In this document: positions 1 through 48,852 of the stretch, one piece after another
Layout of the letters: the number at the start of each line of letters is the position of its first letter
Numbering within the stretch: the stretch's first letter is position 1
Virus record (IMG/VR): IMGVR_UViG_3300010399_000003
Span: 1 to 48,852 of that record
Direction: 5' to 3' (one strand)
DNA: 48,852 nucleotides
Source: a virus
The notes under the pieces: generated by a model
Told to the model about the DNA's origin: nothing
The model's database searches: none
Seen by the model: only the letters and a program-made list of their open reading frames with translations
Position numbers and translations under genes: made by a program

Positions 1-1
1 C

Positions 2-157
2 AAGAAGGACAAGTACTGGCCGAAAGAATGGCCGCAGTGGGAAATGCGGGAAGTGGAAATGTGGGCGTGCGAGTTGCAGAAATACTGCACTGCGCTCGAC
101 GGATTCCAGAAGAACGGGAAGTATGGCAAGTTGAAGCGGAGATTTCGCTACGATTAG
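2..157 (+). CDS. 3' end of a gene truncated at the window start (hypothetical protein); frame 2 reads ...KDKYWPKEWPQWEMREVEMWACELQKYCTALDGFQKNGKYGKLKRRFRYD*
   Basis: Open frame from the window edge to TAG at 155-157, immediately followed by GGAG and the ATG of the next gene. It looks more protein-like than the listed 28..234 ORF. Confidence 0.4.
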   Translation, partial: KKDKYWPKEWPQWEMREVEMWACELQKYCTALDGFQKNGKYGKLKRRFRYD

Positions 158-166
158 GAGCTCACG

Positions 167-835
167 ATGGCGCGTTACTCCAAGCCAAGAGAATACATCG
201 ATTGGGTCGGTTGGACTGGCCTAAACATTACTAAGATGTTGGCAGCTTGCATCAAATTGCATGAGGCAACAACCGAGTATACGCTTCGCAAACGCGTCGA
301 ACAACTTCTTCCAGAGATCAGTGAAAAACTCACTGGTCAGCGTGCAACATACCAGGAAATTGTTCAACACACGAAAGAAACTCAGGATCGAATAATCACG
401 GACCTAAAACTTGCGCAGCGCGCAGATAAAACATTGCGTGAAGAAGAATTTACGCAATGGTGGGAGCCAGTTGTGCGAGCATATCGTGAGATCGTTCATC
501 CAGGATTTGCAACGACTCCAGTAGTCATGACACCAACATCGACGGTGGAATCAACGCCAATCGTTAAAGCACCGCGTTGCTTTAGCGATGCGGATCTGCG
601 CGCTGCTATTAAGATCTACGGATCAATGTGTCATTATTGCAAAGCACCATTCAGCGAATTAAATCCGCCTGTAGCGGACCATTACATGCCTGTTGCAAAG
701 GGCGGAGCGACAATTCTTGATAATTGTCGACCTGCTTGTGTTCCATGCAACAGTGCCAAAGGCGATCTTGATCCATTTGAATTCGGTATGAAACGTGGAA
801 TAAAAGTATCAGGCGGGCGCAAAGGATTTTCGTAA
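167..835 (+). CDS. HNH endonuclease
   Basis: C-terminal CHYCKAPF...ADHYMPVAKGG...CVPCNSAKGD matches the HNH motif (C-x2-C ... DH-x-P ... C-x2-C-N-x2-KG). RBS aggag lies upstream. Confidence 0.8.
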   Translation: MARYSKPREYIDWVGWTGLNITKMLAACIKLHEATTEYTLRKRVEQLLPEISEKLTGQRATYQEIVQHTKETQDRIITDLKLAQRADKTLREEEFTQWWEPVVRAYREIVHPGFATTPVVMTPTSTVESTPIVKAPRCFSDADLRAAIKIYGSMCHYCKAPFSELNPPVADHYMPVAKGGATILDNCRPACVPCNSAKGDLDPFEFGMKRGIKVSGGRKGFS

Positions 836-1393
836 ATGGCTCAATTGTTCGGCGACGAGGAGTTCGCCACTCCATTCCCTTACAAGACCACCGTCCGCGG
901 CGAGCAGTATGGTCCAGAAGATACCTATCTGCTCGCCGCCAAATGGTTGCGCGATTGTAAGACTGTCGCTGACTGGGGCGGCGGACGAGGATATTTCCAA
1001 AAGTGCCTCACGGCCGAACAAGCCTACCTCCTGATCGACGGGACGAAACAAGTGCCGCAGACGCGCATGGCGGATCTTGCCAAATACCGCGGCAAGAGCG
1101 AAGGTATTTTGCTCCGGCATGTCTTGGAGATGACCTTCGACTGGAAGGACGTGCTTACAAATGCCGTCGCCGCGTTTCAAAAGCGAATGGTAGTCGTGAC
1201 CTACACGCCGAATGTCAAGAAGACCCACCGAGCCAAGTGGCATCTCACATCGCCCGTTTTCCATTTCAATCATGAGGCTGATCTTGTGCCGCTGATGGAA
1301 CCTTATTTGGTGAAGATTGAGCCAATTCAAGCGTGGCCGACTTTGCCAGAACGAGTCTACTATCTGACAAAGGAAGGAGGTGAACGAGGATGA
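836..1393 (+). CDS. hypothetical protein with a possible SAM-binding Gly motif
   Basis: ATG directly follows the upstream stop. VADWGGGRGYF...LLIDG weakly resembles Rossmann methyltransferase motif I plus the acidic beta2 end. Confidence 0.55.
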   Translation: MAQLFGDEEFATPFPYKTTVRGEQYGPEDTYLLAAKWLRDCKTVADWGGGRGYFQKCLTAEQAYLLIDGTKQVPQTRMADLAKYRGKSEGILLRHVLEMTFDWKDVLTNAVAAFQKRMVVVTYTPNVKKTHRAKWHLTSPVFHFNHEADLVPLMEPYLVKIEPIQAWPTLPERVYYLTKEGGERG

Positions 1394-1632
1394 AATTGAT
1401 CGTTGGACAAAGCGTCTACTTCATCGATGAACATCGGATGGAGAGACCCGCGTTGGTCAAGCACGTGTGGCCTAGCCCAGATCGGCATCCGGATGGATGC
1501 AATTTGGTCTTTATCAGTGCTGACGAAACGCGAACCGACGGCGCTGGACGGCAAACTGAAATTCGCACGTCGGTGCCACACATCAGCACGCAGCCAGCTG
1601 GTGGCTATGCGTGGAAGCATGTGAACGAGTAA
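1390..1632 (+). CDS. hypothetical protein
   Basis: ATGA overlap with the upstream gene; GGAGG SD at 1375-1379. Confidence 0.5.
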   Translation: MKLIVGQSVYFIDEHRMERPALVKHVWPSPDRHPDGCNLVFISADETRTDGAGRQTEIRTSVPHISTQPAGGYAWKHVNE

Positions 1633-1889
1633 GTGTTGGGCACCAGTCGGAACCGATGAGGAACCTATCACTGGTGCGATTATCGTTGATGGATAAACAC
1701 AGTCCTTTTGCAAATTTTAATGCGACGAAACCGATTTCTCCGTCGCGCACTGTCCACGTCTTGTTCTGCGACGTCTGCCACTACGTCTGGAAAGCACCTG
1801 CTGCAACAACTCAATGCATCAATTGCAAGGGCAACGGCGATACCGTCCGAAGTCTTGTCCAATACGAAACGGAAGTGCGAATCACGTGA
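1611..1889 (+). CDS. hypothetical Cys-containing small protein; start uncertain (alternatives at 1656 or 1689)
   Basis: ORF with CDVCHY...CINCKG Cys pairs; ends 10 nt before the next gene. Confidence 0.4.
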   Translation: MEACERVSVGHQSEPMRNLSLVRLSLMDKHSPFANFNATKPISPSRTVHVLFCDVCHYVWKAPAATTQCINCKGNGDTVRSLVQYETEVRIT

Positions 1890-1898
1890 GGAGAACCG

Positions 1899-2960
1899 AT
1901 GAGAGTCCTGCAAGTTCGCAACGTTCATGAAGCACTTCCGCATGCACTGAAGTTGCTCGACGAAGAAGGCGAGCCTCGTAATTCACGGAACGGCCCGGTC
2001 TTGATCGGACCGAGTGTGACGACGATCTACGAGCGACCGATTGAGCGCGTGATGTTCTGGCCGACTCGTGACTGTAATCCGTTTTATCATCTCTACGAGG
2101 CTTTGTGGATGTTGGGCGGACGTCGGGATTCCGCACCGTTGACGCGGTATGCCAAGAACGCTGCTGACTATGCCGACGAGGATGGAAATTGGCACGGCGC
2201 GTATGGCTATCGGTGGCGAAAGCAATATGGCTTTGACCAGTTGCAAGTCATTGCAGATCGATTGCGGAAAAATCCGGATGACCGTCGATCCGTACTTACG
2301 ATGTGGAGTCCGGGCTTAGATTTGAACCCGACAGACGCTCATAAAGATTTGCCGTGCAATACGATGGCGACCTTTCAGCGTGGTCTCGACGGCGAATTGA
2401 ACCTGACGGTCTTCTGTCGAAGCAATGATATCATCTGGGGTGCCTATGGCGCCAACGCCGTGCACTTTTCCATGTTGCTCGAATACATGGCACTCTGGAT
2501 TGGATGCGCGGTCGGCACTTACACTCAGATCAGCGTCAATTGGCACGCCTACGTCGACAAGCTCGATCAGGTGAAGACCATCCGTCCTGACTATATGGAT
2601 TTCGTCGACAATCCCTACATCGACGGCCGCGCTTATCCAGCGCAGATGTTCCATTGTGAGATCGAGGAAGCGGATCGTCGGATTGCAGCGTTGCTCTTTT
2701 CGGCGGATACTGGTTTCAAGCACGCACGGCAATTCGGCGACGACGAGCCATTCTTCAACGCTGCTTTTTCCATCCTGATTGCGCATCACTATTGGCGGAC
2801 GTTGCCTCCGCCAGATCGATTCACGGTGGCGTTAGACCGCCTGAAACAGGACAATCAACGCAATGACTGGATTGTCGCGGCGCGTGAATGGGTGGAACGA
2901 CGATACAAGATCTGGCAGGCGAAAGAAGCGGTGCAATCCGGCGATTTGAGCCATCCATGA
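1899..2960 (+). CDS. thymidylate synthase family protein (ThyA or pyrimidine hydroxymethylase-like) with a divergent extended C-terminus
   Basis: By eye it aligns to ThyA: LWMLGG, R-x-x-YG-x-x-WR, LPCNTMATFQ (the catalytic Cys in a PC[HN] context), CRSNDIIWGAYGAN (with the dUMP-specifying Asn) and NWHAY. About 90 residues follow the TS fold. GGAG RBS present. Confidence 0.8.
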   Translation: MRVLQVRNVHEALPHALKLLDEEGEPRNSRNGPVLIGPSVTTIYERPIERVMFWPTRDCNPFYHLYEALWMLGGRRDSAPLTRYAKNAADYADEDGNWHGAYGYRWRKQYGFDQLQVIADRLRKNPDDRRSVLTMWSPGLDLNPTDAHKDLPCNTMATFQRGLDGELNLTVFCRSNDIIWGAYGANAVHFSMLLEYMALWIGCAVGTYTQISVNWHAYVDKLDQVKTIRPDYMDFVDNPYIDGRAYPAQMFHCEIEEADRRIAALLFSADTGFKHARQFGDDEPFFNAAFSILIAHHYWRTLPPPDRFTVALDRLKQDNQRNDWIVAAREWVERRYKIWQAKEAVQSGDLSHP

Positions 2961-3493
2961 AGATCAGTTCGAAGCGCGAGTTCTTCGAGAAGTGGCGTGC
3001 TGGCCTTCTTGGAAATCGCACGCAACTGTGGTGGGACCCGCATGAAGCCTGGCGATCAGGAGTCCGAGAATATGGCTTCCGAGAACACCGAGCTGGCGGC
3101 GGCACATGGGAACGAGTCTATCGTCAGGATTTCTGGAATACGGTCGATCGCTGGAAAGAAGCTGGTCGGGTTTTCACGATGGATGACGTCTGTCCCGATG
3201 AGCATCAAACTATACAGGGCGAACTCTGCCGAACCTTTCGCGGACTTGAAGGATTCATTGGGGCAAGTCAGATTCCGATGCGGAAGGCGATGGCTGCTGG
3301 TATTCTTCGGCCACGGTCCAGCGTTGAAGTTTTGGTGCTACTTGAACGGTATATGGATCCTGCTTCACGTGATGATGTGGATGCTTTTTTGGATCTATTC
3401 CCAGACGCGACGATAGAATTCACGTGCTTCACCGTGGATGTTGGCAACATCCCTGGCCGCAATACCCTGTTTTGGGAGGTCAGAGACTATTGA
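2957..3493 (+). CDS. hypothetical protein
   Basis: ATGA overlap with the thyA-like stop; 178 aa ORF (MKISSKREFFEKW...). Confidence 0.55.
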   Translation: MKISSKREFFEKWRAGLLGNRTQLWWDPHEAWRSGVREYGFREHRAGGGTWERVYRQDFWNTVDRWKEAGRVFTMDDVCPDEHQTIQGELCRTFRGLEGFIGASQIPMRKAMAAGILRPRSSVEVLVLLERYMDPASRDDVDAFLDLFPDATIEFTCFTVDVGNIPGRNTLFWEVRDY

Positions 3494-3504
3494 GGATTCG
3501 CACC

Positions 3505-3639
3505 ATGCTCCGAAGATTTTGGGACTGGCTGTGGTCAGAGAAAGCAGATTTTGTATCGCAACAATGGCTGGAAGAAAATCGTAGCAAGTCGCGACCTGAT
3601 AATCCGAAGTCAGTCTCGTCGCGGCGCGAGATTGAATAG
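3505..3639 (+). CDS. possible small protein (44 aa)
   Basis: Internal ATG of ORF 3424..3639, filling the 160-nt gap between neighbouring genes; weak. Confidence 0.25.
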   Translation: MLRRFWDWLWSEKADFVSQQWLEENRSKSRPDNPKSVSSRREIE

Positions 3640-3651
3640 AAAGGATTTCCA

Positions 3652-4512
3652 TTGTTACATACAGTGCTCAACCTGACGCGGCCGTTAGTGATGCTCGACG
3701 AAGAAACGACTGGCTTGAATACAAACGAAGCCAGGATCGTCGAGATCGGTTTTCAAATCTGGACCGCGGCTGGTTTGGAGAAGGAATGGCGATCCCTGAT
3801 TAACCCGGAAATTTCCATCCCTGAAGAAGCCTCGAGAACCAACCATATCACCGATGCATCGATGAAATTATGTAATCGATGTGCAAAAGATCGTGAATCG
3901 CATCCATTGCCGGATTGCGAGGAATTCAAACCTGTTCCACGATTTCGGGATATTGCGGCAAGTTTGGCGAAAGGATTTACGAATGTCGATTTCGCCGGCA
4001 AGAATGTGCGATATGATCTTCGTGTGCTGTCGTCAGAGATGGTTCGTGTTGGAGTGCCGTGGAATTACGTCGGTGCCCGCATTATTGATGCTGACCGACT
4101 CGAACAACTCGGTGAGCCCCGAACGTTATCACATCTCTACGAAAAACACACTGGCAAGAAAATGGAAAACGCCCATGAGGCACTTGCTGATGTGCGAGGG
4201 ACTACAGAAATTATCGTGGCGCAAATGCGCAAATACTCTGCGCTGCCTAGATCACTCGATATGTTGCATGAATTGCAGTGGCCAGGCTGGATTGACGAGA
4301 ATGGCAAATTCAAATTCGTCAATGGTGTGGCTACGTGCATGTTTGGGAAGTGGCGTGATCGTCCTATGAAAGCCATCGAACCAAGTTACTGGGATTGGAT
4401 CTGTCGCTCTGACTTCCCACCTGACATCAAAGCACTTGCTGAGCAAGCGAAACTCGGCAAATTTCCGGAGGCGCCAAGTGGCGAGAGTAAAGACGTTTCT
4501 GGTACATCCTGA
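3652..4512 (+). CDS. DnaQ-like (DEDDh) 3'-5' exonuclease, DNA polymerase III epsilon-like
   Basis: Exo I motif VMLDEETTGL near the N-terminus and Exo III motif HEALADVRGT. TTG start preceded by AAAGGA. Confidence 0.8.
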   Translation: MLHTVLNLTRPLVMLDEETTGLNTNEARIVEIGFQIWTAAGLEKEWRSLINPEISIPEEASRTNHITDASMKLCNRCAKDRESHPLPDCEEFKPVPRFRDIAASLAKGFTNVDFAGKNVRYDLRVLSSEMVRVGVPWNYVGARIIDADRLEQLGEPRTLSHLYEKHTGKKMENAHEALADVRGTTEIIVAQMRKYSALPRSLDMLHELQWPGWIDENGKFKFVNGVATCMFGKWRDRPMKAIEPSYWDWICRSDFPPDIKALAEQAKLGKFPEAPSGESKDVSGTS

Positions 4513-4771
4513 GAAAGGTCCACACGATTTGGAAATCGCACGATTCATCACCGAGTGTGAAGAGAAGTTCTACGTCAACGTCGTGACGCAATACCTGCCG
4601 GTGCCGACACCTCGCGTGCTTGTAATCGTGACCAAACTCGACGAGAAAGATCCGACACAACCACAATCGCAGCTTCAACCACAACAACCATCGACGCGCG
4701 CAGAAAGGACACCACATGACCGGCACAATCAAGCGGCTCATTCAGGACAAGCAGTTCGGGTTCATTCGTGA
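4478..4771 (+). CDS. doubtful overlapping ORF in the csp leader region
   Basis: Protein-like stretch EIARFITECEEKFYVNVVTQYLPVPTPRVLVIVTKLDEK. It has only a GTG/TTG start, overlaps both neighbours, and its tail is low-complexity. Confidence 0.2.
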   Translation: MARVKTFLVHPEKGPHDLEIARFITECEEKFYVNVVTQYLPVPTPRVLVIVTKLDEKDPTQPQSQLQPQQPSTRAERTPHDRHNQAAHSGQAVRVHS

Positions 4772-4919
4772 CGAGAAGGGGAAAGAATACTTTTTCCATT
4801 CGTCCGGATTGAAGAATGCACAGTTCGCAGCGCTGCAGGAAGGCCAGGAAGTGACCTTCGAAGATACGGATGGCGTCAAAGGACCGAGGGCGGAAGATAT
4901 CTATGTTGGTCGCGCCTGA
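4716..4919 (+). CDS. cold-shock protein (CspA family, cold-shock domain)
   Basis: 67 aa: MTGTIKRLIQDKQFGFIRDEKGKEYFFHSSGL...FEDTDGVKGPRAEDIYV. RNP1-like KGFGFI and the FFH motif are typical of Csp. Confidence 0.85.
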   Translation: MTGTIKRLIQDKQFGFIRDEKGKEYFFHSSGLKNAQFAALQEGQEVTFEDTDGVKGPRAEDIYVGRA

Positions 4920-6537
4920 ACCGGATTTCACCAAGTGCCGTCTTGTCCAATTGGCAGACGGCACTTGGTCCGGCGTGAAAGAGCACGTCAAGCTCGGTGT
5001 GCGAGCTTTGCTAGCTAATCCCTATTTCGGACTCTTGGACGAAATGGGAGCTATGAAGTCAGCACAAACAATCATCGCCGCGCAGTTTCTCTTCGAACAG
5101 GGCGTCATTGATCAGGTGTTGGTCGTTGCGCCAAATTCGGTTCGTGATGTATGGTTCGATGAGGAACTCGGTGAATTGCAGAAACATCTCTTCACACCGT
5201 CTATCATCCAACTCTATCATAGTCGTACAAGGGAGTGGTATTTCCAACCGGAAAAGAAACCGCACTTATTCTGGATCATCACGAATTATGAGTTCATTCG
5301 TGCAGAACCGCGGCTCGCTGAATTGTTGCCGCTAGTCGGGCCGAAGACGCTCCTCGTACTTGATGAATCCAGCGCGGTCAAAAGTTACGGCGCGAAGCAA
5401 ACACAAGCCTGTTTCAAACTCCGAAAGCAATGCGGTCGTATCGTTATCCTGAATGGCACACCCATTGCAAACAACCCGATGGATATGTTTAGTCAGGGTA
5501 ATCTCATGCATCCGGATATTCTCGACTGTCGTGGGATTACGCATTTCCGAGCGCGATACGCAATCATGGGCGGTTACGTGGTGCGGACTGCGTGGGGCAG
5601 CCATCCGACACAGATTGTTGGTTATCAACATCTTGATGATCTTCAACGTCGTTTCGCGCCATATGTGTTACGACGCTTGAAACGCGATTGTCTCGATTTG
5701 CCACCAGTCTTGCCGGCTGTAACGCTGACAGCAACGCTCACCCCTGCCGAATGGAAAATTTACAAGGAGATGCGTGATGACCTCGTGGCGTGGCTATCGG
5801 ATGCGACTGTTTCTGTGGCTGCTCAAACGATTACAAAAGTCCTTAGACTCTCGCAAATCACCAGTGGGTTCATCGGCGGTTTGGAACCAGAAATCCTCGA
5901 GGATTTGAATGACGGAAGACCAGATTGGCTTCCGGCTCTTGGGAATCCTAATGGTGGTTATCGTCATCCTTTGGATCCTGCTGACACGACCCGAGAGATA
6001 GGACGGGCCAAGCTCGATGTGTTCTATGAGTGGCTCGACGAACAATTCGAAGCAGATCACAACCTCAAGCTCCTGATCTGGTGCCGCTGGATTCCAGAGC
6101 TTCAACGGTTGCTCAAAGAGCTCGCCGAGCGATATCCAAAAGCGGAACTCGGATGTATTGCTGGGAAGGCGTTGCTTGGCAGTACGAAGAATCAGGAACG
6201 ACAGACTGCGCTCCGATTGCTCGATCCTCGCACTGCGCCTGCTGGCCCGGTGCTAGTTGGCGGGACGTATGGAACTGGTGCGCTGGGACTGAATCTAACT
6301 GCGTGTCATACGATGGTCAAGATGAGTCACGACTATTCATATTGGAAGGCGATTCAGACAGATGCACGCATCGATCGACCTGGTCAGACACAACCTGTAT
6401 CACAATTCGACATCGTTGCAGTTGGTCCTCAAGGGCAAAAGACGATAGATCACGTGATTGTCAAGGCGCTTCGTTCGAAAGAAGAAGTGGCGGATTACAC
6501 GACTTCTGCATGGATTCACGCTCTGACAGAATCGTAA
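4903..6537 (+). CDS. SNF2/RAD54-family helicase (SF2 ATPase)
   Basis: Motif II LVLDESSAVKS and motif III RIVILNGTPIANNPMDMFS (SNF2 'LTGTPIQN'-like). C-terminal helicase lobe present. Start is 4903 or 4870. Confidence 0.8.
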   Translation: MLVAPEPDFTKCRLVQLADGTWSGVKEHVKLGVRALLANPYFGLLDEMGAMKSAQTIIAAQFLFEQGVIDQVLVVAPNSVRDVWFDEELGELQKHLFTPSIIQLYHSRTREWYFQPEKKPHLFWIITNYEFIRAEPRLAELLPLVGPKTLLVLDESSAVKSYGAKQTQACFKLRKQCGRIVILNGTPIANNPMDMFSQGNLMHPDILDCRGITHFRARYAIMGGYVVRTAWGSHPTQIVGYQHLDDLQRRFAPYVLRRLKRDCLDLPPVLPAVTLTATLTPAEWKIYKEMRDDLVAWLSDATVSVAAQTITKVLRLSQITSGFIGGLEPEILEDLNDGRPDWLPALGNPNGGYRHPLDPADTTREIGRAKLDVFYEWLDEQFEADHNLKLLIWCRWIPELQRLLKELAERYPKAELGCIAGKALLGSTKNQERQTALRLLDPRTAPAGPVLVGGTYGTGALGLNLTACHTMVKMSHDYSYWKAIQTDARIDRPGQTQPVSQFDIVAVGPQGQKTIDHVIVKALRSKEEVADYTTSAWIHALTES

Positions 6538-6633
6538 GATTGCGCTTTACAATCAAGCCCACTTACGGTATAGTCGCGTTCGGTTCAGTCGCCCGGAACA
6601 AGGTCGGGTTTGACGAACCTGAGGTCTGGAAAG

Positions 6634-6897
6634 ATGACCGACAGAAACGACCCTTCCACGCCAAAGACTTCCCCAACCGCATCCACAGTCTCAAATACTT
6701 GCGACGACCTGAGCCCACGCGGCGCTGACGGTCGAAGCCGACAGGCTGCTTCGGATGCGGTTGGGGACCGCGGATTATGCGAAGAATGCGACGGTCGCGG
6801 GAAAATCCTCGACGCACCTGATCGGGTGCTCGATGGTCGTGCGTATTGGACGACGTGTCCAGAATGCCTCGGGACTGGCTATGCCTCCAAAAGTTAA
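6634..6897 (+). CDS. small zinc-finger protein (DnaJ-like CxxCxGxG motifs)
   Basis: CEECDGRGK...CPECLGTG; GAGG SD before the ATG at 6634. Confidence 0.5.
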   Translation: MTDRNDPSTPKTSPTASTVSNTCDDLSPRGADGRSRQAASDAVGDRGLCEECDGRGKILDAPDRVLDGRAYWTTCPECLGTGYASKS

Positions 6898-7294
6898 GCC
6901 AATCGTAATCGCTGCTAGCGAAGCGGCACGTAGATCGATTTCTGCTGAACAGCAACGAAAGAAGATCGCACAACGAATGGCCGTATTAGCGAAACGTCAG
7001 CATGAGACTGCTGTTGCAAAAGCCTTAGCGAGTGTTCCGCGGCACCTCAAAGAAATCAACGATCAAATTCAAGCAGCGATCAAGACTGGTGACAATGCAG
7101 TTACTGCGCATTTCAACGTAAGTCCGACGTCTGGTCCGGTGTGTGAAGCGATCACCAAAGAATTGAAGAAACTTGGTTATCAGGTGGCTGCTGAATTTCG
7201 TGAATACGATGAAAACATGGGCGATTTCAATGCGCCCTGTAACGTGCACGTTTCAGAAGTCATTTTGACGATATCGTGGAAAAGAACTCCATGA
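6881..7294 (+). CDS. hypothetical protein
   Basis: ORF MPPKVKPIVIAASEAARR...; 17-nt overlap with the upstream gene. Confidence 0.5.
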   Translation: MPPKVKPIVIAASEAARRSISAEQQRKKIAQRMAVLAKRQHETAVAKALASVPRHLKEINDQIQAAIKTGDNAVTAHFNVSPTSGPVCEAITKELKKLGYQVAAEFREYDENMGDFNAPCNVHVSEVILTISWKRTP

Positions 7295-7554
7295 AGCTCC
7301 TACCATTTGAATCATTCGCGACGGATGACGGGATTGTCTGCCCGATGTGTAATTATTGCCATGCACAGGGTGGCATTTTCAACAGCACGATTACGAAATT
7401 TTGTGTTCTTGTGCACGCACCTGGTCAGACGCTCGATTTGACAACACTCAGCTCAGAACGAGTTCCTCACTTAGATCGAACCTGTCGTCGATGCGGATAT
7501 CAGTGGCAGGAAGAAACGTGTGCACCGATGAGCCATCCGCGTTATGACGTGTAA
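7291..7554 (+). CDS. zinc-ribbon small protein
   Basis: CPMCNYCH ... CRRCGYQW Cys pairs; overlaps upstream stop. Confidence 0.45.
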   Translation: MKLLPFESFATDDGIVCPMCNYCHAQGGIFNSTITKFCVLVHAPGQTLDLTTLSSERVPHLDRTCRRCGYQWQEETCAPMSHPRYDV

Positions 7555-7981
7555 AAATTGCGGAATGGAAATCAGTGTAGAACGCCAAGCGGCGGTTCCT
7601 GGTGAGCAGTGGTGTAAGGATTGTGTCGAGAAGGCCGGGGACGTCGAGCCAATTCGTGGCGTCATGCTGTGGCATCATAAGACGGCTCCGGAGCTCTACA
7701 TCGGCCCAGGAACCGACGAGATTCTGAACGGGCAACGGCGCGGCCCTCATGCCCAGCTCGGCTTGGGGTCTAAGAACAGCCCCGTCGTGGTTAAGAGCTT
7801 GCAGACCTTCAACCTGTCATCCAGCCTCAACCTGAAAGACCGCCCCGAACCACCGTCGACACTCGAACCTGCCGTTTTCCATCCGTCGCGATGTCACCCT
7901 GAACGACCGCGTGTGACGCCGAAGGGTCACTGTATGGAATGTGCATTACTGTGGTATCAGCAATATCAGAAGCATCGATGA
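7544..7981 (+). CDS. TraR/DksA-family C4 zinc-finger protein
   Basis: N-terminal CKNCGMEISVERQAAVPGEQWCKDC fits the C-x2-C-x(17)-C-x2-C TraR/DksA finger. Confidence 0.55.
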   Translation: MTCKNCGMEISVERQAAVPGEQWCKDCVEKAGDVEPIRGVMLWHHKTAPELYIGPGTDEILNGQRRGPHAQLGLGSKNSPVVVKSLQTFNLSSSLNLKDRPEPPSTLEPAVFHPSRCHPERPRVTPKGHCMECALLWYQQYQKHR

Positions 7982-8181
7982 GCTATTGCTTTGACGTCAT
8001 GTCTCGTGTTTTTGATCAACACATCGCACCGAAAATTGACCAGGAAATTGCTATGGAATTTTCGATGCTGATTCAGGAAATGCACTCGGCAAATCACCGC
8101 TTGAATGATAGCATCAACAAAGACAATCAGGTGTCGAAACAGGCACGTGATCTAGATGAGTGTGCGAAACGAAAACATTAA
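7978..8181 (+). CDS. hypothetical protein (low-GC islet)
   Basis: ATGA overlap with the upstream stop; AT-rich codon usage differs from the flanks. Confidence 0.45.
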   Translation: MSYCFDVMSRVFDQHIAPKIDQEIAMEFSMLIQEMHSANHRLNDSINKDNQVSKQARDLDECAKRKH

Positions 8182-8641
8182 AATTGGAATGACACTTCAC
8201 GAACGAATTCAACTCTTCCTTTTGGCTTTGAATGGTGATGATTTTCCATCAGATGGATTGTGTCATCATCTCGGAACTGGCTTTAGGCAGGGAATGTTTT
8301 ATGTTTCTATCGCTGATAATGGGTCGCGCATGTTGTTGATGATTTATAATCAGCAATTAAAGAAATTTAGTTCGAAAGTCTTTGATCACATTCGTGCAGA
8401 AGTCACGAAAATTGCTCCGATTATAGCGGAATGGAACGGCATGCATGGAGCAAGTGGTATTTCTTTGATCATAGCTAAACCTGTCCCGCGAGCTCTCCTA
8501 GTTGCAATCACCAATTACAATCGACTGACTGATGTCTTCAGCAGGAGTAAAGAACAAGAAGCTCGATTTACAAAATTTGATAACTGGGAACGTCAACAAT
8601 TACAACTCGTCGGCTGGGAGGATATGGATGGGGAAATATAG
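8156..8641 (+). CDS. hypothetical protein (low-GC islet)
   Basis: 161-aa ORF in the AT-rich segment. Confidence 0.5.
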   Translation: MSVRNENIKIGMTLHERIQLFLLALNGDDFPSDGLCHHLGTGFRQGMFYVSIADNGSRMLLMIYNQQLKKFSSKVFDHIRAEVTKIAPIIAEWNGMHGASGISLIIAKPVPRALLVAITNYNRLTDVFSRSKEQEARFTKFDNWERQQLQLVGWEDMDGEI

Positions 8642-9179
8642 TGGAGTAGTCGACAAGCTTCCACGACTGGCGAGTGAAGAGCCGGCATATCAGGAAAAGA
8701 TCAACGCGCTGAAAGAAGTCATCGCGTCGGAACCGGATTTCCAACGGCACGCTTCGGCGCTCGCCAGGATGTATATCGACACGCGAACCGGATTAGCACC
8801 GGAGTCATTGAATCAGGAAGCCCGTGAGTCGTTGATCGTCGCGCTCGGCAAGGAAGGACTCCAAGAGTTGCTGTCTGAGTGTCAGATGCGTCTAACGGCG
8901 ATTGAGCAAATGCTGGTCGAACAGTACGAGGTGGAAGACACGACGAGTCTCCGGTTGGATACTGGCGCGTCCGTGGCTGTGCAACTCGAACCTTACGCGC
9001 AGGTTCGCGATCGGGAGACGTATCGATTGTGGTGCATAAAGGAAGGATTTGCACCAATCATGACCGTGCCGTGGCAGACCACGAATACGGAAACGAAACG
9101 TCGGTTGCTTGCCGGCGAACCGCCACCTCCTGGAGTCGAAGCGTATGCACATCCGAAGATTGTGTTGAGGCGAGGATGA
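8628..9179 (+). CDS. hypothetical protein
   Basis: Start chosen at MGKYSG with GGAG upstream; GC content returns to the background level. Confidence 0.5.
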   Translation: MGKYSGVVDKLPRLASEEPAYQEKINALKEVIASEPDFQRHASALARMYIDTRTGLAPESLNQEARESLIVALGKEGLQELLSECQMRLTAIEQMLVEQYEVEDTTSLRLDTGASVAVQLEPYAQVRDRETYRLWCIKEGFAPIMTVPWQTTNTETKRRLLAGEPPPPGVEAYAHPKIVLRRG

Positions 9180-9397
9180 GTCCGCGAATTCCGGCTATCG
9201 TCACGGTCGGTGTCGGCTCGTGGGTTGCAACCAAGAAAGTCCGGCTATTGGTTGCACCGCACGTCGGCGATTCAATCATCGTCGGTGAACACGTGATCAC
9301 CTGCGAACGTGTTGAGATTGATCGGGATTACGTGCGGATCTACGAAACACGACGTTTTCCATCCGAGCAGGATGCGCTGGATTTCTTCAAGGAGTAA
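9176..9397 (+). CDS. hypothetical protein (73 aa)
   Basis: ATGA overlap with the upstream stop; MSPRIPAIVTVGVGSWVATKK... Confidence 0.5.
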   Translation: MSPRIPAIVTVGVGSWVATKKVRLLVAPHVGDSIIVGEHVITCERVEIDRDYVRIYETRRFPSEQDALDFFKE

Positions 9398-9399
9398 TC

Positions 9400-9591
9400 G
9401 TGAACACTGATAACGCCGCGACCATATCAGCGTGCGTGCTTGGCGTGTTGATCGGCGTTGTCGGCATTTGGCTCGTAAGGAAAGCTGTGATCAATCCGGC
9501 ATGGGGTGCTGCGTTTGGCATTTGGATTGTCGTTGGAACCTATGTTGGATCTCTGATCATTGCATGGTGGTTTTCTCTGCCTCCTCGATGA
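9400..9591 (+). CDS. small membrane protein (two predicted TM helices)
   Basis: GTG start 2 nt after the upstream stop, AAGGAG SD; hydrophobic stretches VLGVLIGVVGIWLV and IWIVVGTYVGSLIIAWWF. Confidence 0.5.
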   Translation: MNTDNAATISACVLGVLIGVVGIWLVRKAVINPAWGAAFGIWIVVGTYVGSLIIAWWFSLPPR

Positions 9592-9651
9592 TGTCGTTTG
9601 CAGGTCGCGACAAACCGTCCACCTAGACCTGTCAGCCAGGAGCAATGGCAC

Positions 9652-10413
9652 ATGAGCACTGAACTCGAGAAAGCAAGTTCCGCGGAAATGGCTCGGCCCG
9701 ATTTCGTCACGCAAACGCGGGAAGGCACCGAGCACATTACCAATGCCGACATGCAAATCCCGCGCATGATGTTGGCACAGAAGATGTCGCCGGAGGTCGA
9801 TGACGGCGATGCGAAGCGCGTTCCCGGCCTGAAGGTCGGCGACATGTTCAACGGGTTGACGCATGAAATCTACGGCCGCGGTCCGGTGCAGTTCGTCATC
9901 CTGCGCGCCGATCCGCCACGCTGGGTGGAGTTCATTCCTCGCGAAGAGGGTGGTGGTGTCAAGGACCCGAACGTGCCGGCGAACGACCCGCGGACCGCGT
10001 TTGGGAAGGACGGTTCCAAACCGGCCGCGACGAAGTTCTACGACTACATCATTCTCCTGATGCCGCTTGGCAACGATCCGTTGGCGCGCATGGTGGCGCT
10101 GTCGTTCAAATCCACCGGCCTCAAGATTGCCAAGCAGCTGAACGCGCTCATCAAGCTGCGGAACGCGCCGATTCACGCAGGCGTGTACACCCTGACCAGC
10201 GTGGATACGCAAAATTCGCTCGGCAAATTTGCGATCTTCAACGTCGCCAATGCGGGCTGGGTCACGGATAAAGTCCTCTACGAGCAGCTCGGGCAAATTT
10301 CGGTGTCGATGAAGGACAAGAAGATCGATATCGAGCGGGATCCGGATGAATTCGTGGATCCGGATGCGCCGGACGCGGAACGCGAACCGACTGGCAACGT
10401 CGGTCGGATGTAG
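9652..10413 (+). CDS. hypothetical protein (about 253 aa)
   Basis: ATG at 9652 preceded by AGGAG; the listed ORF begins at an upstream TTG. Confidence 0.6.
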   Translation: MSTELEKASSAEMARPDFVTQTREGTEHITNADMQIPRMMLAQKMSPEVDDGDAKRVPGLKVGDMFNGLTHEIYGRGPVQFVILRADPPRWVEFIPREEGGGVKDPNVPANDPRTAFGKDGSKPAATKFYDYIILLMPLGNDPLARMVALSFKSTGLKIAKQLNALIKLRNAPIHAGVYTLTSVDTQNSLGKFAIFNVANAGWVTDKVLYEQLGQISVSMKDKKIDIERDPDEFVDPDAPDAEREPTGNVGRM

Positions 10414-10521
10414 GTTGCTTGGCCGGCTCAATTCTGAGGGGATGTAGAGTTGGAACTGCATTTCGATTTCGTGACTCCCCGGTTGCGGAATCCCGGCCAC
10501 CATTTCCATTGACGAGGCGAC

Positions 10522-10761
10522 ATGAAAAATCGAGTCGAAGTACATCGACCTACGGTCATCAAGACCGTATCGTTTCGTGCGAATATGCCGCTTGAAGGCA
10601 AGTATCAGCACATCCACATTGAAGCGGCAGCGGATGTGCCCGAAGGATGTTCAGCAACTGAGGTGCTGGATGACCTGAAATTGTGGGTCGGCACGGAGTT
10701 GCGCCGCGCACGTCACGGTGAGGCGGTTCGGGAGGTGCCGCCTGGACGATTTCGCGTCTAA
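10522..10761 (+). CDS. hypothetical protein
   Basis: 79-aa ORF after a 100-nt gap. Confidence 0.45.
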   Translation: MKNRVEVHRPTVIKTVSFRANMPLEGKYQHIHIEAAADVPEGCSATEVLDDLKLWVGTELRRARHGEAVREVPPGRFRV

Positions 10762-10930
10762 GGTTGGATGGGAGTTCTTTTGCGAACATGCAAACGAGGT
10801 GCCGCGCGTGTGTCCGTGTCCGGATACGTGTCCATGCCGGCAAGGGAAGTGTGGTCCAGTTGCTGAATGGGACGGTGATATTGCTGATGATTTCCATCCG
10901 GGCCACCCGCGATGGTTTGGAGACCACTAA
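10718..10930 (+). CDS. possible Cys-rich small protein
   Basis: CPCPDTCPCRQGKCGP; overlaps neighbours and start unclear. Confidence 0.25.
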   Translation: MRRFGRCRLDDFASKVGWEFFCEHANEVPRVCPCPDTCPCRQGKCGPVAEWDGDIADDFHPGHPRWFGDH

Positions 10931-11193
10931 TGGCGAAACGTCAATCGATTGAAGCTGTGAAGCCGGCAGGTAAGTGGGAGTTGCACAAGCAGGAATTTTG
11001 CCGGTCAGTGAAAGACCTCAGCACCACGGAGCTCGAATACCGAGCGACTTTAAACAGCAAAGCGCTCGGCGAAACAAACACCGAGGTGCGAGCGATGATG
11101 GACCATTTGGCGACCGCGAAAAAGGAGATCGCCAAATTGGAGCGGGAGCGCGAGGTGCTGAACTCGCTGCTGCGGCAACGGGCGACGTGCTGA
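10912..11193 (+). CDS. hypothetical coiled-coil protein
   Basis: 93 aa; C-terminal KKEIAKLEREREVLNSLLRQ. Confidence 0.5.
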   Translation: MVWRPLMAKRQSIEAVKPAGKWELHKQEFCRSVKDLSTTELEYRATLNSKALGETNTEVRAMMDHLATAKKEIAKLEREREVLNSLLRQRATC

Positions 11194-11198
11194 TTTCC

Positions 11199-11240
11199 AT
11201 CCGGGACCGCCCGGCATCCGCTAGGGCGGTCCTGGCTTTA
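11199..11240 (+). terminator. rho-independent terminator-like hairpin
   Basis: GGGACCGCCC-ggcatccgcta-GGGCGGTCC perfect 9-10 bp stem followed by TGGCTTT. Confidence 0.5.
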
Positions 11241-11279
11241 CACCGTAAAGACAGATGCTTAACCGGACAAGGTGCATGC

Positions 11280-11620
11280 TTGAGCGGTTTCGCTCGTAAA
11301 TACTTGTGAATAAAGGACTTATAGTCGTCAGAAACCGCTAAATTACTTAAGAATTCTTGACGTTTTCGGACCGTTTCGACGACCCGTAACTTATTGAAAA
11401 CAAAGGACTTAACCCCGTAGGGGACCGAGGTGGCGTCATCAAAATGAGGCGTAGAAAAAGCAAAAGTCCTTGATTACAGAAACGTAATGCCCGCTAAAGC
11501 CTTATTTTACTAGGGTTTGCGACGCAAGAAATATTTTTGACGCAAATTACAGGCGTTTTTTGACGGCCGTAAACCGTTCTAAATAGGCGTGTTACGGTGA
11601 TTTCCAAAACTTAGCGCATT
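11280..11620. promoter_or_regulatory. AT-rich intergenic regulatory region with repeated short motifs; origin or promoter cluster candidate
   Basis: AAAGGACTTA twice direct and once inverted (AAGTCCTT). TTGACG three times. CAGAAAC and CGTAAC repeated. No credible ORF. Confidence 0.4.
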
Positions 11621-12134
11621 TTCGGCCCTATACTTGTTCCAGGCGCTGTCGTGTTAAGCGCCTCGCGGTTGGGGACGGGTGCGCCGTAGTTGCTGGTTAC
11701 CGTCGGGAGACGGAAGCTAGTTAGCTCGAGCTCATGAAGCACCAGAAGGCCAATCGTGATGAAGCCGGATTGGTGTAGGGCCGTCTGGCGGCTGTGTTCA
11801 AGCGCGGGGACCAGGAGCGTTTCCGTAGGCAGATTCGACAAGCCGCTGCCAGCGCGTTCATCCATCTTAAGCCTTGGGGCTGCCGGCCCTCAGAGAGTCT
11901 GTGGCCTATCCCTTCAGGTGGGAGCCTAACGGCTGGCTGTTTAGCTGGGTCAATGTTAATGGGTGTAGCAAACCCGCTCTCGTTACTGTGGTCGTCCTGG
12001 TGGTTTCACCGGGTTCGTTCGCGGTCTAGGAGGAAAAATCGCCCGCCTAAAATCTACCCGAAATAAATGTGTCCTAGAGCCCACAATCTGCGGCTGCGCG
12101 ACGATAGGTAGAGGGACGGCGGTCTAACCTTAGC

Positions 12135-12176
12135 CGACCGGGGCCGGTATCATCCGGCCCCGGTTCACTTTTCCGG
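12135..12176 (+). terminator. terminator-like hairpin
   Basis: CCGGGGCCGG-tatcat-CCGGCCCCGG perfect 10-bp stem followed by TTCACTTTT. Confidence 0.5.
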
Positions 12177-12178
12177 AA

Positions 12179-12236
12179 CCAGAAACCGTGGTGGAGAACC
12201 ACGGTTGCCCGAATGGACGGGCCTGATGAGGTTCCA
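12179..12236 (+). promoter_or_regulatory. conserved intergenic cassette copy A
   Basis: CCAGAAAC, then hairpin CGTGGTGGAGAACCACGG, then GAATGGACGGGCCTGATGAGGTTCCA, then ATG. Confidence 0.55.
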
Positions 12237-12422
12237 ATGCGTAAAGTCACGACGAAGTCCCACCGTAAGTCTGTTTCCCAGAAACAACCGTTCGTCAACA
12301 CCGTAATGTGTCAGTGGTTCGCACTGTGCAACCGCCCCGCGACCGGAACGACGCGTCATCCGGCGCTCGGTAACGTGCCGACCTGCGACCGGTGCCATAA
12401 CTTCGCGACGGAGAAGCGGTAA
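12237..12422 (+). CDS. zinc-ribbon small protein
   Basis: ATG directly after the conserved GGCCTGATGAGGTTCC leader; CQWFALC ... CDRCHN Cys pairs. Confidence 0.5.
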   Translation: MRKVTTKSHRKSVSQKQPFVNTVMCQWFALCNRPATGTTRHPALGNVPTCDRCHNFATEKR

Positions 12423-12604
12423 TGTCAAAAACGAGATTGCTCAAGCTCATCGAACTTTACTTCACAGGCGGTCCGGAAGATTTCAAGAGGGCTGTTGAAA
12501 GCCTCAGTCATCCTGACCAGAACACGGTTGCCATGTGGCTGCACGAGCTCAATAAGTTAGCTGGCGAAGCGGTCGGGGTTCTCGATTGCCGGAGGAAGTC
12601 ATGA
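12422..12604 (+). CDS. hypothetical protein
   Basis: TAATG overlap; GGAG SD. Confidence 0.5.
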   Translation: MSKTRLLKLIELYFTGGPEDFKRAVESLSHPDQNTVAMWLHELNKLAGEAVGVLDCRRKS

Positions 12605-12993
12605 AGAAAAAATCCAGGAAGCAATCAGCTCGTCATCAGGAAGAAGCCGCCGCGCGAAAAGCTGTCAGAGAATACGACGCCCGAATCAAGAGGATTAAGG
12701 CGCTCGTCACGCATTCTATAGACGGAAGTCCGCTGAAAAGATTCCGTCCGACAGGACGATACACGATTGTGACCCCTGATTCGGTTCAAATCGGGTTCTG
12801 GGTTTCTTCGTGGTGCTTGCCGAAAGGAATTCGCGCTGGTCAGGTCTTTCGGGTCATGGCTGTGGAAGGCGCGGTGTCGCTGCAAGAACCTGGGCACCCG
12901 GGATGGATGGAACCTCCTGGGTTCATGCTTCGCCGTCTTCCTCGCAAGAGCTACAAGATTCTCAATCCTTCCGCAACAGCTCGGACACTCTGA
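12601..12993 (+). CDS. hypothetical protein
   Basis: ATGA overlap; basic N-terminus MKKKSRKQSARHQEE. Confidence 0.5.
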   Translation: MKKKSRKQSARHQEEAAARKAVREYDARIKRIKALVTHSIDGSPLKRFRPTGRYTIVTPDSVQIGFWVSSWCLPKGIRAGQVFRVMAVEGAVSLQEPGHPGWMEPPGFMLRRLPRKSYKILNPSATARTL

Positions 12994-13001
12994 GGTAATC
13001 C

Positions 13002-13262
13002 ATGGCTGAACAGAACGATTTCGAGAAGTCCTTCGAGGAAGCAACCCGCGGTCTGTCACGCGACGACCGCGAAGTGGTGCGGTGCCTGTTCGTCGGCGCG
13101 ATTGGTCGACCGTCGGTGTTCTACTCATCGAAAATCTTCGCGGCGGCGTCCGCTATCGCGAAGGATATGGGTTGGTGGCGGACGACTCCGGGTGCGGCGT
13201 CGCAGATGAAGCGGCGTAAGGCTGGAAAGCGTGGGTCGGATTGGGGCGGGAGAGGTATCTAA
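13002..13262 (+). CDS. hypothetical protein
   Basis: 86-aa ORF; ends in a TAATG overlap. Confidence 0.5.
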   Translation: MAEQNDFEKSFEEATRGLSRDDREVVRCLFVGAIGRPSVFYSSKIFAAASAIAKDMGWWRTTPGAASQMKRRKAGKRGSDWGGRGI

Positions 13263-13459
13263 TGGGCAACGGGTTCGTCAATCAATACGGGCACCCACTT
13301 GGTGGGTGCCTGTTCGGCACGATGGTCGCCGGTCGGTCGGCTCACAGTATGCGGTGCGCGTGCGCCAATTGTTCAATGTGGCGCAGCCAGAAGGCCGGTC
13401 AGCACCGAGCGGCGCAGAAACGTCGGATGGAGCGTGCAGCCAAGCGGAGGCAGAAATGA
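13262..13459 (+). CDS. hypothetical small basic protein
   Basis: TAATG overlap with the upstream gene. Preferred over the frame-1 ORF 13231.., whose first half is Arg-rich and looks spurious. Confidence 0.4.
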   Translation: MGNGFVNQYGHPLGGCLFGTMVAGRSAHSMRCACANCSMWRSQKAGQHRAAQKRRMERAAKRRQK

Positions 13460-13473
13460 GAACTCAAGGAGTC

Positions 13474-13656
13474 ATGACTCACGGAACGCGGGTCAGGGTT
13501 CAGAAGTCGAAAGGCAAGCGTGCGTCGTGGCTCGTCATTATGGAAAATGATGAAGAGTCCATCACGCTCGCTGAATTCCCGGTCACCAAAAACGGAACGA
13601 TGGATGCAAAGGAGTGCGCCAACGACTTCCGGTGGATTTGCGGCGCGTGGTCGTAA
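13474..13656 (+). CDS. hypothetical small protein
   Basis: ATG preceded by a perfect AAGGAG at 6-nt spacing. An alternative ATGA-overlap start lies at 13456. Confidence 0.45.
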   Translation: MTHGTRVRVQKSKGKRASWLVIMENDEESITLAEFPVTKNGTMDAKECANDFRWICGAWS

Positions 13657-13734
13657 GGAGCTAGAAACGGCCGACCTGAGGATTTCCAAACTTAGGTCGG
13701 CGTCGCCTGAATTAACAGGCCTGATGAGGTTCCC
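13654..13734 (+). promoter_or_regulatory. conserved intergenic cassette copy B
   Basis: TAAGGAGCTAGAAAC, then hairpin GCCGACCT-gaggatttccaaactt-AGGTCGGC, then GAATTAACAGGCCTGATGAGGTTCCC, then ATG. Confidence 0.6.
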
Positions 13735-14019
13735 ATGTCCAAGAAGAAAGTCGTTCGTCCCGCCGCACTGTCGCTGAAATCCATGCGTGCCATTCGGAAA
13801 GCGGTGTCACAAGCCGAAGACAAGTTGTATGTCGCTATCGGCCTCCTCGAAGACCAGATGGAGATTTTCGACCACGAAGACGCAACCGCAGCCGAGCTGC
13901 GGATGTCCGATGACCTGGAGTCGGCGCGTGATGCCGGCGAAGACCTCGCGGACTATTTCAAGCACCTGAACGATGCATTGGACCGCATCAAGGTGGCGAA
14001 GAAGGATGGTCGGAAGTAA
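13735..14019 (+). CDS. hypothetical acidic protein
   Basis: Preceded by the full conserved cassette (hairpin plus GGCCTGATGAGGTTCC leader). Confidence 0.55.
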   Translation: MSKKKVVRPAALSLKSMRAIRKAVSQAEDKLYVAIGLLEDQMEIFDHEDATAAELRMSDDLESARDAGEDLADYFKHLNDALDRIKVAKKDGRK

Positions 14020-14666
14020 TGGGGATGCGGCGCTCGACTCGCCAGGAGCTCCGCAAGCTGCGCGAAATTTGCCGGGAAGCACTGGACGGGGTCCGGTGCT
14101 TCCTCTGCAAAGAGCTCATTCTCCAATCGGATAACTGCTATGGTCCCGGCGATGGCGAGGGTTCACCGTTCGAAGTCGGCATTACCATCCATCACGCCGA
14201 CGGGAACCATTCGAACAACGACAAGAAGAATCGCAAGTTAGTTCACACGAAGTGTCACAAATCTCATCACCTCAAGGAGCGGCACGCTCAGCGTCGTGCC
14301 GAAAAGCGAATGGCCAAATCAGCCGCAGCGCCGCGTCTCGTGAAAGGGTTCCATGGGTCCGAGCTCGCTCTGAAATTGAAAGCCGCATTGGACAAGGTCA
14401 AGAGCGACGGCGGCGTGAAGTATCCGGCTCGCAAGCAGAAGTCCACGAAGAAGTCCGGCGATCGTCATGCGTGGGCGAAGAAAATCTTCAACGCAACTCC
14501 GCCTGGGTCGCTTCACGATTATCTCGGCGTGCCTCGCGATAAAAAGATTCCTATCGGCAAATTGAAATGGGCAACTCGTCAAACGAAGACCGCGCTCGAC
14601 AAGAAGTTCGCAGCGAAAGCGGCAATGACCCTGCGGTTCGCGATGAAGCGGGCGGCGGCTCGCTGA
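14019..14666 (+). CDS. HNH endonuclease with a basic C-terminal domain
   Basis: ITIHHADGNHSNNDKKNRKLVHTKCHKSHH carries the HNH core (HH-x-DGN ... N ... CH-x2-H). The C-terminus GKLKWATRQTK...AAKAAMTLR is paralogous to the 14756 protein. Confidence 0.7.
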   Translation: MGMRRSTRQELRKLREICREALDGVRCFLCKELILQSDNCYGPGDGEGSPFEVGITIHHADGNHSNNDKKNRKLVHTKCHKSHHLKERHAQRRAEKRMAKSAAAPRLVKGFHGSELALKLKAALDKVKSDGGVKYPARKQKSTKKSGDRHAWAKKIFNATPPGSLHDYLGVPRDKKIPIGKLKWATRQTKTALDKKFAAKAAMTLRFAMKRAAAR

Positions 14667-14755
14667 AATCAGGGACCGGTAGGATTTCCAAACTTAGGCT
14701 CGGCAAGCGTTCGTCCACTCGTCGTCGTAAACCCAATCGTTCAGGTAGGTGTGTC

Positions 14756-14950
14756 ATGGCTAAGCAGAAGCGCGTCACTCGTCGTCGTCGTGTGGTGGCT
14801 GGTCCGTTCGCTCGCGTGCTCGGCGTGAAGTCGAAGGACGAGGTCGCCCTCGGAAAGATGAAGTGGGTGACGCGCCTGCGAGGTTCGAAGAAGAACCTCA
14901 AAATTGCGGCAGCCGCAGCGCAGTATCTCAGGCGTCAGCGGCTTTCGTAG
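14756..14950 (+). CDS. small basic protein paralogous to the C-terminus of the 14019 HNH protein
   Basis: LGVKSKDEVALGKMKWVTRLRGSKKNLKIAAAAAQYLR aligns with LGVPRDKKIPIGKLKWATRQTKTALDKKFAAKAAMTLR. Confidence 0.45.
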   Translation: MAKQKRVTRRRRVVAGPFARVLGVKSKDEVALGKMKWVTRLRGSKKNLKIAAAAAQYLRRQRLS

Positions 14951-15007
14951 TTCATTCCGGGGACCTCGTTCTGCCGGGGACGAGGTCCCCACTCTCAAGG
15001 TGGTTCC

Positions 15008-15220
15008 ATGTCAGTCTGTCCAAAGTGCCGAAATCATTTTCAGCGTGGCAATTGCCCGCATTGTGATGAACGATTTCACCAGCTCAAGACCGACCGGTCG
15101 CTCATCTGCGACCGAGAGGAAGAAGAGTGGTTCTCGATGAAACTCGAGCAAGAAGCGCGTCAGGAACGCGCTCGGCGGTCGGCGGAAACCAGGAAGCGAC
15201 TCAGGGAGCAGAGGTCATGA
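15008..15220 (+). CDS. zinc-finger small protein
   Basis: CPKCRNHF...CPHCDERFH. Confidence 0.5.
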   Translation: MSVCPKCRNHFQRGNCPHCDERFHQLKTDRSLICDREEEEWFSMKLEQEARQERARRSAETRKRLREQRS

Positions 15221-15423
15221 GATATACGATTCAGCCATTCGTCCCGGACCGCCCGGCGATTGTGCCGATGAGCGCGGATACAATCAATGAAGCGTTCAAA
15301 CTCGCGAAAGCGTATCTGGCACTCAATCGAGATGCGGTGTGCGTCATCAAGAACGACGCGAATCCATATGCCCTGACCGTCGCAGTGCTGGCCGGTCGCG
15401 ATGTGCGTGGGGTGGCGGCATGA
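15217..15423 (+). CDS. hypothetical protein
   Basis: ATGA overlap with the upstream stop. Confidence 0.5.
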   Translation: MRYTIQPFVPDRPAIVPMSADTINEAFKLAKAYLALNRDAVCVIKNDANPYALTVAVLAGRDVRGVAA

Positions 15424-15644
15424 AGGAATTGCATTGCAATCAACGGGTTGTTGCGACAGATTCCTACTTCGTCTGTGGTGGTAATCCGGAGAAGAACAGT
15501 GGCGGTGGAGTTATCGGTTCACGCCAGACGTGGGCTGATGCGATCACCCTCAAACTCGAAGCCATCAAGCGTGGTTATCGTCACGTGCAGATTTTCACGT
15601 GGAACGAAATGATGGAGGATAGTCGTGAAATTCACTCGGCCTGA
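15420..15644 (+). CDS. hypothetical protein
   Basis: ATGA overlap with the upstream stop. Confidence 0.45.
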   Translation: MKELHCNQRVVATDSYFVCGGNPEKNSGGGVIGSRQTWADAITLKLEAIKRGYRHVQIFTWNEMMEDSREIHSA

Positions 15645-16212
15645 AATGCTCAAAGCTGGGATGGAGCTCATGGCTCGGTGGTGTGCCCTGAATGGCGTCG
15701 CTCAGCCACGAGTGGAAATCTACGAGGGTCGGGAAACGGATTTCGGAGTCTGCGCTTACTATCGCGACGACGTGATTCACATCTGGCCCGACGCCTGTGC
15801 CCACGTGGGTTATGGTGGTCGGGCCTGGTCTTATCCTGGTTACGTCGTCGACCGAACGCCCTACGGCGTTATCCAGCACGAACTTGGTCATCACGTCGAC
15901 GACGCGGCTGGTTCACGTGGTGGTCGGGTGGCTCATCGATGGCGTGCGGCGACGAAAGAAGAACCGCTGACCGGCTATTGTCCAAACAATAATGAGTGGT
16001 TCGCCGAGATGTTTCGGCTCTTCGTCACAAATCCGGAACTGCTCAGTCTGGTTCGGCCGCGCACTCATCATCTCATGCAGATGGAGTGGCCGCACCCGGT
16101 TGAAACCCGTCGATGGCAGGACGTGCTGAATCACACCGAGCGGCAAGTGAACGCCGCGTGGAACAAGATTTCCAATGTTCAACGAAAGGAAGTGCAAGAT
16201 GGACTCTTCTAA
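15625..16212 (+). CDS. HExxH zinc metallopeptidase-like protein
   Basis: VIQHELGHHVDD matches the zincin HExxH motif; GTG start with GGAGGA upstream. Confidence 0.55.
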   Translation: MKFTRPEMLKAGMELMARWCALNGVAQPRVEIYEGRETDFGVCAYYRDDVIHIWPDACAHVGYGGRAWSYPGYVVDRTPYGVIQHELGHHVDDAAGSRGGRVAHRWRAATKEEPLTGYCPNNNEWFAEMFRLFVTNPELLSLVRPRTHHLMQMEWPHPVETRRWQDVLNHTERQVNAAWNKISNVQRKEVQDGLF

Positions 16213-16408
16213 GTTCATTCATGACTTGATGAAGTTACCAACGCTGCCTGAGGCCGAGCGGAATGCGCGGCTCGGTCCGTGCCCGTGGTGCCCGAATTTC
16301 GACAAGAACGACCCGGCGAATAAGAACAAGTCGCACACGATGTGCATCGTCTGCGAGCATACCCTGAACAAGCAGCTCGCTGAAAAGGAGCACGGCAATG
16401 GCCGCTAG
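16175..16408 (+). CDS. zinc-finger small protein
   Basis: CPWCPNFD...CIVCEH. Confidence 0.45.
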   Translation: MFNERKCKMDSSKFIHDLMKLPTLPEAERNARLGPCPWCPNFDKNDPANKNKSHTMCIVCEHTLNKQLAEKEHGNGR

Positions 16409-17342
16409 CCTCTTGGACAATCTCGAACCGACAATCACGCCAACGGAGCCGATGCTGGCTGCGCCAGAAAGCCAGCTGTGCGTGGAGGACTGGACGGCGT
16501 GGGCAATTGAACGGAAGTACGATGGTCATCGGATGATCATCTATCGGATCGGGAAATCCGAGCTCCACGTCTTTGCGCGACCGACTGGCGACGGTCGCAT
16601 GATTGAACGGACGAGCAAGCTCCCGGCGGAATTGATTCAGGAGCTGAAGAAGTTGCCGCCGTCGGTGACGGATGGCGAACTGCTTGGTGGCGATACGGGC
16701 ACCGACGTCACGCGGAAGGACCTCGCACACAACCTGTCGATGGTGATCTTCGACTTGCTGGAGGTCGATGGCATCGATTGGAAGAACGAACAATATGATT
16801 TCCGCCGGCAAGGATTGGTCGAGATCTTCAATCGGCTCAAGTTGAACCCGTCACGAGTGCAGCTGGCGGAATCACACTTGCTGCGGAGCGAAGGTGACGC
16901 GTTGAAATTTGTTCAGCGTGTCTTCAAAGAAAACGGCGAGGGAGCCATTCTGAAATTCCGGCGCGGTCGCTACCTGCCTGGCAAGCGGAAGAAAGAACTG
17001 TGGGTCAAGATCAAGCGCAAGGAAAGCGCGGCGCTGCCGATTGTCGGTTTCGAACCATCACGTGGCGAGGTGCGGTTTCCTGGTCACCCGTTTGCAATCG
17101 TCAGGTTGATGGATGACGACGGCAACGAAACTACGTGTAAGACGAAGACCGATGAGGAATTGGCGAAATTCGTCGCGCTCTGGCAGAAGAAATTTCCAAC
17201 GGTGCCGCTGAATCAGGTGACGGTGGAGATGGCGAAAAAACACCCAGCGGTCGGACGGTTGTTGCGCATTGAGTTTCCACGTCGCACTCGAACTGGTGGC
17301 TATCAGGGTCCGGTCATCTGGGATCGATGGGAAGACGAGTAG
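16398..17342 (+). CDS. ATP-dependent DNA ligase
   Basis: Motif I KYDGHR (KxDG, adenylated lysine), FDLL, DGELL, EGAILK and the C-terminal LWVKIK motifs. Confidence 0.85.
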   Translation: MAASLLDNLEPTITPTEPMLAAPESQLCVEDWTAWAIERKYDGHRMIIYRIGKSELHVFARPTGDGRMIERTSKLPAELIQELKKLPPSVTDGELLGGDTGTDVTRKDLAHNLSMVIFDLLEVDGIDWKNEQYDFRRQGLVEIFNRLKLNPSRVQLAESHLLRSEGDALKFVQRVFKENGEGAILKFRRGRYLPGKRKKELWVKIKRKESAALPIVGFEPSRGEVRFPGHPFAIVRLMDDDGNETTCKTKTDEELAKFVALWQKKFPTVPLNQVTVEMAKKHPAVGRLLRIEFPRRTRTGGYQGPVIWDRWEDE

Positions 17343-17417
17343 GATCTAGAAACCGTGGCCGACGATTTCCAAAGTTAGGTCGCGGTCGCCGGAATGAACC
17401 GGCCTGAGGAGGGTCCG
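17340..17417 (+). promoter_or_regulatory. conserved intergenic cassette copy C
   Basis: TAGGATCTAGAAAC ... GATTTCCAAAGTTAGGTC ... GGAATGAACCGGCCTGAGGAGGGTCCG then TTG. Confidence 0.6.
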
Positions 17418-17879
17418 TTGGCGAAGGATGATTTCGTGACTCGTGGGTTGAAGTCGATGGCGAAACGCGAATCGGCGAAGAAGAAAGGAGCGACTCGGCG
17501 GCGGCGTGACTGGTCGGCGACTGACGCGATGGTGGCAGCGCGAAAGCCTCTGATCAAATCAGGAACTGTGTTTTCTGAATCGGAGCAGGAGGCGATTCGA
17601 AGTGCGGCGCGACGTGTGTGGGATGAATGTGGGTATGACTGTTTGCTCGCGACGGCCGACGAAGAAGGTAAGCCGGTCGAGCGTGTATCAATCAGTCGGG
17701 ATCAAGTCATCGAGATTGCACTCGATGCGGGACGAGCCGAACACTTCTTGCAGCGGGACCTGAAGAAAGGTTCGTCCGTGGTCACGGCGGAATTCATGAA
17801 GCGGTATCAGGCTGCGAAATATGACGAACTCATCGCAGTCGTGAAGCCGGCATTTCCATTCGAACGATACGGGTTGTAA
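17418..17879 (+). CDS. hypothetical protein
   Basis: TTG start placed immediately after the conserved GGCCTGAGGAGGGTCCG leader, as in four sister genes. The listed ATG at 17394 lies inside the cassette. Confidence 0.5.
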   Translation: MAKDDFVTRGLKSMAKRESAKKKGATRRRRDWSATDAMVAARKPLIKSGTVFSESEQEAIRSAARRVWDECGYDCLLATADEEGKPVERVSISRDQVIEIALDAGRAEHFLQRDLKKGSSVVTAEFMKRYQAAKYDELIAVVKPAFPFERYGL

Positions 17880-17885
17880 AGGAGC

Positions 17886-18236
17886 GTGCTCATGTCCGGA
17901 GAGATGAAGAATGAATTGGTCAAGTTCGTGTGTGGCGTTGAAGATCACGTCCTGCACGTCTCCATCTATCGCGGGAAGAAGGACATCCACACGATGTGCA
18001 AGTGGAAGACCCCGGATGGGAAGACCAAGACCGGGTGCCGGGCATATTTCGAGCTCCACGAGGTGGACGAAGCACAGAAAGCGTTCAAGAAGCTGCTGAA
18101 GGAGGCGGAAGAGCAGGGTTGGAAGGTGCTGGAGAAGACGCAGCGGTCGACCGGCTTCAACTCGATCCCGGCTGCACCGAAACCGGCATCGTCCAGGGTG
18201 AGCCAGCTGGCCACTCCAGCGTCGGGCAAGAAGTAG
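17886..18236 (+). CDS. hypothetical protein
   Basis: 116-aa ORF with AAGGAG SD. Confidence 0.5.
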   Translation: MLMSGEMKNELVKFVCGVEDHVLHVSIYRGKKDIHTMCKWKTPDGKTKTGCRAYFELHEVDEAQKAFKKLLKEAEEQGWKVLEKTQRSTGFNSIPAAPKPASSRVSQLATPASGKK

Positions 18237-18319
18237 GATCTAGAAACGCGGGAGGGCGGACAAATAGGGTCCGCCCTCCGGAGTCGTCGCCGGAATGAAC
18301 CGGCCTGAAGAGGATCCGT
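18234..18319 (+). promoter_or_regulatory. conserved intergenic cassette copy D
   Basis: TAGGATCTAGAAAC, then hairpin GGAGGGCGGAC-aaatagg-GTCCGCCCTCC, then GGAATGAACCGGCCTGAAGAGGATCCGT, then ATG. Confidence 0.6.
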
Positions 18320-18784
18320 ATGTCACGAAAGTTGCCGGAACGTTTTCTCAAGTCTGATGGCGAGTCGTTCTGCTCGGTCTGCGACAAGGTCCGAGCGCTC
18401 TGCCGGATGTGCGATCGGTGTCGCGAGCACTGTGAGTGCCCTGAATCATGCGAAGTCTGCGGTGGTCTGACCGGTCCGTTGGCCAGTGCAGTCGCCGACG
18501 TCCAAAAGTTAGAAGTCTGCGGCTGCGTCGATTGCATCATCTGTGGTGAGAAGACTCATCGGGATTACGCGGATTACGGATACGGCCTGACGGAAGAAGA
18601 GGCGTTCGAGAACTCGGGAACGACTGCCACGGCAGTCTGCGAAAAGTGCGTGGCGAAAGGCAAGACTCCGCCGCCGGCAAGTCAGCGTGGGTTTGGCACG
18701 GTAGAACCGCATCGGTGCCCGGAATGCGGTGGTGCGCTCGGTGATTGGGGTTGCGTGACAGTCGGTTGTAACGGAGGACGATGA
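18320..18784 (+). CDS. Cys-rich multi-CxxC zinc-binding protein
   Basis: At least 12 CxxC pairs (CSVC, CRMC, CDRC, CEVC, CGCVDC, CIIC, CEKC, CPEC). Follows the conserved cassette. Confidence 0.55.
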   Translation: MSRKLPERFLKSDGESFCSVCDKVRALCRMCDRCREHCECPESCEVCGGLTGPLASAVADVQKLEVCGCVDCIICGEKTHRDYADYGYGLTEEEAFENSGTTATAVCEKCVAKGKTPPPASQRGFGTVEPHRCPECGGALGDWGCVTVGCNGGR

Positions 18785-19068
18785 TGGAAATGTTCAAGCT
18801 GCGTATCACGAATGTCGATATGGATGGCTACTGCGGCCGAACACACCACCCGGCGAAAAGCGACGAGGGCCTCGTGGTCGTTCCGTTGGGCATGGACGGG
18901 TGCTGGGCCGGTGAGTCATCCTACAATCCGTTGCTTGACGGTGGTCAAGCGGCGAGCGTCAAGCAGGGTTTGGATCAGGAATGGCATGAAATCTGCTGGA
19001 CCTGTCTGACCGAAGACGGCCGCACGCTCGAGCTCATGAACCATGAAGTGGAGCTCGTCCATGGCTGA
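18781..19068 (+). CDS. hypothetical protein
   Basis: ATGATG overlap with the upstream stop. Confidence 0.5.
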   Translation: MMEMFKLRITNVDMDGYCGRTHHPAKSDEGLVVVPLGMDGCWAGESSYNPLLDGGQAASVKQGLDQEWHEICWTCLTEDGRTLELMNHEVELVHG

Positions 19069-19318
19069 AGAACGTCGCACACCGCAAACAATCGAATTGG
19101 ATTGTCCTCCTGGCGATCCGCGGCCCGGTGATCTCATTGAACAAGTCATTGAGGGCACCGGTCTGCCGCTGCGCGACGCGGTCAGCCGGTTCTTCGGCAA
19201 CTGGACGTGGAATTACGAAGATGTTTCCCACGAGAAGTGGATGGAAATCCGTCCGATCTTAAAGCAGCGCATTACCGCGCTCTACGAGTCTGGCAAAATT
19301 CGATACGGGAGTTGGTGA
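19061..19318 (+). CDS. hypothetical protein
   Basis: ATGGCTGA overlap with the upstream stop. Confidence 0.45.
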   Translation: MAEERRTPQTIELDCPPGDPRPGDLIEQVIEGTGLPLRDAVSRFFGNWTWNYEDVSHEKWMEIRPILKQRITALYESGKIRYGSW

Positions 19319-19521
19319 TGGCGAATCGTTACGAAGTGGTTGTCGGCAACGTCGGAACGGTATATGATGGGTCGAGTCTGGATGCGACGTTGAAAGTGTT
19401 CAAGGAATACCAAGACCAATCGAAGAGCGGCGTCGGTCGTGCAGCCGGCGAGGATGTCACGGTGCTGAAGAATGGCACCGTGCGTTGGGATTACGATGGT
19501 AAAAGTCGGAGGCTTCGCTAA
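19318..19521 (+). CDS. hypothetical protein
   Basis: TGATG overlap. Confidence 0.45.
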   Translation: MANRYEVVVGNVGTVYDGSSLDATLKVFKEYQDQSKSGVGRAAGEDVTVLKNGTVRWDYDGKSRRLR

Positions 19522-19817
19522 TGCCTATCGAACATAACAAGAGCGGAAGCACGACGCTCACCGGCGACTCAATCGATTTCTTCCGGCTGGCTATGCTCAA
19601 GTCGGCGGTCGGCTTGGAGTTGAAAGGGATTCGCGTGACGCGCGGTCCGGTCGTCTGGAAGCGGGTCAAGAACGAATTCAACCTGAAAGCCAAAACCAAA
19701 AAGGAAGTCTATCAGTGGCTCTGCGCCGAGGTCGAACGGTTGAAGGCGTTGCAAGAGCACGTGGTTCACGAAGACGGTCGGGTCAAGCGCGAAGTCGGCG
19801 GGAAGGAGATTCAGTGA
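19521..19817 (+). CDS. hypothetical protein
   Basis: TAATG overlap. Confidence 0.5.
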   Translation: MPIEHNKSGSTTLTGDSIDFFRLAMLKSAVGLELKGIRVTRGPVVWKRVKNEFNLKAKTKKEVYQWLCAEVERLKALQEHVVHEDGRVKREVGGKEIQ

Positions 19818-19876
19818 AATTGAAGAAGCAGTTGGATCGGCTCAGTCGGCCAATCAAGATCTATTGAGCGGTCCGA

Positions 19877-20095
19877 GTGGCCTTCGGTCGGAAGGTCCCA
19901 AACGGATGGCTCCCGGTGTTCAGTGTGGACACGGTGGCTGAGGCGCGTCGGCTGATTACGTTGGCCTGTCCGATGGATGACAGCGGCAACTACTATGCTC
20001 GAGAACTTGCCGAAGAACAGACGCTCGACAACTTGCAGAAGTTCGGCGATAAGTTGGCGCTGGCTTATGCGCATATGAAGAGGATGAATCCATGA
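19877..20095 (+). CDS. hypothetical protein
   Basis: 72-aa ORF. Confidence 0.45.
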   Translation: MAFGRKVPNGWLPVFSVDTVAEARRLITLACPMDDSGNYYARELAEEQTLDNLQKFGDKLALAYAHMKRMNP

Positions 20096-20556
20096 ACATC
20101 ACGCACGCCGACCACGGGTTGGCTCCTGAACACCTCGCGTTTATTCAGCAGTGCATTCTCGATCATACGGAGCAACTGGGTTTGACCGGCTTCCTCCTGA
20201 CCACCGTGACAATGCCGGATTGGTTGCCGACGCTCGACTGTGGGTTGCATGGTCCGCGGATGGGTGATCCGGTGGTTCCGGAAAACGACGTCTTCTACCA
20301 TGTCCGTGGTTCCCGAAAGTGGGCGTCTCGGTTGTGCGACCGTCCGGCCCGACCGAGTCATCAGATGACGATCATCGCGGCGCTGGATGTGTCACTGAAA
20401 ACGGTCAACGTCATCACGGCATTCGGCGGTCCGTTGGCGCCGAAAGAACCCGGCGATCCGACGTTGATGACGATGGATGAAATTCTCGAATCGCGGAAGT
20501 TCTGGTCCGAGCACGCGCTCAGTGGTGCTCGCTTTGGAGATGGAGGACGAGCGTAA
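20092..20556 (+). CDS. hypothetical protein
   Basis: ATGA overlap. Confidence 0.5.
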   Translation: MNITHADHGLAPEHLAFIQQCILDHTEQLGLTGFLLTTVTMPDWLPTLDCGLHGPRMGDPVVPENDVFYHVRGSRKWASRLCDRPARPSHQMTIIAALDVSLKTVNVITAFGGPLAPKEPGDPTLMTMDEILESRKFWSEHALSGARFGDGGRA

Positions 20557-20756
20557 TGGAAAACGTGAAGCGACCCACGGTCAAACTTGTCGGTGCCGAC
20601 GGCAACGTGTTCAACATCATCGCGCTGTGTAAGGTCGCGGCGCGCAAATCGGGATGGACGAAAGAGAAAATCGATGCGCTGGTTCAGGATCTGATGCACA
20701 GTCGCGATTACGACGACGTCTTGGGCAAGGTCATGGAACAATTCGACGTGGAGTAG
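20556..20756 (+). CDS. hypothetical protein
   Basis: TAATG overlap. Confidence 0.5.
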   Translation: MENVKRPTVKLVGADGNVFNIIALCKVAARKSGWTKEKIDALVQDLMHSRDYDDVLGKVMEQFDVE

Positions 20757-20781
20757 ACAGATTTCCAAACTTAGGTCAATC

Positions 20782-21051
20782 ATGATGAAAAAGATTTTCT
20801 TCCTCGCGGCTGGCGCCGGATTCATGGCGCTGGCCATCGCGACCTGTGTGCAGGGAACACAGCAAGCATCACAATTACAGGCGGAGAAGCCGACGGTCGT
20901 GGTGCCGGATTGGCGACTGGTCGGCACTTTGGAAAACAGCGCAGGGCAACCAGCTGTCGCGCTGTGGTTCAATCGCCTCACGCGCACATGCTTGGCTGTC
21001 GGTGTTGATGGGACGGTGACGAAATTGTGGGATAGTGATTGTGAGGAGTAA
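20782..21051 (+). CDS. secreted or lipoprotein-like small protein
   Basis: N-terminal signal-peptide-like MMKKIFFLAAGAGFMALAIATC with a lipobox-like AIATC. Preceded by the GATTTCCAAACTTAGGTC motif. Confidence 0.55.
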   Translation: MMKKIFFLAAGAGFMALAIATCVQGTQQASQLQAEKPTVVVPDWRLVGTLENSAGQPAVALWFNRLTRTCLAVGVDGTVTKLWDSDCEE

Positions 21052-21264
21052 ATGCTGAATCTGACTATCGGTGCCACTTACATCGTCCGACCAGGTGATC
21101 ACTTCGAGTTAGTGCTGCCGGATGGCACGACGCTGAGTGTCGAGCAAACGCAAGATGACTTTTCCATCATTCATACGAATGACGAAGTCGCGTATCGCAC
21201 GCCGACGAGTCAATTCGCGAAAGAGAACGAAGCAGATCAACCGCGTGTGACGGGTCGGAAGTAG
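21052..21264 (+). CDS. hypothetical protein
   Basis: TAAATG junction with the upstream gene. Confidence 0.45.
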   Translation: MLNLTIGATYIVRPGDHFELVLPDGTTLSVEQTQDDFSIIHTNDEVAYRTPTSQFAKENEADQPRVTGRK

Positions 21265-21327
21265 GAGCTAGAAAGGTGGTCATCGTGACCACCTCGCCCG
21301 AATCAACGGGCCTGAGGAGGTTCCTGC
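21262..21327 (+). promoter_or_regulatory. conserved intergenic cassette copy E
   Basis: TAGGAGCTAGAAA, then hairpin GGTGGTCA-tcg-TGACCACC, then GAATCAACGGGCCTGAGGAGGTTCCTGC, then ATG. Confidence 0.6.
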
Positions 21328-21618
21328 ATGGAAGTGGGACAGTTCATGAAGTTGGAAGGATACGATCAGGTGGCGAAGGCCCAGACGGATTATGGGTTCG
21401 TCGGTGTCTATTCCAACAACCACAATTTCCTCTTCGTCGTGACGGTCGAAGAGGAAGCGATGAGCGATGGGGAGGGCATTCACGGCCGCGTCGAAGGTGA
21501 GTATCCGTATCACAGCGACGATGAGCAGGGCGCGGCGGAAATCAGTGGTTGGCGCGATGCGTATGAAAAGGCGCTCATGCAGTTGGTCCAATTGACGATG
21601 AGGTTCACCCATGAGTGA
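21328..21618 (+). CDS. hypothetical acidic protein
   Basis: Follows the conserved cassette and leader. Confidence 0.5.
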   Translation: MEVGQFMKLEGYDQVAKAQTDYGFVGVYSNNHNFLFVVTVEEEAMSDGEGIHGRVEGEYPYHSDDEQGAAEISGWRDAYEKALMQLVQLTMRFTHE

Positions 21619-21844
21619 GCAGAAATCGGTGACAGAATCCGAGCGTCGCACGTTAGGACTCGTCATGGCGCTGCTCGAGACGATCAAGGAAACCGGAGCA
21701 CAAGGCGCGCCATCCGGTGTGTGCTATACGGCGTTCATGATGCACGGTATATCCTACGTCGAATATCTGAAACTCGTCGATATCGCGTTGCGGACCGGCA
21801 AGGTCCGTCAGTCCGCCAACTGTTTCTATTGGATTGGAGAATAA
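21611..21844 (+). CDS. hypothetical protein
   Basis: Overlapping start. Confidence 0.5.
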   Translation: MSEQKSVTESERRTLGLVMALLETIKETGAQGAPSGVCYTAFMMHGISYVEYLKLVDIALRTGKVRQSANCFYWIGE

Positions 21845-21846
21845 TC

Positions 21847-22272
21847 ATGTCAAAGCCGATGCTGAACCTCAAGATTAACGTGAAGGAAGAGAACGTCAAT
21901 CGCGCCTGCACGCGGAACTCGCACTGCTGCATGATCGCCGACGCCGTTCGGGATCGTCTGAAGTGGGCGACGTTCATCGAAGTAGATGCACAGTCGATTC
22001 GCTTCAACGATCGGAAGAAAGGCATCCGCTACATCTACCTGACTCCACCGGAAGCACAGAAAGCCATCGTGCTCTTCGACCAGGGAGTCAAAGTCAAGCC
22101 GTTCAGCTTCCACCTGTCACAGGGATTCATGAAGACGCGGGTGATGCGAGCACGTCAGAAGAAAGCGAAGAAGACGTCGCGCGAATACAAGAAGGCGAAT
22201 CCGACGAAGAAGTCGACGAAGCGGACTCCGGCGTTCATTCGGCAGTTCGGTCTCCGCGGTCTGACCAAGTAG
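21847..22272 (+). CDS. hypothetical protein with a Lys/Arg-rich C-terminus
   Basis: ATG 2 nt after the upstream stop; C-terminal KKAKKTSREYKKANPTKKSTKRTP. Confidence 0.5.
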   Translation: MSKPMLNLKINVKEENVNRACTRNSHCCMIADAVRDRLKWATFIEVDAQSIRFNDRKKGIRYIYLTPPEAQKAIVLFDQGVKVKPFSFHLSQGFMKTRVMRARQKKAKKTSREYKKANPTKKSTKRTPAFIRQFGLRGLTK

Positions 22273-22283
22273 GAGCATTTCCA

Positions 22284-22787
22284 ATGTTCAATCAGTGCAC
22301 CTGCGTGATGCTCGATGCTCCGGTCGACGACATCCCATGCGAATTTTGCGCGACGATGATCTGGGCAGCGGAACTCGAAGCGAAGATCAAGGCGCTACCG
22401 ACTCATGACGATCTGGAAGACGCGAAGATGGATCGTTCTGAGATTGAGGACGCGGTTGATGACGTCCTCAAGGACAGTTACGTCAAGGAAGAAGATCTCG
22501 AAACCGAGTTCGAACGATACATCAAGGACATCGACCTCGTTGACCGAGAAGATCTGAACGACTACGTGCTCGACTCGGAACTCGAAGAGAAGATCAGCGA
22601 AGCGCTGAACGATACCGATCTCGTGCGCGATGTGGCGGCTGGCGCGGCGGAAGGCGCGATGCGTAATCTGAATCGCTTCGCGACGAAACAGGAAGTCGTC
22701 GACATCGCGCTCGAAACGCTCAAGACGGCAATCCAAAATATGCCGTTCTGGACACGGCTTCGTTTGCTGTTTGGGCGGTCGGCATGA
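22284..22787 (+). CDS. hypothetical acidic protein
   Basis: Start at MFNQCT preceded by TAGGAGCATTTCCA; rich in Asp and Glu. Confidence 0.5.
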   Translation: MFNQCTCVMLDAPVDDIPCEFCATMIWAAELEAKIKALPTHDDLEDAKMDRSEIEDAVDDVLKDSYVKEEDLETEFERYIKDIDLVDREDLNDYVLDSELEEKISEALNDTDLVRDVAAGAAEGAMRNLNRFATKQEVVDIALETLKTAIQNMPFWTRLRLLFGRSA

Positions 22788-23020
22788 TCGAGAAATTTTC
22801 GGTCTGCCAGTGGTTCGACGACGGTCAGTACGATTACGAACTTCGCTACGTTCCTCTAGAACGAGCAGTCACGCGCGCCATGGGGATCGCCCACAGTGTG
22901 GGCGGTCGCCTTGGCACAACCGTCCGAGTCATCATCACTGATGGTGATGACTCGATTGTTTGGGAATGGAAACATGGTGAGGGCATTGTGTTCCCACCGG
23001 AACTGAAAGGTGCCCACTAA
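22784..23020 (+). CDS. hypothetical protein
   Basis: ATGA overlap. Confidence 0.45.
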   Translation: MIEKFSVCQWFDDGQYDYELRYVPLERAVTRAMGIAHSVGGRLGTTVRVIITDGDDSIVWEWKHGEGIVFPPELKGAH

Positions 23021-24537
23021 TGGGACACTTCACAATCGCCAAACCGACGCACGAGCAACTCGCCATTCGTGACGAGTTCATCCATGGTCGGAAACCGTTC
23101 ATGGTCGTTGCTCGTGCAGGTGTTGGAAAGACCACGATGTCCTTCGATGGCATCGAACATTGTCCGGAGGTGCAGCGCGGCTGGGTGCTCTATCTCGCGT
23201 TCAACAAGAAGATCGAGATTGCCGCGAAAGAGAAAAACGGCGTCATCGTCGTCCGTGGGAAAGATGTGGGCACCCCATTGATTCCGCGATTGGAAATCAA
23301 GACCATTCACAGCACCGGCCTGCGCTTTATCCGAACTCGATGGCGTGATTGTGGAATCAGCTTCGAAGGAGAACGCGCGGATGCACTGACGGCAAGTGTG
23401 TGCGGAGCAACCGTGCCGGAAGACGTCGCGCGATTGGTCACGAAACTGCATACGAAGGCTCGTGAGATTAATCCGATGGCGCGTGCTATTGGCGATCTCA
23501 CAGACTTGGCCTTGCAGTTCGAATGCGAGCCAGACGAGGAGCATCAGATCAAAGGGTTTAATCTGGATTATGTCGAAGCACGCGCACTCGAAGCGATGGA
23601 GTTGGCGGCCATGAAAGAACCGTCAATCATCGATGGCGCCGACATGATCTTCCTGCCAATCCGCAATGGATGGTTGCGGCCGACGTGGGATTTTGCACTC
23701 GTCGATGAAACGCAGGATATGACTCCAGCCCAACTGCTCATCGCCAAAGGGATTGGAAAAGGTCGCCTCGGATTGGTCGGCGATGACCGGCAAGCGATCT
23801 ATCAGTTCCGCGGCGCGGGAGTCGGCACGATGAGTCGGCTTCAGCAGGAACTGCAAGCGAAGACGTATCCGATGACGGTCACCTTTCGGTGCGGAAAGAA
23901 GATCGTGGAACTCGCGCAGAATTTTGTTCCCGATCTGCAAGCGGCGGACTCCAATCCGGACGGTGAGGTGCTGGAAGGCTCAGTGGAGCAGATGTTGCAG
24001 ATGGCAGCACCCGGCGATTACGTGCTGAGTCGCCTGAATGCTCCACTCATGCCGATTGCGATGTCGTTCCTGAAAGCTGGCAAACGAGCGAAGATCAACG
24101 GCACGGATATCGGTCAGTCGCTCGTAAAGTTAGCGCGCAAATTGATGCGACGTGGTGATGAGTCCGTCGAGAACTTCATCACGCGCATCATGTTGTGGCG
24201 CGATAACCAAGTGTCGCGGCTCATCGCGGCGAAGCGGCCGCAACGCTACATCGATTTCGTCAACGATAAAGCGGAGATGATCATCGACCTTTGTGAAGAC
24301 ATGGGGTCGGTATCGGCTGTCATTTCGAGATTGGAAACACTGTTCATCGATGCTGGTCAGGGTGATACTGGCGTTATCCTGTGCTCCTCGGTCCACAAGG
24401 CGAAGGGTCTGGAAACCGATCGAGTATTCGTGCTCCGCGATTCACTTCGGTCACATACGGAAGAAGAATTGAATATCCAATACGTCGCGTTCACTCGAGC
24501 GAAAACCACGCTCATGCTGGTTAGCGGAGGTGTATAG
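23020..24537 (+). CDS. SF1 DNA helicase (Dda/RecD/UvrD-like)
   Basis: Walker A ARAGVGKTT, motif II LVDETQDM, and C-terminal SVHKAKGLETDRVFVL (motif V/VI). Confidence 0.8.
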   Translation: MGHFTIAKPTHEQLAIRDEFIHGRKPFMVVARAGVGKTTMSFDGIEHCPEVQRGWVLYLAFNKKIEIAAKEKNGVIVVRGKDVGTPLIPRLEIKTIHSTGLRFIRTRWRDCGISFEGERADALTASVCGATVPEDVARLVTKLHTKAREINPMARAIGDLTDLALQFECEPDEEHQIKGFNLDYVEARALEAMELAAMKEPSIIDGADMIFLPIRNGWLRPTWDFALVDETQDMTPAQLLIAKGIGKGRLGLVGDDRQAIYQFRGAGVGTMSRLQQELQAKTYPMTVTFRCGKKIVELAQNFVPDLQAADSNPDGEVLEGSVEQMLQMAAPGDYVLSRLNAPLMPIAMSFLKAGKRAKINGTDIGQSLVKLARKLMRRGDESVENFITRIMLWRDNQVSRLIAAKRPQRYIDFVNDKAEMIIDLCEDMGSVSAVISRLETLFIDAGQGDTGVILCSSVHKAKGLETDRVFVLRDSLRSHTEEELNIQYVAFTRAKTTLMLVSGGV

Positions 24538-24869
24538 TGCCTGGATTCAGGGAACTCACCGTCAAAGCATTGTTGAAGAAACTCGAAGACACCAAGATTC
24601 CGCGTTACATGCATCACACGCTCGCCTACTACATCGCCGAAGGCAAACCGACTGGTCATTTCCTGACCGCGGTGCTCACGAACGATTTGAAGGAAGCGTG
24701 CAATCGGGCGGACGACGATAACAAGGATCGGCTCTACGATTACGTGTTCTTCCTCTACAACAACGCGCCGTCCGCGTGCTGGGGTTCACCGGAAAACGTG
24801 GCCGAGTGGCGGAAGGAAACAGCCGTGAAGCAGGAGATCGCTGCCGCTGCTGCAGCGGAGGGTTCATGA
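24537..24869 (+). CDS. hypothetical protein
   Basis: TAGTG/ATG junction; 110 aa. Confidence 0.5.
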   Translation: MPGFRELTVKALLKKLEDTKIPRYMHHTLAYYIAEGKPTGHFLTAVLTNDLKEACNRADDDNKDRLYDYVFFLYNNAPSACWGSPENVAEWRKETAVKQEIAAAAAAEGS

Positions 24870-24870
24870 T

Positions 24871-25074
24871 ATGGTCATTCGAGTGCGGTTCGCAAAATTC
24901 GGTGCGCATTTCCATTGTCGGGTGTTCACAGCCAAGCGCAAGAATCAATCGTTCGGCAAATGCGGCGACTTGACCTTCGACGAGCGTGAATGGCCGGAGG
25001 TCCGGGAGATTCTCGAAAGTAGATCGATTGAAGTCTTGCCAGATGATGATTCCCACATCTTTAGTGGGCCGTGA
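24871..25074 (+). CDS. hypothetical protein
   Basis: 67-aa ORF. Confidence 0.4.
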   Translation: MVIRVRFAKFGAHFHCRVFTAKRKNQSFGKCGDLTFDEREWPEVREILESRSIEVLPDDDSHIFSGP

Positions 25075-25081
25075 GGTGTCA

Positions 25082-25231
25082 ATGCATAAAGTCTATCCGG
25101 AGATCATCGTCAAGCGATGGCTCCTGTCAATCGTGAATTGTTACGGACGTCGACAATTGTACGCAGCGCTGTGTCGTCGCTGGCGTGTCGCACAAGAACG
25201 TCGTATGAGAGGACAAGGGTGGCGAAGATGA
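25082..25231 (+). CDS. possible small basic protein
   Basis: Internal ATG of ORF 24986..; weak. Confidence 0.25.
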   Translation: MHKVYPEIIVKRWLLSIVNCYGRRQLYAALCRRWRVAQERRMRGQGWRR

Positions 25232-25443
25232 AGTTCGCAGTCACAGCCGTTGCCATCAGCCGGAGGACCCGGCGGCGGATGGGGAAAGCGAAAACCGAGG
25301 TCATTGATACTGCGCACAACGAGTTGTTCATGCAACTCGAAGATCCGAAAGAAATCGAAGAAGCCTACGAACACTGGTGGAATTGCCTCAATCCCAATTC
25401 GCCAGACACAGTCAAAGTGGTTGACGTCAGGAAGGTGGCATGA
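25228..25443 (+). CDS. hypothetical protein
   Basis: ATGA overlap; MKFAVTAVAISRRTRRR... Confidence 0.4.
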   Translation: MKFAVTAVAISRRTRRRMGKAKTEVIDTAHNELFMQLEDPKEIEEAYEHWWNCLNPNSPDTVKVVDVRKVA

Positions 25444-25739
25444 TGCCTCGCGTCGCACCGCACACATTTCCAAAAATCTTTCTGTCAATCGTGGAACAAC
25501 TCCACGACATGGGCGCAGTGAATCGAGAAACACCGTTGCCTGAATTTGTCGACATCGATTTCTTCACCGAAGAAGAATTGCAAGCCACCGACGATGCATT
25601 GTCGGAATTGTCAACTGACGAATTCGAGACGCTCTGCATCGGCGAAGCAACCGAAGCCGAGGCAATCGCCGCAAGAAGTCCCGCGCTGACACGTGCAGAT
25701 CAAATCATGCTCTACGTCTTCGACGGGACAAAGCCATGA
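25440..25739 (+). CDS. hypothetical acidic protein
   Basis: ATGATG overlap. Confidence 0.45.
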   Translation: MMPRVAPHTFPKIFLSIVEQLHDMGAVNRETPLPEFVDIDFFTEEELQATDDALSELSTDEFETLCIGEATEAEAIAARSPALTRADQIMLYVFDGTKP

Positions 25740-26212
25740 TCATCGGCGTATCGGCCACGTCGCGCGGATTGACCGCGCGACAGAGTGCAACGATCTGGTG
25801 CTTGTTCGATGAATTCCGAATTTCGGTGCTGCATTTCGGCGACTGTGTGGGTGGCGATGCGCAGTTATTTCGTATCGCTCAGCAGATGGGTGCGTGGACG
25901 GTGGCACATCCACCGTCCAACCCCAAAGCGCGTGCCTTCTGCAAAGCCGATCAGACTATGGATCCTGTGCCGTATCTCAAGCGTAATTGGCACATCGTCT
26001 ATGCCTGTGACGGCTTCATCGGTGCGCCGAAGGATTTCCATCAACCGAAGAACCTGCGCGGTCAGGGCACATGGACAACAATCGGATATGCGCGTAAGCG
26101 CCAGAAGGAGATGAACGGGATTCCGAGAATTTGGTTGGTCATGCCGGATGGGACATTTCGCGAGGAGAAGTTCAATGCTGGTGACGCCGGAAACGCATCG
26201 CATCGAGATTGA
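25736..26212 (+). CDS. hypothetical protein, possibly with a Rossmann-like N-terminus
   Basis: ATGA overlap; IIGVSATSRGLTARQ. Confidence 0.5.
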   Translation: MIIGVSATSRGLTARQSATIWCLFDEFRISVLHFGDCVGGDAQLFRIAQQMGAWTVAHPPSNPKARAFCKADQTMDPVPYLKRNWHIVYACDGFIGAPKDFHQPKNLRGQGTWTTIGYARKRQKEMNGIPRIWLVMPDGTFREEKFNAGDAGNASHRD

Positions 26213-26414
26213 AGCTCATATCGCGCCACCAATGCAACTGGCGGTGACAATTCCGCTGGCGATTGACGGAAGACACTCGCTCTTCGACGGTTATACCCTC
26301 TATGTGGCACTCGGCGGATTCCACTCGGAACGTCGCGAATCGCGACGTGTCCTGAAAGCCATTGCGAAAGCGATTGGCGAACATCTCAAAACTCTTCCCA
26401 GTGTGGAGGTCTAA
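26175..26414 (+). CDS. hypothetical protein
   Basis: Start uncertain (26148 or 26175). Confidence 0.35.
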   Translation: MLVTPETHRIEIEAHIAPPMQLAVTIPLAIDGRHSLFDGYTLYVALGGFHSERRESRRVLKAIAKAIGEHLKTLPSVEV

Positions 26415-26416
26415 AC

Positions 26417-27604
26417 GTGACGAAGATCGACGCGGTCATTCCAATTCATCCTGATGATGTGCTGCTGTTCAACGAAATCCGGAGTGCGATGCAATCAGTC
26501 GCCAAGGAATACAAGCTGCCGTTGAAGTCGATTCAGGGATTTCCAATGCCGGAATCCGGGATGGCAGACCGGCTCGGCGATTGTTCACACGACGGACATA
26601 TTCGTTTGGTCATGCGCTGCACGGTGAACGGCGAGTGGTGTAGCGCACCGTTGAGCCCGAAAGAAATCTGGGACACGGCGGCGCATGAGCTCGCTCACTT
26701 ACGCCACTTCAATCACGGTATTCAGTTCCGCGAGTTTGAGTTAGAGCTCCAAGAGGCTCTGTCCAATCGGAACGAAGATCATCGGCAAAAGCTGCTCAAG
26801 AAGCTCGTGAAGATTCAGAATCTGCGTGAAAGCGAAGCGCAGCTGGGCAACACGGAAGCAGCGGAATCGTTCGCCGCAGCGATCAATCGGATGCTAGTCG
26901 AGAACGAACTCAACCCGTCAGACATCGATTACGCACGTGCCGCAGATCACGATCCGGTCATCGAAGTGCGATGCGATCCGAAAGATTGGGTCTTCAAACG
27001 TGATGATCATGGGCCGTCGAAAGAATCGTATCGGAAAAAGACGCGCGTCGCATGGCAAGAATCGTTGGCGCGTATCGTCGCGAATGGAAATCTGTGCACG
27101 TTCTTGGTCGCGCGTGATACGAACGTCATCTGGTTTGTTGGAACCAAATCACACGCTACCGTCGCGTCGTACATCTACAGCATCCTCGTGCCGAACGCGG
27201 ATTACATGTCCGACAAGGAGAATTACTACTTCAAGCTGAAGTGCAATCGGGAAGGAACGAAGCACCTTGCTCGCGGATTCCGCGGTGCGTGGCTCGATGC
27301 GTTCGTCAAGCGTGTCGAAGAGCGACTGAACGAAGAGCGCAAGGCGGCAGTCAGACAGGCAGCAGCGGACGTGCCAGGCGGTCAATCGCAGGCGCTGATG
27401 CGTCTGAGCGGCGCGCTCTTGAAAGCACAGAAATACGTCGAAGACAAATTCACAGGCAAGAAAAACACGAGCATCAAGGCACTCGGTAGTTGGGCGAAAT
27501 ATCATCGTCAGGGCACCGAGGCTGGACGAGCAGCGGCAGATCGCATGCCGATCGGTCGTCGTGGCATGGATTCGGCAACAGAACGCAAGAAGTTAGGAGA
27601 ATAG
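26417..27604 (+). CDS. protein with a YgjP/DUF45-like HExxH metallopeptidase motif
   Basis: WDTAAHELAHLRHFNHGIQF resembles the YgjP/WLM/SprT-type HELxHLxxxNHs motif; GTG start with GGAGG upstream. Confidence 0.55.
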   Translation: MTKIDAVIPIHPDDVLLFNEIRSAMQSVAKEYKLPLKSIQGFPMPESGMADRLGDCSHDGHIRLVMRCTVNGEWCSAPLSPKEIWDTAAHELAHLRHFNHGIQFREFELELQEALSNRNEDHRQKLLKKLVKIQNLRESEAQLGNTEAAESFAAAINRMLVENELNPSDIDYARAADHDPVIEVRCDPKDWVFKRDDHGPSKESYRKKTRVAWQESLARIVANGNLCTFLVARDTNVIWFVGTKSHATVASYIYSILVPNADYMSDKENYYFKLKCNREGTKHLARGFRGAWLDAFVKRVEERLNEERKAAVRQAAADVPGGQSQALMRLSGALLKAQKYVEDKFTGKKNTSIKALGSWAKYHRQGTEAGRAAADRMPIGRRGMDSATERKKLGE

Positions 27605-27606
27605 CT

Positions 27607-27825
27607 ATGACCGTAATCCGCAAGGACACATACACGTGCTATTTCCTCAACAGCAATACGGAAAAGACATTTCCAAGCCTCGCAGAAGCACGGGCTGCTG
27701 CCGAAGCGTATTGCGGCAACAATAGTTACGCCAAACCGCTTCCAAGAGACAACACGTTTCTCTACGGACCGGGCGACGGGACAACGTCTGTCATGGTTCG
27801 TCAAGACGTAGAATTCGTAGATTAG
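27607..27825 (+). CDS. hypothetical protein
   Basis: ATG after GGAGAATAGCT; 72 aa. Confidence 0.45.
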   Translation: MTVIRKDTYTCYFLNSNTEKTFPSLAEARAAAEAYCGNNSYAKPLPRDNTFLYGPGDGTTSVMVRQDVEFVD

Positions 27826-27834
27826 GAGTCATCA

Positions 27835-28026
27835 ATGGAAGAACAGATTCGCGAGCTCACAGCTGAAGCGTCGACACTCGGATGGCGACCAGGTTATCGA
27901 CCAGATTCGATTGTGCATCAGGGACTCGTCTTCAACTTGCAAGACACTGATGTCTCCATCGATGGTGATGTCATCGCGTGGATTTACATGGCTCCTGGAA
28001 CCAAATTGACGGTGTTCAATGACTGA
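27835..28026 (+). CDS. hypothetical protein
   Basis: AGGAG SD. Confidence 0.4.
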   Translation: MEEQIRELTAEASTLGWRPGYRPDSIVHQGLVFNLQDTDVSIDGDVIAWIYMAPGTKLTVFND

Positions 28027-28363
28027 TGTGAAACAAATTCAACGCGACCTCCACGACGCATTAGAATTGATTGACGTCTTGCAACACGCGACGCAACTAC
28101 ACGGATACGAGCGACAACCCTACTATCGGCAGATTCAGCTCCTCCTGACTCGGGTGCAAACACTGCTCCTCCTGACTCAGACACAGGAAAAATTGAAAGT
28201 CTACGTCATCGCGAACAAACAGACTGACGCGATTGCAACCGGACGAATCTTCAGCTCGGCAGAAGCCGCTGATAAAGGTCTGATGAAGTTGGTCTCATGG
28301 GTGGCTTCGGAAGCCGACATCCGACGCATGTTTGAAGTAACCGAAGTGGAGGTCGAGTCATGA
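28019..28363 (+). CDS. hypothetical protein
   Basis: ATGA overlap. Confidence 0.5.
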   Translation: MTDVKQIQRDLHDALELIDVLQHATQLHGYERQPYYRQIQLLLTRVQTLLLLTQTQEKLKVYVIANKQTDAIATGRIFSSAEAADKGLMKLVSWVASEADIRRMFEVTEVEVES

Positions 28364-29400
28364 CTCAACTCGCACAACCACCCGGTGTGGCAGCACCGTG
28401 GCAAGTCGCCATGGATTCCCACATGAGCGCATTGAAACTAATCAATCATCTCACGAATCATTCGAATGATCTTGATTCGCGGTGGGCGGTCGATAAATTG
28501 ATCATGGAAGACGCCGTGCCGTTTTCGTGGTCCACCGAATCGATCGAAGCAGTCCTGGCCGCGAGTCGAACAATTCCACCGGATACGGTGCTGAACGTCT
28601 GGAATCTCGATACGAATGCCGCGTGGTGGTATTTCGACCAGGAACTGCCGTTTCCCACGATCAACGGCATCGACGGAATTCCGCCAGAGATCGCATCCAA
28701 AACTGGAGTCAAAGCCATGAGCATCGGATGGGTGTTGCATGCGCCTGAGGTTGCCAAGTTTCCAGCTGGCACCGATGTGCGAATTGTGGAACGCGCAATC
28801 CGGGAAGGTCCACCGAAGAAGCGCATGCTCGCAGTCGCGTCGTGGCTGTTAGACCCACTCAAACGATGGACCATGATTCCATCGCAAACGATGCAATGGG
28901 AGTTGAATGATTCACTCGAAGAATTGATGCGCAAATCGAAAACCAAGCATCAACACTTATACGGACCAGGAGGCAAGTGGGAGCGCGTCGCGCATGTCCA
29001 TGAAGACGTGTTCATGAATGCGGCGGAAGGAATGGCTCGATTCATTTTGGCTGGCTTAGCATGGTTGAATCAGAAGGTGCCGATTCTAGTTCAGTCGGAA
29101 GGGCACATCGAACGGCATCGACGTAAGGAATATCAGAAGAAAGTCAATCCGAGTATCACGCATGTGAAAGTCATTTCGCTGCGTCGGGTGGAGCGCCAAA
29201 AGGCGGCAGACCCCGATACAGCACCCGGCGCAAAGCGCGAATATTCTGTCCGATTTCCCGTGGACGGTCACTGGCGCAATCAACCTTACGGACCGAAGCG
29301 CCATGAACGGCGTTTGATCTGGATTTCGCCATTCATCAAAGGTCCTGCGGATAAACCGCTCCGCGTGCCGGAGCACAAAGTCTACAAGGTGAATCGATAA
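28360..29400 (+). CDS. hypothetical protein (346 aa)
   Basis: ATGA overlap; long clean ORF. Confidence 0.55.
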   Translation: MTQLAQPPGVAAPWQVAMDSHMSALKLINHLTNHSNDLDSRWAVDKLIMEDAVPFSWSTESIEAVLAASRTIPPDTVLNVWNLDTNAAWWYFDQELPFPTINGIDGIPPEIASKTGVKAMSIGWVLHAPEVAKFPAGTDVRIVERAIREGPPKKRMLAVASWLLDPLKRWTMIPSQTMQWELNDSLEELMRKSKTKHQHLYGPGGKWERVAHVHEDVFMNAAEGMARFILAGLAWLNQKVPILVQSEGHIERHRRKEYQKKVNPSITHVKVISLRRVERQKAADPDTAPGAKREYSVRFPVDGHWRNQPYGPKRHERRLIWISPFIKGPADKPLRVPEHKVYKVNR

Positions 29401-29513
29401 TGCGTTGGTTTATCTTCAAACTCATCACATACCTGCTAATCTGGTTAGCGAAGATCTTCCTTGGTCTCGCGTTCTGGATAGCTGGCGGGCGAAATGGGAA
29501 AGGGATATCATGA
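29400..29513 (+). CDS. possible 37-aa membrane peptide, absent from the ORF track because it is shorter than 60 aa
   Basis: TAATG overlap upstream and ATGA overlap downstream. MRWFIFKLITYLLIWLAKIFLGLAFWIAGG is a single TM helix. Confidence 0.35.
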   Translation: MRWFIFKLITYLLIWLAKIFLGLAFWIAGGRNGKGIS

Positions 29514-29782
29514 ATCCATGGTGGAGTCAGCAAGAATTCTACTGCAAATGCCAATTTGCACACAGAAGAGATTTCTGGGGTCAATTCATTCCAGGAATAG
29601 ATCCATGGGTGCATGTACACAGACAAGAACCACCGCATGCGTGTGCACGATGCAGTGAATGCAAGGAATATCGTCCTCACATTCCTGAACACATTGGTAT
29701 CAAGATTTTGCTCGGTCCAGAAATATCGGTATCAGAAGCCGCCGATATTTTGCTGGGTAAAGAAGAGAAGGTGGATCGATGA
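29510..29782 (+). CDS. Cys/His-rich small protein
   Basis: MNPWWSQQEFYCKCQFAHRRD...HACARCSECKEY. Confidence 0.4.
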   Translation: MNPWWSQQEFYCKCQFAHRRDFWGQFIPGIDPWVHVHRQEPPHACARCSECKEYRPHIPEHIGIKILLGPEISVSEAADILLGKEEKVDR

Positions 29783-30126
29783 GCAAGAAAATCATTTATC
29801 GCCAAGACTATCTCTCGTCCGACGGCGAAACGAAACACTGGGTTGTCGTCTACGACGATGATTCAATTTCCTGCTCGTGCCGTGGCTTCAGCACACCATC
29901 CAAATGCTGGCATGTAAAAAAAGAAGCCAAAGACATGGGTCTGGAACTCGATATCAGCACATGGGGCGCGAAACTCGGGCCTCCGCTGAAGGATGAACGA
30001 ATGGAAATGCTCGTCAAGGGCAAGACCTTCGTCGCAAATCCGGGACCGCATTCCTATGTGCGGAGTCACCTCACTGTGTGCTATTCGTGCGGAAAACTAA
30101 AGAAGGATCCGATTCACTGGCGATGA
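29779..30126 (+). CDS. SWIM zinc-finger protein
   Basis: ISCSCRGFSTPSKCWHV fits the SWIM CxCxnCxH signature. Confidence 0.55.
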   Translation: MSKKIIYRQDYLSSDGETKHWVVVYDDDSISCSCRGFSTPSKCWHVKKEAKDMGLELDISTWGAKLGPPLKDERMEMLVKGKTFVANPGPHSYVRSHLTVCYSCGKLKKDPIHWR

Positions 30127-30332
30127 ATCTGCGAATCTGGGCAGCCTGTCGATTCTGCGACGGACAACACGTGATTGACTCCTACGATCTAGGATTCGGT
30201 CGCGACAAAGCGGTCTGCGCAAACTGCGTCGAGAAACTCGAAGCACAATTTCCATCGAAGATAGCAAAGCAAATTCTGCTCGGCAATCTTCCTGCGCCGC
30301 CTGGTCTTTTCAGACAGAAGGAGAAACCATGA
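30123..30332 (+). CDS. zinc-ribbon small protein
   Basis: ATGA overlap; CRFCDG...CANC. Confidence 0.4.
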   Translation: MNLRIWAACRFCDGQHVIDSYDLGFGRDKAVCANCVEKLEAQFPSKIAKQILLGNLPAPPGLFRQKEKP

Positions 30333-30778
30333 TTGATGCATTCCGCGGAAAGTACATGAAATTGAGCAACTACTCGCTCGTGACCATCATGTACGAAGGT
30401 CACGCCTACATGTCCGTCGAACATGCGTATCAAGCACAAAAGACGACGGATCCTGTGTTGCAGAAACAAATTCGTGATTCACCAACTCCGGCGACCGCCA
30501 AGAAACTCGCGCGCAGCGTTCCGCTTCGACCGGATTGGGAAGAAGTCAAAGTGCCGATCATGCTCCAATTGCTTCGTGAGAAATTCGCGCAAGAACCGGA
30601 GCGCACGATTCTCATGACGACCTACGATGAGGAGCTCGTCGAAGGCAACTGGTGGAACGATACCTTCTGGGGCGTCTGCAACGGCGTCGGCGAAAACATG
30701 CTCGGTAAATTGCTCATGAAAGTTCGCCAGGAACTTTGGGAAGAGCTGGCTATGGACGGAGGTTCATTGCCAATATGA
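30329..30778 (+). CDS. NADAR-domain protein (YbiA/DUF1768 family ADP-ribose-processing hydrolase)
   Basis: By eye it aligns to E. coli YbiA: SNY...EHAYQAQK, SPTPATAKKLARS, LREKFAQ, LVEGNWWNDTFWGVCNGVGENMLGKLLMKVRQEL. Confidence 0.85.
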   Translation: MIDAFRGKYMKLSNYSLVTIMYEGHAYMSVEHAYQAQKTTDPVLQKQIRDSPTPATAKKLARSVPLRPDWEEVKVPIMLQLLREKFAQEPERTILMTTYDEELVEGNWWNDTFWGVCNGVGENMLGKLLMKVRQELWEELAMDGGSLPI

Positions 30779-31155
30779 TGATCTTGCTGATCTTGCAACT
30801 TATCGTCGCGCCGGACCACCGTCTGACTCCTGGCTTGATCAGGACCAACATCAGCGCCGTCGAATCGTGCGCGACTCGCTGGAGTCTGGATGCACGGCAC
30901 GTGACTACCAGGATGCGCCGGCAGGTTTTCCAAAGTTACGGCATCGCCTGGAGCGACCGACGCTTCTACGTCGTAGACCACCTGATTCCGCGTGAGCTCG
31001 GCGGCGCAGATGATCTGCGAAATTTGTGGCCACAGAGTAAGGCGAATGCCAAGCGCAAAGATGTATGGGAGAATCGCTTACATCGTGATGTTTGCGCAGG
31101 GCGCATGCGATTTGTCGATGCTCAACGCATTATGCGAAACTGGGATCGTCCCTAA
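30775..31155 (+). CDS. HNH endonuclease
   Basis: YVVDHLIPRELGGADDLRNLWPQSKANAKRKD is an HNH core (DH-x-xP ... GG ... N). Confidence 0.75.
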   Translation: MMILLILQLIVAPDHRLTPGLIRTNISAVESCATRWSLDARHVTTRMRRQVFQSYGIAWSDRRFYVVDHLIPRELGGADDLRNLWPQSKANAKRKDVWENRLHRDVCAGRMRFVDAQRIMRNWDRP

Positions 31156-31171
31156 GACGGAGGTGATTGGA

Positions 31172-31576
31172 ATGAACACAACATTTCGAATAGCGACACA
31201 TTCAGTGCTTCCTGATCGACAGGTTATTGAGATCTGGTGCGCTGGTAGTTTCATTGGGCAAATTACGGCGATCAATGGACGACCTGGTCTACGAGTTCTG
31301 AGTAAGCACGGTTTACGAACAAATCCAATGCCAGAACCTGCTTCAGATGTAACAACACCCGTTGCGGTGGTGGAAGTGGAAGTATTGGTAAAGTCGGCAA
31401 CACCTCACACCGAGTTACTGGAGCCAACCTTGGAACAGCAATTGGCATTCTCATTGGAGATGCAGTCACGACTGGAACGGCGCAACGAAGAACTCGCCGA
31501 TGCGTATGAACAGATGCGTCAGGAACTTGACCGTATCAAGGCGGTAATCCTTGCACTTCATGCGGAACGAAAATGA
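31172..31576 (+). CDS. hypothetical protein
   Basis: ATG after GGAGGTGATTGGA; coiled-coil C-terminus. Confidence 0.5.
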   Translation: MNTTFRIATHSVLPDRQVIEIWCAGSFIGQITAINGRPGLRVLSKHGLRTNPMPEPASDVTTPVAVVEVEVLVKSATPHTELLEPTLEQQLAFSLEMQSRLERRNEELADAYEQMRQELDRIKAVILALHAERK

Positions 31577-31872
31577 ATACACGAAAAGAAGAAAATGAGC
31601 AAAAAGCACGTGACGTGATTCACGCGCTCAGCAACTATGTCAACGAATGCCGGCCGATCGAATTCCTCGTGGATTCGATGGCAAACGAGCACCCAACGAT
31701 TCAACAGCAGATGACAATCTTCACCTTGCAGTGGTTGCTGCATCTATCCACGTTACATCAATACGACTTGCGAAATTCGAAATCCATCAGCATCGCCAAA
31801 GCCGTCCGTCCGATCTTGGAAGCGAAAGACGTAATTCGCGAAGATGGAAGGGTGCATCTACCATGTATCTAG
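31573..31872 (+). CDS. hypothetical protein
   Basis: ATGA overlap. Confidence 0.45.
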   Translation: MNTRKEENEQKARDVIHALSNYVNECRPIEFLVDSMANEHPTIQQQMTIFTLQWLLHLSTLHQYDLRNSKSISIAKAVRPILEAKDVIREDGRVHLPCI

Positions 31873-32114
31873 AGAATAGCTTGTTCCGCGAGCTCGCGCA
31901 CACAAATCCGAAGCTGTTCATGGTGATGATCTGCTTCCTCGCGTGGTGTATGATCCGCGGCCTCGTGATTCTTGCACTTCGTGCCTTTCGCTTCTGTAAC
32001 ATCTTGTTTCGCGGCTGGCCGCCAACGCACTTGGATGCGGACGGCGACACGTGGATTCCAGGAAATCAAATTCGCAATTCGGTCGATTCACTCTATCCGC
32101 CTAACTCGAAATGA
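31863..32114 (+). CDS. small membrane protein
   Basis: KLFMVMICFLAWCMIRGLVILAL is a TM helix; overlaps the upstream stop. Confidence 0.4.
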   Translation: MYLENSLFRELAHTNPKLFMVMICFLAWCMIRGLVILALRAFRFCNILFRGWPPTHLDADGDTWIPGNQIRNSVDSLYPPNSK

Positions 32115-32119
32115 GGTGA

Positions 32120-32521
32120 TTGATGGCATTCAAGTTGACGAAAGCGGAAAGCGCCGAGCGTGAGCAAGTGCTTCAGCAATTGAACGATGCGTGGACTGCA
32201 TACGAAGACGAACTGAGCAAGGCGAAAGAAGCGATTCAAGCAGTCTACGATTCGCTCAACGCGAAACTCGGCGACTATCGTACGGCGATCGAAGAAGCTA
32301 CTCGCGTCAGCGAAGAAATTGGAAATCGTTTGCGTGAGGAATGGGACGGTAAAAGCGAAAAGTGGCAGGAGAGCGACGCTGGAACTAGTGCCAATGAGAT
32401 GGTCGAACAGTGGGAAAATGTACAGTTCGATGAGGTCGAGGATCTCGATCCGCCCGATATTGAGGAAGTCAACAGCGATCACTGCGAAACCTTTGAGGGA
32501 TTACCAACGGAGGTCGAATGA
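32120..32521 (+). CDS. hypothetical acidic coiled-coil protein
   Basis: GGTGATTG upstream; 133 aa. Confidence 0.5.
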   Translation: MMAFKLTKAESAEREQVLQQLNDAWTAYEDELSKAKEAIQAVYDSLNAKLGDYRTAIEEATRVSEEIGNRLREEWDGKSEKWQESDAGTSANEMVEQWENVQFDEVEDLDPPDIEEVNSDHCETFEGLPTEVE

Positions 32522-32934
32522 GATCCGCAGCTGAAATCGGCATGCTCTGGCCGCGTTGCAAATCGTGCGGTCACATCGCACAGTCGCACAGCACTGGCGA
32601 AACTATCTGCGGCGAAATGGTTCGCGCACTCTGCCCGACGTGTGGCACATGGCAGAAAATCTCGTGCCAGTGCTTGATCTACAACGGACCGACGTGGGAT
32701 GAGTTCGTGAAGACCTTCAATCTCACGCCGGAAGAAATTGAACGCTATTTTCCAAAGGATGTGCGCATGGGATCAAACGTCTACCTAATCCGCGAGAAAG
32801 AAACCGAGAAGCTCTTTTCCATCTGGACTAGCCGAGAAATGGCGAGTGCCGCATTGTTGTACTATCAAGCGCGAGGCGTAAAATGCCACGTCATCGAATG
32901 GCAAGTGAACGTCAGTTTCGAACAACCCGCGTGA
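32518..32934 (+). CDS. zinc-ribbon protein
   Basis: ATGA overlap; CKSCGH...CPTCG. Confidence 0.5.
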   Translation: MRSAAEIGMLWPRCKSCGHIAQSHSTGETICGEMVRALCPTCGTWQKISCQCLIYNGPTWDEFVKTFNLTPEEIERYFPKDVRMGSNVYLIREKETEKLFSIWTSREMASAALLYYQARGVKCHVIEWQVNVSFEQPA

Positions 32935-33194
32935 TTGTCGATTTCCAAATCTGCCGCCATTGCGAGCACATCACGACAGTCTTCCGTGGTCAGGAACCAC
33001 AAACGGTATGCGATCGCTGTTACGCATCCACGTGGATCTTCACCAGCGCGGCTGATTCAGAAAATGAGCCGCTTGAAGAAGCGATGACTGTGTGGTTGCT
33101 GTGCAACGAGGCTCGCGCCAAACGAATCTTGACAGCATTCTATCTCCGATCGCTTTCGCTGATTCGAAAAATCTATGAGACAAAAATTCATTGA
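32931..33194 (+). CDS. possible small Cys-containing protein
   Basis: GTG start overlapping the upstream stop; CRHCEH...CDRC. Confidence 0.3.
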   Translation: MIVDFQICRHCEHITTVFRGQEPQTVCDRCYASTWIFTSAADSENEPLEEAMTVWLLCNEARAKRILTAFYLRSLSLIRKIYETKIH

Positions 33195-33534
33195 ACTCTG
33201 CCACGAGATGGCAGCACACACAGCACCGGAGTGCGCGAATAATTGTCGCGTTCCGCACTCGTGCTGTGCTCCAGAGTATTGCGAATTAGCGGAACATAGC
33301 ATGGAGAAGCACGGCGTCTTGCTGCAACCGACTAATCATCCAACGCTCAAATACATGAGTCCGACTGGATGTATCGTCGAACCGCAGTATCGGTTGCTCT
33401 GCACTCTCCACACCTGCGCCATCAGTAGCCACGGTTTCAAAGCTGGCGATCCTGAATGGACGAAGAAATATTTCCATTTGCGTGACGCGATGGAGATTGA
33501 ATTGTGGGTTGAAGAATCGGAGGACAAGACATGA
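33175..33534 (+). CDS. Cys-rich protein
   Basis: CHEMAAHTAPECANNCRVPHSCCAPEYC. Confidence 0.45.
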   Translation: MRQKFIELCHEMAAHTAPECANNCRVPHSCCAPEYCELAEHSMEKHGVLLQPTNHPTLKYMSPTGCIVEPQYRLLCTLHTCAISSHGFKAGDPEWTKKYFHLRDAMEIELWVEESEDKT

Positions 33535-33992
33535 TAGCTGAGCGACGATTTCGTGAACAAGTAGTGGCCGAAGCGCTGGCACGATTTGTTCATCACAACC
33601 AAACGCTGATGTCGAGCAACGAATCGTATATCATGCATCCTTCGGCAGTGGCGAGCGCATTGCCGGATTCGCTGAAAGCCGCCGGGTGGCTGCATGACGT
33701 CATCGAAGATTCACCGCCGGAATGTCCGATCACGCCGATCCGTCTGGTCGCGGCGGGGATTTCGCTCTTCACGGCGACAATCGTCGACATCGTATCGCGC
33801 ACCGAGAATGAAACATACGAACGCTACATTCAACGCGTCGCGACATCCGGAAATCGTGGCGCGATTGAAGTAAAGCTGGCCGACTTGAGACATAATCTGC
33901 GACCCGGATGTCCATCCTCGCTTCGTGAACGTTATGAGCGAGCCGTTCCTATCCTGACTGCAGCATTGGAGACCATGATCAATGGCACATAA
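33531..33992 (+). CDS. small HD-domain (RelA/SpoT-type) hydrolase; candidate (p)ppGpp or alarmone hydrolase
   Basis: YIMHPSAVASAL...AGWLHDVIED...IEVKLADLRHNL matches the SpoT/Mesh1 HD signatures (H...HD...D, KLADRLHN). Confidence 0.8.
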   Translation: MIAERRFREQVVAEALARFVHHNQTLMSSNESYIMHPSAVASALPDSLKAAGWLHDVIEDSPPECPITPIRLVAAGISLFTATIVDIVSRTENETYERYIQRVATSGNRGAIEVKLADLRHNLRPGCPSSLRERYERAVPILTAALETMINGT

Positions 33993-34167
33993 GGTCGTAT
34001 CGTATATTCAAGTGACGCGAGCTACATCTTCACTGACGGCCTATCGTACTGTGAAGGACTGGCTCAATCGCTATTCACATCAACGAGTCGTTGAAAAGAT
34101 TGACGAGAAAATTGCGGAGAAGGAACAGCTCATCGCGAAATACGCTGAAATGGGGGATGAAGAATGA
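33982..34167 (+). CDS. hypothetical protein
   Basis: 61-aa ORF. Confidence 0.4.
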   Translation: MAHKVVSYIQVTRATSSLTAYRTVKDWLNRYSHQRVVEKIDEKIAEKEQLIAKYAEMGDEE

Positions 34168-34334
34168 CCTATTGGTTATGGCACATCATTATTCCCGCGA
34201 TCCTCGGGTTCATCGCTGGCGTCTATGTCGCCAGTCATCGGCGAACGAAGCGTCTGCGCACTGAAGCGAAAGAAGACCAAGAACGACTGCGGCGTATTGA
34301 ACAGGCCGAGCACAGATTTCGGAGGAGGTCATGA
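34164..34334 (+). CDS. possible 56-aa membrane protein, shorter than 60 aa and absent from the ORF track
   Basis: ATGA overlaps on both sides. MTYWLWHIIIPAILGFIAGVYVASH is a TM helix followed by a basic tail. Confidence 0.35.
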   Translation: MTYWLWHIIIPAILGFIAGVYVASHRRTKRLRTEAKEDQERLRRIEQAEHRFRRRS

Positions 34335-34636
34335 AAGTCGGTGATCGTGTTCGTGAGAATATGGAAGACGGTCCGCAAATTGGTATGCGCGGGACAATCG
34401 AGAAAATCAGTCCGCTAGGTTACATCAAAATCCAGTGGGATCGTCAACACAATCTGTTGCCTGCCTATTTCCGTCCAGGAACAGAAGATGTGATACTCGT
34501 GACCGGCGAAGATGCACGACCGCGCCATGTCTGGAAGGTGCTCGACGATATCCACGCGGACCCGCCCTGCGAAGTGTGCGGAGTGATTCAAACAGATGCG
34601 AACGAACGCGAACCTTGTCCAGGAGCGAAGCCATGA
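34331..34636 (+). CDS. hypothetical protein
   Basis: GGAGGAGGTC upstream; CEVCG. Confidence 0.45.
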   Translation: MKVGDRVRENMEDGPQIGMRGTIEKISPLGYIKIQWDRQHNLLPAYFRPGTEDVILVTGEDARPRHVWKVLDDIHADPPCEVCGVIQTDANEREPCPGAKP

Positions 34637-34935
34637 TCATCACAGGAGAATGGGACGACGAGCATTGGTATGGCGATGTGCGTGTCGACGGCCGCGTGCT
34701 CAGTCCGAAGCGATCGCAGAAAATCAGGAACCACAGTCCAGACGGATTTGCGTGGGGTTACGGCGGCAGTGGACCAGCGCAACTGGCGTTGGCGATTTTG
34801 CTGAAGGCTGGGTTGTCGCCGGAGCGCGCGGTTGACCTCTATCAGCAGTTCAAGGTACAGTACATTTCCAATCTGCCACGTGGCGCCTTCATGCTCGACG
34901 TCGACGTGCTCGATTGGGTGCGGAGGCAAAAGTGA
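34633..34935 (+). CDS. hypothetical protein
   Basis: ATGA overlap; MIITGEWDDEHWYGD... Confidence 0.45.
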   Translation: MIITGEWDDEHWYGDVRVDGRVLSPKRSQKIRNHSPDGFAWGYGGSGPAQLALAILLKAGLSPERAVDLYQQFKVQYISNLPRGAFMLDVDVLDWVRRQK

Positions 34936-35192
34936 TGCTAACCGTTCATGTCATCAGTTTCCGTCGCAAAAGAAACTCGCGGCCGGAAGTCGGATTGATC
35001 ATCAACGAAGATATGCTGATCATCGATAGCAAGGCGAAGATCGTGGAAACAGTCTGGACGTTCCAACATATGTGGTGGCGTGGCGCGTTGGCTGTGGACA
35101 CACGCGAAACGCCGATCAAACTTTCGCTCCAGAACGAAACTGCGGAAGCTATAAAAGAATTTCACAAGCGCCACAGTCTCAAAAGAAAATGA
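34935..35192 (+). CDS. hypothetical protein
   Basis: TGATG overlap. Confidence 0.4.
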   Translation: MLTVHVISFRRKRNSRPEVGLIINEDMLIIDSKAKIVETVWTFQHMWWRGALAVDTRETPIKLSLQNETAEAIKEFHKRHSLKRK

Positions 35193-35467
35193 ACACGAAT
35201 CGCAAATTGACTCCACGTCAAGCGCTCAAATTGATGGATCAAGCACGGCGAGATCGCATCAAAGATGCAATTTACGCCACGTACAATTCTGTTGGCGGAG
35301 ATGTGTGGGGCGAAAAGACGCCATCCGATGCGATCTTCGTCGATGTCGTGTGTGACAATATTCGTTACTTCCGCAAGGGGACCAAATGCACGAACGAAGA
35401 CGTCGATATTTTCTGGGCACTCAGCGCCAGACAGCGAAGAATTCTGTGCCTGGAAGTGGGTCCGTAA
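35189..35467 (+). CDS. hypothetical protein
   Basis: ATGA overlap. Confidence 0.45.
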   Translation: MNTNRKLTPRQALKLMDQARRDRIKDAIYATYNSVGGDVWGEKTPSDAIFVDVVCDNIRYFRKGTKCTNEDVDIFWALSARQRRILCLEVGP

Positions 35468-43214: not shown

Positions 43215-45418
43215 CAGTTTAAATCCCCATGAGCAATATCACTGTGTTGATCACCATGTGGCGTATCGGTATGCAACACATCCGTGTGAGCAACGTCGCC
43301 GTGCGCAGTATCAGCATGTGCTGAATCGGAATGTGCTGTATCTGAGTGAACACCGTCTGCATGAGCCGCAATATCAGAATGTGCTGTATCAGAATGTGCT
43401 GTATCGCCGTGACTAACGTCAGCGTGCGCCACGTCAGAATGTGTGTTGACTAAGGCGACATCCGAATGCGCAGTATCCGAATGTGAATCTACGTGTGCCG
43501 AGTCACTATGTGAATCACTGTGCGAATCGGTATGCGAATCACCATGCGCAATGTGACCAGGTGAATCGAAAAATTCTTCACGATCAACGTGCGAATCAGA
43601 GTGAGAATCTTCGTGTGCGATATCAGAGTGAGCTACGTCGGAGTGGGAATCAGAGTGAGCTACGTCGGAGTGCGCCGTATCACCATGCGTATCACTATGT
43701 GCAGTATCAGTATGCGCGCGGTCTGAATGAGCAGCGTCGCCATGAGCAACGTCTGAATGAGCGACGTCACCGTGCGTTCCAGCATCTGCATGTGCAGCAT
43801 CACCATGGGCAACGTCCTGATGTGCATCATCAGTATGCGTATCGGAATGAGCTATGTCTCCGTGTGCAGTATCCTGATGCACGTCAGAATGAGCCACATC
43901 TGTATGACCAACGATCAAACCAAATCCAAGTCGCGTTGATCCATCAAGTTCGGAAAGTCCCTCGATTTCCAATAACCAAAATGCCGTTGAATCAGCAGGG
44001 ACAAGTGTAAATTCGGTTCGGAGTGTATTATCTTGTTCCGTCTCAGTGATTGAATTAATGTAGAATGAACGCGTGATACCAGTCACGTAATCCGTCAGAC
44101 CAATACGATCACTGATGTCACGATCAAGGCTTCTTGCTAATTCTAATGCATCGCTATTCAAGCCAACAAAACGAACGAGACCCGAAACTTGTGTTATCGG
44201 AAAGGCCATAGAAAAAACGAAATATTGCGCAGCTTCCAATCCAAATCGTGGATCAGCTTGATACACCATATCAATCTGTTGCACGATTGGACCATACTGT
44301 GCAATACTCGTATCGTCTTTCCACTGCATGACAGTCGCACCATAATCATACAATGGTTTCCCGCGTTGTTGTAGTTTCGTCAAATAGCCAGTCACACCTC
44401 CGTTGTACGTCACAGAAAATTCTGTCGCGTTTCCAGAAAAACCAATCGTCACCGACACAAAACCTGTCAGATTCGTTCCGCTTCCATCACTCGCCGTATT
44501 TGCTGTGTAATCGGTAGTCGCTGTGATTGGTGCTAAATCAGCAGCGCCAACACGAACGTCTGGATTATCTGGATCTGTCCAAGGCCCAAGAATTGTAATA
44601 GTCTGGCCAGGGATTAGCTCCATTGGTTGTTTCATCGAGAACATGACAACGTAGCTGGAGCCAGGCACCCGAGGATGAACAGTTGATTGAACCTTGTTGA
44701 TCAGACTAGTACGATCTCGATCGGCGACAAACCCAAAATGATCATCATACACATCAGCATTAGTTGCACTGATTGCACGACGGGTTCTGGATTCATACAC
44801 AACAGTTCCGTCACCACGTATCCAGCAACGATCTAAACCACTAATGCATAGACGATAAATTTCATCGCGAAGCACTGTCTGTTCATCTCGTGTACGATCC
44901 AGTGAATACGGAAAAATATCAGCACTCAAATCCATTTCCAATGCGTCAGGCTGGCTGACGATCGGAATTGAATCAATGAGGACCTGGAAAATCTCGTCAC
45001 CTCGTTTGTTGATTTGTACTGGAAGATTTTCTAATCTCGTTCGCTGTGCAACATCCATCCAATCGACAACTTCACACGATACCGTACGAGGACCGTGCCG
45101 ACCAGTGATTGGAGTGATTGAATCTAACACGCCAGTAAATCGGATGATACTGCCGATTCGATAGCGCACACGGATATTCAATTCAAATCCAGATCTCCTA
45201 TTTTCATGATCTGGACTGTAATATCCGATTAATCCAACACTGTTTCGTTCGCTATTGTCGAGTGAAAAGGACAGAGTGCCGATATCGGCTACAAGATCAA
45301 GAATGGAAGAACCAGGGAGACCACGATGCCACGTGATGCCAGGACCACGAAGCACATCGGTAACGGTCGTCCAACCATTACCACGGCCGCTGAATTCCAT
45401 TTCAATGATGCCACTCAT
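43214..45418 (-). CDS. tail protein (Dit-like position after TMP) with a C-terminal His-Xaa-Asp pentad-repeat domain of about 230 aa
   Basis: 734-aa ORF whose start overlaps the TMP stop. The last 230 residues hold about 46 HxD motifs at roughly 5-residue periodicity (TAHSDVAHSDSHSDVAHSD...). Confidence 0.75.
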   Translation of the reverse strand: MSGIIEMEFSGRGNGWTTVTDVLRGPGITWHRGLPGSSILDLVADIGTLSFSLDNSERNSVGLIGYYSPDHENRRSGFELNIRVRYRIGSIIRFTGVLDSITPITGRHGPRTVSCEVVDWMDVAQRTRLENLPVQINKRGDEIFQVLIDSIPIVSQPDALEMDLSADIFPYSLDRTRDEQTVLRDEIYRLCISGLDRCWIRGDGTVVYESRTRRAISATNADVYDDHFGFVADRDRTSLINKVQSTVHPRVPGSSYVVMFSMKQPMELIPGQTITILGPWTDPDNPDVRVGAADLAPITATTDYTANTASDGSGTNLTGFVSVTIGFSGNATEFSVTYNGGVTGYLTKLQQRGKPLYDYGATVMQWKDDTSIAQYGPIVQQIDMVYQADPRFGLEAAQYFVFSMAFPITQVSGLVRFVGLNSDALELARSLDRDISDRIGLTDYVTGITRSFYINSITETEQDNTLRTEFTLVPADSTAFWLLEIEGLSELDGSTRLGFGLIVGHTDVAHSDVHQDTAHGDIAHSDTHTDDAHQDVAHGDAAHADAGTHGDVAHSDVAHGDAAHSDRAHTDTAHSDTHGDTAHSDVAHSDSHSDVAHSDIAHEDSHSDSHVDREEFFDSPGHIAHGDSHTDSHSDSHSDSAHVDSHSDTAHSDVALVNTHSDVAHADVSHGDTAHSDTAHSDIAAHADGVHSDTAHSDSAHADTAHGDVAHTDVLHTDTPHGDQHSDIAHGDLN
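43217..43915 (-). repeat. imperfect coding tandem repeat (about 15-nt period) encoding the HxD pentads
   Basis: The DNA shows reiterated gaatgtgctgtatc / gagtgagctacgtcg-type units. Confidence 0.8.
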
Positions 45419-48400
45419 GCCGTCCGCAATCCGACTAAGCCAGTAGCGATCGCACGAGACATAGCACGCGGCAGCGATGTTTTCAAATCTGAGCGAAGAC
45501 CGTTGATAGAATCGACGACTTCCTCATTCGACGGCATCTCCGGGAAACCACCCTGATTCAGTTGACGCAAACCTTCATTGCCGAGTCGTTCCATGCCTTT
45601 CGTTGTAACAATGCCCTCGCCAGGTGTAAGCATCGTCGCCACTGTATCCGAACCTCTCGCAGGCCACGGACCTTCGAGCACCGGTCCGCCAACGGCCAAG
45701 TATTGCACACCGGATGCCGTGACGCGACCGCCACGCGATGCGTAATCAGGGATGTCCGGCGCAATGTAATGACCTTCAATCTGGATATCGAAATCCTTGG
45801 GGATTTTATCCAGTTCCGTCTTCATATTCGCGGCAGTCGTTTTAGTCTGTTGCTCCATTGCACGAAGACCTTCAGGGATCTTCGCACCGAGCGCGTCACC
45901 GATTGCCATCAGCACGTCAAGGATCTTTTGATTATCCGATTTCGCCTGTTCACCGATGAGCCCGGATTGCACGCCTTGATCAATCAATGCTTGCGTCGAT
46001 TCATCGACGCTGTAGCCGTAGCGCTGCTGCATCTCCCAGATTGTTTGGAGATCACCACGCATCGCAAGCATCACAGTGTCACTGGAATAACCCTGTGCCA
46101 CCAACGCTTCTTCAGTCGCGGCAATCTGACCGGCCAGACCTGAGAATGTCTCCTGATTCAGGATACCAGCGTTGCTCAGACCGATCATACCAGCGGTGTA
46201 GCCTTCAATGGATTCGAGTGCCGGACCCGCGATTTCATCATTCGCGAAATCAACCATGTTCTTGATGAAATCGAATGCAGCACCTCCAGTGTAACCAGTC
46301 GCTTCCAACTGCGCCTGCAACAATTCGACGTTTGGACCAATCGCCCTGACCGACTCGATAAATGATTTGCCAGCCTCCATGTTCGCCGAGACAATACCAG
46401 CCAACGAACTAGCAACTGCACTCGCGGCTTCTTGTGAATGAAGTCCGGTCACTTCGATAATTCGATCATTGTTCTCGATCTGATCATGCAACGCCATCAA
46501 GCCCTTGTATTCAGCTTCGTTCTTCGCAATGATCTGATCAATCTGGATTTGAATTGCCATTTTATGCCCAAGATCCGCCTTGGCATACTTGGCTTCGAGA
46601 TCCATGATTTTCGCGATGTCTAGGTATTCATCCTGATCCATTTCCGCGCGGCGCTTGGAGAATTCCGCTTGTTGTTTCGCCCGATCTGCGTATGCATTAC
46701 CGGTGATTCTCAATGCCGCACTGAAACCAGTCTGCGCATTAGTTAGCTGACCGGATACATATGCGGCGATCTCTTTCGATTGAGTTCCGTATTGTCCGTT
46801 CAGCTTGATGATTTCAACAAGCTGTTTATCCAACATCCCAAGATTGTTGGTACCAGCTTGTGCAAATTGCGCAAAGTTTTCATCCATGACTTTCGCACCT
46901 TGTGCGATCGTCATTTGATGTGTTTCAATCAGTGAGAACACATCGTGGAATCTATCCGTCATTTGTGCTAGATTATCTTTTGAGAGACCTCCGGCTTCCT
47001 TGATGATATCAGATAAATGCGATATTGCCGCGGCCTGCCGACTTCCTCCGAAATCTTCCTTTGCAGATTTTGCAATCGCCTTCGCAAGATCGTCTGAAAT
47101 CTTCTCACCAAAATCCCGCCCGACTTCTTCCGCAGCCTTGGCCCACGCAGGTTTTCCACGAATGATGCCAACCACCAAACCAGCCGCTGCGCCGACAGCC
47201 ATTCCATAAGGCCCGAACATCGAACCAGCCTGAGCCCCAGCCATCATACCACCAAGTGCGTTACCGGCGGCAGATGAATGTGCGGAAGTCGCGTCCCAAA
47301 CCGCAATTGCACCTTGAGCGATACCAGCTGCGGTTTGTACACCAGCAGCGAACTTCTGCATCCTGTCGGCATTATCATTGAAAATCGTGCTCAGCGGTCC
47401 GAAGTGACCACCAAGTTCATGACCATCAATACCAAGTTGTTTTGATTGCTTATGCGCACTTTCAAGTCCGACAACAACTTGTCCAACTCCGCTGAGTATC
47501 GCACCCATCATCCCGCCGGTCACTTGACCAAGTTTGGTGAAATACTCGGAGATCGTCGCAAGTGACTCAGATGCCCGTCTTTCTGCAGCTGCCAATTTAT
47601 CGAGTTTGATTCTCAGTTCGTCGATTTCTGTAGACTTACGACCGACATCTTCCAAACTTAGCGCCATGTTATAGAAGCCTTGTAATGGCGCAGGAATACT
47701 CCGTTCAACCATTTTAAGTCCAGCAGCAACTTCCACCTGCGTCCGAACCCATTTCAATTCAGTCTCGTCGACTTCTAAGAGTTTTGAATGGAATCCCTTC
47801 AATTCACCGAATTGAATCTTAACGAGCTGCGCACCAATTTTCTTTTGCTCAGCCCATTGTTTTTCTGCATATACAACGCTTTCAACAATGGGTTTTGTTA
47901 CGCTGTATGCCGCGGCGATTTCAGCAATTGATTTACCACGTGCATGATCAAAGGCGATTCCTTCATATAACGTCGCGCCAATTTTGGCCATGACGTTTTG
48001 ATAATCGCCAAGTTTTGCATTGTAATTCGTCAAAGCCGCTTCGATTTTTGTCTGTTCGGCTGCGGATTTCTTGAGTTCCGTGATGTAGGCTTTCGTTGCC
48101 GCTTCTGTCGCACCAGTGACTTTGAGGATTTCCTTTATCGACTCGGTGTTCATAGCCACGCGAGTATATTCTTTTTGTGCTTCAGTCAGCGGCGTTAACG
48201 CAGCATCTTTCAAAGATTTCAATTTCTGTGACATCAAATCGGCACCAGCCGCACTGTTCGCCATGGATGCTGCAACAGCTTGTAGTGCAGGATGCCCAGC
48301 CAGAGCCTCTTTATTTACTCCGGCGATAGCAACTCCAACCTGTTTCATTAATGGCGTCGAAAAATTATTCGCTTTTGCCGTCGCCATCACTGAACGTTCA

Positions 48401-48798
48401 AGTTCGTCGAGTTGCGTCGCCGTGTGTCCAGAATTACTTGATAGATCTGAAATCGCTTCTTGTAAATCTTTCGCCCCACCGTGCGCTTTACGAAACTGTT
48501 CGTTATTGAAAGCAATTGCTTCGGCGTAGCGTTTGGCTTGATCTGTTTCGGTTGACGACCAACCATCTTTCAGAGCTTTATTCAATACGAATTGTTTGGC
48601 TGCAGCTGTTTCTGTTTGTAATTGTGCTTCTGCAGTCGCCTGCCGCCAACTTGTATAAGCCAAAGTCACGCCAGCAATCGCAGCCGCGATTGCCACAAAT
48701 GGATGTGCCAAAATGATATTGTAGAGTTTGGTAAAAGCTGCACCGAGATTCGCCAAAGCTGCTTCACCGAGTGTTCCCCATCCAAACGCTTGGGTCAT
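45415..48798 (-). CDS. tail tape-measure protein (possibly 5'-truncated by the window edge)
   Basis: 1127 aa, alpha-helical and rich in Ala, Gln and Lys, with Gly-rich hydrophobic segments (GGMMGAILSGVGQVVVGL; GAAAGLVVGIIRG). The frame stays open upstream of the ATG to the window end. Confidence 0.8.
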   Translation of the reverse strand: MTQAFGWGTLGEAALANLGAAFTKLYNIILAHPFVAIAAAIAGVTLAYTSWRQATAEAQLQTETAAAKQFVLNKALKDGWSSTETDQAKRYAEAIAFNNEQFRKAHGGAKDLQEAISDLSSNSGHTATQLDELERSVMATAKANNFSTPLMKQVGVAIAGVNKEALAGHPALQAVAASMANSAAGADLMSQKLKSLKDAALTPLTEAQKEYTRVAMNTESIKEILKVTGATEAATKAYITELKKSAAEQTKIEAALTNYNAKLGDYQNVMAKIGATLYEGIAFDHARGKSIAEIAAAYSVTKPIVESVVYAEKQWAEQKKIGAQLVKIQFGELKGFHSKLLEVDETELKWVRTQVEVAAGLKMVERSIPAPLQGFYNMALSLEDVGRKSTEIDELRIKLDKLAAAERRASESLATISEYFTKLGQVTGGMMGAILSGVGQVVVGLESAHKQSKQLGIDGHELGGHFGPLSTIFNDNADRMQKFAAGVQTAAGIAQGAIAVWDATSAHSSAAGNALGGMMAGAQAGSMFGPYGMAVGAAAGLVVGIIRGKPAWAKAAEEVGRDFGEKISDDLAKAIAKSAKEDFGGSRQAAAISHLSDIIKEAGGLSKDNLAQMTDRFHDVFSLIETHQMTIAQGAKVMDENFAQFAQAGTNNLGMLDKQLVEIIKLNGQYGTQSKEIAAYVSGQLTNAQTGFSAALRITGNAYADRAKQQAEFSKRRAEMDQDEYLDIAKIMDLEAKYAKADLGHKMAIQIQIDQIIAKNEAEYKGLMALHDQIENNDRIIEVTGLHSQEAASAVASSLAGIVSANMEAGKSFIESVRAIGPNVELLQAQLEATGYTGGAAFDFIKNMVDFANDEIAGPALESIEGYTAGMIGLSNAGILNQETFSGLAGQIAATEEALVAQGYSSDTVMLAMRGDLQTIWEMQQRYGYSVDESTQALIDQGVQSGLIGEQAKSDNQKILDVLMAIGDALGAKIPEGLRAMEQQTKTTAANMKTELDKIPKDFDIQIEGHYIAPDIPDYASRGGRVTASGVQYLAVGGPVLEGPWPARGSDTVATMLTPGEGIVTTKGMERLGNEGLRQLNQGGFPEMPSNEEVVDSINGLRSDLKTSLPRAMSRAIATGLVGLRTA

Positions 48799-48852
48799 GA
48801 CACTCAGTTTGAAAATTTCAGCGGCAAGACTCGCTATCCAACCACCAAGTTT

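Follow-up and report, generated by a model that had tools for sequence, protein, structure and literature searches.

Type II hammerhead ribozymes have been described in phages and prophages (Perreault et al. 2011, PMC3088659; Rfam family RF02276), and clustered hammerheads flanking phage genes are already published (PMC3088659). In those genomes several copies lie on the same strand between small genes, an arrangement consistent with the processing of a polycistronic RNA, and in most type II examples loop I forms a pseudoknot with the 3' tail that follows stem II (PMC3088659). Promoter-proximal RNA signals are exemplified by boxA/boxB of lambda nut and by HK022 put, in which a hairpin with a covarying stem and a fixed loop is combined with a short single-stranded box where a long phage operon begins, directly past the promoter. 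Larger RNAs include GOLLD and ROOL, which are phage-encoded non-coding RNAs several hundred nucleotides long (PMC12286853), as well as ColE1 RNA II and T4 oriF and oriG, where a promoter by AT-rich DNA gives a structured, G-rich transcript of several hundred nucleotides in a replication gene block. The locus described here is like these systems in the features named (its promoter being putative and the pseudoknot possible in one copy) and differs from each of them in others.

The locus is a gap in a 48,852-nt stretch of DNA from an uncultured soil phage, here called the window, whose positions equal those of the source contig L001 plus 3651. The gap is real, non-coding and composite in make-up: from the stop codon at 11193 to the ATG at 12237 the ORF list contains no credible gene, in agreement with the initial annotation, and each of the six frames is interrupted by several stop codons, which are of more than one kind. 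It probably constitutes a control module between two transcription units. The upstream unit is free of hammerheads and ends with a small gene of 87 aa (10930..11193, plus strand; also called in the source contig, L001 7279-7542); the module comes after a gene whose product shows weak structural similarity to OB-fold/ssDNA-binding proteins. The downstream unit is punctuated by ribozymes and begins with a Cys-rich ORF of 61 aa (12237..12422, plus strand). Replication-type genes are found around the module, namely thymidylate synthase, exonuclease, SNF2 helicase and ligase. A DNA similarity search with the gap and 25 kb of the window against 50,697 phage records returned no match. We regard the gap, with a probability of about 0.6, as the control region and the non-coding first segment of a hammerhead-punctuated operon.

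The same module was found in ten lineages (the window group, L005, L009, L012, L133, L134, L135, L145, L149 and L153), in the order AT-rich repeats, -10 box, a 5'-terminal hairpin (P1), a G-rich box (G box), a variable body, a hammerhead and an ATG. The genes downstream of the RNA differ between lineages. Searches with nhmmer using the RNAs of the window, L005 and L009 against all loci recovered near-identical copies and the hammerhead part only. A scan of IMG/VR with a strict 5' pattern (GTCGTGT..AGC..GGGACGGG) gave at least 20 matches, and those listed were all chance matches in coding DNA.

The predicted 3' boundary of the non-coding segment is a type II hammerhead-like three-way junction (12175..12235, plus strand), identified by Rfam RF02276, by parsing of copies and by RNAalifold. 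It is composed of stem II (12175-12180/12230-12235), an unpaired A (A12181), the GAA (12182-12184), stem III (12185-12205), U12206 as H17, stem I (12207-12222) and the CUGAUGA (12223-12229). According to hammerhead numbering, self-cleavage is predicted after GUU, between U12206 and G12207 (12206..12207, plus strand). Four additional copies are located on the plus strand at 13657..13733, 17342..17416, 18236..18317 and 21261..21327, the latter being the last in the window. Like RF02276, the copies show capped stems I and III, an open stem II and the full core of CUGANGA, GAA, A15.1-U16.1 and NUH. All 31 distinct copies contain CUGANGA, GAA, the A15.1-U16.1 pair and a non-G before the cut, a presence that holds by construction, as the parser demanded CUGANGA, GAA, A15.1-U16.1 and H17; the triplets before the cut were GUC (23), CUC (5), UUC (2) and GUU (1). 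In an alignment of 18 copies the CUGANGA core columns were invariant and the A15.1-U16.1 pair was present in 18/18, and RNAalifold, unaided, recovered the three stems with I and III capped and II open, 12 of the 18 pairs being compensatory.

Differences from RF02276 were also observed. The family model scored 23.9 bits (E = 0.0027) at 12178-12239, short of the gathering score of 37, gave 15.5 bits for the L153 copy and did not match the 21261 copy. In 27 of the 31 copies stem II and G12 are separated by one invariant, unpaired A, so that these copies lack the textbook C11.1-G12 junction; this extra A may represent within-family variation, since the structure line of Rfam leaves one position unpaired there, with C as the consensus. 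Stem I has 5 bp of fixed form (GCCNG/CNGGC) and is capped by the loop AAUNNA. In the 12207 copy loop I could pair with the 3' tail as a pseudoknot (UGGA/UCCA); the other four in the window, judged by eye, lack this complementarity. Because of the sub-threshold score and the extra A, hammerhead activity is regarded here as a prediction. The element that follows the RNA in L133 is degenerate, with CUUGAUAA in place of CUGAUGA.

Two further properties set these elements apart from the published phage hammerheads. Each ribozyme and the ribosome-binding site of the gene behind it form one fused element, and the Shine-Dalgarno sequence GAGG (12228-12231) of the ORF starting at ATG 12237 is built into the hammerhead core and stem II; and the first ribozyme-delimited segment is non-coding. 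Across 11 loci, 33/33 hammerhead cores (26 non-redundant) were located downstream of P1 on the same strand, and none was detected in the 3.7-11.6 kb upstream of P1 at these loci, and the RNA therefore opens a ribozyme-punctuated operon as its non-coding first segment.

Conservation of the RNA across lineages is restricted to its first ~45 nt, which contain P1 followed by the GGGACGG box. P1 (11641..11663, plus strand, matched with a P1 model) is the 5'-terminal hairpin, with a 7-bp stem and the loop GUCGUGUUA; the octaloop consensus across the family is GUYGKGUA. In the ten lineages compensatory changes were observed at 5/5 modelled pairs, and 94% of cells pair compared with 61% in shuffles, the observed value being reached by none of 500 shuffles. 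The U-G pairs of P1 are standard on the plus strand but would be non-standard on the minus strand. The G box (GGGGACGGG; 11671..11679, plus strand), with the family core GGGACGG, lies about 30 nt from the RNA start and was revealed by an 8-mer census, in which this box and the P1 loop were the only 8-mers whose position was shared by all nine full-length homologs, in agreement with the alignments. RNAalifold of the 5' 110-140 nt indicated a possible pairing of 3-5 bp between the start of the loop (GUY) and the GAC of the G box, without covariation. A search in cis found no sequence that could pair with the P1 loop as a kissing or antisense partner, and a long-range partner of the G box was no better than in shuffles.

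P1 is a conserved RNA hairpin close to the putative promoter and heading a long operon, as in nut and put. In contrast to those sites, a boxA-like sequence (CGCUCUUUA) was absent on reading 11641-11760, the loop is the 8-nt GUYGKGUA and not a GNRA-like pentaloop, and the two-hairpin architecture of put is absent, the homologs sharing one hairpin and the G box only. Furthermore, a constrained body of 250-500 nt follows here, and no N-like or Q-like protein was identified.

Upstream of the RNA, the gap opens directly after the stop codon with a terminator-like GC-rich hairpin (11201..11235, plus strand) detected as an inverted repeat. This is the terminator hairpin pointed out in the initial annotation, and its 12-nt arms (11201-11212/11224-11235) are 92% complementary. 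The U tract 3' of the hairpin is weak (CUUUACACC), and a consensus terminator scan did not flag it; by eye, L009, L133 and L134 have comparable hairpins ahead of their AT-rich regions.

The hairpin is followed by an AT-rich control region with a repeat array (11250..11600). Its base composition bears out the AT-rich segment claimed earlier, with a GC content of 0.37-0.48 against ~0.55 around it, and of 0.37-0.42 at 11300-11400 and 11450-11600. In comparison with the 95.5%-identical relative L033 this region is hypervariable, with the exception of the repeat cores. Three copies of a part-palindromic repeat of ~27 bp are present. Copies 1 (CGTAAATACTTGTGAATAAAGGACTTA; 11295..11321) and 2 (CGTAACTTATTGAAAACAAAGGACTTA; 11385..11411) are on the plus strand and were found as a direct-repeat family and by pattern search, while copy 3 is inverted (11464..11493, minus strand; AAGTCCTTGATTACAGAAACGTAATGCCCG on the plus strand) and was found as an inverted repeat with a match at 11464-11472. 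The two direct copies and one inverted copy of AAAGGACTTA that had been reported lie within them (11312-11321, 11402-11411 and 11464-11472), and the three TTGACG and two CAGAAAC also occur as described. The longer motif around AAAGGACTTA has no other perfect or near-perfect copies in the 48.8 kb. The 21-nt core of copy 2 is identical to an L133 copy that has the opposite orientation there. In related phages the ~27-bp repeat is also found upstream of the homologous RNAs, in 1-5 copies of mixed orientation, and in six lineages the nearest repeat lies 60-85 nt upstream of P1.

Closer to the RNA, pattern search revealed a recurrent motif, GATTTCCAAAACTTAG (11599..11614, plus strand; one of five window copies), which had 11 matches at ≤3 mismatches against 2.1 expected and is also found upstream of the L135 -10 box. 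The putative promoter of the leader RNA is a -10-like hexamer, TATACT (11629..11634, plus strand), without a -35 box, recognised by its conservation: seven lineages have TATACT, TATAAT or TATGAT 12-16 nt ahead of the P1 loop and, by eye, the hexamer is TATACT in L145 (18 nt ahead of the loop), TAATAT in L153 and TATATT in L149. A sigma-70 consensus scan found no full promoter at this -10 box.

From its putative start to the predicted ribozyme cut the leader RNA would comprise 566 nt (11641..12206, plus strand), without a conserved ORF. The large non-coding RNA suggested in the initial annotation is supported as a plus-strand RNA of ~566 nt, because a conserved -10 box keeps a constant spacing to a 5' hairpin with a stem that covaries in 10 lineages, because there is no conserved ORF and the substitutions in the one close relative preserve wobble pairing, and because the hammerhead would set the 3' end. 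A global fold shared by all lineages is not supported: the bodies (300-570 nt) are not alignable between lineages, and a k-mer census, pairwise alignments and RNAalifold of the 5' 110-140 nt detected no conserved motif or common fold beyond P1 and the G box. Likewise, "highly structured" was an overstatement, as the plus strand has z = -3.7 with the terminal ribozyme hairpins included and z = -1.5 for the body alone; in nine homologs the mean fold z was about -1.2 for the plus strand and -0.9 for the minus strand.

The arms of the long-range closing helix proposed earlier (11624-33/11774-83) are 91% complementary. The helix was nevertheless dropped, as the 5' arm takes in the conserved -10 box, which lies ahead of the putative RNA start, and as the homologs have no equivalent. 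Overall, the gap, the AT-rich segment, the repeats and the hairpins of that annotation held up, and the closing helix and the high degree of structure did not. The perfect hairpins comprise GGCGCT/AGCGCC (~11642-11662), 12137-12147/12154-12164 and 12184-12192/12198-12206. The last of these (12184-12206) is stem III of the hammerhead, and 12137-12164 lies immediately 5' of that hammerhead. This perfect 11-bp GC hairpin (12137..12164, plus strand, detected as an inverted repeat) is followed by UUCACUUUUCC and may be terminator-like or 3'-protective just before the ribozyme; the homologs do not have it. In L033 the substitution C12160U keeps a G-U pair in this hairpin. An attenuator formed by the hairpin and a U-rich tail was considered and rejected, since the homologs contain no equivalent.

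The Rfam scan recommended in the initial annotation gave no hit at the gathering threshold in the whole window (Rfam 15). At E values up to 10, the RNA bodies of the window, L133 and L153 produced only chance-level matches; no group I/II intron, RNase P, tmRNA, GOLLD, ROOL, OLE, HEARO or riboswitch was matched (Rfam 15), and ARAGORN detected no tRNA or tmRNA in the region. In comparison with GOLLD and ROOL, this RNA has no Rfam match and no conserved global architecture, shares ~45 nt between lineages and shows a modest thermodynamic signal. Over its full length the RNA was compared with that of L033, the one close relative: the two differ by 3 substitutions and 2 single-base indels in 566 nt, and 3/3 substitutions are U<->C changes opposite G in predicted helices that keep G-U/G-C pairs. 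In the neighbouring Gp34 gene 5/6 substitutions were at third codon positions, from which we calculate a neutral divergence of roughly 4%. Judged from this alignment the body is apparently constrained between the window and L033, a single close relative in a mosaic region.

Could the gap still contain a decayed or unrecognised protein gene, or a gene in an alternative genetic code? Gene callers do predict minus-strand ORFs, of 84 aa in the window gap and 111 aa in L005, and some short homologs have a chance open frame; however, the two predicted ORFs share no similarity, the 84-aa pseudo-ORF used as bait against 5.8 billion proteins matched only itself, and a six-frame comparison of the nine homologs found nothing beyond the P1 nucleotides. 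A recoded gene was discarded, given that every frame in the window and in L005 has at least two kinds of stop codon, so that reassignment of a single codon is no help. Relatives carry the same non-coding module and not the ordinary protein-coding genes that the initial annotation had contemplated, and a coding function is extremely improbable. The pac/cos site also suggested there finds nothing to support it, and neither is its origin of replication supported. An origin, with the repeats as iterons, the AT-rich DNA as unwinding element and the G-rich transcript forming an R-loop or primer, would fit an AT-rich region with a conserved ~27-bp site in about 2-5 copies of either orientation in every lineage, a place in a replication-type gene block, after a weakly OB-fold/SSB-like gene, and a G-rich box ~30 nt into the transcript. 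We consider it improbable nonetheless: DnaA boxes do not cluster here (their matches do not exceed chance, and the region has one 1-mismatch site), TRF finds no array, the window repeats being 2 direct copies 90 bp apart plus 1 inverted, and no initiator gene was recognised nearby. The GC-skew analysis suggested for this purpose showed the cumulative skew rising through the region, monotonic from 1 to ~35 kb, with no inflection. The placement of the nearest repeat relative to P1 in six lineages is activator- or operator-like, and neither a covarying RNA hairpin nor a ribozyme would be required at an origin. In contrast to ColE1 RNA II and T4 oriF/oriG, the AT-rich DNA here is upstream of the promoter and not downstream, and the RNA ends at a ribozyme ahead of a gene.

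A likelier rival is a stand-alone RNA acting in trans, in which the released RNA of ~300-570 nt would act elsewhere, for instance against a host factor, whether as a decoy, a sponge or a scaffold, and the body would evolve fast because the target is host-specific. All 566 nt are constrained relative to L033 with structure-preserving substitutions, predicted cleavage would leave a hairpin at each end, the bodies are lineage-specific and the downstream genes vary by lineage, which shows that the RNA does not go with any single gene. On the other hand, antisense targets in the 48.8-kb window were none above chance, repeated protein-binding hairpins are absent from the body, the P1 loop has no complement in cis and the fixed place at the head of the hammerhead series fits a role in cis equally well, which leaves a function in trans an unlikely, if serious, contender. 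A sponge for a protein that binds ribosome-site-proximal hairpins was rejected, as such hairpins are not multiplied in the RNA.

For the control region and first operon segment that we favour, the difficulties are a promoter without a -35 box that the consensus scan misses, a hammerhead below the Rfam gathering threshold with an extra A in 27/31 copies, a degenerate hammerhead core in L133, no alignable sequence or demonstrated common fold past the first ~45 nt, a body fold modestly better than shuffles with a similar minus strand, and an estimate of constraint from one close relative in a mosaic region. Under this favoured reading, transcription of the upstream replication-type genes would stop at the hairpin 11201-11235, and a dimeric DNA-binding protein bound to the ~27-bp part-palindromic repeats would control the -10-only promoter at 11629-11634. 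The transcript would begin at ~11641 with P1 and the G box, the only parts kept in all lineages, and run through the lineage-specific, moderately structured body until the first type II hammerhead cleaves at 12206|12207. Cleavage would yield an RNA of ~566 nt, with P1 at its 5' end and stem III and a 2',3'-cyclic phosphate at its 3' end, and a 5'-OH mRNA whose GAGG, inside CUGAUGA-GG, would be freed on melting of the 6-bp stem II. Four further hammerheads in the next 9 kb would process the downstream genes likewise. The most likely role of P1 and the G box would be that of a promoter-proximal RNA signal bound by a phage or host factor; this signal might influence the polymerase during elongation, as nut/put sites do, or might mark and stabilise the released RNA, and would thereby set operon expression. 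For a nut/put-type role the 5' end suffices, and the constrained 300-570-nt body is left unexplained.

Phage hammerhead clusters have been known since 2011, and the module described here marks a defined start of a ribozyme-punctuated unit. It is noteworthy that it brings together a putative regulated promoter, a conserved 5' RNA signal and a non-coding first segment for release by a ribozyme, in an RNA that has no Rfam family and is present in at least 10 uncultured phage lineages. Tentatively, P1, the G box and the lineage-specific body could represent an undescribed class of phage RNA, the ribozyme-released first segment of an operon, in which the 5' element recruits an operon-governing factor or the RNA acts in trans on the host. 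If this is so, the ribosome-binding sites inside the hammerhead cores would make it a phage expression scheme organised around self-cleaving RNA. If cleavage occurs, the locus would be a compact case in which ribozyme processing may couple mRNA maturation to translation and a ribozyme-released leader may serve as a regulator.

A scan of a genome collection produced a match in a Pirellulaceae contig that was due to chance, and one true hammerhead; the latter is located in a 3.8-kb contig assigned to a Chloroflexota MAG and is a weak pointer to the host.

The gene-free stretch at about 11194-12236 belongs to a module found in ten distinct lineages: the window group (L001-L004 and the close relative L033), L005, L009 (identical to L010 and L139), L012 (cut by the contig end), L133, L134, L135, L145, L149 and L153. 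Contigs of relatives were fetched first through the Pam3_Gp34-like protein encoded about 1 kb upstream, and further ones were found through a recurrent DNA motif and then a small covariance model. Each lineage has the same order: an AT-rich stretch with repeats, a TATAMT-type hexamer, a hairpin (P1), a G-rich box, a GC-rich segment whose length varies, and a conserved element of two hairpins that merges with the ribosome-binding site of the gene after it. The distance from P1 to this element is 296-574 nt across the homologs. The best-supported reading is that a regulated promoter (-10 box at 11629-11634) would drive a non-coding leader RNA of 566 nt (11641-12206, plus strand).

Conservation across lineages was restricted to the P1 loop (11641-11663 for the hairpin; loop GUYGKGUA, in some cases one or two bases longer) and the GGGACGG of the G box (11671-11679), both in the first ~45 nt. 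The bodies beyond this point could not be aligned between lineages and, in the scan proposed by the initial annotation, matched no Rfam family; the large non-coding RNA suggested there is best retained as a non-coding leader with a conserved 5' end. The P1 stems differ in all lineages, and compensatory changes, which had been proposed as a check in related phages, were present in all five modelled pairs. Pairing was kept in 94% of cells, compared with 61% in shuffles, the covariation score was matched by none of 500 shuffles, and pairing collapsed to 17-50% in slid controls. Several stems contain U-G pairs; these count as standard pairs on the plus strand but not on the minus strand, which points to P1 acting as an RNA hairpin and not as a DNA cruciform. 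In seven lineages 12-16 nt separate the end of a -10-like hexamer from the P1 loop, a spacing that places the putative RNA start at the foot of P1; a promoter scan of the window detected no -35 box for the leader. The loop bases GUY (11648-11650) are complementary to the G-box GAC (11674-11676) in all eight aligned sequences, and a pseudoknot of 3-5 bp is possible, at columns that are invariant or changed on one side only and show no covariation. A long-range closing helix had also been proposed; the complementary pair exists, but it was rejected because its 5' arm overlaps the conserved -10 box upstream of the RNA and the homologs have nothing similar.

The hairpins and short repeats listed in the initial annotation were recovered at the coordinates given there, but its description of the region as highly structured went too far: 11580-12236 owes its z-score of -3.7 to the ribozyme hairpins at its end, the body by itself scores -1.5, and the plus- and minus-strand means over nine homologous bodies were about -1.2 and -0.9. 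Overall identity between L033 and the window is 95.5%. Of the six substitutions in the nearby Gp34 gene, five affect third codon positions, which by our arithmetic gives roughly 4% neutral divergence and about 20 changes expected in 566 nt. The leader showed three substitutions and two single-base indels, both in homopolymer runs and therefore possible sequencing errors. All three substitutions are U-C exchanges opposite a G at a predicted pairing probability of 0.95 or higher; on the plus strand, and only there, they leave G-U or G-C pairs in place. One genome pair in a mosaic region thus gives moderate evidence that the whole leader is under structural constraint.

The two-hairpin element is, judged from its order with an open stem II and capped stems III and I, a type II hammerhead ribozyme. 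It consists of GGAnCY, A, GAA, a variable hairpin with an A-U opening pair, one non-G nucleotide, the hairpin GCCNG-AAUNNA-CNGGC, CUGANGA and GGNUCC, in this order. Five copies were found in the window (12207, 13705, 17388, 18289 and 21296; 0.01 expected by chance), all on the plus strand with a start codon directly 3'. In the first (12175-12235) the cut is predicted between U12206 and G12207; the Rfam Hammerhead_II alignment to 12178-12239 scores 23.9 bits, short of the gathering score of 37, with E = 0.0027 for a search of 91 nt. The full core and the NUH triplet are present in all 31 distinct copies parsed from all loci, as the parser required, and RNAalifold recovered the three-way junction unaided from 18 copies, with compensatory changes in 12 of 18 pairs. 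Unlike the textbook core, 27 of the 31 copies carry a single A, unpaired and invariant, between stem II and G12. Reports of clustered hammerheads flanking the genes of phages go back to 2011 (PMC3088659), and the cluster described here is a variant of this known phenomenon. The element of L133 is degenerate. A sister clade (L153, 8000-8600; L149, reverse strand, 1700-2040 in reverse-complement coordinates; and L147) has GGCAUA-C-GAAAC instead of GGAnCU-A-GAAAC on the 5' side, with C adjoining G12 and the bulged A one pair deeper in stem II. The densest array seen was in L138 (IMG/VR 3300011423_000022, 800-4600), with eight hammerheads in 3.8 kb, about one per small gene.

In the first hammerhead the Shine-Dalgarno GAGG of the gene downstream (12228-12231) lies inside CUGAUGA-GG, within 12223-12239, and the corresponding place in the copies at 13721, 17404, 18305 and 21312 shows the same arrangement: the end of the core and the beginning of stem II (CUGAnGA-GG) together supply the GAGG of each following gene. 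The start codon is close by, at 12237 beginning 5 nt after the GAGG. As long as stem II stays paired, the ribosome-binding site would be hidden in the ribozyme fold.

In 11 loci every hammerhead core is downstream of P1 on the same strand (26 non-redundant; 33 counting overlapping loci), and none was found upstream of P1, where 3.7-11.6 kb were covered. The last gene before the gap is followed by a terminator-like hairpin at 11201-11235, with similar ones in L009, L133 and L134. Together these indicate that the gap is the boundary between a hammerhead-free and a hammerhead-punctuated unit, of which the leader is the first, non-coding segment. The last hammerhead of the window ends at 21327 despite plus-strand genes running on to about 35.8 kb (21327-35800), which suggests another transcription-unit boundary near 21-23 kb.

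Other explanations of the gap were weighed. A hidden gene is very unlikely: although gene callers placed ORFs here, the minus-strand ORFs of the window and L005 have no similarity to each other, the called ORF of the window has no relative among 5.8 billion proteins, and an all-against-all six-frame comparison of nine homologs matched only translated P1 nucleotides. In agreement with the initial annotation, no credible gene was found between the stop codon at 11193 and ATG 12237, and all six frames are interrupted by several stop codons of at least two kinds. A replication origin with a priming transcript has a low probability. The first ~350 bp of the gap are indeed AT-rich (GC 0.37-0.48 vs about 0.55) and carry a ~27-bp element in two direct copies and one inverted, but no DnaA-box cluster, tandem repeat array or skew inflection, the last a check proposed for an origin, was found at the gap. 

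In homologs the element occurs 1-5 times, in either orientation, its ends resembling GTAAC...GTTAC, and the nearest copy lies 60-85 nt upstream of P1 in six lineages; one 21-nt core, TTATTGAAAACAAAGGACTTA, is shared without a difference by the window and L133, where it is inverted. Orientation independence and partial dyad symmetry indicate the site of a dimeric DNA-binding protein, and the position suits an activator site or operator for the RNA promoter more than an origin. The Pam3_Gp34-family protein (PF23977, 9652-10413), about 1 kb upstream, was modelled as a beta-rich fold (mean pLDDT 77), whose best matches were weak, to OB-fold ssDNA-binding proteins (RPA, the RB69 gp32 core at probability 0.75, and MCM N-terminal domains), none at an E of 0.001 or lower. 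It may be the single-stranded-DNA-binding protein of the phage; this resemblance does not settle the choice between operator and origin.

Under the regulated-promoter reading, the conserved 5' hairpin and G box of the leader would be a factor-binding signal, and the first hammerhead would cut the leader off the first mRNA. The products would be an RNA capped by hairpins and an mRNA that begins with a 5' hydroxyl and whose ribosome-binding site was previously held in the ribozyme fold. The leader may act in cis on the operon (nut/put-like), which its conserved 5' end and fixed position favour, or in trans after release, which its constrained body favours. A limited literature search found no description of an RNA family with P1 and the G box as its defining features, of such an RNA opening a ribozyme-punctuated operon, or of ribosome-binding sites fused to a ribozyme core.

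Within the AT-rich region, a 200-bp patch (11300-11500) differs from L033 at about 25% of positions, while its flanks are about 1-2% apart; the repeat cores are retained, and the divergence looks like segment replacement, not point mutation. The motif GATTTCCAAA(N)CTTAGG was found on the plus strand at 11599-11614, 13681-13696, 14683-14698, 17364-17379 and 20760-20775, with 11 matches at up to 3 mismatches vs 2.1 expected. One copy is 15 nt upstream of the -10 box of the leader, two are in a hammerhead stem III loop and one is directly before an ATG; the related GATTTCCATCCGGG is 3' of the stop codons at 10887 and 11191. This motif could be a phage-specific promoter or protein-binding site.

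The window comes from a metagenomic contig of 112,870 bp (ENA ERZ27256670), with near-identical copies in other soil datasets and no DNA-level match among 50,697 phage records. Its gene content points to an uncultured phage: the plus strand encodes thymidylate synthase, an RNase T-like exonuclease, a SNF2 helicase, the Pam3_Gp34-family protein, an ATP-dependent ligase and a UvrD helicase, and the minus strand has weak similarity to tail tape-measure. Among 185,579 species-representative genomes, one true hammerhead of this variant was found (L156, 1-60; DATLRG010000005.1). The 3.8-kb contig that carries it was assigned to a Chloroflexota MAG, and this assignment either hints weakly at host range or is an artefact of binning. 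Among the minus-strand genes, beside putative tail genes, 41910-43214 encodes a radical-SAM-family protein (phrog_1802, E = 7e-28).

Follow-up and report, generated by a model that had tools for sequence, protein, structure and literature searches.

A recurrent strand-specific motif, a putative phage-specific signal, in spacers and hammerhead ribozymes of a soil phage gene cluster

Results

The small-gene cluster and its hammerhead ribozymes

The window analyzed here, a stretch of 48,852 nt, belongs to a soil phage genome of ~113 kb, of which ~78 kb is readable, and contains a cluster of small genes among which a short motif recurs. The phage carries thymidine-hypermodification genes which, together with the genome size, suggest a lytic life style; no repressor or integrase was seen, and no gene for an RNA polymerase or a sigma factor was found in the readable ~78 kb of the ~113 kb. 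The genes around the motif include one for an HNH endonuclease (14019-14666, plus strand; E-values of 2e-5 to 3e-3 with PHROG HNH families, no Pfam match), which lies between the motif copies at 13681 and 14683. A block of ~660 nt on the plus strand (11505-12170) shows ~99.4% identity between strains that differ by ~4% elsewhere and is far more conserved than coding DNA; because 1-nt indels are tolerated, it is not coding. This block begins ~95 nt upstream of the degenerate motif copy at 11599 and extends to the first hammerhead, leading into that ribozyme and the first gene.

The recurrent cassette that the sequence-only reading had distinguished from the motif is a family of five type II hammerhead ribozymes, all on the plus strand, detected with E-values of 1e-14 to 1e-20 by a covariance model built only from a distant relative. 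Three of these contain no motif: the hammerhead at 12174-12238 (68 bits with the relative's model and 23.9 bits with Rfam RF02276), with predicted cleavage after GUU 12204-12206 and the Shine-Dalgarno (SD) sequence of the gene at 12237 on the 3' arm of stem II; that at 18235-18320 (51 bits), with an 11-bp GC-rich stem III and predicted cleavage after GUC 18286-18288; and that at 21263-21327 (61.7 bits), in which the 15.2-16.2 pair of the GAAAG...CUC core covaries. In the remaining two, at 13656-13736 (54.7 bits; predicted cleavage after GUC 13702-13704) and, directly 3' of the DNA ligase gene, at 17341-17419 (57.7 bits; predicted cleavage after GUC 17385-17387), loop III is filled by a copy of the motif. 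Arrays of type II hammerheads, with several copies between single genes, have been described in prophages (Perreault et al. 2011, PMC3088659). The ribozymes in the window are likewise interspersed in several copies between single genes and share with those arrays and with RF02276 the succession of GAAA, stem III, GUH, stem I, CUGANGA and an open stem II. They differ from RF02276 in that an additional A separates stem II from G12 and stem II contains the SD sequence of the downstream gene, and they score under the Rfam threshold; the 18-mer lies outside the ribozyme consensus, as a passenger in loop III of two of the five copies.

Sequence and placement of the motif

The motif has the consensus GATTTCCAAA(C/G)TTAGG, and the four near-exact copies claimed in the sequence-only reading are borne out, with starts (13681, 14683, 17364 and 20760) that differ by 0-2 nt from those first assigned. 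A search with the pattern GATTTCCAAACTTAGGYC, allowing up to 3 mismatches, yields 4 matches, all on the plus strand, against 0.03 expected in shuffled sequences, and none of 100 shuffles reached 4. Among these copies, 15 of the 16 core positions are identical, the edges are sharp and the flanks are unrelated.

The copy at 13681-13698 (GATTTCCAAACTTAGGTC, no mismatches) occupies loop III and the 3' arm of stem III of the hammerhead at 13656-13736. The hairpin noted earlier around this copy is real, with the arms GCCGACCT (13670-13677) and AGGTCGGC (13694-13701) and a stem that is lengthened to 11 bp in the minimum free energy fold; it is stem III of the ribozyme. The copy at 17364-17381 (GATTTCCAAAGTTAGGTC, a single C>G mismatch at position 11) sits in the equivalent loop of the hammerhead at 17341-17419. 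Between these two ribozymes, the motif is identical at 17 of 18 positions compared with 77% identity for the surrounding ribozyme. The stand-alone copy at 14683-14700 (GATTTCCAAACTTAGGCT, one mismatch, ending in GGCT) is located 16 nt past the stop codon of the HNH gene, with the next ATG (14756) 55 nt further on. The copy at 20760-20777, without mismatches, fills a 25-nt spacer: it starts 3 nt past a stop codon and, in agreement with its reported position before a lipoprotein-like gene, ends 4 nt 5' of the ATG, overlapping the ribosome-binding region so that its AGG is the sole SD-like element of that gene. The degenerate copy suspected near 11599 is also present (GATTTCCAAAACTTAGCG, 11599-11616, plus strand), in which one extra nucleotide follows CCAAA and the tail is GCG; it is not placed after a gene. 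Finally, a near-palindromic partial copy, GATTTCCAAATC on the minus strand (GATTTGGAAATC on the plus strand; 4526-4537), lies in the spacer upstream of the gene for a cold-shock-domain (CSD) protein (4716-4919).

All five copies in the cluster fall in non-coding spacers, which make up ~9.7% of the 11.2-27.6 kb region (p ~9e-6), and are co-directional with the genes; the motif is not present in the tail or nucleotide-metabolism blocks of the genome. The distances from the upstream stop codon are short (3, 16, 21 and 24 nt), and those to the downstream start vary from 4 to 57 nt. With three cassettes that lack the motif and three motif copies that lack the cassette, the two elements are indeed separable, as had been proposed. 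The three stand-alone copies lie outside hairpins, in RNA less structured than shuffled sequences (folding z of +1.3 to +2.3, the latter for copy 14683), and the motif belongs to no Rfam family and has no structure in its own right. Within it, CCAAA-N-TTAGG forms an imperfect dyad centered on C or G.

A polar heptamer across the genome

The core of the motif, ATTTCCA, is the top 7-mer of the genome: in 75 kb, it occurs 53 times on the plus strand and 17 times on the minus strand, versus 3.4 and 4.4 expected, with a strand bias of p = 2e-5. In the window (positions 1-48852), ATTTCCA has 43 copies against 8.6 +/- 2.6 expected, and the polar word S-ATTTCCA-W is counted 30 times on the plus and 13 times on the minus strand. 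The cores that had been thought to precede several gene starts exist, at 3645, 10502 and 22277 rather than at 3640, 10491 and 22276, but are not start-specific: ATTTCCA is found on both strands, inside coding DNA, antisense to genes and in every codon phase. Its polarity tracks the genome strand, not gene direction, and even in a block of minus-strand genes 10 of 11 copies are on the plus strand. The ACTTAGG extension of S-ATTTCCA-W is limited to the 18-mer copies. In diverged strains, 15 of 15 checkable ATTTCCA copies are kept (p about 0.035). The motif appears to be bipartite, with Box 1, GATTTCCAAA, being the extended polar heptamer and Box 2 being TTAGG(TC); among natural variants, the junction accommodates 0-2 extra nt.

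Conservation in strains and relatives

Strains of 94-98% identity retain the motif, though neighboring genes have been gained or lost, and relatives with a DNA ligase identity of 61% or less do not have it. Copy 13681 is identical in strains L091 and L095, with a 1-nt deletion immediately 5' of the motif; copy 14683 is identical in L094 and L095, and copy 20760 in L096 and L098. In strains L088, L089 and L090, copy 17364 reads GATTTCCAAAGTTTTAGGTC, a TT insertion in a 96%-identical strain, in a hammerhead that is otherwise 100% identical. Five contig ends from three samples lie within 15 nt of copy 20760; across four samples, 6 of 24 ends lie within 30 nt of motif copies (p 3e-5), and 4 of about 12 independent breaks are near them (p 2e-4). 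Two assemblies run through all motif sites. None of three gene gain or loss junctions between strains is at a motif copy, and one is at a hammerhead edge.

Phage L108, which also bears hammerheads but is unrelated, uses a different word, ATCTGGCACCA. Its 11 copies, where 0.26 would be expected, are found in hammerhead loop III and at stand-alone sites, matching the two settings of the motif here. At 7-21 nt past stop codons, this word makes up hairpin loops whose stems covary, which looks like display at the RNA level.

Possible functions of the motif

Taken together, these observations support a real, strand-specific, non-coding and selected element, best explained as an independent, strand-specific recognition sequence that would play no part in ribozyme catalysis and would not be a structured RNA. 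The earlier view of a promoter element or protein-binding operator is partly supported: the 16-18 base motif is probably a phage-specific gene-expression signal. That view had missed the identity of the hairpin as stem III of a hammerhead, the match of the 5' half of the motif to the top polar heptamer, and the use of a different word at the same positions in another phage. A promoter of the host sigma-70 type is not supported, given that there is no -35/-10 geometry and no conserved -10 at any fixed downstream distance, and that a scan of 10-23 kb yields fewer sites than shuffles.

It is very improbable, and largely refuted, that the motif has no function of its own, the stand-alone copies being remnants of decayed hammerheads, recent duplications or chance. 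Two of the copies are indeed part of hammerheads, and visual inspection of the sequence around 14683 and 20760 shows scraps like GGAGCUAGAAAC and GUCGCC, but when stand-alone flanks are aligned with hammerhead halves the scores do not exceed those of shuffles (p 0.29-0.84), a search with the covariance model gives no match there at E up to 1, chance is excluded by the shuffles, and the motif is better conserved between hammerheads than the ribozyme around it. Another reading, which we consider improbable, is an asymmetric operator for a phage regulator that would block or modulate RNA polymerase through the cluster. The stoperators of mycobacteriophage L5 are 13-bp asymmetric sites, and Cluster K mycobacteriophages carry start-associated sequences (SAS); both resemble the motif in being short asymmetric words, repeated many times without change, that have one orientation relative to transcription and lie in tiny spacers beside stop or start codons. 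The dyad and the weaker partial sites elsewhere would fit. However, the sites are far fewer here (4-5) and confined to a single 9-kb cluster, only one is start-adjacent, no repressor is known and the phage seems to be lytic, the half-site spacing changes among natural variants, and the core word keeps its polarity whatever the direction of the genes.

The abundance, strand bias and retention of the heptamer, together with the plus polarity of every 18-mer, point to a further, rather unlikely possibility, that the 18-mers are strong or specialized spacer sites of S-ATTTCCA-W, a Chi-like word that orients replication or recombination or directs nicking. Such sites might be recombination hot spots at module junctions or, with the HNH gene located between two copies, places of one-strand nicks by its product. 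The localized single-strand nick sites in T5-like and phiKMV-like genomes are similarly few in number, have a consensus of ~20 nt and are confined to one strand; here, the clustering of contig ends alone points to nicks, a conserved island flanked by divergent alleles can by itself yield contig breaks, and both the two uninterrupted assemblies and the strain junctions, the one at a hammerhead edge excepted, argue against such a role for the 18-mers. Known Chi sequences are G-rich, whereas ATTTCCA is AT-rich and resembles none of them. [quoted passage not shown] The likeness holds for the heptamer core only, which is the commonest word, biased irrespective of genes and present about once per 1-2 kb; a Chi-like role does not account for the 8-nt extension, which is perfectly conserved, or for the confinement of the 18-mers to the spacers of one cluster. 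A doubtful but slightly likelier proposal places the action on RNA: GAUUUCCAAA(N)UUAGG would be exposed and unpaired in the transcripts of the cluster, where a factor of phage or host origin would bind or cleave it. Candidates include an endoribonuclease, a protein that protects 3' ends, a regulator of translation and the CSD protein that the phage itself encodes. Hammerhead loop III would then serve to present the element at the very 3' terminus of the upstream product of cleavage. The exposure of the core in both hammerhead loops, the low structure of the stand-alone copies, their closeness to upstream stops, the overlap of copy 20760 with a ribosome-binding region, the tolerance of insertions at the box junction, the partial site upstream of the CSD gene and the parallel in L108 are all consistent with such an element. 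Against it, the core is just as much a word of the DNA, occurring antisense to genes and in every codon phase, with polarity set by the genome strand rather than by transcription; copy 11599 is not behind a gene, distances to downstream starts vary, and the motif lacks an Rfam family or structure.

The reading that we tentatively favor, as a possibility, is a phage-specific promoter-like signal, class-specific for the small-gene cluster at 12-22 kb. The cluster would be transcribed as long RNAs that the five hammerheads cut to single-gene messages, and the motif would occupy the few places that tolerate 18 fixed bases, that is, loop III of two hammerheads or an empty spacer. We infer that its reader would be an RNA polymerase that the phage either encodes or modifies, with initiation close to or at the GG of TTAGG; transcripts that begin in loop III, and so without the 5' half of the ribozyme, would escape cleavage and carry a free SD. 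An AT-rich 14-mer followed by GG, as here, has the form typical of promoters for single-subunit RNA polymerases, and those of the T7 type are class-specific and 17-23 bp long. The motif is, like these, a contiguous, near-invariant, strand-specific word of ~16-18 bp in spacers that is phage-specific and missing from relatives. It differs in that no polymerase gene was found in the readable ~78 kb, that it is limited to one 9-kb cluster, and that it has natural internal insertions and a copy adjoining a start codon. The PeSL (promoter-early stem-loop) cassettes of T4-type phages, reportedly described by Arbiol and colleagues in 2010, are likewise repeated regulatory cassettes, in which a promoter is joined to a stem-loop, between small early genes at variable-gene junctions; here, the stem-loop is a catalytic hammerhead with the putative promoter inside one of its loops, and there is no sigma-70 consensus.

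The lack of a polymerase or sigma gene in the readable ~78 kb of the genome counts against the promoter-like reading, and the absence of the motif from the tail and nucleotide-metabolism blocks indicates that it would not be a general middle or late promoter. The TT insertion in copy 17364 and the 1-nt insertion at the same junction in copy 11599 argue against a rigid contiguous promoter of the T7 type, as do the position and SD role of copy 20760, whose gene must be translated from read-through RNA that contains the motif. The occurrence of the 5' half as a genome-wide word in genes and antisense suggests that something other than RNA polymerase reads it, and the covarying hairpins of L108 also speak against a promoter; the fact that L108 has its own word, in turn, fits phage-specific signals that co-evolve with their reader, and the absence from relatives is compatible with fast evolution of such a signal. 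In favor of the promoter-like reading are the near-identical, co-directional, non-coding copies with sharp edges and unrelated flanks, their AT-rich sequence ending in GG, their conservation in strains amid gene turnover, and the lack of sigma-70-like promoters and intrinsic terminators above chance in 10-23 kb. Copy 11599 heads the conserved block before the first gene, which is where a cluster promoter would be expected. The tRNA region of the phage is marked by another region-specific repeat, TGGTTACATGT, with 6 copies against 0.17 expected, which is what class-specific signals would look like.

Distribution and context of the repeated 18-mer

The recurring motif picked out by the sequence-only reading is borne out as an 18-mer, GATTTCCAAA(C/G)TTAGG(TC/CT), with copies starting at 13681, 14683, 17364 and 20760, in every case on the + strand; 0.03 matches are expected, which rules out a chance origin of the four copies. 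A fifth copy, at 11599, contains one extra A following CCAAA and ends in GCG. All five copies are non-coding (chance probability ~9e-6), and between 12.2 and 27.6 kb, where there are only nine spacers of at least 12 nt, the 18-mer occupies four of these. No further copies were detected in the ~78 kb that are readable of the ~113 kb genome, and the only antisense partner within these 78 kb is a 10-nt palindromic site at 4526.

The copies at 13681 and 17364 fill loop III of two hammerhead-like ribozymes, where the last bases of the 18-mer form part of the 3' arm of stem III; the copies at 11599, 14683 and 20760 stand alone. The flanks of the stand-alone copies align with the hammerheads no better than shuffled sequences do (p 0.29-0.84) and produce no match to the covariance model of the ribozymes, so that an origin of these copies from decayed hammerheads is unsupported. 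The RNA in their surroundings has less structure than shuffled sequences. Between the two ribozyme-borne copies, the 18-mer is conserved at 17 of 18 positions, compared to 77% for the surrounding ribozyme. The lack of hammerhead likeness in the flanks, together with the unstructured RNA around the stand-alone copies, indicates that the 18-mer is an independent module with sharp edges. The earlier view that the motif is separable from the accompanying cassette, i.e. the hammerhead family, also holds: a repeat search splits the 18-mers from a distinct family of 34-nt blocks.

Predicted hammerhead ribozymes hosting two of the copies

The 34-nt blocks are located at 12204, 13702, 17385, 18286 and 21293. 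When the upstream part is included, each unit consists of a stop codon followed by GGA(G/U)C-UA-GAAAC, a variable hairpin, GUC, the hairpin GCCNG-AAUNNA-CN'GGC, CUGANGA, G, GUUCC and a start codon. Judged by the order of its elements (GAAA, stem III, the GUH cleavage site, stem I, CUGANGA and an open stem II), this unit is a predicted type II hammerhead. The hairpin formed by GCCGACCT and AGGTCGGC, in the loop of which the sequence-only reading had placed one motif copy, is real, and its position within this layout identifies it as stem III of the ribozyme at 13656-13736.

A covariance model trained solely on the nine hammerhead copies that are packed into 4 kb of L070, a distant IMG/VR phage (ligase 33% identical), yields exactly five full-length matches in the window, all on the + strand and located between single small genes: 12174-12238, 13656-13736, 17341-17419, 18235-18320 and 21263-21327 (51-68 bits, E 1e-14 to 1e-20). 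No match was obtained in 220 kb of other loci. The CUGANGA core between stems I and II is present in 5 of 5 window copies and 9 of 9 L070 copies, with only N7 varying (U/G/A/C). The cleavage-triplet context in the window is GAAAC...GUC in three copies, GAAAC...GUU in one and GAAAG...CUC in one. The A15.1-U16.1 pair is invariant in all 14 copies and the 15.2-16.2 pair covaries. Across the 14 copies and 17 modelled pairs, in an alignment that was itself fitted to the covariance model, 233 of 233 cells are standard pairs and 10 of the 17 pairs show compensatory change; none of 500 shuffles scores as high, and the slid controls have pairing in 26-51% of their cells. The minimum free energy folds give the three-way junction. 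These elements differ from canonical hammerheads in two respects: an extra A precedes G12, next to stem II (UA/CA-GAAA in 13 of the 14 copies; AC in one), and the Shine-Dalgarno sequence of the downstream gene, GAGG, is built into the core/stem II strand. A search with the Rfam family RF02276 (Hammerhead_II) recovers window positions 12178-12239 (23.9 bits) and five L070 copies (20.9-29.6 bits) and gives no match for the remaining copies; these scores are below the gathering threshold of 37, so annotation pipelines would miss these ribozymes. In the three hammerheads that lack the 18-mer, loop III is short and unrelated.

What bacterial and phage hammerheads do biologically is largely an open question. 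Clusters of them flanking single genes have been described in prophages, where a role in mRNA processing was suggested (PMC3088659). The elements described here, the ribozyme activity of which is predicted from sequence, would form a natural five-ribozyme array between single genes, with the ribosome-binding site within stem II and a second, independently selected word riding in the one loop that is dispensable for catalysis. Separately, the spacer at 14951-15007 contains a strong hairpin, GGGGACCTCGT...ACGAGGTCCCC, that lacks a U tract, and its 3' end, GGTGGTTCC-ATG, is similar to that of the hammerhead cassette. Upstream of the L070 array (L070:1-320), ~240 nt of tandem GGGCCGCCTG-type repeats at the contig start are followed by GGCCGGGGCG repeats.

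Genome setting and the polar heptamer

The window belongs to a phage genome of ~112.8 kb that was recovered in independent assemblies from several data sets of soil or rhizosphere type (ena:ERZ27256670:k141_6328653, with 112,870 bp, and logan SRR6185503_100285, with 112,759 bp). Megablast with the window gave no matches among GenBank phages, and no close cultured relative of the phage was found. The + strand of the first 35.6 kb encodes replication and nucleotide-metabolism proteins, namely a thymidylate-synthase-like enzyme, an exonuclease, SNF2 and UvrD helicases and an ATP-dependent ligase (gene starts are automatic calls). Tail genes lie on the - strand past 35.8 kb, and polA and a thymidine-hypermodification cluster are found upstream of the window, which itself contains no tRNA or tmRNA.

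The hypermodification gene set extends over window positions 1899-2960 and upstream genes in two further stretches of the same genome (L059 and L100). The dUMP hydroxymethylase-like thymidylate synthase of the window is 45% identical to that of Pseudomonas M6/YuA-type phages; the rest of the set comprises a 5-hmdU DNA kinase domain (HMUDK_hel), ADDT, a radical SAM/SPASM enzyme, glycosyltransferases and a methyltransferase. The phage DNA probably carries a modified T. Other radical SAM genes lie inside the tail-gene block (window 41910-43214, and positions 1-177 of L062, another stretch of this genome). A 734-aa tail-region gene (43214-45418, - strand) contains, at 43244-43840, degenerate 15-nt periodic repeats resembling ATGTGC.GTATCAG that probably encode a 5-residue peptide repeat. 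Upstream of the window, L100:2389-4974 encodes an 861-aa protein that combines shoulder and repeat domains of the major vault protein with an SPFH/Band 7 domain, an architecture unusual for a phage. The tRNA-Val region (L100:970-5090, ~15-19 kb upstream of the window) has a second, region-specific repeat pair that flanks tRNA-like units: TGGTTACATGT, with 6 copies versus 0.17 expected, and its partner CGACCTGTCG...AATT.

The 5' half of the 18-mer contains the heptamer ATTTCCA, which occurs 43 times in the window versus 8.6 +/- 2.6 expected and is the top heptamer of the genome by over-representation in the 75 kb formed by the window and L100/L062. In these 75 kb, it is found 53 times on the + strand and 17 times on the - strand, where base composition predicts 3.4 and 4.4, respectively (bias p = 2e-5). 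The next base is A or T in 41 of the 43 window occurrences and the preceding base is usually G or C, giving the word S-ATTTCCA-W. The heptamer occurs in all three codon phases, sense and antisense, and its polarity follows the genome strand independently of gene direction, such that even in the minus-strand tail block 10 of 11 occurrences are on the + strand. All 15 copies comparable in diverged strains are retained; in other loci, weaker enrichment was detected only in L039 and L108. Given that the core is distributed genome-wide, the 18-mer can be described as the polar word with a conserved extension.

This pattern is like that of Chi in phages LLS and MD8 (PMC12315714), but the sequence of the heptamer is unlike any known Chi. 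Of the features expected of a Chi-like site, over-representation and gene-independent orientation bias are both seen, for the heptamer core only. A Chi-like role, or one in nicking or priming, is possible for S-ATTTCCA-W, as is recognition by a single-strand-binding protein; the word is a candidate polar signal in a phage with probably hypermodified thymidine. Two gene starts, at 16168-16182 and 22277-22291, share the identical 15-nt sequence ATTTCCAATGTTCAA, in which the polar word abuts the ATG and is followed by codons for MFN; in a third gene (TTG at 3652), ATTTCCA is directly upstream of the start.

Conservation and strain variation

The sequence-only reading had tied the credibility of the motif to its conservation in relatives, and here the outcome is divided: the 18-mer is kept in strains of 94-98% identity and is absent from relatives with ligases of 61% identity or less. 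Among the strain variants obtained by cluster look-ups (94-98% nucleotide identity, covering 7.7-22.6 kb), the copies at 11599, 13681, 14683 and 20760 are unchanged. At 17364, three contigs, each from a different sample, have GATTTCCAAAGTTTTAGGTC instead, with the other 119 aligned nucleotides of the hammerhead spacer identical. This variant and the extra A at 11599 show that the junction after CCAAA tolerates one or two extra bases, and hence the 18-mer looks bipartite. In the distant relatives found via the ligase, namely L039 (61% ligase identity), L040 (52%) and 23 IMG/VR loci (44% or less), no 18-mer was found with up to 4 mismatches allowed. Exact-word scans returned 37 single matches in IMG/VR, 5 scattered matches in 185,579 genomes and 16 in JGI metagenomes, none of the latter related to the window and 8 coming from one bacterial coding gene (LEQISKLRS). 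These numbers are at chance level, and therefore the 18-mer is not a widespread element.

The copy at 11599 is located within a 660-nt non-coding block (11505-12170) that is ~99.4% conserved between strains, against a background of ~96%, tolerates single-base indels and ends, on its 3' side, at the first hammerhead. This block is a candidate long leader, non-coding RNA or origin. Just upstream, the segment 11310-11500 is hypervariable and contains the repeats AAGGACTTA (two direct and one inverted) and TTGACG(C/G) (three copies).

Contig ends from four samples accumulate at the 18-mer: five lie at 20760 and a sixth at 14683 (p = 3e-5; 2e-4 if independent breaks are counted). This pile-up fits a conserved island between divergent alleles; recombination or nicking at the 18-mer would also fit. 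Strains that are 96% identical differ by gene-content indels at 13449-13654, after 12599 and near 19805. The 66-aa gene at 13456-13656 is missing in two strains (L091 and L095), where the junction coincides exactly with the 5' edge of a hammerhead. Additional small genes are present after 12599 in L091 and near 19805 in L088 and L096. We also considered the 18-mers as borders of such gene gain and loss; none of these three indels is at an 18-mer copy.

Possible functions of the 18-mer

We consider it established that the 18-mer is a selected, strand-specific site that is independent of the (predicted) ribozyme catalysis, is displayed in single-stranded or unstructured positions and is built on a DNA-level polar word. 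The suggestion that it is a promoter element for a host sigma factor fails in its sigma-70 form: the conserved boxes are 1 nt apart rather than 16-18, no conserved -10 element follows at a fixed distance, and a sigma-70 promoter scan of the 10-23 kb region found 3 sites versus 4.7 expected. By inspection, the spacing is also unsuitable for sigma-54, ECF and MotA-type readings. The reverse complement contains TAAGTTTG, which matches the Bacteroidetes -7 box TAnnTTTG; this candidate was rejected because it is antisense to every gene, the -33 TTTG is absent and the genes use strong Shine-Dalgarno sequences. A reading as an intrinsic terminator fails as well: no U tract follows any copy, the number of terminator-like sites (16 versus 12.4 expected) does not exceed chance, and none of them is at an 18-mer. 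Rfam searches detected no structured RNA at the gathering threshold, and matches with E up to 10 do not overlap any copy.

On the strength of its form and placement, the lack of other promoter candidates and the copy at 11599 heading a conserved leader, we tentatively rank first a phage-specific promoter-like signal. Set against the contiguous, strand-specific consensus of ~17-23 bp of T7-type promoters, the 18-mer offers a consensus of 16-18 nt that is co-directional with the genes; however, natural insertions of 1-2 nt fall inside it, one copy is only 4 nt from an ATG, the heptamer is genome-wide, and no RNA polymerase gene was found in the readable ~78 kb of the ~113 kb genome. The 10 kb further upstream covered by L100 contain neither an RNA polymerase gene nor an 18-mer; located there are the gene of the vault/SPFH-like protein, that of a protein whose VWA-domain match is weak and below threshold, polA and the tRNA region. 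If the 18-mer is a promoter, the design would be compact: read-through RNA would be cut and locally started RNA would escape. Somewhat doubtful, but still worth weighing, is an accessible site at the RNA level, to which the display in loop III and in unstructured RNA would be suited; such a site would be a candidate handle to regulate or exploit the ribozyme products. We give less credence to a specialised site of the polar-word system, serving Chi-like recombination, nicking or priming, with which the heptamer core and the contig-end pile-up would be compatible. A stoperator-like operator appears unlikely: the asymmetry of the 18-mer and its single orientation relative to transcription would fit, but its copies are confined to 9 kb, and no repressor gene was identified. 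Decay remnants or chance are highly improbable, in view of the copy number and the flank comparisons.

A parallel word in another phage

Scanning IMG/VR with a pattern of this hammerhead family identified 22 more ribozymes in 7 more contigs. One phage, L108 (IMGVR_UViG_3300037070_008166, - strand), has its own word, ATCTGGCACCA, with 11 copies on one strand versus 0.26 expected: 2-4 of these occupy hammerhead loop III, and the others are isolated copies 7-21 nt past stop codons, often in the loop of a hairpin with a covarying stem. Thus, the dual placement recurs with a phage-specific word, which suggests that it is a rule rather than an accident.

A more speculative and rather improbable proposal is that loop III serves to present a single-strand word peculiar to each phage, which is also found by itself behind stop codons, with one factor reading the word on both DNA and RNA. 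In the phage studied here, this word would be the extended form of the polar heptamer S-ATTTCCA-W; in L108, it would be ATCTGGCACCA. This would be a single sequence-specific single-strand-binding factor, for which the phage cold-shock-domain protein (gene 4716-4919) is a candidate lead; the cold-shock-domain fold contacts ~7 nt. The factor would act throughout the genome where the + strand of the DNA is exposed, and on the RNA of the early cluster it would link ribozyme processing to the fate of the messages and, perhaps, to the polarity of replication or recombination. If true, the display of such a word would be a new kind of cis-element partnering with natural ribozymes. Related to the L108 word is GAGTGGCACCG, of which L076 has 16 repeats, sometimes abutting ATG, and which is also present in L040.

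Follow-up and report, generated by a model that had tools for sequence, protein, structure and literature searches.

Within 9 kb of a viral DNA of 48,852 nucleotides (IMG/VR record IMGVR_UViG_3300010399_000003; this whole stretch is referred to below as the window), five intergenic cassettes recur, each composed of two conserved boxes on either side of a variable hairpin, which raises the question of what kind of element they represent. The sequence-only reading that drew attention to them considered RNase III-type processing sites or terminators with a shared leader, or a phage-specific promoter. Our analysis indicates that the cassettes are very probably self-cleaving hammerhead ribozymes, predicted to be of the circularly permuted type II form, whose catalytic core doubles as a ribosome-binding site. 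The kind of element is known, clusters of hammerheads on either side of phage genes having been on record since 2011; the copies described here form an unannotated sub-family of it, distinguished by a long stem II in which an unpaired A is conserved and by the lack of any detectable pseudoknot involving loop I.

Anatomy of the five intergenic elements

A scan of the whole window with the family covariance model (R1), with filters off, yielded exactly five matches (54.5–69.6 bits, E 1e-14 to 3e-19), confirming the five reported copies, all of them on the + strand and co-oriented with the genes (Table 1). No sixth copy was found in the window, where the next-best R1 match scored 11.1 bits (E 0.56). 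All five copies map one-to-one onto hammerhead numbering, with the following parts: (i) the 5′ box, composed of the 3′ strand of stem II, an unpaired A and G12-A13-A14-A15.1; (ii) the variable hairpin, corresponding to stem III and terminating in U16.1-H17; (iii) stem I (GCCNG-AAUNNA-CNGGC); (iv) the core C3-A9 (CUGANGA), of which N7 is the sole varying position; and (v) the 5′ strand of stem II (GGNUCC). Position 17 of copy 1 is U, not C. The stem I hairpin, GCCNG/CNGGC with a compensatory N-N pair, lies inside the 3′ box and had been overlooked. An extended Shine-Dalgarno sequence, UGAGGAGGU, had been described as common to the copies; it is present in copies 3 and 5, but is replaced by UGAUGAGGU in copies 1 and 2 and by UGAAGAGGA in copy 4, and the base that differs among the three is N7.

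Unconstrained MFE or centroid folding returned the same three-way junction for each copy (5/5), with CUGANGA and (A)GAA unpaired. Contrary to the earlier statement, the stem of the variable hairpin is imperfect in three copies, with a bulged G next to the junction in copy 2, a bulged A in copy 3 and an internal loop in copy 4. Copies 2 and 3 have a second conserved motif in their stem III loops (GATTTCCAAACTTAGG and GATTTCCAAAGTTAGG, respectively).

Neither the window nor 115 kb of relatives contained a match to any Rfam family at or above its gathering score. Copy 1 is the only one of the five to give a sub-threshold Hammerhead_II match (scanned alone: 23.9 bits, E 0.0025, full model aligned; gathering score 37), and copy 5 scanned alone gave no hammerhead match to Rfam.

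Table 1. Coordinates of the predicted type II hammerheads and of the adjacent translation signals in the window (all on the + strand). Cleavage sites are inferred as 3′ of H17 by hammerhead numbering; the slash marks the predicted cut.
Feature	Copy 1	Copy 2	Copy 3	Copy 4	Copy 5
Hammerhead	12174–12237	13656–13735	17341–17418	18235–18319	21263–21326
R1 score (bits; E)	69.4; 3.7e-19	54.9; 1.2e-14	59.7; 4.1e-16	54.5; 1.7e-14	69.6; 3.4e-19
Three-way junction fold (z)	MFE (−4.46)	centroid (−4.51)	MFE (−2.22)	(−4.02)	MFE (−3.38)
Stem II 3′ strand	12175–12180 GGAACC	13657–13662 GGAGCU	17342–17347 GGAUCU	18236–18241 GGAUCU	21264–21269 GGAGCU
Unpaired A	12181	13663	17348	18242	21270
G12-A14	12182–12184	13664–13666	17349–17351	18243–18245	21271–21273
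Stem III (A15.1 to U16.1)	12185–12205	13667–13703	17352–17386	18246–18287 (11-bp distal helix and internal loop)	21274–21294 (15.2-16.2 pair G-C)
H17	U 12206	C 13704	C 17387	C 18288 (second of two GUC triplets)	C 21295
Stem I	12207–12222 (GCCCG AAUGGA CGGGC)	13705–13720 (GCCUG AAUUAA CAGGC)	17388–17403	18289–18304	21296–21311
Core C3-A9	12223–12229 CUGAUGA	13721–13727 CUGAUGA	17404–17410 CUGAGGA	18305–18311 CUGAAGA	21312–21318 CUGAGGA
Stem II 5′ strand	12230–12235 GGUUCC	13728–13733 GGUUCC	17411–17416 GGGUCC	18312–18317 GGAUCC	21319–21324 GGUUCC
Predicted cleavage site	GUU/G 12206/12207	GUC/G 13704/13705	GUC/G 17387/17388	GUC/G 18288/18289 (R1 aligns ...CGUC/GCCGG, the second GUC)	CUC/G 21295/21296
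Shine-Dalgarno sequence	GAGG 12228–12231	GAGG 13726–13729	GGAGGG 17408–17413	GAGG 18310–18313	GGAGG 21316–21320
Spacer	5 nt	5 nt		6 nt	7 nt
Start codon	ATG 12237–12239	ATG 13735–13737	TTG 17418–17420 (likely)	ATG 18320–18322	ATG 21328–21330
Downstream ORF	61 aa, Cys-rich	94 aa, then HNH endonuclease gene	153 aa	154 aa	96 aa

Relatives, covariation and conservation of the core

The motif recurs in related genomes: 69 family members, of which 63 are distinct, were found in viral contigs from metagenomes. The array-bearing contigs are distant relatives of this phage (35–60% amino acid identity in helicases, ligase and other proteins), and some junctions are conserved: in contigs L004 and L012, the homologues of ORF 17418–17879 likewise lie immediately downstream of a ribozyme. 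Stem I has 5 bp capped by a conserved A-A-U-N-N-A hexaloop, while stem II has 6–9 bp with an unpaired A (or AA) 0–2 bp from G12. The sequences of both stems are homogenised within each genome.

Among the 63 distinct relatives, 96.5% of the pair cells hold standard pairs, compared with 29–44% in slid-partner controls, double-sided compensatory changes occur at 14 of 17 pairs (219 cells), and none of 500 shuffles reached any of five covariation measures. These compensatory changes, including strand-asymmetric G-U pairs, indicate selection at the RNA level and favour an RNA element over the DNA-level promoter suggested earlier. They bear equally on the wider explanation that the cassettes are DNA signals (phage promoter or intrinsic terminator) or a selfish MITE/REP-like repeat without RNA function, for which one may cite the multiple near-identical copies per genome, the homogenised stems I and II, suggestive of copy-and-paste spread, and the second motif that copies 2 and 3 carry in loop III. 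All copies, however, point in the same direction as the genes and extend precisely from stop to start, and a promoter/terminator scan revealed no excess. No U-tract follows any hairpin (UC/GCC is found instead), and they are therefore not the intrinsic terminators that had been proposed. We regard this explanation as scarcely credible.

Positions C3, U4, G5, A6, G8, A9 and G10.1 are identical in all 59 distinct full-length members and N7 is free (U in 30, C in 15, A in 7, G in 7), with the qualification that conservation of stem I and CUGANGAGG is partly due to ascertainment, because the pattern that found most relatives fixed those positions. GAAA, U16.1 and H17 were absent from that pattern, and their invariance is therefore independent evidence: G12, A13 and A14 are conserved in 58/59 members, A15.1 and U16.1 in 59/59, and H17 is C in 58, U in one and never G. 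At the level of sequence, the conserved single-stranded boxes match the hammerhead core exactly (CUGANGA, GAAA, the A15.1-U16.1 pair and H17 = C/U). All members bear an extra unpaired A beside or near G12, outside the textbook core. Pairing of loop I with the 3′ tail in a pseudoknot, which could supply the tertiary contact that cleavage needs at physiological Mg2+, was looked for in these elements and not detected. In contigs L001/L002, L005/L017/L020 and L013 the same module of stem I and core is combined with a stem II that is closed and precedes GAAA, which is the circular permutation characteristic of hammerheads.

The identity of the boxes also concerns the agent of the supposed processing. 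The processing view of the sequence-only reading, taken broadly, would make the elements targets of a host endonuclease (RNase III or RNase E), or else protective hairpins, joined to a common leader and translation-initiation region. This would agree with their strand-specific, intergenic location, and, following the analogy drawn in that reading, their gene-boundary hairpins and conserved Shine-Dalgarno box resemble the RNase III sites of the T7 early region. The helices are nevertheless interrupted and, with 5–11 bp, short for an RNase III substrate; the three of them co-vary as a three-way junction, the boxes equal the hammerhead core base-for-base, and nothing seen requires a protein nuclease. 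Since the boxes correspond to a hammerhead catalytic core, autocatalytic rather than RNase III cleavage would be expected, and host nuclease sites seem to us very unlikely.

Gene boundaries and predicted transcript processing

Each element occupies the gap from the stop codon of the preceding phage gene to the start codon of the next one, except that copy 1 has no upstream ORF and is preceded by a terminator-like hairpin. The claim that the upstream stop opens the 5′ box holds for copy 2, where it abuts the box (TAA 13654–13656), and for copies 3–5, where it overlaps it by one base (TAG; G17342 of copy 3 doubles as its final base), but not for copy 1. In family members the upstream stop mostly ends −3 to +2 relative to the element. 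The gap between the 3′ box and the start codon, given as 1–3 nt, measured 1, 1, 1, 2 and 3 nt. An ATG inside the box, noted earlier for a single case, spuriously lengthens the ORF at two copies: copy 3 (ATG 17394; likely start TTG 17418) and copy 1 (ATG 12213, inside loop I and in frame; likely start ATG 12237).

In 51 of 56 distinct members an ORF of at least 40 codons starts 5–16 nt past G10.1 (mode 7), which puts GAGG, formed by G8-A9-G10.1-G10.2, at a Shine-Dalgarno spacing from the start codon. Shine-Dalgarno sequences are used in this genome: GGAG, GAGG or AGGA occurs upstream of 23 of the 42 genes without a ribozyme, versus 12% of random windows. Strand-specific stop-to-start RNA structures with GAGG at this spacing fit the earlier suggestion of RNA processing combined with a standardised translation-initiation region.

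We infer that a long transcript of the early/replication module would be made, in which each element would fold into the three-way junction and cleave itself in vivo 3′ of H17. The upstream product would end in the stem III hairpin and a 2′,3′-cyclic phosphate, while the downstream product would carry a 5′-OH, the stem I hairpin, CUGANGA and the 5′ strand of stem II, with the start codon 1–3 nt further on. Once cut, the products would be joined by nothing but stem II, a helix of 6 bp with the unpaired A whose energy as an isolated duplex is about −7 to −10 kcal/mol, and they should therefore separate, which would free GAGG, 5–7 nt before the start codon, as a Shine-Dalgarno site. If this is true, the polycistronic transcript would be split into segments of 0.9–3.7 kb, each with stabilising, hairpin-protected ends and a standardised translation-initiation region.

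The same geometry might be exploited by hammerhead-derived intercistronic modules that do not cleave, in which stem II would join stop and start and mask the Shine-Dalgarno site until a terminating ribosome melted it, leading to coupled initiation. The stop adjoins or overlaps the 3′ strand of stem II and the start lies 1–3 nt past its 5′ strand, the unpaired A by G12 and the missing canonical pseudoknot could reduce catalytic activity, and the Rfam scores are sub-threshold. However, copy 1 offers no preceding ORF with which initiation could be coupled, and C3, G5, A6, G8, G12, A13 and A14 are invariant in 58–59 of 59 members, while N7 drifts and H17 is never G. Invariance of the catalytic positions beside a free N7 is thus the selection pattern expected for catalysis, and not merely for a three-way junction. 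Non-cleaving modules are in our opinion unlikely, and self-cleaving hammerheads remain the preferred reading.

Comparison with known systems

[quoted passage not shown] Clustered hammerheads flank prophage genes, and polycistronic fragments of about 2 kb were cleaved in vitro (Perreault et al., 2011; PMC3088659); in D. vulgaris, type II hammerheads close to phage-like genes cleave in vivo (PMC8782182), and it has been proposed that hammerheads of this type cut long phage transcripts into mRNAs of gene length (PMC3088659). In the canonical type II form, stem II is very short, often of 2 bp, and fast cleavage depends critically on a pseudoknot in which at least 4 Watson-Crick pairs join loop I to the 3′ tail (Perreault et al., 2011; PMC3088659). 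The present elements differ in having a stem II of 6–9 bp that includes a conserved unpaired A (or AA), and in lacking a detectable pseudoknot.

In type III/I hammerheads (sTRSV, Schistosoma) conserved loop nucleotides replace the pseudoknot, one recurrent contact being a reverse-Hoogsteen U-A pair (PMC6155905), and the conserved loop I A/A/U and unpaired A of the present elements could play an analogous role. The core is the same, and closed-stem-II relatives with an identical stem I module occur in L001, L005 and L013; type III/I hammerheads have a loop II, which the window copies, being type II, lack. Compared with the known contact sites, the unpaired A is much nearer the core, and it sits at a varying depth (0–2 bp), so any contact made by this nucleotide may not be a fixed one.

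As at the RNase III sites of the T7 early region, intergenic cutting of a polycistronic early transcript is predicted to leave hairpin ends on the mRNAs, but the T7 sites, irregular hairpins some 20 bp long or longer, depend on a host protein for cutting, whereas cleavage here would be enzyme-free and performed by a ribozyme core. Engineered ribozyme insulators (RiboJ-type) cut upstream of a ribosome-binding site, leaving a defined hairpin 5′ end and a standard translation-initiation region that decouple the gene from its context, and in hammerhead aptazymes the ribosome-binding site is paired within a ribozyme stem and released after cleavage; both are synthetic parts, usually derived from type I or III. 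In contrast to these engineered switches, the present elements are natural and occur in arrays, and their Shine-Dalgarno sequence is the catalytic core itself (G8, A9, G10.1 and G10.2), not an appended stem.

Anatomy and classification of the repeated cassette

The five intergenic cassettes of the sequence-only reading, each composed of two conserved boxes flanking a variable hairpin, were found with the described contents at all five sites (see the table of features). A covariance model of the element family (R1) scored these copies at 54.5-69.6 bits, and the sixth-best match in the whole window (both strands, filters off) reached 11.1 bits, which leaves five copies and no more. From 5' to 3', every cassette consists of GGANCY-A-GAAA(C/G), preceded by a stop codon where there is an upstream gene, the variable hairpin, (G)U-H, GCCNG-AAUNNA-CNGGC, CUGANGA, GGNUCC, 1-3 nt and a start codon. 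Two details overlooked in that reading were decisive: (i) a 5-bp hairpin inside the 3' box, whose fourth pair shows a compensatory change among the copies (C-G, U-A, G-C), and (ii) the sequence CUGANGAGG, whose fifth base is the sole variable one (U, U, G, A and G across the copies).

By order and sequence, the parts of the cassette match a hammerhead ribozyme in the type II circular permutation: the 3' strand of stem II, G12-A13-A14, stem III (opened by A15.1 and closed by U16.1), H17, the stem I hairpin, the core C3-A9 and the 5' strand of stem II. The core is CUGAUGA twice, CUGAGGA twice and CUGAAGA once, with only N7 free, while GAA followed by A15.1 occurs in all five copies, and H17, the predicted cleavage-site nucleotide placed between stems III and I, is C in copies 2-5 and U in copy 1. 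G10.1 faces a dinucleotide (UA or CA in the window, AC in many relatives), in which its partner is C or U; the A left over sits between 11.1 and G12 in one arrangement and between 11.1 and 11.2 in the other. [quoted passage not shown]

The earlier proposal of RNA processing combined with a standardised translation-initiation region (TIR) is retained here in the form of predicted self-cleavage, and the three routes that had been suggested for it are not. An RNase III site requires about two helical turns, whereas stem I has 5 bp, stem II has 6 bp and a bulge, and stem III has 8-11 bp. An intrinsic terminator would need a U-tract after stem III, where UC/GCC is found instead, and a terminator scan called none of the five sites. 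A phage promoter is also disfavoured, as the sigma-70 promoter scan showed no enrichment and made no call on any element. Other self-cleaving classes (twister, pistol, hatchet and HDV-like ribozymes) were rejected for want of Rfam matches in the window and in the 9-kb region carrying the array, and tRNA-like punctuation was rejected as no tRNAs were found.

Searches against Rfam gave no match at gathering score in the whole window or in 115 kb of relatives, and none at E<=10 in the 9-kb region. The null scans of the window and of the 9 kb are explained by the search filters, which tighten as more sequence is scanned at once. Copy 1 scanned alone (86 nt) gave a full-length alignment with Hammerhead_II (RF02276) at 23.9 bits (E 0.0025; gathering score 37), and copy 5 scanned alone gave no match. 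The missing gathering-score match reflects the seed of the Rfam model and not the definition of the class. The Rfam evidence is weak, and the identification rests on the tests of relatives, covariation and core given below. The five elements are very probably hammerhead ribozymes that cut the transcript; they are new, unannotated members of a class already known.

Coordinates of the elements and of neighbouring features (positions refer to the window unless L004, the viral contig IMGVR_UViG_3300037070_008166, is named)
Feature	Position	Strand	Remark
Copy 1	12174-12237	+	predicted cut after 12206
Copy 2	13656-13735	+	predicted cut after 13704
Copy 3	17341-17418	+	predicted cut after 17387
Copy 4	18235-18319	+	predicted cut after 18288
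Copy 5	21263-21326	+	predicted cut after 21295
Second motif	13681-13695	+	exact 15-mer; stem III loop of copy 2
Second motif	14683-14697	+	exact 15-mer; ribozyme-free gap
Second motif	17364-17378	+	exact 15-mer; stem III loop of copy 3
Second motif	20760-20774	+	exact 15-mer; ribozyme-free gap
Second motif, weaker copy	11599	+
Second motif, weaker copy	16167	+
Second motif, weaker copy	22276	+
Second motif, weaker copy	3644	+
Region with no convincing ORF	11200-12173		about 1 kb upstream of copy 1
Direct repeat	11295		27 nt
Direct repeat	11385		27 nt
Direct repeat	11568		27 nt
Inverted copy	11464-11475
GC hairpin	12137-12164		perfect, 11 bp
Partial element	40807-40872	-	possible relic
3' box-like sequence	21594-21613		before ATG 21611
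L004 ribozyme with loop motif	4374-4463
L004 ribozyme with loop motif	6383-6457
L004 ribozyme with loop motif	10835-10916
L004 ribozyme with loop motif	12532-12612
L004 degenerate member	9636-9691	-	34.5 bits

Relatives in viral contigs

A pattern scan of IMG/VR, in which only stem I and CUGANGAGG were fixed, returned 20 loci (L001-L020), many of them with dense, co-oriented arrays. In 41 of 52 instances the upstream sequence parses as GAAA, a hairpin and UH, none of which the pattern specified. In six of the other instances (L001/L002, L005/L017/L020 and L013) stem II is closed and (A)GAAA comes after it; these carry the same stem I and core in another circular permutation, type III-like, as is typical of hammerheads. 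A search with R1 raised the set to 69 elements in the loci and the window, 63 of them distinct. The arrays comprise 13 elements on the contig of L012 and L014, nine each on L003 and L008, seven on the contig of L018 and L007, six on L004 and five in the window.

The predicted helices are supported by covariation in this set, most of which was collected with a pattern fixing stem I and the core. Among 27 compact members, 95% of the pair cells are standard pairs, compared with 26-48% when the 3' partners are slid out of register; for the 63 distinct sequences the values are 96.5% and 29-44%, and double-sided changes affect 14 of the 17 pairs (219 cells). None of 500 shuffles matched any of the five covariation measures.

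The core is nearly invariant in the 59 distinct full-length members. C3, U4, G5, A6, G8, A9 and G10.1 are each present in 59/59, a conservation that for the fixed positions of C3-A9 is partly due to ascertainment, since they belonged to the search pattern, whereas N7 is U in 30, C in 15 and A and G in seven each. Outside the search pattern, G12, A13 and A14 occur in 58/59 and A15.1 and U16.1 in 59/59, and H17 is C in 58 members, U in one and G in none. Such an invariant core is the signature of selection on a predicted catalytic core.

The window is a fragment of a tailed-phage genome encoding thymidylate synthase, a DNA polymerase exonuclease subunit, SNF2 and UvrD helicases, an ATP-dependent DNA ligase, an HNH endonuclease, a radical SAM protein, a peptidase and a tape-measure-like protein. 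Among deposited phages it has no close counterpart (megablast of positions 12000-22000 against a phage collection, no match). With the DNA ligase as query no confirmed relatives were obtained from the viral contigs, and relatives came instead from the loci found with the ribozyme pattern; the contigs with arrays are only distantly related to this phage, several proteins sharing 35-60% amino-acid identity. The five ribozymes lie in the plus-strand replication/early block, in the same orientation as its genes. Conservation is seen at some of the junctions: homologues of ORF 17418-17879 in L004 and L012 also have a ribozyme directly upstream, and the L004 homologue of ORF 17886-18236 is directly followed by a degenerate copy, at the junction occupied in the window by copy 4. 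Elsewhere the junctions differ, and the UvrD and DUF7168 genes are preceded by a ribozyme in relatives and by none in the window. In sequenced genomes the pattern has only two matches, in an uncultured Pirellulaceae MAG and a Chloroflexota MAG, so that the host is only hinted at.

Some sites resemble parts of the element. The degenerate minus-strand member of L004, with AAAGAU in place of GAAA and a G inserted in the core, is probably an inactivated copy. On the minus strand of the window, the 11-mer GGATCTAGAAA matches the 5' box of copies 3 and 4 exactly, and 43 nt further on comes GATGATCC, just upstream of ATG 40769 of a minus-strand gene; stem I is missing and the R1 score is only 11.1 bits (E 0.56), and the site may be what is left of a decayed ribozyme in the module of opposite orientation. 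At another start codon, GACGATGAGGTTCACCC-ATG resembles the ribozyme 3' box (CUGAUGAGGUUCC) with no ribozyme present, and could be a remnant or merely a similar Shine-Dalgarno (SD) region.

Stop-ribozyme-start geometry and its predicted consequences

The elements are fitted between a stop codon and a start codon. Of 56 distinct members, 51 have a start codon 5-16 nt after G10.1 (mode 7) from which an ORF of 40 codons or more can be read, and in most cases the upstream stop codon has its end at -3 to +2 relative to the first base of the element. In the window the stop codon shares one base with stem II in copies 3-5 and directly adjoins it in copy 2, and the start codons follow stem II after 1-3 nt. 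Given this spacing, G8-A9-G10.1-G10.2 forms a GAGG located 5-7 nt before the start codon, extended to GGAGG where N7 is G (copies 3 and 5). The genome does use SD sites of this kind: GGAG, GAGG or AGGA precedes 23 of 42 ribozyme-free genes, compared with 12% of random windows. Loop I contains an ATG at 12213 (AAUGGA) and at 17394 (AAUGAA), each in the reading frame of the true ORF that follows; automatic ORF calling therefore lengthens both genes by 24 nt of ribozyme sequence, and the real starts are likely ATG 12237 and TTG 17418.

In the folded ribozyme the GAGG bases would be engaged in the core and stem II, whose cognate strands, taken as free duplexes, have energies of -7 to -10 kcal/mol. 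After cleavage, stem II would be the only link between the two products; from these two points we infer that cleavage followed by dissociation would expose the SD, a step that we regard as possible and, at best, evenly balanced. The downstream RNA would begin with a 5'-OH followed by the stem I hairpin, and the upstream RNA would end in the stem III hairpin and a cyclic phosphate. In bacterial RNA decay, such hairpin-protected, 5'-OH and cyclic-phosphate ends are expected to retard both 5'-end-dependent and 3'-exonucleolytic breakdown. With the predicted cuts, the region would fall into segments of 1.5, 3.7, 0.9 and 3.0 kb.

A more remote variant is that the ends of excised segments could re-pair and religate into circular or shuffled mRNAs. 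Each excised segment would bear both complementary hammerhead halves at its ends, and the stem II strands are near-identical among the copies within several genomes. For the window circularisation is disfavoured, as full compatibility between the stem II strands of adjacent copies is seen in no more than two of four segments. The 10.3-11.3 pair co-varies in cis, which favours folding in cis over re-pairing in trans, and circular or shuffled products were looked for by Perreault et al. and not found (PMC3088659).

Three further observations concern the surroundings of the ribozymes. A second plus-strand motif, (A/G)GATTTCCAAA(C/G)TTAGG(T/C)C, has four exact 15-mer copies, and 20 matches with <=3 mismatches occur in the window against 3.5 expected. 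The two exact copies outside the ribozymes are intergenic, and the one at 20760 lies only 7 nt before ATG 20782, where there is no other SD. It is the sequence of the motif, and not pairing, that is conserved, and it may therefore act as a promoter or operator, or as an RNA site bound by a protein. In viral contigs, GATTTCCAAASTTAGG of this motif has 37 single-copy matches on unrelated contigs, which we take to be due to chance, the motif then being specific to this genome. The stem III loops of several L004 ribozymes share the motif ATCTGGCACCA(T/A), with a variant TGGTAGCACCAAG; this parallels the loop-borne motif of the window but differs from it in sequence, and phage-specific signals may be placed preferentially in stem III loops. 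Upstream of copy 1, the AT-rich part of the region with no convincing ORF contains the three direct repeats, which end in AAAGGACTTA, and the inverted copy; these look like iterons or operators. The AT-rich part is followed by a moderately structured stretch of 554 nt (z -2.3) and then by the GC hairpin, whose UUCACUUUUC tail runs directly into stem II of copy 1; this copy may trim a long leader or read-through transcripts.

Comparison with known type II hammerheads

The first natural type II hammerheads were described by Perreault et al. (2011; PMC3088659), and their hallmark tertiary contact is a pseudoknot between loop I and the 3' tail (PMC3088659; PMC6155905). In the canonical form it comprises at least 4 bp and joins loop I to nucleotides 3' of a short stem II (Perreault et al., 2011), whereas no such pseudoknot was detectable here: the longest complement of loop I in the 3' tail has a mean of 3.40, and permuted pairs give 3.48. 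Complementarity of loop I to the 5' flank and to the stem III loop was likewise without excess, and no significant mutual information linked the variable positions of loop I to the other positions tested. On its 5-bp stem, loop I forms an A-A-U-N-N-A hexaloop, the conservation of which stems partly from how the relatives were collected. Stem II, commonly about 2 bp in published type II hammerheads (PMC3088659), measures 6-9 bp in this family.

In 54 of 55 distinct members, the 3' strand of stem II retains an unpaired A (or AA) when the stem is paired as well as possible. The unpaired A adjoins G12 in 26 members, including all five copies of the window, follows one base pair in 25 (a single A in 20 of them, AA in five) and follows two base pairs in two; most of the relatives with a closed stem II (L001/L002, L005/L017/L020 and L013) retain it at or near G12. 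With an unpaired A conserved and the pseudoknot missing, the family points to an uncharacterised solution to tertiary stabilisation in type II hammerheads. As a guess only, the parallel docking of stems I and II might involve loop I contacting either the unpaired A or the conserved C-G pairs at the distal end of stem II.

A literature search, of incomplete coverage and leaving novelty unproven, gave no description of a core doubling as an SD or of a bulged form free of the pseudoknot. A search of the supplementary text of Perreault et al. (2011), which may not include the alignments, gave no match to the signature sequences of the sub-family, so that prior publication is possible. The composite reading, a distinct, unannotated type II sub-family (no pseudoknot, 5-bp stem I with AAUNNA loop, long stem II with an obligatory unpaired A) whose core doubles as an SD and in which cleavage and dissociation of stem II would license downstream translation, is doubtful when taken as a whole. 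If true, it would constitute a natural "cleave-to-translate" punctuation of phage operons, and the features of the sub-family merit biochemical attention. For annotation, the whole sub-family escapes standard Rfam searches, and the loop I ATGs at 12213 and 17394 are wrongly called as start codons.

The role of the thousands of phage and bacterial hammerheads is still called open in reviews (PMC6155905, PMC6765202). Cleavage in vivo has been shown for type II hammerheads beside phage-like genes in D. vulgaris (PMC8782182), and Perreault et al., who observed in vitro cleavage of polycistronic fragments of about 2 kb, suggested processing into operon- or gene-length mRNAs (PMC3088659). The present family is an unusually clean case, with up to 13 co-oriented predicted ribozymes per contig, each fitted exactly between stop and start, and with a ribosome-binding site built from the core nucleotides G8 to G10.2. 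This geometry turns the "processing of polycistronic RNA" into a specific hypothesis, in which cleavage would free the SD and create hairpin-capped 5'-OH and 2',3'-cyclic phosphate ends.

Follow-up and report, generated by a model that had tools for sequence, protein, structure and literature searches.

We find that an uncultured soil phage carries a real and intact gene for a 149-residue NADAR protein, which is probably a stand-alone ADP-ribosyl N-glycohydrolase and an AdfN-type 'orphan antitoxin'. Among characterised homologues, it is nearest to AdfN-Bas32 (43% identity over 146 residues, 115 bits, 9e-38, both proteins in phrog_1017), a degree of identity that is no guarantee of equal specificity in vivo. 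Counter-defence against DarT is the best-supported reading of its function, as judged from this homology. The initial annotation of the window (the whole stretch of 48,852 nucleotides that we analysed) had proposed such a role; the kinship to AdfN-Bas32 favours the proposal for guanine and DarT1, but not for DarTG2, and it is not a new hypothesis, because a phage NADAR that counters DarT has already been published as AdfN (Johannesman et al., 2025, Nat Commun; PMC11825919). The gene adds one more case to a counter-defence known since 2024–2025 and is not a new kind, both the mechanism and the concept having been published.

In the published work, AdfN-Bas32 neutralised DarT1 in cells, restored plating of three DarTG1-sensitive phages, and gave no rescue from DarTG2 (PMC11825919). 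Every NADAR tested to date fails on thymidine-ADPr and against DarTG2 (PMC11825919); a role of the window protein against DarTG2 or thymidine marks was therefore rejected, and rescue from DarTG2 is expected to be negative. We propose that the NADAR protein would be expressed alongside replication and nucleotide-metabolism genes and would bind ADP-ribosylated guanine in phage DNA, with E31, K38, R62, W70, K74, D111, and W114 gripping the ADP-ribose and with E105 and E31 placed around the distal ribose. Cleavage of the N-glycosidic bond between ribose and guanine would then erase DarT1-type marks from replicating DNA, so that replication could go on. In this scheme, we infer the substrate, the timing of expression, and the presence of a DarT1-like system in the host.

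The NADAR gene and its protein

The NADAR gene and the features around and within it are listed in Table 1. Nine metagenomic contigs from at least four samples carry an identical NADAR protein, the longest of these contigs being 112,870 bp. Translation of the gene is probably coupled to that of the upstream 84-residue ORF through the ATGA overlap between them; the upstream ORF itself gave a weak Pfam match to C6_DPF (E=0.0084) and no other. At the other end, the NADAR TGA and the start of the downstream ORF, an in-frame ATG at 30775, form a second ATGA overlap.

Table 1. Coordinates of the NADAR gene, its flanking features, and codons for active-site and clade-specific residues in the window.
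Feature	Position	Strand	Description
Upstream Cys-rich 84-aa ORF	30078..30332	+	TGA shared with the NADAR ATG as ATGA
Shine-Dalgarno-like AGGAGA	30319..30324	+	4 nt 5' of the NADAR ATG; read from the sequence
NADAR-domain gene	30329..30778	+	149 aa, ATG start, TGA stop; minimal YbiA-like core without N-terminal extension
E31 and K38 codons (motif SVEHAYQAQK)	30419..30442	+	Catalytic/phosphate-binding pair by alignment
K58 codon	30500..30502	+	Corresponds to PnNADAR K75 and E. coli C7 DarG1 K115 by alignment
Codons of motif E105-G-N107-W-W109-N-D111-T-F-W114	30641..30670	+	By alignment
Downstream 126-aa ORF	30775..31155	+	Called on the source contig; HNH/His-Me-finger-like motif DHLIPRELGGADDLRNLWP, hydrophobic N-terminus

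Profile, fold, and residues all place the protein in the NADAR superfamily, which confirms the initial annotation of a NADAR/YbiA-like family member. The Pfam NADAR model PF08719 (DUF1768/COG3236) matched with E=6.7e-26 and 91.9 bits (cut-off, 35.1), the phrog_1017 profile matched with E=9.4e-40, and the motifs LSNY, SVEHAYQAQK, VEGNWWNDTFWG, and GENMLGKLLMKVR are visible in the protein. In a PDB sequence search, the structure of E. coli YbiA (2b3w) was the best match (E=2.8e-20). The AF2 (AlphaFold) model had a pLDDT of 96.2, and a Foldseek search with this model returned YbiA 2b3w with a TM score of 0.80 and the ADP-ribose-bound NADAR of Phytophthora nicotianae (PnNADAR, 8bau) with a TM score of 0.77; at E<0.1, no folds other than YbiA-like ones were found. 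With NF053876, the NCBIfam model for the DS-32 NADAR anti-phage family, the protein scored 65.2 bits, short of the cut-off of 240, and so falls outside that family. PADLOC likewise assigned it to no defence family, its sole match being a weak one to PDC-M42C (E=1.4e-7).

Active-site residues and the relation to YbiA

The ADP-ribose-binding and catalytic residues E43, K50, R79, W89, R93, E125, D130, and W133 of PnNADAR correspond here to E31, K38, R62, W70, K74, E105, D111, and W114, and these eight positions are near-invariant in relatives. The E31/K38 pair, which also aligns with E88/K95 of E. coli C7 DarG1 and E36/K43 of AdfN-T4, is near-invariant among 260 relatives; the role of this Glu/Lys pair rests on mutagenesis (PMC11543638 and PMC11257639), and roles for the residues at the E125, D130, and W133 positions come from PMC11543638. 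Residues on which E. coli C7 DarG1 or AdfN-T4 depends are likewise present here and near-invariant in relatives. The active site is intact, and the alignments and model predict that the enzyme is catalytically competent.

In vitro, G-ADPr on DNA is a substrate for each of the four NADAR families; at the position of E105 they differ. Asp-type (DarG1) and His-type (T4) enzymes are limited to G-ADPr, and the Glu-type families (NADAR, YbiA) clear both C-ADPr and G-ADPr from DNA and RNA. As E105 is the Glu variant, the true target may be broader than DarT1 marks or may differ from them. A broader or different nucleic-acid de-ADP-ribosylase, acting on cytidine and/or guanine adducts of DNA or RNA with DarT1 marks not its main target, is the alternative that we take most seriously, albeit as an unlikely one; the adducts would be made by non-DarT transferases, whether pierisin/ScARP-like, YarT-like, or undiscovered defence or interbacterial ADP-ribosyltransferases (ARTs). 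ScARP-type toxins are known from soil, the source of the window, and the non-DarT toxin YarT has a YbiA-type NADAR as its antitoxin. However, the nearest tested relative acts against DarT1, and none of these transferases is known to defend bacteria against phages. This alternative also overlaps in mechanism with the reading that we prefer, removal of DarT1-type marks.

Residues 58, 107, and 109 separate the window protein from the YbiA type. Position 58 is Lys in 119/120 proteins of the window clade, in 17/18 genome relatives, and in all eight phage relatives including AdfN-Bas32, whereas the YbiA clade has Ala at this position in 113/114 proteins, His at 107 in 110/114, and Glu or Thr at 109. 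N107 and W109 are clade-specific, and all three residues are common to the window protein and AdfN-Bas32; the YbiA signature (A58, H107, E/T109) is replaced in the window protein by K, N, and W. The lysine of DarG1 that corresponds to K58, K115, is required for rescue from DarT1 in vivo and dispensable for catalysis (PMC11543638). NADARs with K58/N107/W109 are present in over 500 phage records, and many bacteria and archaea have them as stand-alone genes. We tentatively suggest that these EGNxW NADARs form an orphan-antitoxin lineage apart from housekeeping YbiA, in which the DarG1-like lysine might confer efficacy on DNA in vivo and of which the present member could be tuned to hypermodified DNA and perhaps also to cytidine-ADPr.

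In phylogenetic analysis, the E. coli YbiA clade (18 sequences) was monophyletic in 488/500 NJ bootstraps, with the window protein outside it. A grouping of the window protein with Bas32 that left out the YbiA clade appeared in only 313/500 bootstraps and was not recovered in the Kimura NJ tree of the full data. The initial annotation had named a phylogeny placing the protein with riboflavin-intermediate N-glycosidases only as evidence that would overturn its proposal; the tree points the other way, but this objection is only partly removed, because the protein marginally passes TIGR02464, the NCBI equivalog-domain model for riboflavin-intermediate N-glycosidases, whose cut-off is 73.7 bits, with a score of 84.3 bits (compared to 169.5 for YbiA and 66.3, under the cut-off, for AdfN-Bas32). 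This match, the 39% identity (85.5 bits, BLASTP) and structural similarity to YbiA, and the automatic naming of many database copies as 'ribA/ribD-fused uncharacterized protein' would all fit a YbiA-like metabolic N-glycosidase that acts on reactive riboflavin-pathway intermediates, or on a related small ribosyl compound, as a housekeeping enzyme in the infected cell. We consider that function improbable: the TIGR02464 score is half of that of YbiA, the protein does not belong to the YbiA clade and is without A58/H107/E109, and a phage's need for such an activity is not obvious. Moreover, neither a riboflavin fusion or neighbourhood nor a LexA-controlled dinG-ybiB operon was found in the window, among close homologues, or at the 80 genome loci kept for analysis.

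Genomic setting and distribution

The phage setting of the window is supported by PHROG and Pfam matches to SNF2 and UvrD helicases, a DNA ligase, a thymidylate-synthase-like enzyme, and HNH endonucleases, together with a weak tape-measure match; the remainder consists mostly of small ORFans. Megablast of window positions 20000–44000 against known phages gave no match, and a tRNA search found none. From the position of the NADAR gene in a co-directional block of replication and nucleotide-metabolism genes, and only from this position, we infer early expression; a scan for promoters and terminators between 26 and 36.5 kb found no more of these elements than are expected from shuffled sequence, which is the chance level.

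An HNH nuclease had been described as adjoining the NADAR gene. The downstream ORF does bear a DHLIPRELGG...N motif, but its HNH matches are all sub-threshold (Pfam HNH, E=0.0085; phrog_144, E=0.0035; phrog_9508, E=0.0062), a PDB sequence search with it returned nothing meaningful, and the ORF is not conserved beside NADAR homologues. Homologues of the NADAR protein at 65–72% identity lie on other phage-like contigs with differing neighbours, and a cultured phage, Xanthomonas phage Seregon, has a homologue at 53% identity. Around the 80 kept bacterial and archaeal loci, no conserved neighbour was found: the best neighbour clusters comprised at most six loci and consisted of amidase-like and HAD-like proteins in related deltaproteobacterial MAGs, and one cluster of 10 loci overlaps the NADAR match itself. 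In a Pfam scan of nearly all ORFs of the window, no DarT/ART, riboflavin, NAD-salvage, macro, or Nudix domains were found. With no DarT, riboflavin, or NAD gene nearby and no conserved neighbour among homologues, the NADAR gene is an orphan, stand-alone gene.

These results also bear on two further functions. Scavenging of soluble ADP-ribose-derived molecules, which was proposed from context for phage NADARs by Iyer et al., 2022, would be compatible with the conserved ADP-ribose-binding pocket. Against this idea, which we regard as doubtful at best, the window contains no detected RNA-repair or SLOG genes in addition to lacking the NAD-salvage, macro, and Nudix genes noted above, experimentally tested phage NADARs all act on DNA-linked ADPr (PMC11257639, PMC11825919), and cleavage of signalling nucleotides by any NADAR has not been reported.

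The second function is suggested by genes on the same contig for thymidine hypermodification, which include a 5-hmdU DNA kinase, an amino-acid:DNA transferase-like gene, a radical SAM/SPASM gene, and a dUMP-hydroxymethylase-like thymidylate synthase homologue. The NADAR protein might thus take part in the DNA chemistry of the phage itself, serving in the hypermodified-thymidine pathway or reversing the action of a phage-encoded ADP-ribosyltransferase, and phage PhiW-14, whose DNA contains putrescinyl-thymine, carries a NADAR that is 49% identical. Such a role is very improbable, however, as approximately 27 kb separate the NADAR gene from the hypermodification gene set, many phages whose DNA is ordinary (T5-like phages, for example) carry homologues, the window revealed no ART, and a ribosyl N-glycoside has no place in the hypermodification chemistry known so far.

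If the assignment of the window protein as an AdfN-type counter-defence enzyme is correct, then this mode of counter-defence is not limited to coliphages but is also used by an unrelated soil phage, uncultured and ~113 kb in size, which would support DNA ADP-ribosylation as a widespread pressure on phages. Positions 58, 107, and 109 would also provide a sequence rule, with Lys/Asn/Trp marking likely anti-defence NADARs and Ala/His/Glu marking YbiA-type housekeeping enzymes. Automatic annotation merges both NADAR types as 'riboflavin' or 'swarming motility'.

Comparison with characterised NADARs

Among known proteins, E. coli K-12 YbiA is the best PDB match by both sequence and fold, shares the Glu-type catalytic position, and is of similar length, but it has A/H/E where the window protein has K58/N107/W109. 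YbiA also acts as a riboflavin-intermediate N-glycosidase, and, although it hydrolyses G-ADPr and C-ADPr in vitro, it does not rescue cells from DarT1 toxicity; T4 AdfN similarly cleaves G-ADPr in vitro without rescuing plain E. coli. PnNADAR and the stand-alone 'NADAR family' (SCO5665 and the EPEC sigma70-linked protein) resemble the window protein in their ADP-ribose-contacting residues, which can be aligned and are conserved in PnNADAR. The identity to PnNADAR is only ~32%, however, and its N-terminal extension and an insertion of ~25 residues are missing from the window protein. A tblastn search with PnNADAR revealed a second type of phage NADAR in 886 records, with E. coli phages not among the matches listed.

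The DarG1/BC4488-type antitoxins (E. coli C7; G. lovleyi 8bat) belong to the same superfamily, are proposed to use the same chemistry, and have the K115 lysine equivalent to K58. In contrast to the window protein, in which no DarT1 is adjacent, the core begins directly at the LSNY strand, and the catalytic residue is Glu105, these antitoxins have an N-terminal beta1-beta2-alpha1 extension and a catalytic Asp (D171 in E. coli C7). The TM score of the model against 8bat was 0.50.

Our comparison with validated AdfN proteins took in Bas32 and T4 and left out AdfN-Bas60 (phi92-like). Within the 112 kb of its genome, AdfN-Bas32 (bas32_0066 of Escherichia phage IrisVonRoten, a T5-like member of the Markadamsvirinae) is the sole NADAR locus. 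Like the window protein, it consists of 149 residues, comprises a minimal core without an N-terminal extension, contains the motifs EGN-W-D-WGVC and G-N-LG-LLM-VR, and is encoded by an orphan gene in a replication and nucleotide-metabolism region close to thymidylate synthase. The two proteins differ in 57% of residues, come from unrelated hosts and phage lineages, and fall on opposite sides of the TIGR02464 cut-off; the activity of AdfN-Bas32 is experimental, whereas the window protein is known from sequence and a model. AdfN-T4 (gp30.3), the founding phage anti-DarTG1 NADAR, is likewise a phage orphan of ~150 residues that lacks the DarG1 N-terminal extension and keeps the Glu/Lys pair. AdfN-T4 and the window protein are not mutually detectable by BLASTP, however, and the T4 protein belongs to a different PHROG (phrog_652). 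T4-type proteins have His at the position of E105 and are most active on T-even modified DNA. AdfN-T4 is tuned to hmC DNA, and a parallel adaptation of the window NADAR to thymidine-hypermodified DNA is the tentative counterpart that we propose.

The NADAR gene and its product

The NADAR open reading frame lies exactly where the initial annotation had placed it, runs from ATG to TGA and encodes 149 residues. The overlaps between starts and stops on both of its sides (table) indicate a tightly packed plus-strand gene string that is probably translationally coupled. The NADAR/YbiA-type assignment is unambiguous: the window protein matched Pfam NADAR (E=6.7e-26, 91.9 bits; cut-off 35.1), phrog_1017 (E=9.4e-40, 137 bits) and NCBIfam TIGR02464 (84.3 bits; cut-off 73.7), and PDB sequence searches recovered E. 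coli YbiA (E=2.8e-20) and Phytophthora nicotianae NADAR (PnNADAR; E=1.3e-4 for a single-sequence query, 2.8e-14 for a profile of the family). An AlphaFold2 model built with 63 homologues had a mean pLDDT of 96.2, and its confident PDB structural matches were exclusively NADARs (TM 0.80 for YbiA, 0.77 for the PnNADAR–ADP-ribose complex); the DarT1-associated NADAR of G. lovleyi was a poor match (TM 0.50). The identical protein recurs on nine metagenomic contigs (ENA, JGI and Logan samples), which reach up to 112,870 bp. The catalytic and ADP-ribose-binding residues E31, K38, R62, W70, K74, E105, D111 and W114 were kept in all groups of a 260-sequence alignment, and the window NADAR is very probably an active ADP-ribosyl nucleic-acid N-glycohydrolase.

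Features of the NADAR locus and related genes in window coordinates
Feature	Position	Strand	Basis	Remark
5-hmdU DNA kinase, 3' end	1-157		PF18723	rest upstream on source contig
HNH endonuclease gene	167-835		Pfam HNH, E=3.6e-9, strong	replication block
HNH endonuclease gene	14019-14666		four HNH PHROGs, E about 1e-5	replication block
SWIM zinc-finger match, weak	29779-30126		Pfam scan	
C6_DPF match, weak	30078-30332		Pfam scan	84-aa ORF upstream of NADAR
Upstream 84-aa ORF	30078..30332	+		TGA overlaps NADAR ATG as ATGA
Shine-Dalgarno-like AGGAGA	4 nt 5' of NADAR ATG	+	sequence reading	
NADAR ORF	30329..30778	+		149 aa
K58 codon	30500-30502			window NADAR
N107 codon	30647-30649			window NADAR
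W109 codon	30653-30655			window NADAR
Downstream 126-aa ORF	30775-31155	+		in-frame ATG at 30775 overlaps NADAR TGA; same start called on source contig

Placement among NADARs and diagnostic residues

We compared the window protein with E. coli YbiA, T4 gp30.3 (the T4 AdfN, or anti-DarT factor NADAR) and the NADAR of Bas32, which is Escherichia phage IrisVonRoten. The Bas32 gene is bas32_0066 (149 aa); in that complete 112,239-bp genome it was the sole NADAR locus that tblastn recovered with six diverse NADAR queries (the Bas32 protein served as a check), and an HMM run over the ORFs of all six frames agreed. AdfN-Bas32 is the nearest characterised relative, with 43% BLASTP identity over 146 aligned residues (115 bits) compared to 39% over 132 residues (85.5 bits) for YbiA; T4 AdfN gave no BLASTP match. 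Scores against phrog_1017 were 153 bits for AdfN-Bas32 and 134 for YbiA, and T4 AdfN fell in phrog_652 instead. For TIGR02464, AdfN-Bas32 scored 66.3 bits, YbiA 169.5, and T4 AdfN did not match. Because the window protein falls just above the cut-off and AdfN-Bas32, a proven anti-DarT1 protein, just below it, this 'riboflavin' model does not discriminate function here.

The initial annotation had named placement solely among riboflavin-intermediate N-glycosidases as an argument against its anti-DarT reading. In a 66-sequence neighbor-joining tree, the E. coli YbiA clade was monophyletic in 488 of 500 bootstraps with the window protein outside it, in a loose assemblage of stand-alone NADARs from phages, bacteria and archaea. 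AdfN-Bas32 is in this assemblage too, which agrees with its reported position close to archaeal NADARs. A clean split between this assemblage and the YbiA clade had moderate support (313/500 bootstraps) and was absent from the full-data Kimura tree. Exclusive placement with the N-glycosidases was not recovered, but the weak deep branching and the marginal TIGR02464 pass make its rejection less than decisive; we regard a YbiA-like metabolite N-glycosidase as improbable.

Positions 58, 107 and 109 cleanly told the groups apart. Position 58 was Lys in 119/120 sequences of the window clade, 17/18 genome relatives and 8/8 phage relatives including AdfN-Bas32, and Ala in 113/114 of the YbiA clade. 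The window clade, genome relatives and phage relatives had Asn at 107 and Trp at 109, where the YbiA clade had His and Glu/Thr/Ala, respectively; the K/N/W side also includes archaeal-type NADARs. K58 aligns with PnNADAR K75 and with K115 of E. coli C7 DarG1, the NADAR antitoxin paired with DarT1, and this lysine is dispensable for catalysis and essential for cell rescue from DarT1 (Schuller et al.). Rescue is seen with DarG1 and Bas32, which have the lysine; uninfected cells are not rescued by YbiA, with Ala at this position, or by T4 AdfN, with Gln in this alignment. Across these four proteins, the correlation between Lys at position 58 and DarT1 rescue is suggestive. The K/N/W versus A/H/E signature, a modest gain, may set NADARs of counter-defence apart from the housekeeping YbiA type, and K58/N107/W109 could serve as an annotation rule.

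The phrog_1017-type gene occurs in 535 phage records. At 95–100% nucleotide identity, Bas32-type adfN recurs in 96 records, chiefly of T5-like phages of Escherichia and Salmonella. The BASEL phage HildyBeyeler (MZ501074), absent from the list in the AdfN paper, has the gene as well. The labels given to Bas32-type adfN are 'swarming motility protein YbiA', 'GTP cyclohydrolase II', 'riboflavin biosynthesis protein' or hypothetical, with 'antitoxin-like enzyme' in one record only. A second, PnNADAR-like type is found in 886 records (among them Staphylococcus Kayvirus, Bacillus, Listeria, jumbo Erwinia/Serratia phages and 150 Escherichia phages), with little overlap with the 535, although some, such as Staphylococcus MCE-2014, matched both queries.

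Phage setting and neighbouring genes

The window looks like a portion of a phage genome. A plus-strand block from 1 to ~35.5 kb encodes a thymidylate-synthase-like protein, SNF2- and UvrD-type helicases, an ATP-dependent ligase, an RNase T-like exonuclease, a cold-shock protein, HNH endonucleases (two of them probably homing endonucleases; table) and dozens of small ORFans. It meets a convergent minus-strand block (from 35.8 kb) with a peptidase-like PHROG match, a radical SAM protein and large ORFs, and the sign of GC skew flips at the junction. Within the minus-strand block (35808-48798), a 1127-aa ORF weakly matches tape-measure protein (phrog_167, E=2e-4). Its neighbours are a radical SAM protein of 434 aa (41910-43214) and a protein with DUF483 (40769-41935), company that is unusual for a tail module; ORFs of 734, 554 and 436 aa had no matches or ORFan PHROG matches only. 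Elsewhere, a Pam3 gp34-like protein (PF23977, E=1.5e-31; 9598-10413) and a DUF6166 protein (E=9e-22; 34305-34607) were the only further clear Pfam families among ~60 small ORFs scanned. Megablast of window positions 20000-44000 against 50,697 phage records gave no match, and a promoter/terminator consensus scan yielded chance-level results; the position of the NADAR gene suggests early expression.

No partner gene conserved beside NADAR homologues was found. Homologues 65–72% identical on other phage-like contigs have differing flanks (RecT and an N6/N4 methylase; sugar-nucleotide enzymes; ThyX and KTSC). A GTDB scan with one genome per species recovered 301 relatives at 44–57% identity in Planctomycetes, Myxococcales, Chloroflexi, Firmicutes, Cyanobacteria and several archaea, and clustering of flanking ORFs at the best 80 of these 301 loci placed no neighbour family in more than 6 loci. 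These variable flanks indicate that the window NADAR is a stand-alone, horizontally mobile unit. The adjacent HNH nuclease of the initial annotation is no more than HNH-like, and its HMM support is sub-threshold: the 126-aa product has a hydrophobic N-terminus (MMILLILQLIVAP), then an HNH/His-Me-finger-like motif (DH..P...GG.....N) without the usual Cys pairs, three HMM matches at E 0.003 to 0.009 and no match in a PDB search. It is not conserved beside homologues and is not half of a conserved pair.

Two to three genes 5' of NADAR, a 346-aa protein (28360-29400) has a C-terminal phrog_15934 match and, on the source contig, a weak precomputed Pfam AcrVA2-like (PF26125) match; a fresh Pfam scan (E<=0.01) of this protein found nothing. 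It may be a further anti-defence gene. Small Cys-rich (CxxC-repeat) ORFs abound around NADAR, including 29405-30332, and ORF 18320-18784 has more than 20 cysteines.

The phage also appears to encode a thymidine-hypermodification pathway. Over its full length, the thymidylate-synthase homologue at 1899-2960 (353 aa) shares 45% identity with the 'thymidylate synthase/dUMP hydroxymethyltransferase' of Pseudomonas phages such as MP1412, LKO4 and AN14, which we take to be M6/YuA-like. Besides the 5-hmdU DNA kinase, the contig just upstream of the window (L102 1-9991) encodes a radical SAM/SPASM protein, a HAD hydrolase and a family A DNA polymerase, with weak matches to ADDT (amino-acid:DNA transferase) and to glycosyl- and methyltransferases. 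The NADAR of PhiW-14, a putrescinyl-thymine phage, is 49% identical to the window protein. Co-occurrence of NADAR with this gene set is of modest added value, and a NADAR role linked to the phage's own DNA chemistry seems very improbable.

Substrate and comparison with known NADARs

The window NADAR would most likely hydrolyse the N-glycosidic bond joining the distal ribose of ADP-ribose to guanine N2 in phage DNA, which would erase the marks of a DarT1-type toxin activated on infection. On balance, we favour this specific role, with presumed efficacy in vivo in a host that would carry DarT1. NADARs reverse DarT1 guanine ADP-ribosylation, and their catalytic residues have been defined (Schuller et al., 2023); DarT1-linked, sigma70-linked, YbiA and T4 NADARs all hydrolyse ADP-ribosylated guanine in vitro, none of them hydrolyses ADP-ribosylated thymidine, and neither YbiA nor T4 gp30.3 protects plain E. 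coli from DarT1 (Cihlova et al., 2024). A broader or different nucleic-acid target (ADP-ribosylated cytidine, RNA adducts or the marks of a non-DarT transferase) is less likely, though it gains from the Glu-type active site of the window NADAR: in a 2026 study, Glu-type NADARs ('NADAR' and YbiA families) also stripped cytidine adducts from DNA and RNA, whereas Asp-type DarG1 and His-type T4 NADARs did not. Action on soluble ADP-ribose derivatives, the phage NADAR targets proposed by Iyer et al. (2022), is doubtful; a Pfam scan of nearly every window ORF found no ADP-ribosyltransferase, macro, Nudix, NAD-salvage or riboflavin gene. We rank the alternatives to guanine-mark erasure in the order broader nucleic-acid target, YbiA-like metabolite, soluble ADP-ribose derivatives and own DNA chemistry.

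The counter-DarT role put forward in the initial annotation has been demonstrated before for phage NADARs. T4 gp30.3 received the name AdfN from Johannesman et al. (bioRxiv 2024; Nat Commun 2025), in whose experiments the unrelated phage NADARs AdfN-Bas32 (T5-like) and AdfN-Bas60 (phi92-like) neutralised DarT1 in cells. On hosts carrying DarTG1, both NADARs restored RB69, T5 and Bas25, while DarTG2 was unaffected. The conditional essentiality of adfN for T4 on DarTG1 has independent confirmation from HIDEN-SEQ. Activity against DarTG2, which that annotation proposed to test alongside DarTG1, is not to be expected, as tested NADARs leave thymidine adducts untouched and AdfNs are ineffective on DarTG2. 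Like other phage AdfNs, the window protein is a minimal-core NADAR that lacks the N-terminal extension of DarG1. It belongs with the AdfN-Bas32-like orphan NADARs and comes from a soil phage not seen before, which will not surprise a specialist.

Follow-up and report, generated by a model that had tools for sequence, protein, structure and literature searches.

A His-x-Asp repeat tail on a phage hub-like protein as the probable substrate of an adjacent radical SAM/SPASM enzyme

The stretch of viral DNA analysed here (48,852 nucleotides, hereafter the window) encodes a 734-aa protein whose C-terminal end is built of closely spaced His-x-Asp (HxD) motifs. The question raised by this locus is what such a tail is: a metal-binding fibre tip, as an earlier note on this DNA had proposed, a flexible linker, or the substrate of a modifying enzyme. 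The earlier note left enzymatic modification aside, but it is the neighbouring rSAM (radical SAM) gene that gives the main clue. Based on the co-occurrence of the tract with a radical SAM (rSAM) gene and on their coupling in one operon, it is best explained as an rSAM substrate. By analogy with characterised enzymes, we favour the reading in which the rSAM, with a DUF483(-methyltransferase) partner, would close one three-residue His-Asp ring per motif, and we give this a probability of roughly one half.

The His-x-Asp tract and its repeats

The open reading frame of the protein occupies positions 43214..45418 of the window on the minus strand. The tract forms its C-terminal end (residues 505-732; 43223..43906, minus strand) and only Leu-Asn and the stop codon come after it; across the family, the protein ends in a conserved 'HGDxN-COOH'. 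The 232-residue region contains 46 His and 47 Asp, which give 45 HxD motifs: Asp is found at +2 of 45 of the 46 His, and His at -2 of 45 of the 47 Asp. The 502 residues before the tract contain five His and no HxD. Shuffling the tract's own residues with composition kept (20,000 permutations) gave 9.3 +/- 2.4 HxD motifs and a maximum of 20, compared with the 45 observed. The tract is confirmed as coding on the minus strand at the place where the earlier note had located it; a plus-strand open reading frame (43483..44010) was rejected as a shadow of this gene. Elsewhere in the window, whatever the frame, four or more HxD motifs cluster only in the C-terminal tail of the adjacent rSAM.

Concerning the spacing, the description as about 46 pentads holds for 29 of the 44 motif-to-motif distances, which are of 5 residues; the others are of 4 (11 times), 6 (twice), 9 and 15 residues (once each), and pure 5-residue spacing runs to seven at most. 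Across 139 related tract proteins the distances are 5 (2535), 4 (1183) and others (1093). In these relatives the constraint falls on His(i) and Asp(i+2) alone: between them nearly any residue except Pro, Lys or Arg is found, and the spacers are one or two residues long. Such a constraint fits an aromatic-X-X motif recognised by an enzyme and not a fold.

At the DNA level, the claim of a 15-nt tandem repeat of about 700 bp was overstated. Tandem Repeats Finder detects only short sub-arrays of 2-4 copies (periods 12, 15, 27 and 63), the 29 units of 15 nt have a mean mutual identity of 60%, and exact repeats reach no more than 24 nt. It is thus the protein sequence that keeps the periodicity, and the DNA is too degenerate for easy slippage. 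Variation in repeat number, also suggested before, is seen between distant relatives (21-53 HxD motifs in this hub family, up to 93 elsewhere) and was not observed among near-identical genomes: the hub gene has 0 mismatches in three other assemblies, and the 698-aa protein of one relative is reported on 18 contigs. Slippage-driven hypervariation finds no support in this degeneracy and these identical copies.

A resemblance of the tract to a pentapeptide-repeat beta-helix was not borne out: a Pfam scan of the tract (E<=0.01) returned no Pentapeptide family, the 4/5 register is irregular, and in the AF2 monomer model, which represents an unmodified, metal-free single chain, residues 493-734 have pLDDT values of 34-55 and no strands or other secondary structure. 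We consider it quite unlikely that the tract is an unmodified beta-helical fibre with Fe, Zn or Ni ions stacked between three chains in the manner of the HxH ladders of phage spike tips, for which the rSAM would be irrelevant. Both residues of the motif are classic ligands of metals, and in Fe/2OG oxygenases HxD belongs to the 2-His-1-carboxylate triad. The 47 Asp make the tract strongly acidic, which would favour cation binding, and the tract is placed on a tail-tip hub that is trimeric by analogy. However, the mixture of 4-, 5- and 6-residue spacings breaks any fixed beta-helical register, a Pentapeptide match is missing in Pfam, and the AF2 monomer shows no structure in the tract. The tract also occurs in other protein contexts, and its near-obligate linkage to an rSAM/SPASM maturase (both described below) would be left unexplained. 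Metal binding by leftover imidazole nitrogens and carboxylates could take place alongside ring formation.

The hub-like protein and its operon

The region before the tract (residues 1-504; 43907..45418, minus strand) was assigned by structure prediction with AF2 and Foldseek. Residues 1-480 are modelled with pLDDT >90, and the matches in the PDB are the baseplate of Agrobacterium phage 7-7-1, Mu gp44, the MuSo2 43-kDa tail protein, 80alpha, T5 pb3, T4 gp27 and VgrG (E 1.6e-12 to 1e-6; target-normalised TM up to 0.73). The N-terminal ~480 residues are thus predicted with high confidence to form a baseplate hub of the gp27/Mu gp44/VgrG/Tal-like type, and the whole protein would be a tail-tip hub. 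The fold search alone identified the hub: Pfam, NCBIfam and PHROGs assigned no family to the protein, and its sequence profile gave nothing useful against the PDB. A tblastn search of 50,697 phage records with the complete 734-aa protein gave zero matches, probably owing to divergence and to the filtering of low-complexity sequence; the probe that worked on such records was the rSAM. The tract begins exactly at the end point of tail-less hub homologues.

The tape-measure gene (phrog_167) lies directly upstream of the hub gene, at 45415..48798 on the minus strand, where it is cut by the window end; on the full contig (locus L014) the protein is 1503 aa long. The location at a fibre tip suggested by the earlier note is backed by this gene order and by the gp27-like fold, with the tract as a tail-tip appendage.

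The rSAM gene follows the hub gene (41910..43214, minus strand; 434 aa; Pfam PF04055, phrog_1802). The CxxxCxxC cluster motif (C12, C16, C19; 43158..43181, minus strand) already starts at residue 12, so there is no N-terminal RRE domain. The SPASM region (42228..42494, minus strand) contains C241, C246-x14-G-x4-C266, C300-xx-C303-x5-C309-x3-C313 and C329, and these residues, like the CxxxCxxC cysteines, are invariant in an alignment of 19 homologues. The C-terminal tail with five HxD motifs (HGDHWD...HAD...HGD...HGD; 41928..42023, minus strand) is kept in close homologues. Judged by its sequence, the enzyme is of the SPASM peptide-modifying type. Full-length alignments with NCBIfam models were obtained for anSME and for the dynobactin maturase DynA, both weak: anSME (TIGR03942) has the best NCBIfam score with 73.7 bits (cut-off 349.45), and DynA is the second-best full-length match with 68 bits over residues 11-344 (cut-off 450). 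Weaker matches are found to the cyclophane maturases AmcB, YhhB (48 bits, cut-off 445), GrrM/OscB, XyeB and FxsB, at 31-52 bits against cut-offs of 310-450, and to HxsB (28 bits, cut-off 370). Lying far below every curated cut-off, the enzyme falls outside the characterised cyclophane-synthase families. The nearest solved structures are those of anSME (4K36) and of the triceptide synthase ChlB (9GM3).

The third gene encodes a 388-aa partner with two domains. The DUF483 domain (residues ~1-245; 41201..41935, minus strand; Pfam PF04467) contains C105, C106, H153, C156, C160 and H196, which are invariant or near-invariant in the alignment. A minimal class I SAM-dependent methyltransferase domain (residues ~260-388; 40772..41158, minus strand) is fused to it here and in many homologues. 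A natural rSAM-DUF483 fusion also exists (P0055), which ties the partner to the same pathway. The next tail gene (39459..40769, minus strand; 436 aa; phrog_17105) encodes a choice-of-anchor R domain.

All five genes have overlapping stop and start codons: the hub start overlaps the tape-measure stop (ATGA), the rSAM start codon and the hub stop share one base (TGATG), and the start of the 436-aa tail gene overlaps the stop of the DUF483 partner (TAATG). This last overlap places the maturase genes inside the tail operon.

Co-occurrence and candidate chemistry

Matches to the HxD tract are rare (292 among 1.84 billion representative proteins). Loci were collected through the rSAM and had to have 1.5 kb or more of upstream flank; of the 139 such loci, 116 contain at least 8 HxD motifs as a tract near the homologous rSAM (viral loci: 58 of 64; genomic loci: 58 of 75). 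Tract and rSAM are on the same strand in all but two of the 116, and the tract is directly upstream of the rSAM in 81 loci, 47 of them viral. Some loci scored as tract-negative still hold shorter HxD stretches, and DUF483 adjoins the rSAM almost always. The viral loci came from an alignment-based scan; scans with patterns from single proteins yielded at most one viral locus. A Pfam scan of ten representatives of the 139 tract proteins described their domain content: besides the hub, the tract occurs as an internal linker or attached to unrelated N-terminal domains. Two matches of the exhaustive tract search, P0302 and P0354, were discarded as unrelated, as they contain perfect simple repeats and eukaryote-type domains.

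Loci were also gathered through the hub domain, independently of the rSAM. All five hub homologues with an HxD tail (the window, which corresponds to L014, L004 and L170-L172) have an rSAM downstream, in one case with a single gene in between. Three tail-less hub loci (L010, L013 and L174) have neither rSAM nor HxD tract, and in two others (L011/12 and L173) a separate HxD protein is found just before the rSAM. The triad of HxD protein, rSAM and DUF483 protein is also present in the cultured Thermus phages Cumys/phiMa and phiLo, with 54 HxD motifs in gp13 of Cumys/phiMa and 72 and 90 in phiLo.

Taken from these sequence comparisons, it is highly probable that the rSAM acts on the tract. It is very unlikely that the tract is simply a flexible linker of low complexity, acidic and rich in His and possibly responsive to pH, and that the rSAM acts elsewhere, e.g. 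on phage DNA. The disorder predicted by AF2 agrees with a linker, and rSAM/DUF483 homologues are found near deazapurine DNA-modification genes in some cyanobacteria (PMC11437467). Against a linker stands the joint loss of HxD tail and rSAM among hub homologues. A role in DNA modification was considered for the rSAM module and rated unlikely: no DNA-modification genes flank the module here, the rSAM is of the SPASM peptide-modifying type and lies inside the tail operon, and the Viruses 2024 paper that suggested this role missed that the third gene of the module encodes an HxD-repeat protein.

In the reading of the tract as an rSAM substrate that we favour, the rSAM/SPASM enzyme would modify the 45-motif hub tail together with the DUF483 (and methyltransferase) protein. 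A 5'-deoxyadenosyl radical would take a C-beta hydrogen from each Asp, the Asp radical would add to the imidazole ring of the His at position -2, and each H-x-D would close as a three-residue macrocycle and lose 2 Da. This would give a chain with about 45 small rings, one or two residues apart, which we infer to have a mechanical role: rigid, protease- and heat-resistant, non-globular and projecting from the distal tail tip. The ring chemistry itself, drawn by analogy, has an even chance in our estimate. More tentatively, at somewhat under even odds, we propose that a hitherto uncharacterised rSAM/SPASM and DUF483 maturase of phages and many bacteria produces, from long His-x-Asp tracts, 'polycyclophane' tail-tip or fibre chains with tens of His-Asp macrocycles each, possibly metal-binding.

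The tract may also be an rSAM substrate on which a chemistry other than the intramotif ring takes place, which we regard as less likely. Candidates are inter-chain His-Asp cross-links stapling the three hub chains, oxidation or epimerisation at Asp C-beta/C-alpha, and a carbon-adding bridge like the one suggested for the HXS system; methylation of His or Asp by the fused methyltransferase could occur in combination with these. DUF483 and the methyltransferase domain may likewise bring in a different or a further chemistry. The co-occurrence supports a substrate role equally in this case, the closest relative of the rSAM (anSME) oxidises C-beta and makes no cross-link, a shift of +8 Da (+C/-4H) was seen on maturation in HXS, and the methyltransferase domain is fused to DUF483 in many homologues as well as here. 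On the other side, a strict i/i+2 arrangement of an aromatic and a second conserved residue is what marks three-residue macrocyclisation. As the core reaction, methylation is excluded, since Cumys and many other loci with long HxD tracts lack the methyltransferase domain.

If the rSAM indeed modifies the tract, radical RiPP chemistry, known from small secreted peptides, would build a part of a virus particle. The cyclophane/SPASM field would gain a new substrate class, with Asp at position 3 and about 45-90 motifs attached to a folded protein, and DUF483 would gain a function; the 'rSAM module' of cultured Thermus phages would have to be read anew, and a route to heat or protease resistance or rigidity of tail tips would be suggested. 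With His-Asp macrocycles along the chain, RiPP-type radical cross-links would for the first time be known in a viral structural protein, and the chain would be a new kind of covalently rigidified protein fibre. In the literature we found no characterised case in which His forms its ring with Asp, no paper that connects HxD repeats with phage tails and rSAM, and no description of radical-SAM cross-linking of a virus particle part. One match in this search, a phage N4 paper, was a citation only. Because Cumys and phiMa grow on Thermus thermophilus HB8, the proposal is directly testable.

Comparison with known systems

The gp27-like hub fold is shared with T4 gp27-gp5, Mu gp44-gp45 and siphophage Tal, and here the hub follows the tape-measure gene. 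A C-terminal extension of a gp27-like hub is expected to point away from the tube. Known hub needles are regular triple beta-helices, whereas the extension here has no predicted structure and an irregular period. The spikes P2 gpV and phi92 gp138 contain HxH iron sites; here the motif is HxD and a dedicated maturase is present.

Concerning the enzyme, anSME is likewise an rSAM with SPASM and without RRE, is the best sequence match in both NCBIfam and the PDB, and takes a C-beta hydrogen from a protein substrate, as proposed here; the sulfatase motif Cys/Ser-x-Pro-x-Arg is absent from the tract. DynA joins the His imidazole nitrogen to C-beta of the residue at +2. Unlike the hub tail, DynA/daropeptide substrates are short antibiotic precursors with Trp/His-x-Asn/Tyr motifs.

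The module of Cumys/phiMa consists of the same three genes as here, with gp13 as the HxD protein, an rSAM of 49% identity and a DUF483 protein. In the only paper on the rSAM/DUF483 module, gp13 was called of unknown function, DNA modification was suggested, and the HxD repeats go unreported (Viruses 2024, PMC11437467). In Cumys, unlike here, the tract belongs to a small fibre-like protein of 344 aa, and a methyltransferase domain is missing from the partner.

Rings between His-C2 and C-beta(i+2) are made by the rSAM/SPASM enzymes HtkB (HTK), HaaB (HAA) and YhhB (HNR) (PMC11499958) and by MicB (HAS) (PMC12912966), and these bonds of His triceptides are proven by NMR (PMC11499958, PMC12912966). 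As proposed for the present system, the RRE-less rSAM/SPASM enzymes (3-CyFEs) of triceptides adjoin a substrate with repeated aromatic-X-X motifs, of which only positions 1 and 3 matter, and His is accepted at position 1. The differences are in the number of motifs (1-5 in triceptides, about 45 here and up to 93 elsewhere), the Asp at position 3, the obligatory DUF483 partner with or without methyltransferase, and the enzyme, which is outside all curated 3-CyFE families (31-52 bits vs 310-450). Triceptide precursors are short leader-core peptides, whereas the substrate here would be the tail of a ~500-aa folded domain in a virion structural protein.

The HXS antiphage system comprises HxsA with five His-x-Ser repeats, the rSAMs HxsB and HxsC, and HxsD (Nat Commun 2026, PMC13128918). 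It is the only studied His-x-Ser repeat system, and its maturation adds 8 Da on one motif instead of removing 2 Da per motif (PMC13128918). Both systems have a tandem His-x-(small polar) repeat protein next to SPASM-type rSAMs, which mature it in HXS, and the HXS product is a protein effector rather than a small peptide, as proposed here. They differ in the third residue (Ser vs Asp), in the five repeats of HxsA, and in the enzymes (two rSAMs plus HxsD vs one rSAM and a DUF483-methyltransferase). Neither HxsA (NCBIfam) nor a peptidoglycan-binding domain was found in the hub protein, and PADLOC gave nothing beyond generic viperin-like rSAM similarity. HXS is a periplasmic bacterial defence factor whose His-x-Ser effector blocks phage DNA entry (PMC13128918), whereas the present protein would be a part of the phage tail; if the proposal holds, it would mirror HXS, and related chemistry may be found on both sides of the entry step.

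The hub protein and its His-x-Asp tract

The ORF at window 43214..45418 (minus strand) encodes a protein of 734 amino acids, which is named by no sequence library (Pfam, NCBIfam, PHROGs, tblastn of phage records, and a profile search against the PDB). In an AlphaFold2 monomer model with 57 homologues as input, residues 1-480 are confidently predicted (pLDDT >90). Based on Foldseek against the PDB, the N-terminal part matches baseplate hub proteins (E down to 1.6e-12): those of the baseplates of Agrobacterium phage 7-7-1 and Milano, Mu gp44, the MuSo2 43-kDa tail protein, 80alpha, T5 pb3, T4 gp27, VgrG and the hubs of contractile injection systems. The start codon of this gene overlaps the one that ends the tape-measure gene (ATGA). 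This overlap and the modelled fold identify the protein as a tail-tip hub (Tal-like), with the His-x-Asp (HxD) tract as its C-terminal extension; the tail-tip location proposed in the earlier note was right.

The tract covers residues 505-732 (window 43223..43906, minus strand) and contains 45 H-x-D motifs, compared with 9.3 +/- 2.4 (maximum 20) in 20,000 shuffles of its own residues. Asp is found at +2 for 45 of the 46 His and His at -2 for 45 of the 47 Asp; residues 1-502 contain five His and no HxD. The motif-to-motif spacing is 5 (29 times), 4 (11), 6 (2), 9 (1) or 15 (1), so that the repeated motif of the earlier note stands, but not as a strict pentad. The DNA array, described there as a 15-nt tandem repeat of about 700 bp, is degenerate: its 15-nt units have a mean pairwise identity of 60%, no exact repeat exceeds 24 nt, and Tandem Repeats Finder reports only sub-arrays of 2-4 copies. 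The pentapeptide-like beta-helix suggested for the tract is not supported: a Pfam match is lacking, the register is irregular, and in the AlphaFold2 monomer residues 493-734 have neither helices nor strands (pLDDT 34-55). Metal binding by the tract is plausible on chemical grounds and may occur alongside cross-linking.

About two thirds of the 120 listed hub-domain homologues stop at '...SELGxTTxLG[FY]', exactly where the window protein runs on as 'GLIVGHTD...'; about a third run on with 21-53 HxD, usually ending in 'HGDxN'. Repeat number varies within the hub family, and reaches 93 elsewhere, but this is variation among distant relatives; among near-identical genomes no polymorphism was seen, with 0 mismatches in the 2205-nt hub gene and 1-2 elsewhere in the operon in three other assemblies. 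The 698-aa protein of a relative is reported on 18 contigs. In the hub family (proteins P0121-P0171) the tract end is almost always H-G-D-x-N followed by the stop codon, which might serve for enzyme docking or as a stop signal.

HxD tracts also give rise to long shadow ORFs in the complementary strand. The plus-strand ORF at window 43483..44010 was rejected as such a shadow of the real minus-strand gene. At loci L011/L012 the HxD ORF itself, with 28 motifs, is on the plus strand (8936..9904) just upstream of a radical SAM gene, and gene callers place a 202-aa minus-strand gene there. Because of these shadows, HxD-repeat proteins are probably under-annotated in public data.

The radical SAM enzyme and the tail operon

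The hub stop codon shares one base with the start of the gene for a 434-aa radical SAM/SPASM enzyme (rSAM; TGATG; window 41910..43214, minus strand). Its CxxxCxxC motif is located already at residues 12-19, leaving no N-terminal RRE domain, and its SPASM pattern (C246-x14-G-x4-C266 / C300-xx-C303-x5-C309-x3-C313 / C329) is invariant in 19 homologues. The enzyme falls below the cut-off of every curated NCBIfam family; the full-length sub-threshold alignments are to the anaerobic sulfatase maturase (73.7 bits) and the dynobactin maturase DynA (68 bits), with weaker matches to the cyclophane-forming maturases AmcB, YhhB, GrrM, XyeB and FxsB, and to HxsB. Neither the HxD protein nor the rSAM has a model in NCBIfam release 20. 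The nearest solved relatives are anSME (4K36) and the triceptide synthase ChlB (9GM3). The C-terminal tail of the rSAM (window 41928..42023, minus strand) itself carries five HxD motifs (HGDHWDAPDGYQHAD...HGD...MHGDSD), is kept in close homologues and is present in the enzymes of the Thermus phages Cumys and phiLo; a role as self-substrate, substrate mimic or metal site is conceivable.

The next gene (window 40769..41935, minus strand) overlaps the rSAM gene, and its product joins DUF483 to a minimal class I SAM methyltransferase domain of ~125 aa. Concerning DUF483, C105, C106, H153, C156, C160 and H196 (GYPxCC...PHLPCSxxC) are invariant or near-invariant, which suggests a metal or catalytic centre; no solved structure matched this part. 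The domain is fused to a methyltransferase in the window and to the rSAM in P0055 (705 aa), a natural fusion, and stands alone in Cumys. The gene that follows, whose start overlaps the preceding stop, encodes another tail protein; based on these overlaps, the rSAM and DUF483-methyltransferase genes lie inside the tail-assembly operon.

The window also contains a replication and nucleotide-metabolism block (167..29400, plus strand), with an HNH endonuclease, thymidylate synthase, RNase T-like exonuclease, SNF2 helicase, ATP-dependent DNA ligase and UvrD-like helicase. The gene content is consistent with a ~113-kb phage with a non-contractile tail. On the full 112.8-kb contig of this phage (L014), a B12-binding radical SAM protein and three glycosyltransferases (GT2, GT2, GT4) are encoded outside the window, at 1..3328, just upstream of the tail genes, which hints at further modification of virion components.

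Distribution of the tract and its enzyme

The rSAM family comprises 2195 proteins (E<=1e-20). When IMG/VR and a set with one genome per species were searched with an alignment of the rSAM, 74 viral and 80 genomic loci were obtained. Of those with 1.5 kb or more of sequence upstream, 58 of 64 (viral) and 58 of 75 (genomic) contain a tract of at least 8 HxD. The tract lies directly upstream of the rSAM in 47 viral and 34 genomic loci, both are on one strand with two exceptions, and the rSAM almost always adjoins a DUF483 homologue. In several loci scored as negative, the rSAM is immediately preceded by HxD stretches that are shorter or looser. The base rate of the tract is 292 matches in 1.84 billion representative proteins (exhaustive phmmer). 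In a second scan, seeded on the hub domain and independent of the rSAM, all five hub homologues with an HxD tail have an rSAM and DUF483/methyltransferase downstream, one with a single gene between; three tail-less homologues have neither rSAM nor tract, and in two more the HxD repeats are on a protein of their own, inserted immediately ahead of an rSAM.

Looking at 139 tract-protein representatives, the carriers are the hub domain (44), a Cumys-gp13-like repeat domain (16), a lambda-J-like Phage-tail_3 protein with an internal tract, a DUF2341 protein and, in bacteria, TAT-signal proteins and giant proteins of 900-1850 aa. The sole fixed residues are His and Asp. Between them stands Ser, Gly, Thr, Ala, Val, Gln, Asp, Glu or Asn, with Pro, Lys and Arg nearly absent, and the spacing is 5 (2535), 4 (1183) or other. 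In P0322 (1107 aa) and P0319 (1238 aa) the tract is internal, preceded by a lambda-J-like Phage-tail_3 domain or a long N-terminal region and followed by a C-terminal globular domain (DUF2341), so there it behaves as a stalk or linker, not a terminal cap.

Among cultured phages, the Thermus phages Cumys and phiMa contain the same triad of HxD protein (gp13: 344 aa, 54 HxD), rSAM and DUF483. The jumbo phage phiLo (L002, regions 6815..7944 and 13807..17155) has an rSAM, a methyltransferase and two proteins with 72 and 90 HxD; its rSAM lies between fragments of IS605 OrfB transposase, and its HxD proteins are on the opposite strand, an exception to the co-directional arrangement. The rSAM-DUF483 pair also adjoins HxD tracts in bacterial genomes (L111, L127, L117, L090; L104, L131, L154, L161), on proteins with twin-arginine-like signals or at the C-terminus of the giant proteins, and one locus (L114) comes from a Nitrososphaeraceae archaeon MAG. 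The system appears not to be restricted to phages, though the bacterial loci may include prophages.

Proposed modification and comparison with known systems

The i/i+2 constraint, free spacers, portability, predicted disorder and near-obligate SPASM-rSAM linkage fit a much-repeated enzyme recognition motif; judged from sequences and the model, these are the features expected of such a motif and not of a beta-helix that folds on its own. Among the reactions of RRE-less rSAM/SPASM enzymes on aromatic-X-X motifs, three-residue macrocyclisation is the best documented. His-C2 to C-beta(i+2) rings have been shown by NMR for HtkB (HTK), HaaB (HAA) and YhhB (HNR) (PMC11499958) and for MicB (HAS) (PMC12912966). 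By analogy with these precedents, we propose that the rSAM may close each H-x-D into a small ring; a chain of ~45 rings would then hang from each hub subunit. Such a chain would be stiff and would withstand heat and proteases, in keeping with the presence of the tract in Thermus phages. Against ring closure are the position of the rSAM under all curated family cut-offs, a substrate that is a large protein and not a leader peptide, a DUF483/methyltransferase partner that may point to other or further chemistry, and the literature, where no precedent was found for Asp as ring partner of His. Also against it is the related HXS system (a bacterial antiphage system with a His-x-Ser repeat protein), which gave +8 Da on one His-x-Ser motif (PMC13128918).

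The only paper found on the rSAM module (Viruses 2024, PMC11437467) describes three genes, treats the one for the HxD protein as of unknown function, and suggests DNA modification; full-text searches found no publication that connects radical SAM chemistry with HxD repeats and phage tails. We rate the substrate class and biological setting of the HxD system as unprecedented; its general type is known, as it shares both the SPASM maturase and the repeated aromatic-X-X substrate with described systems.
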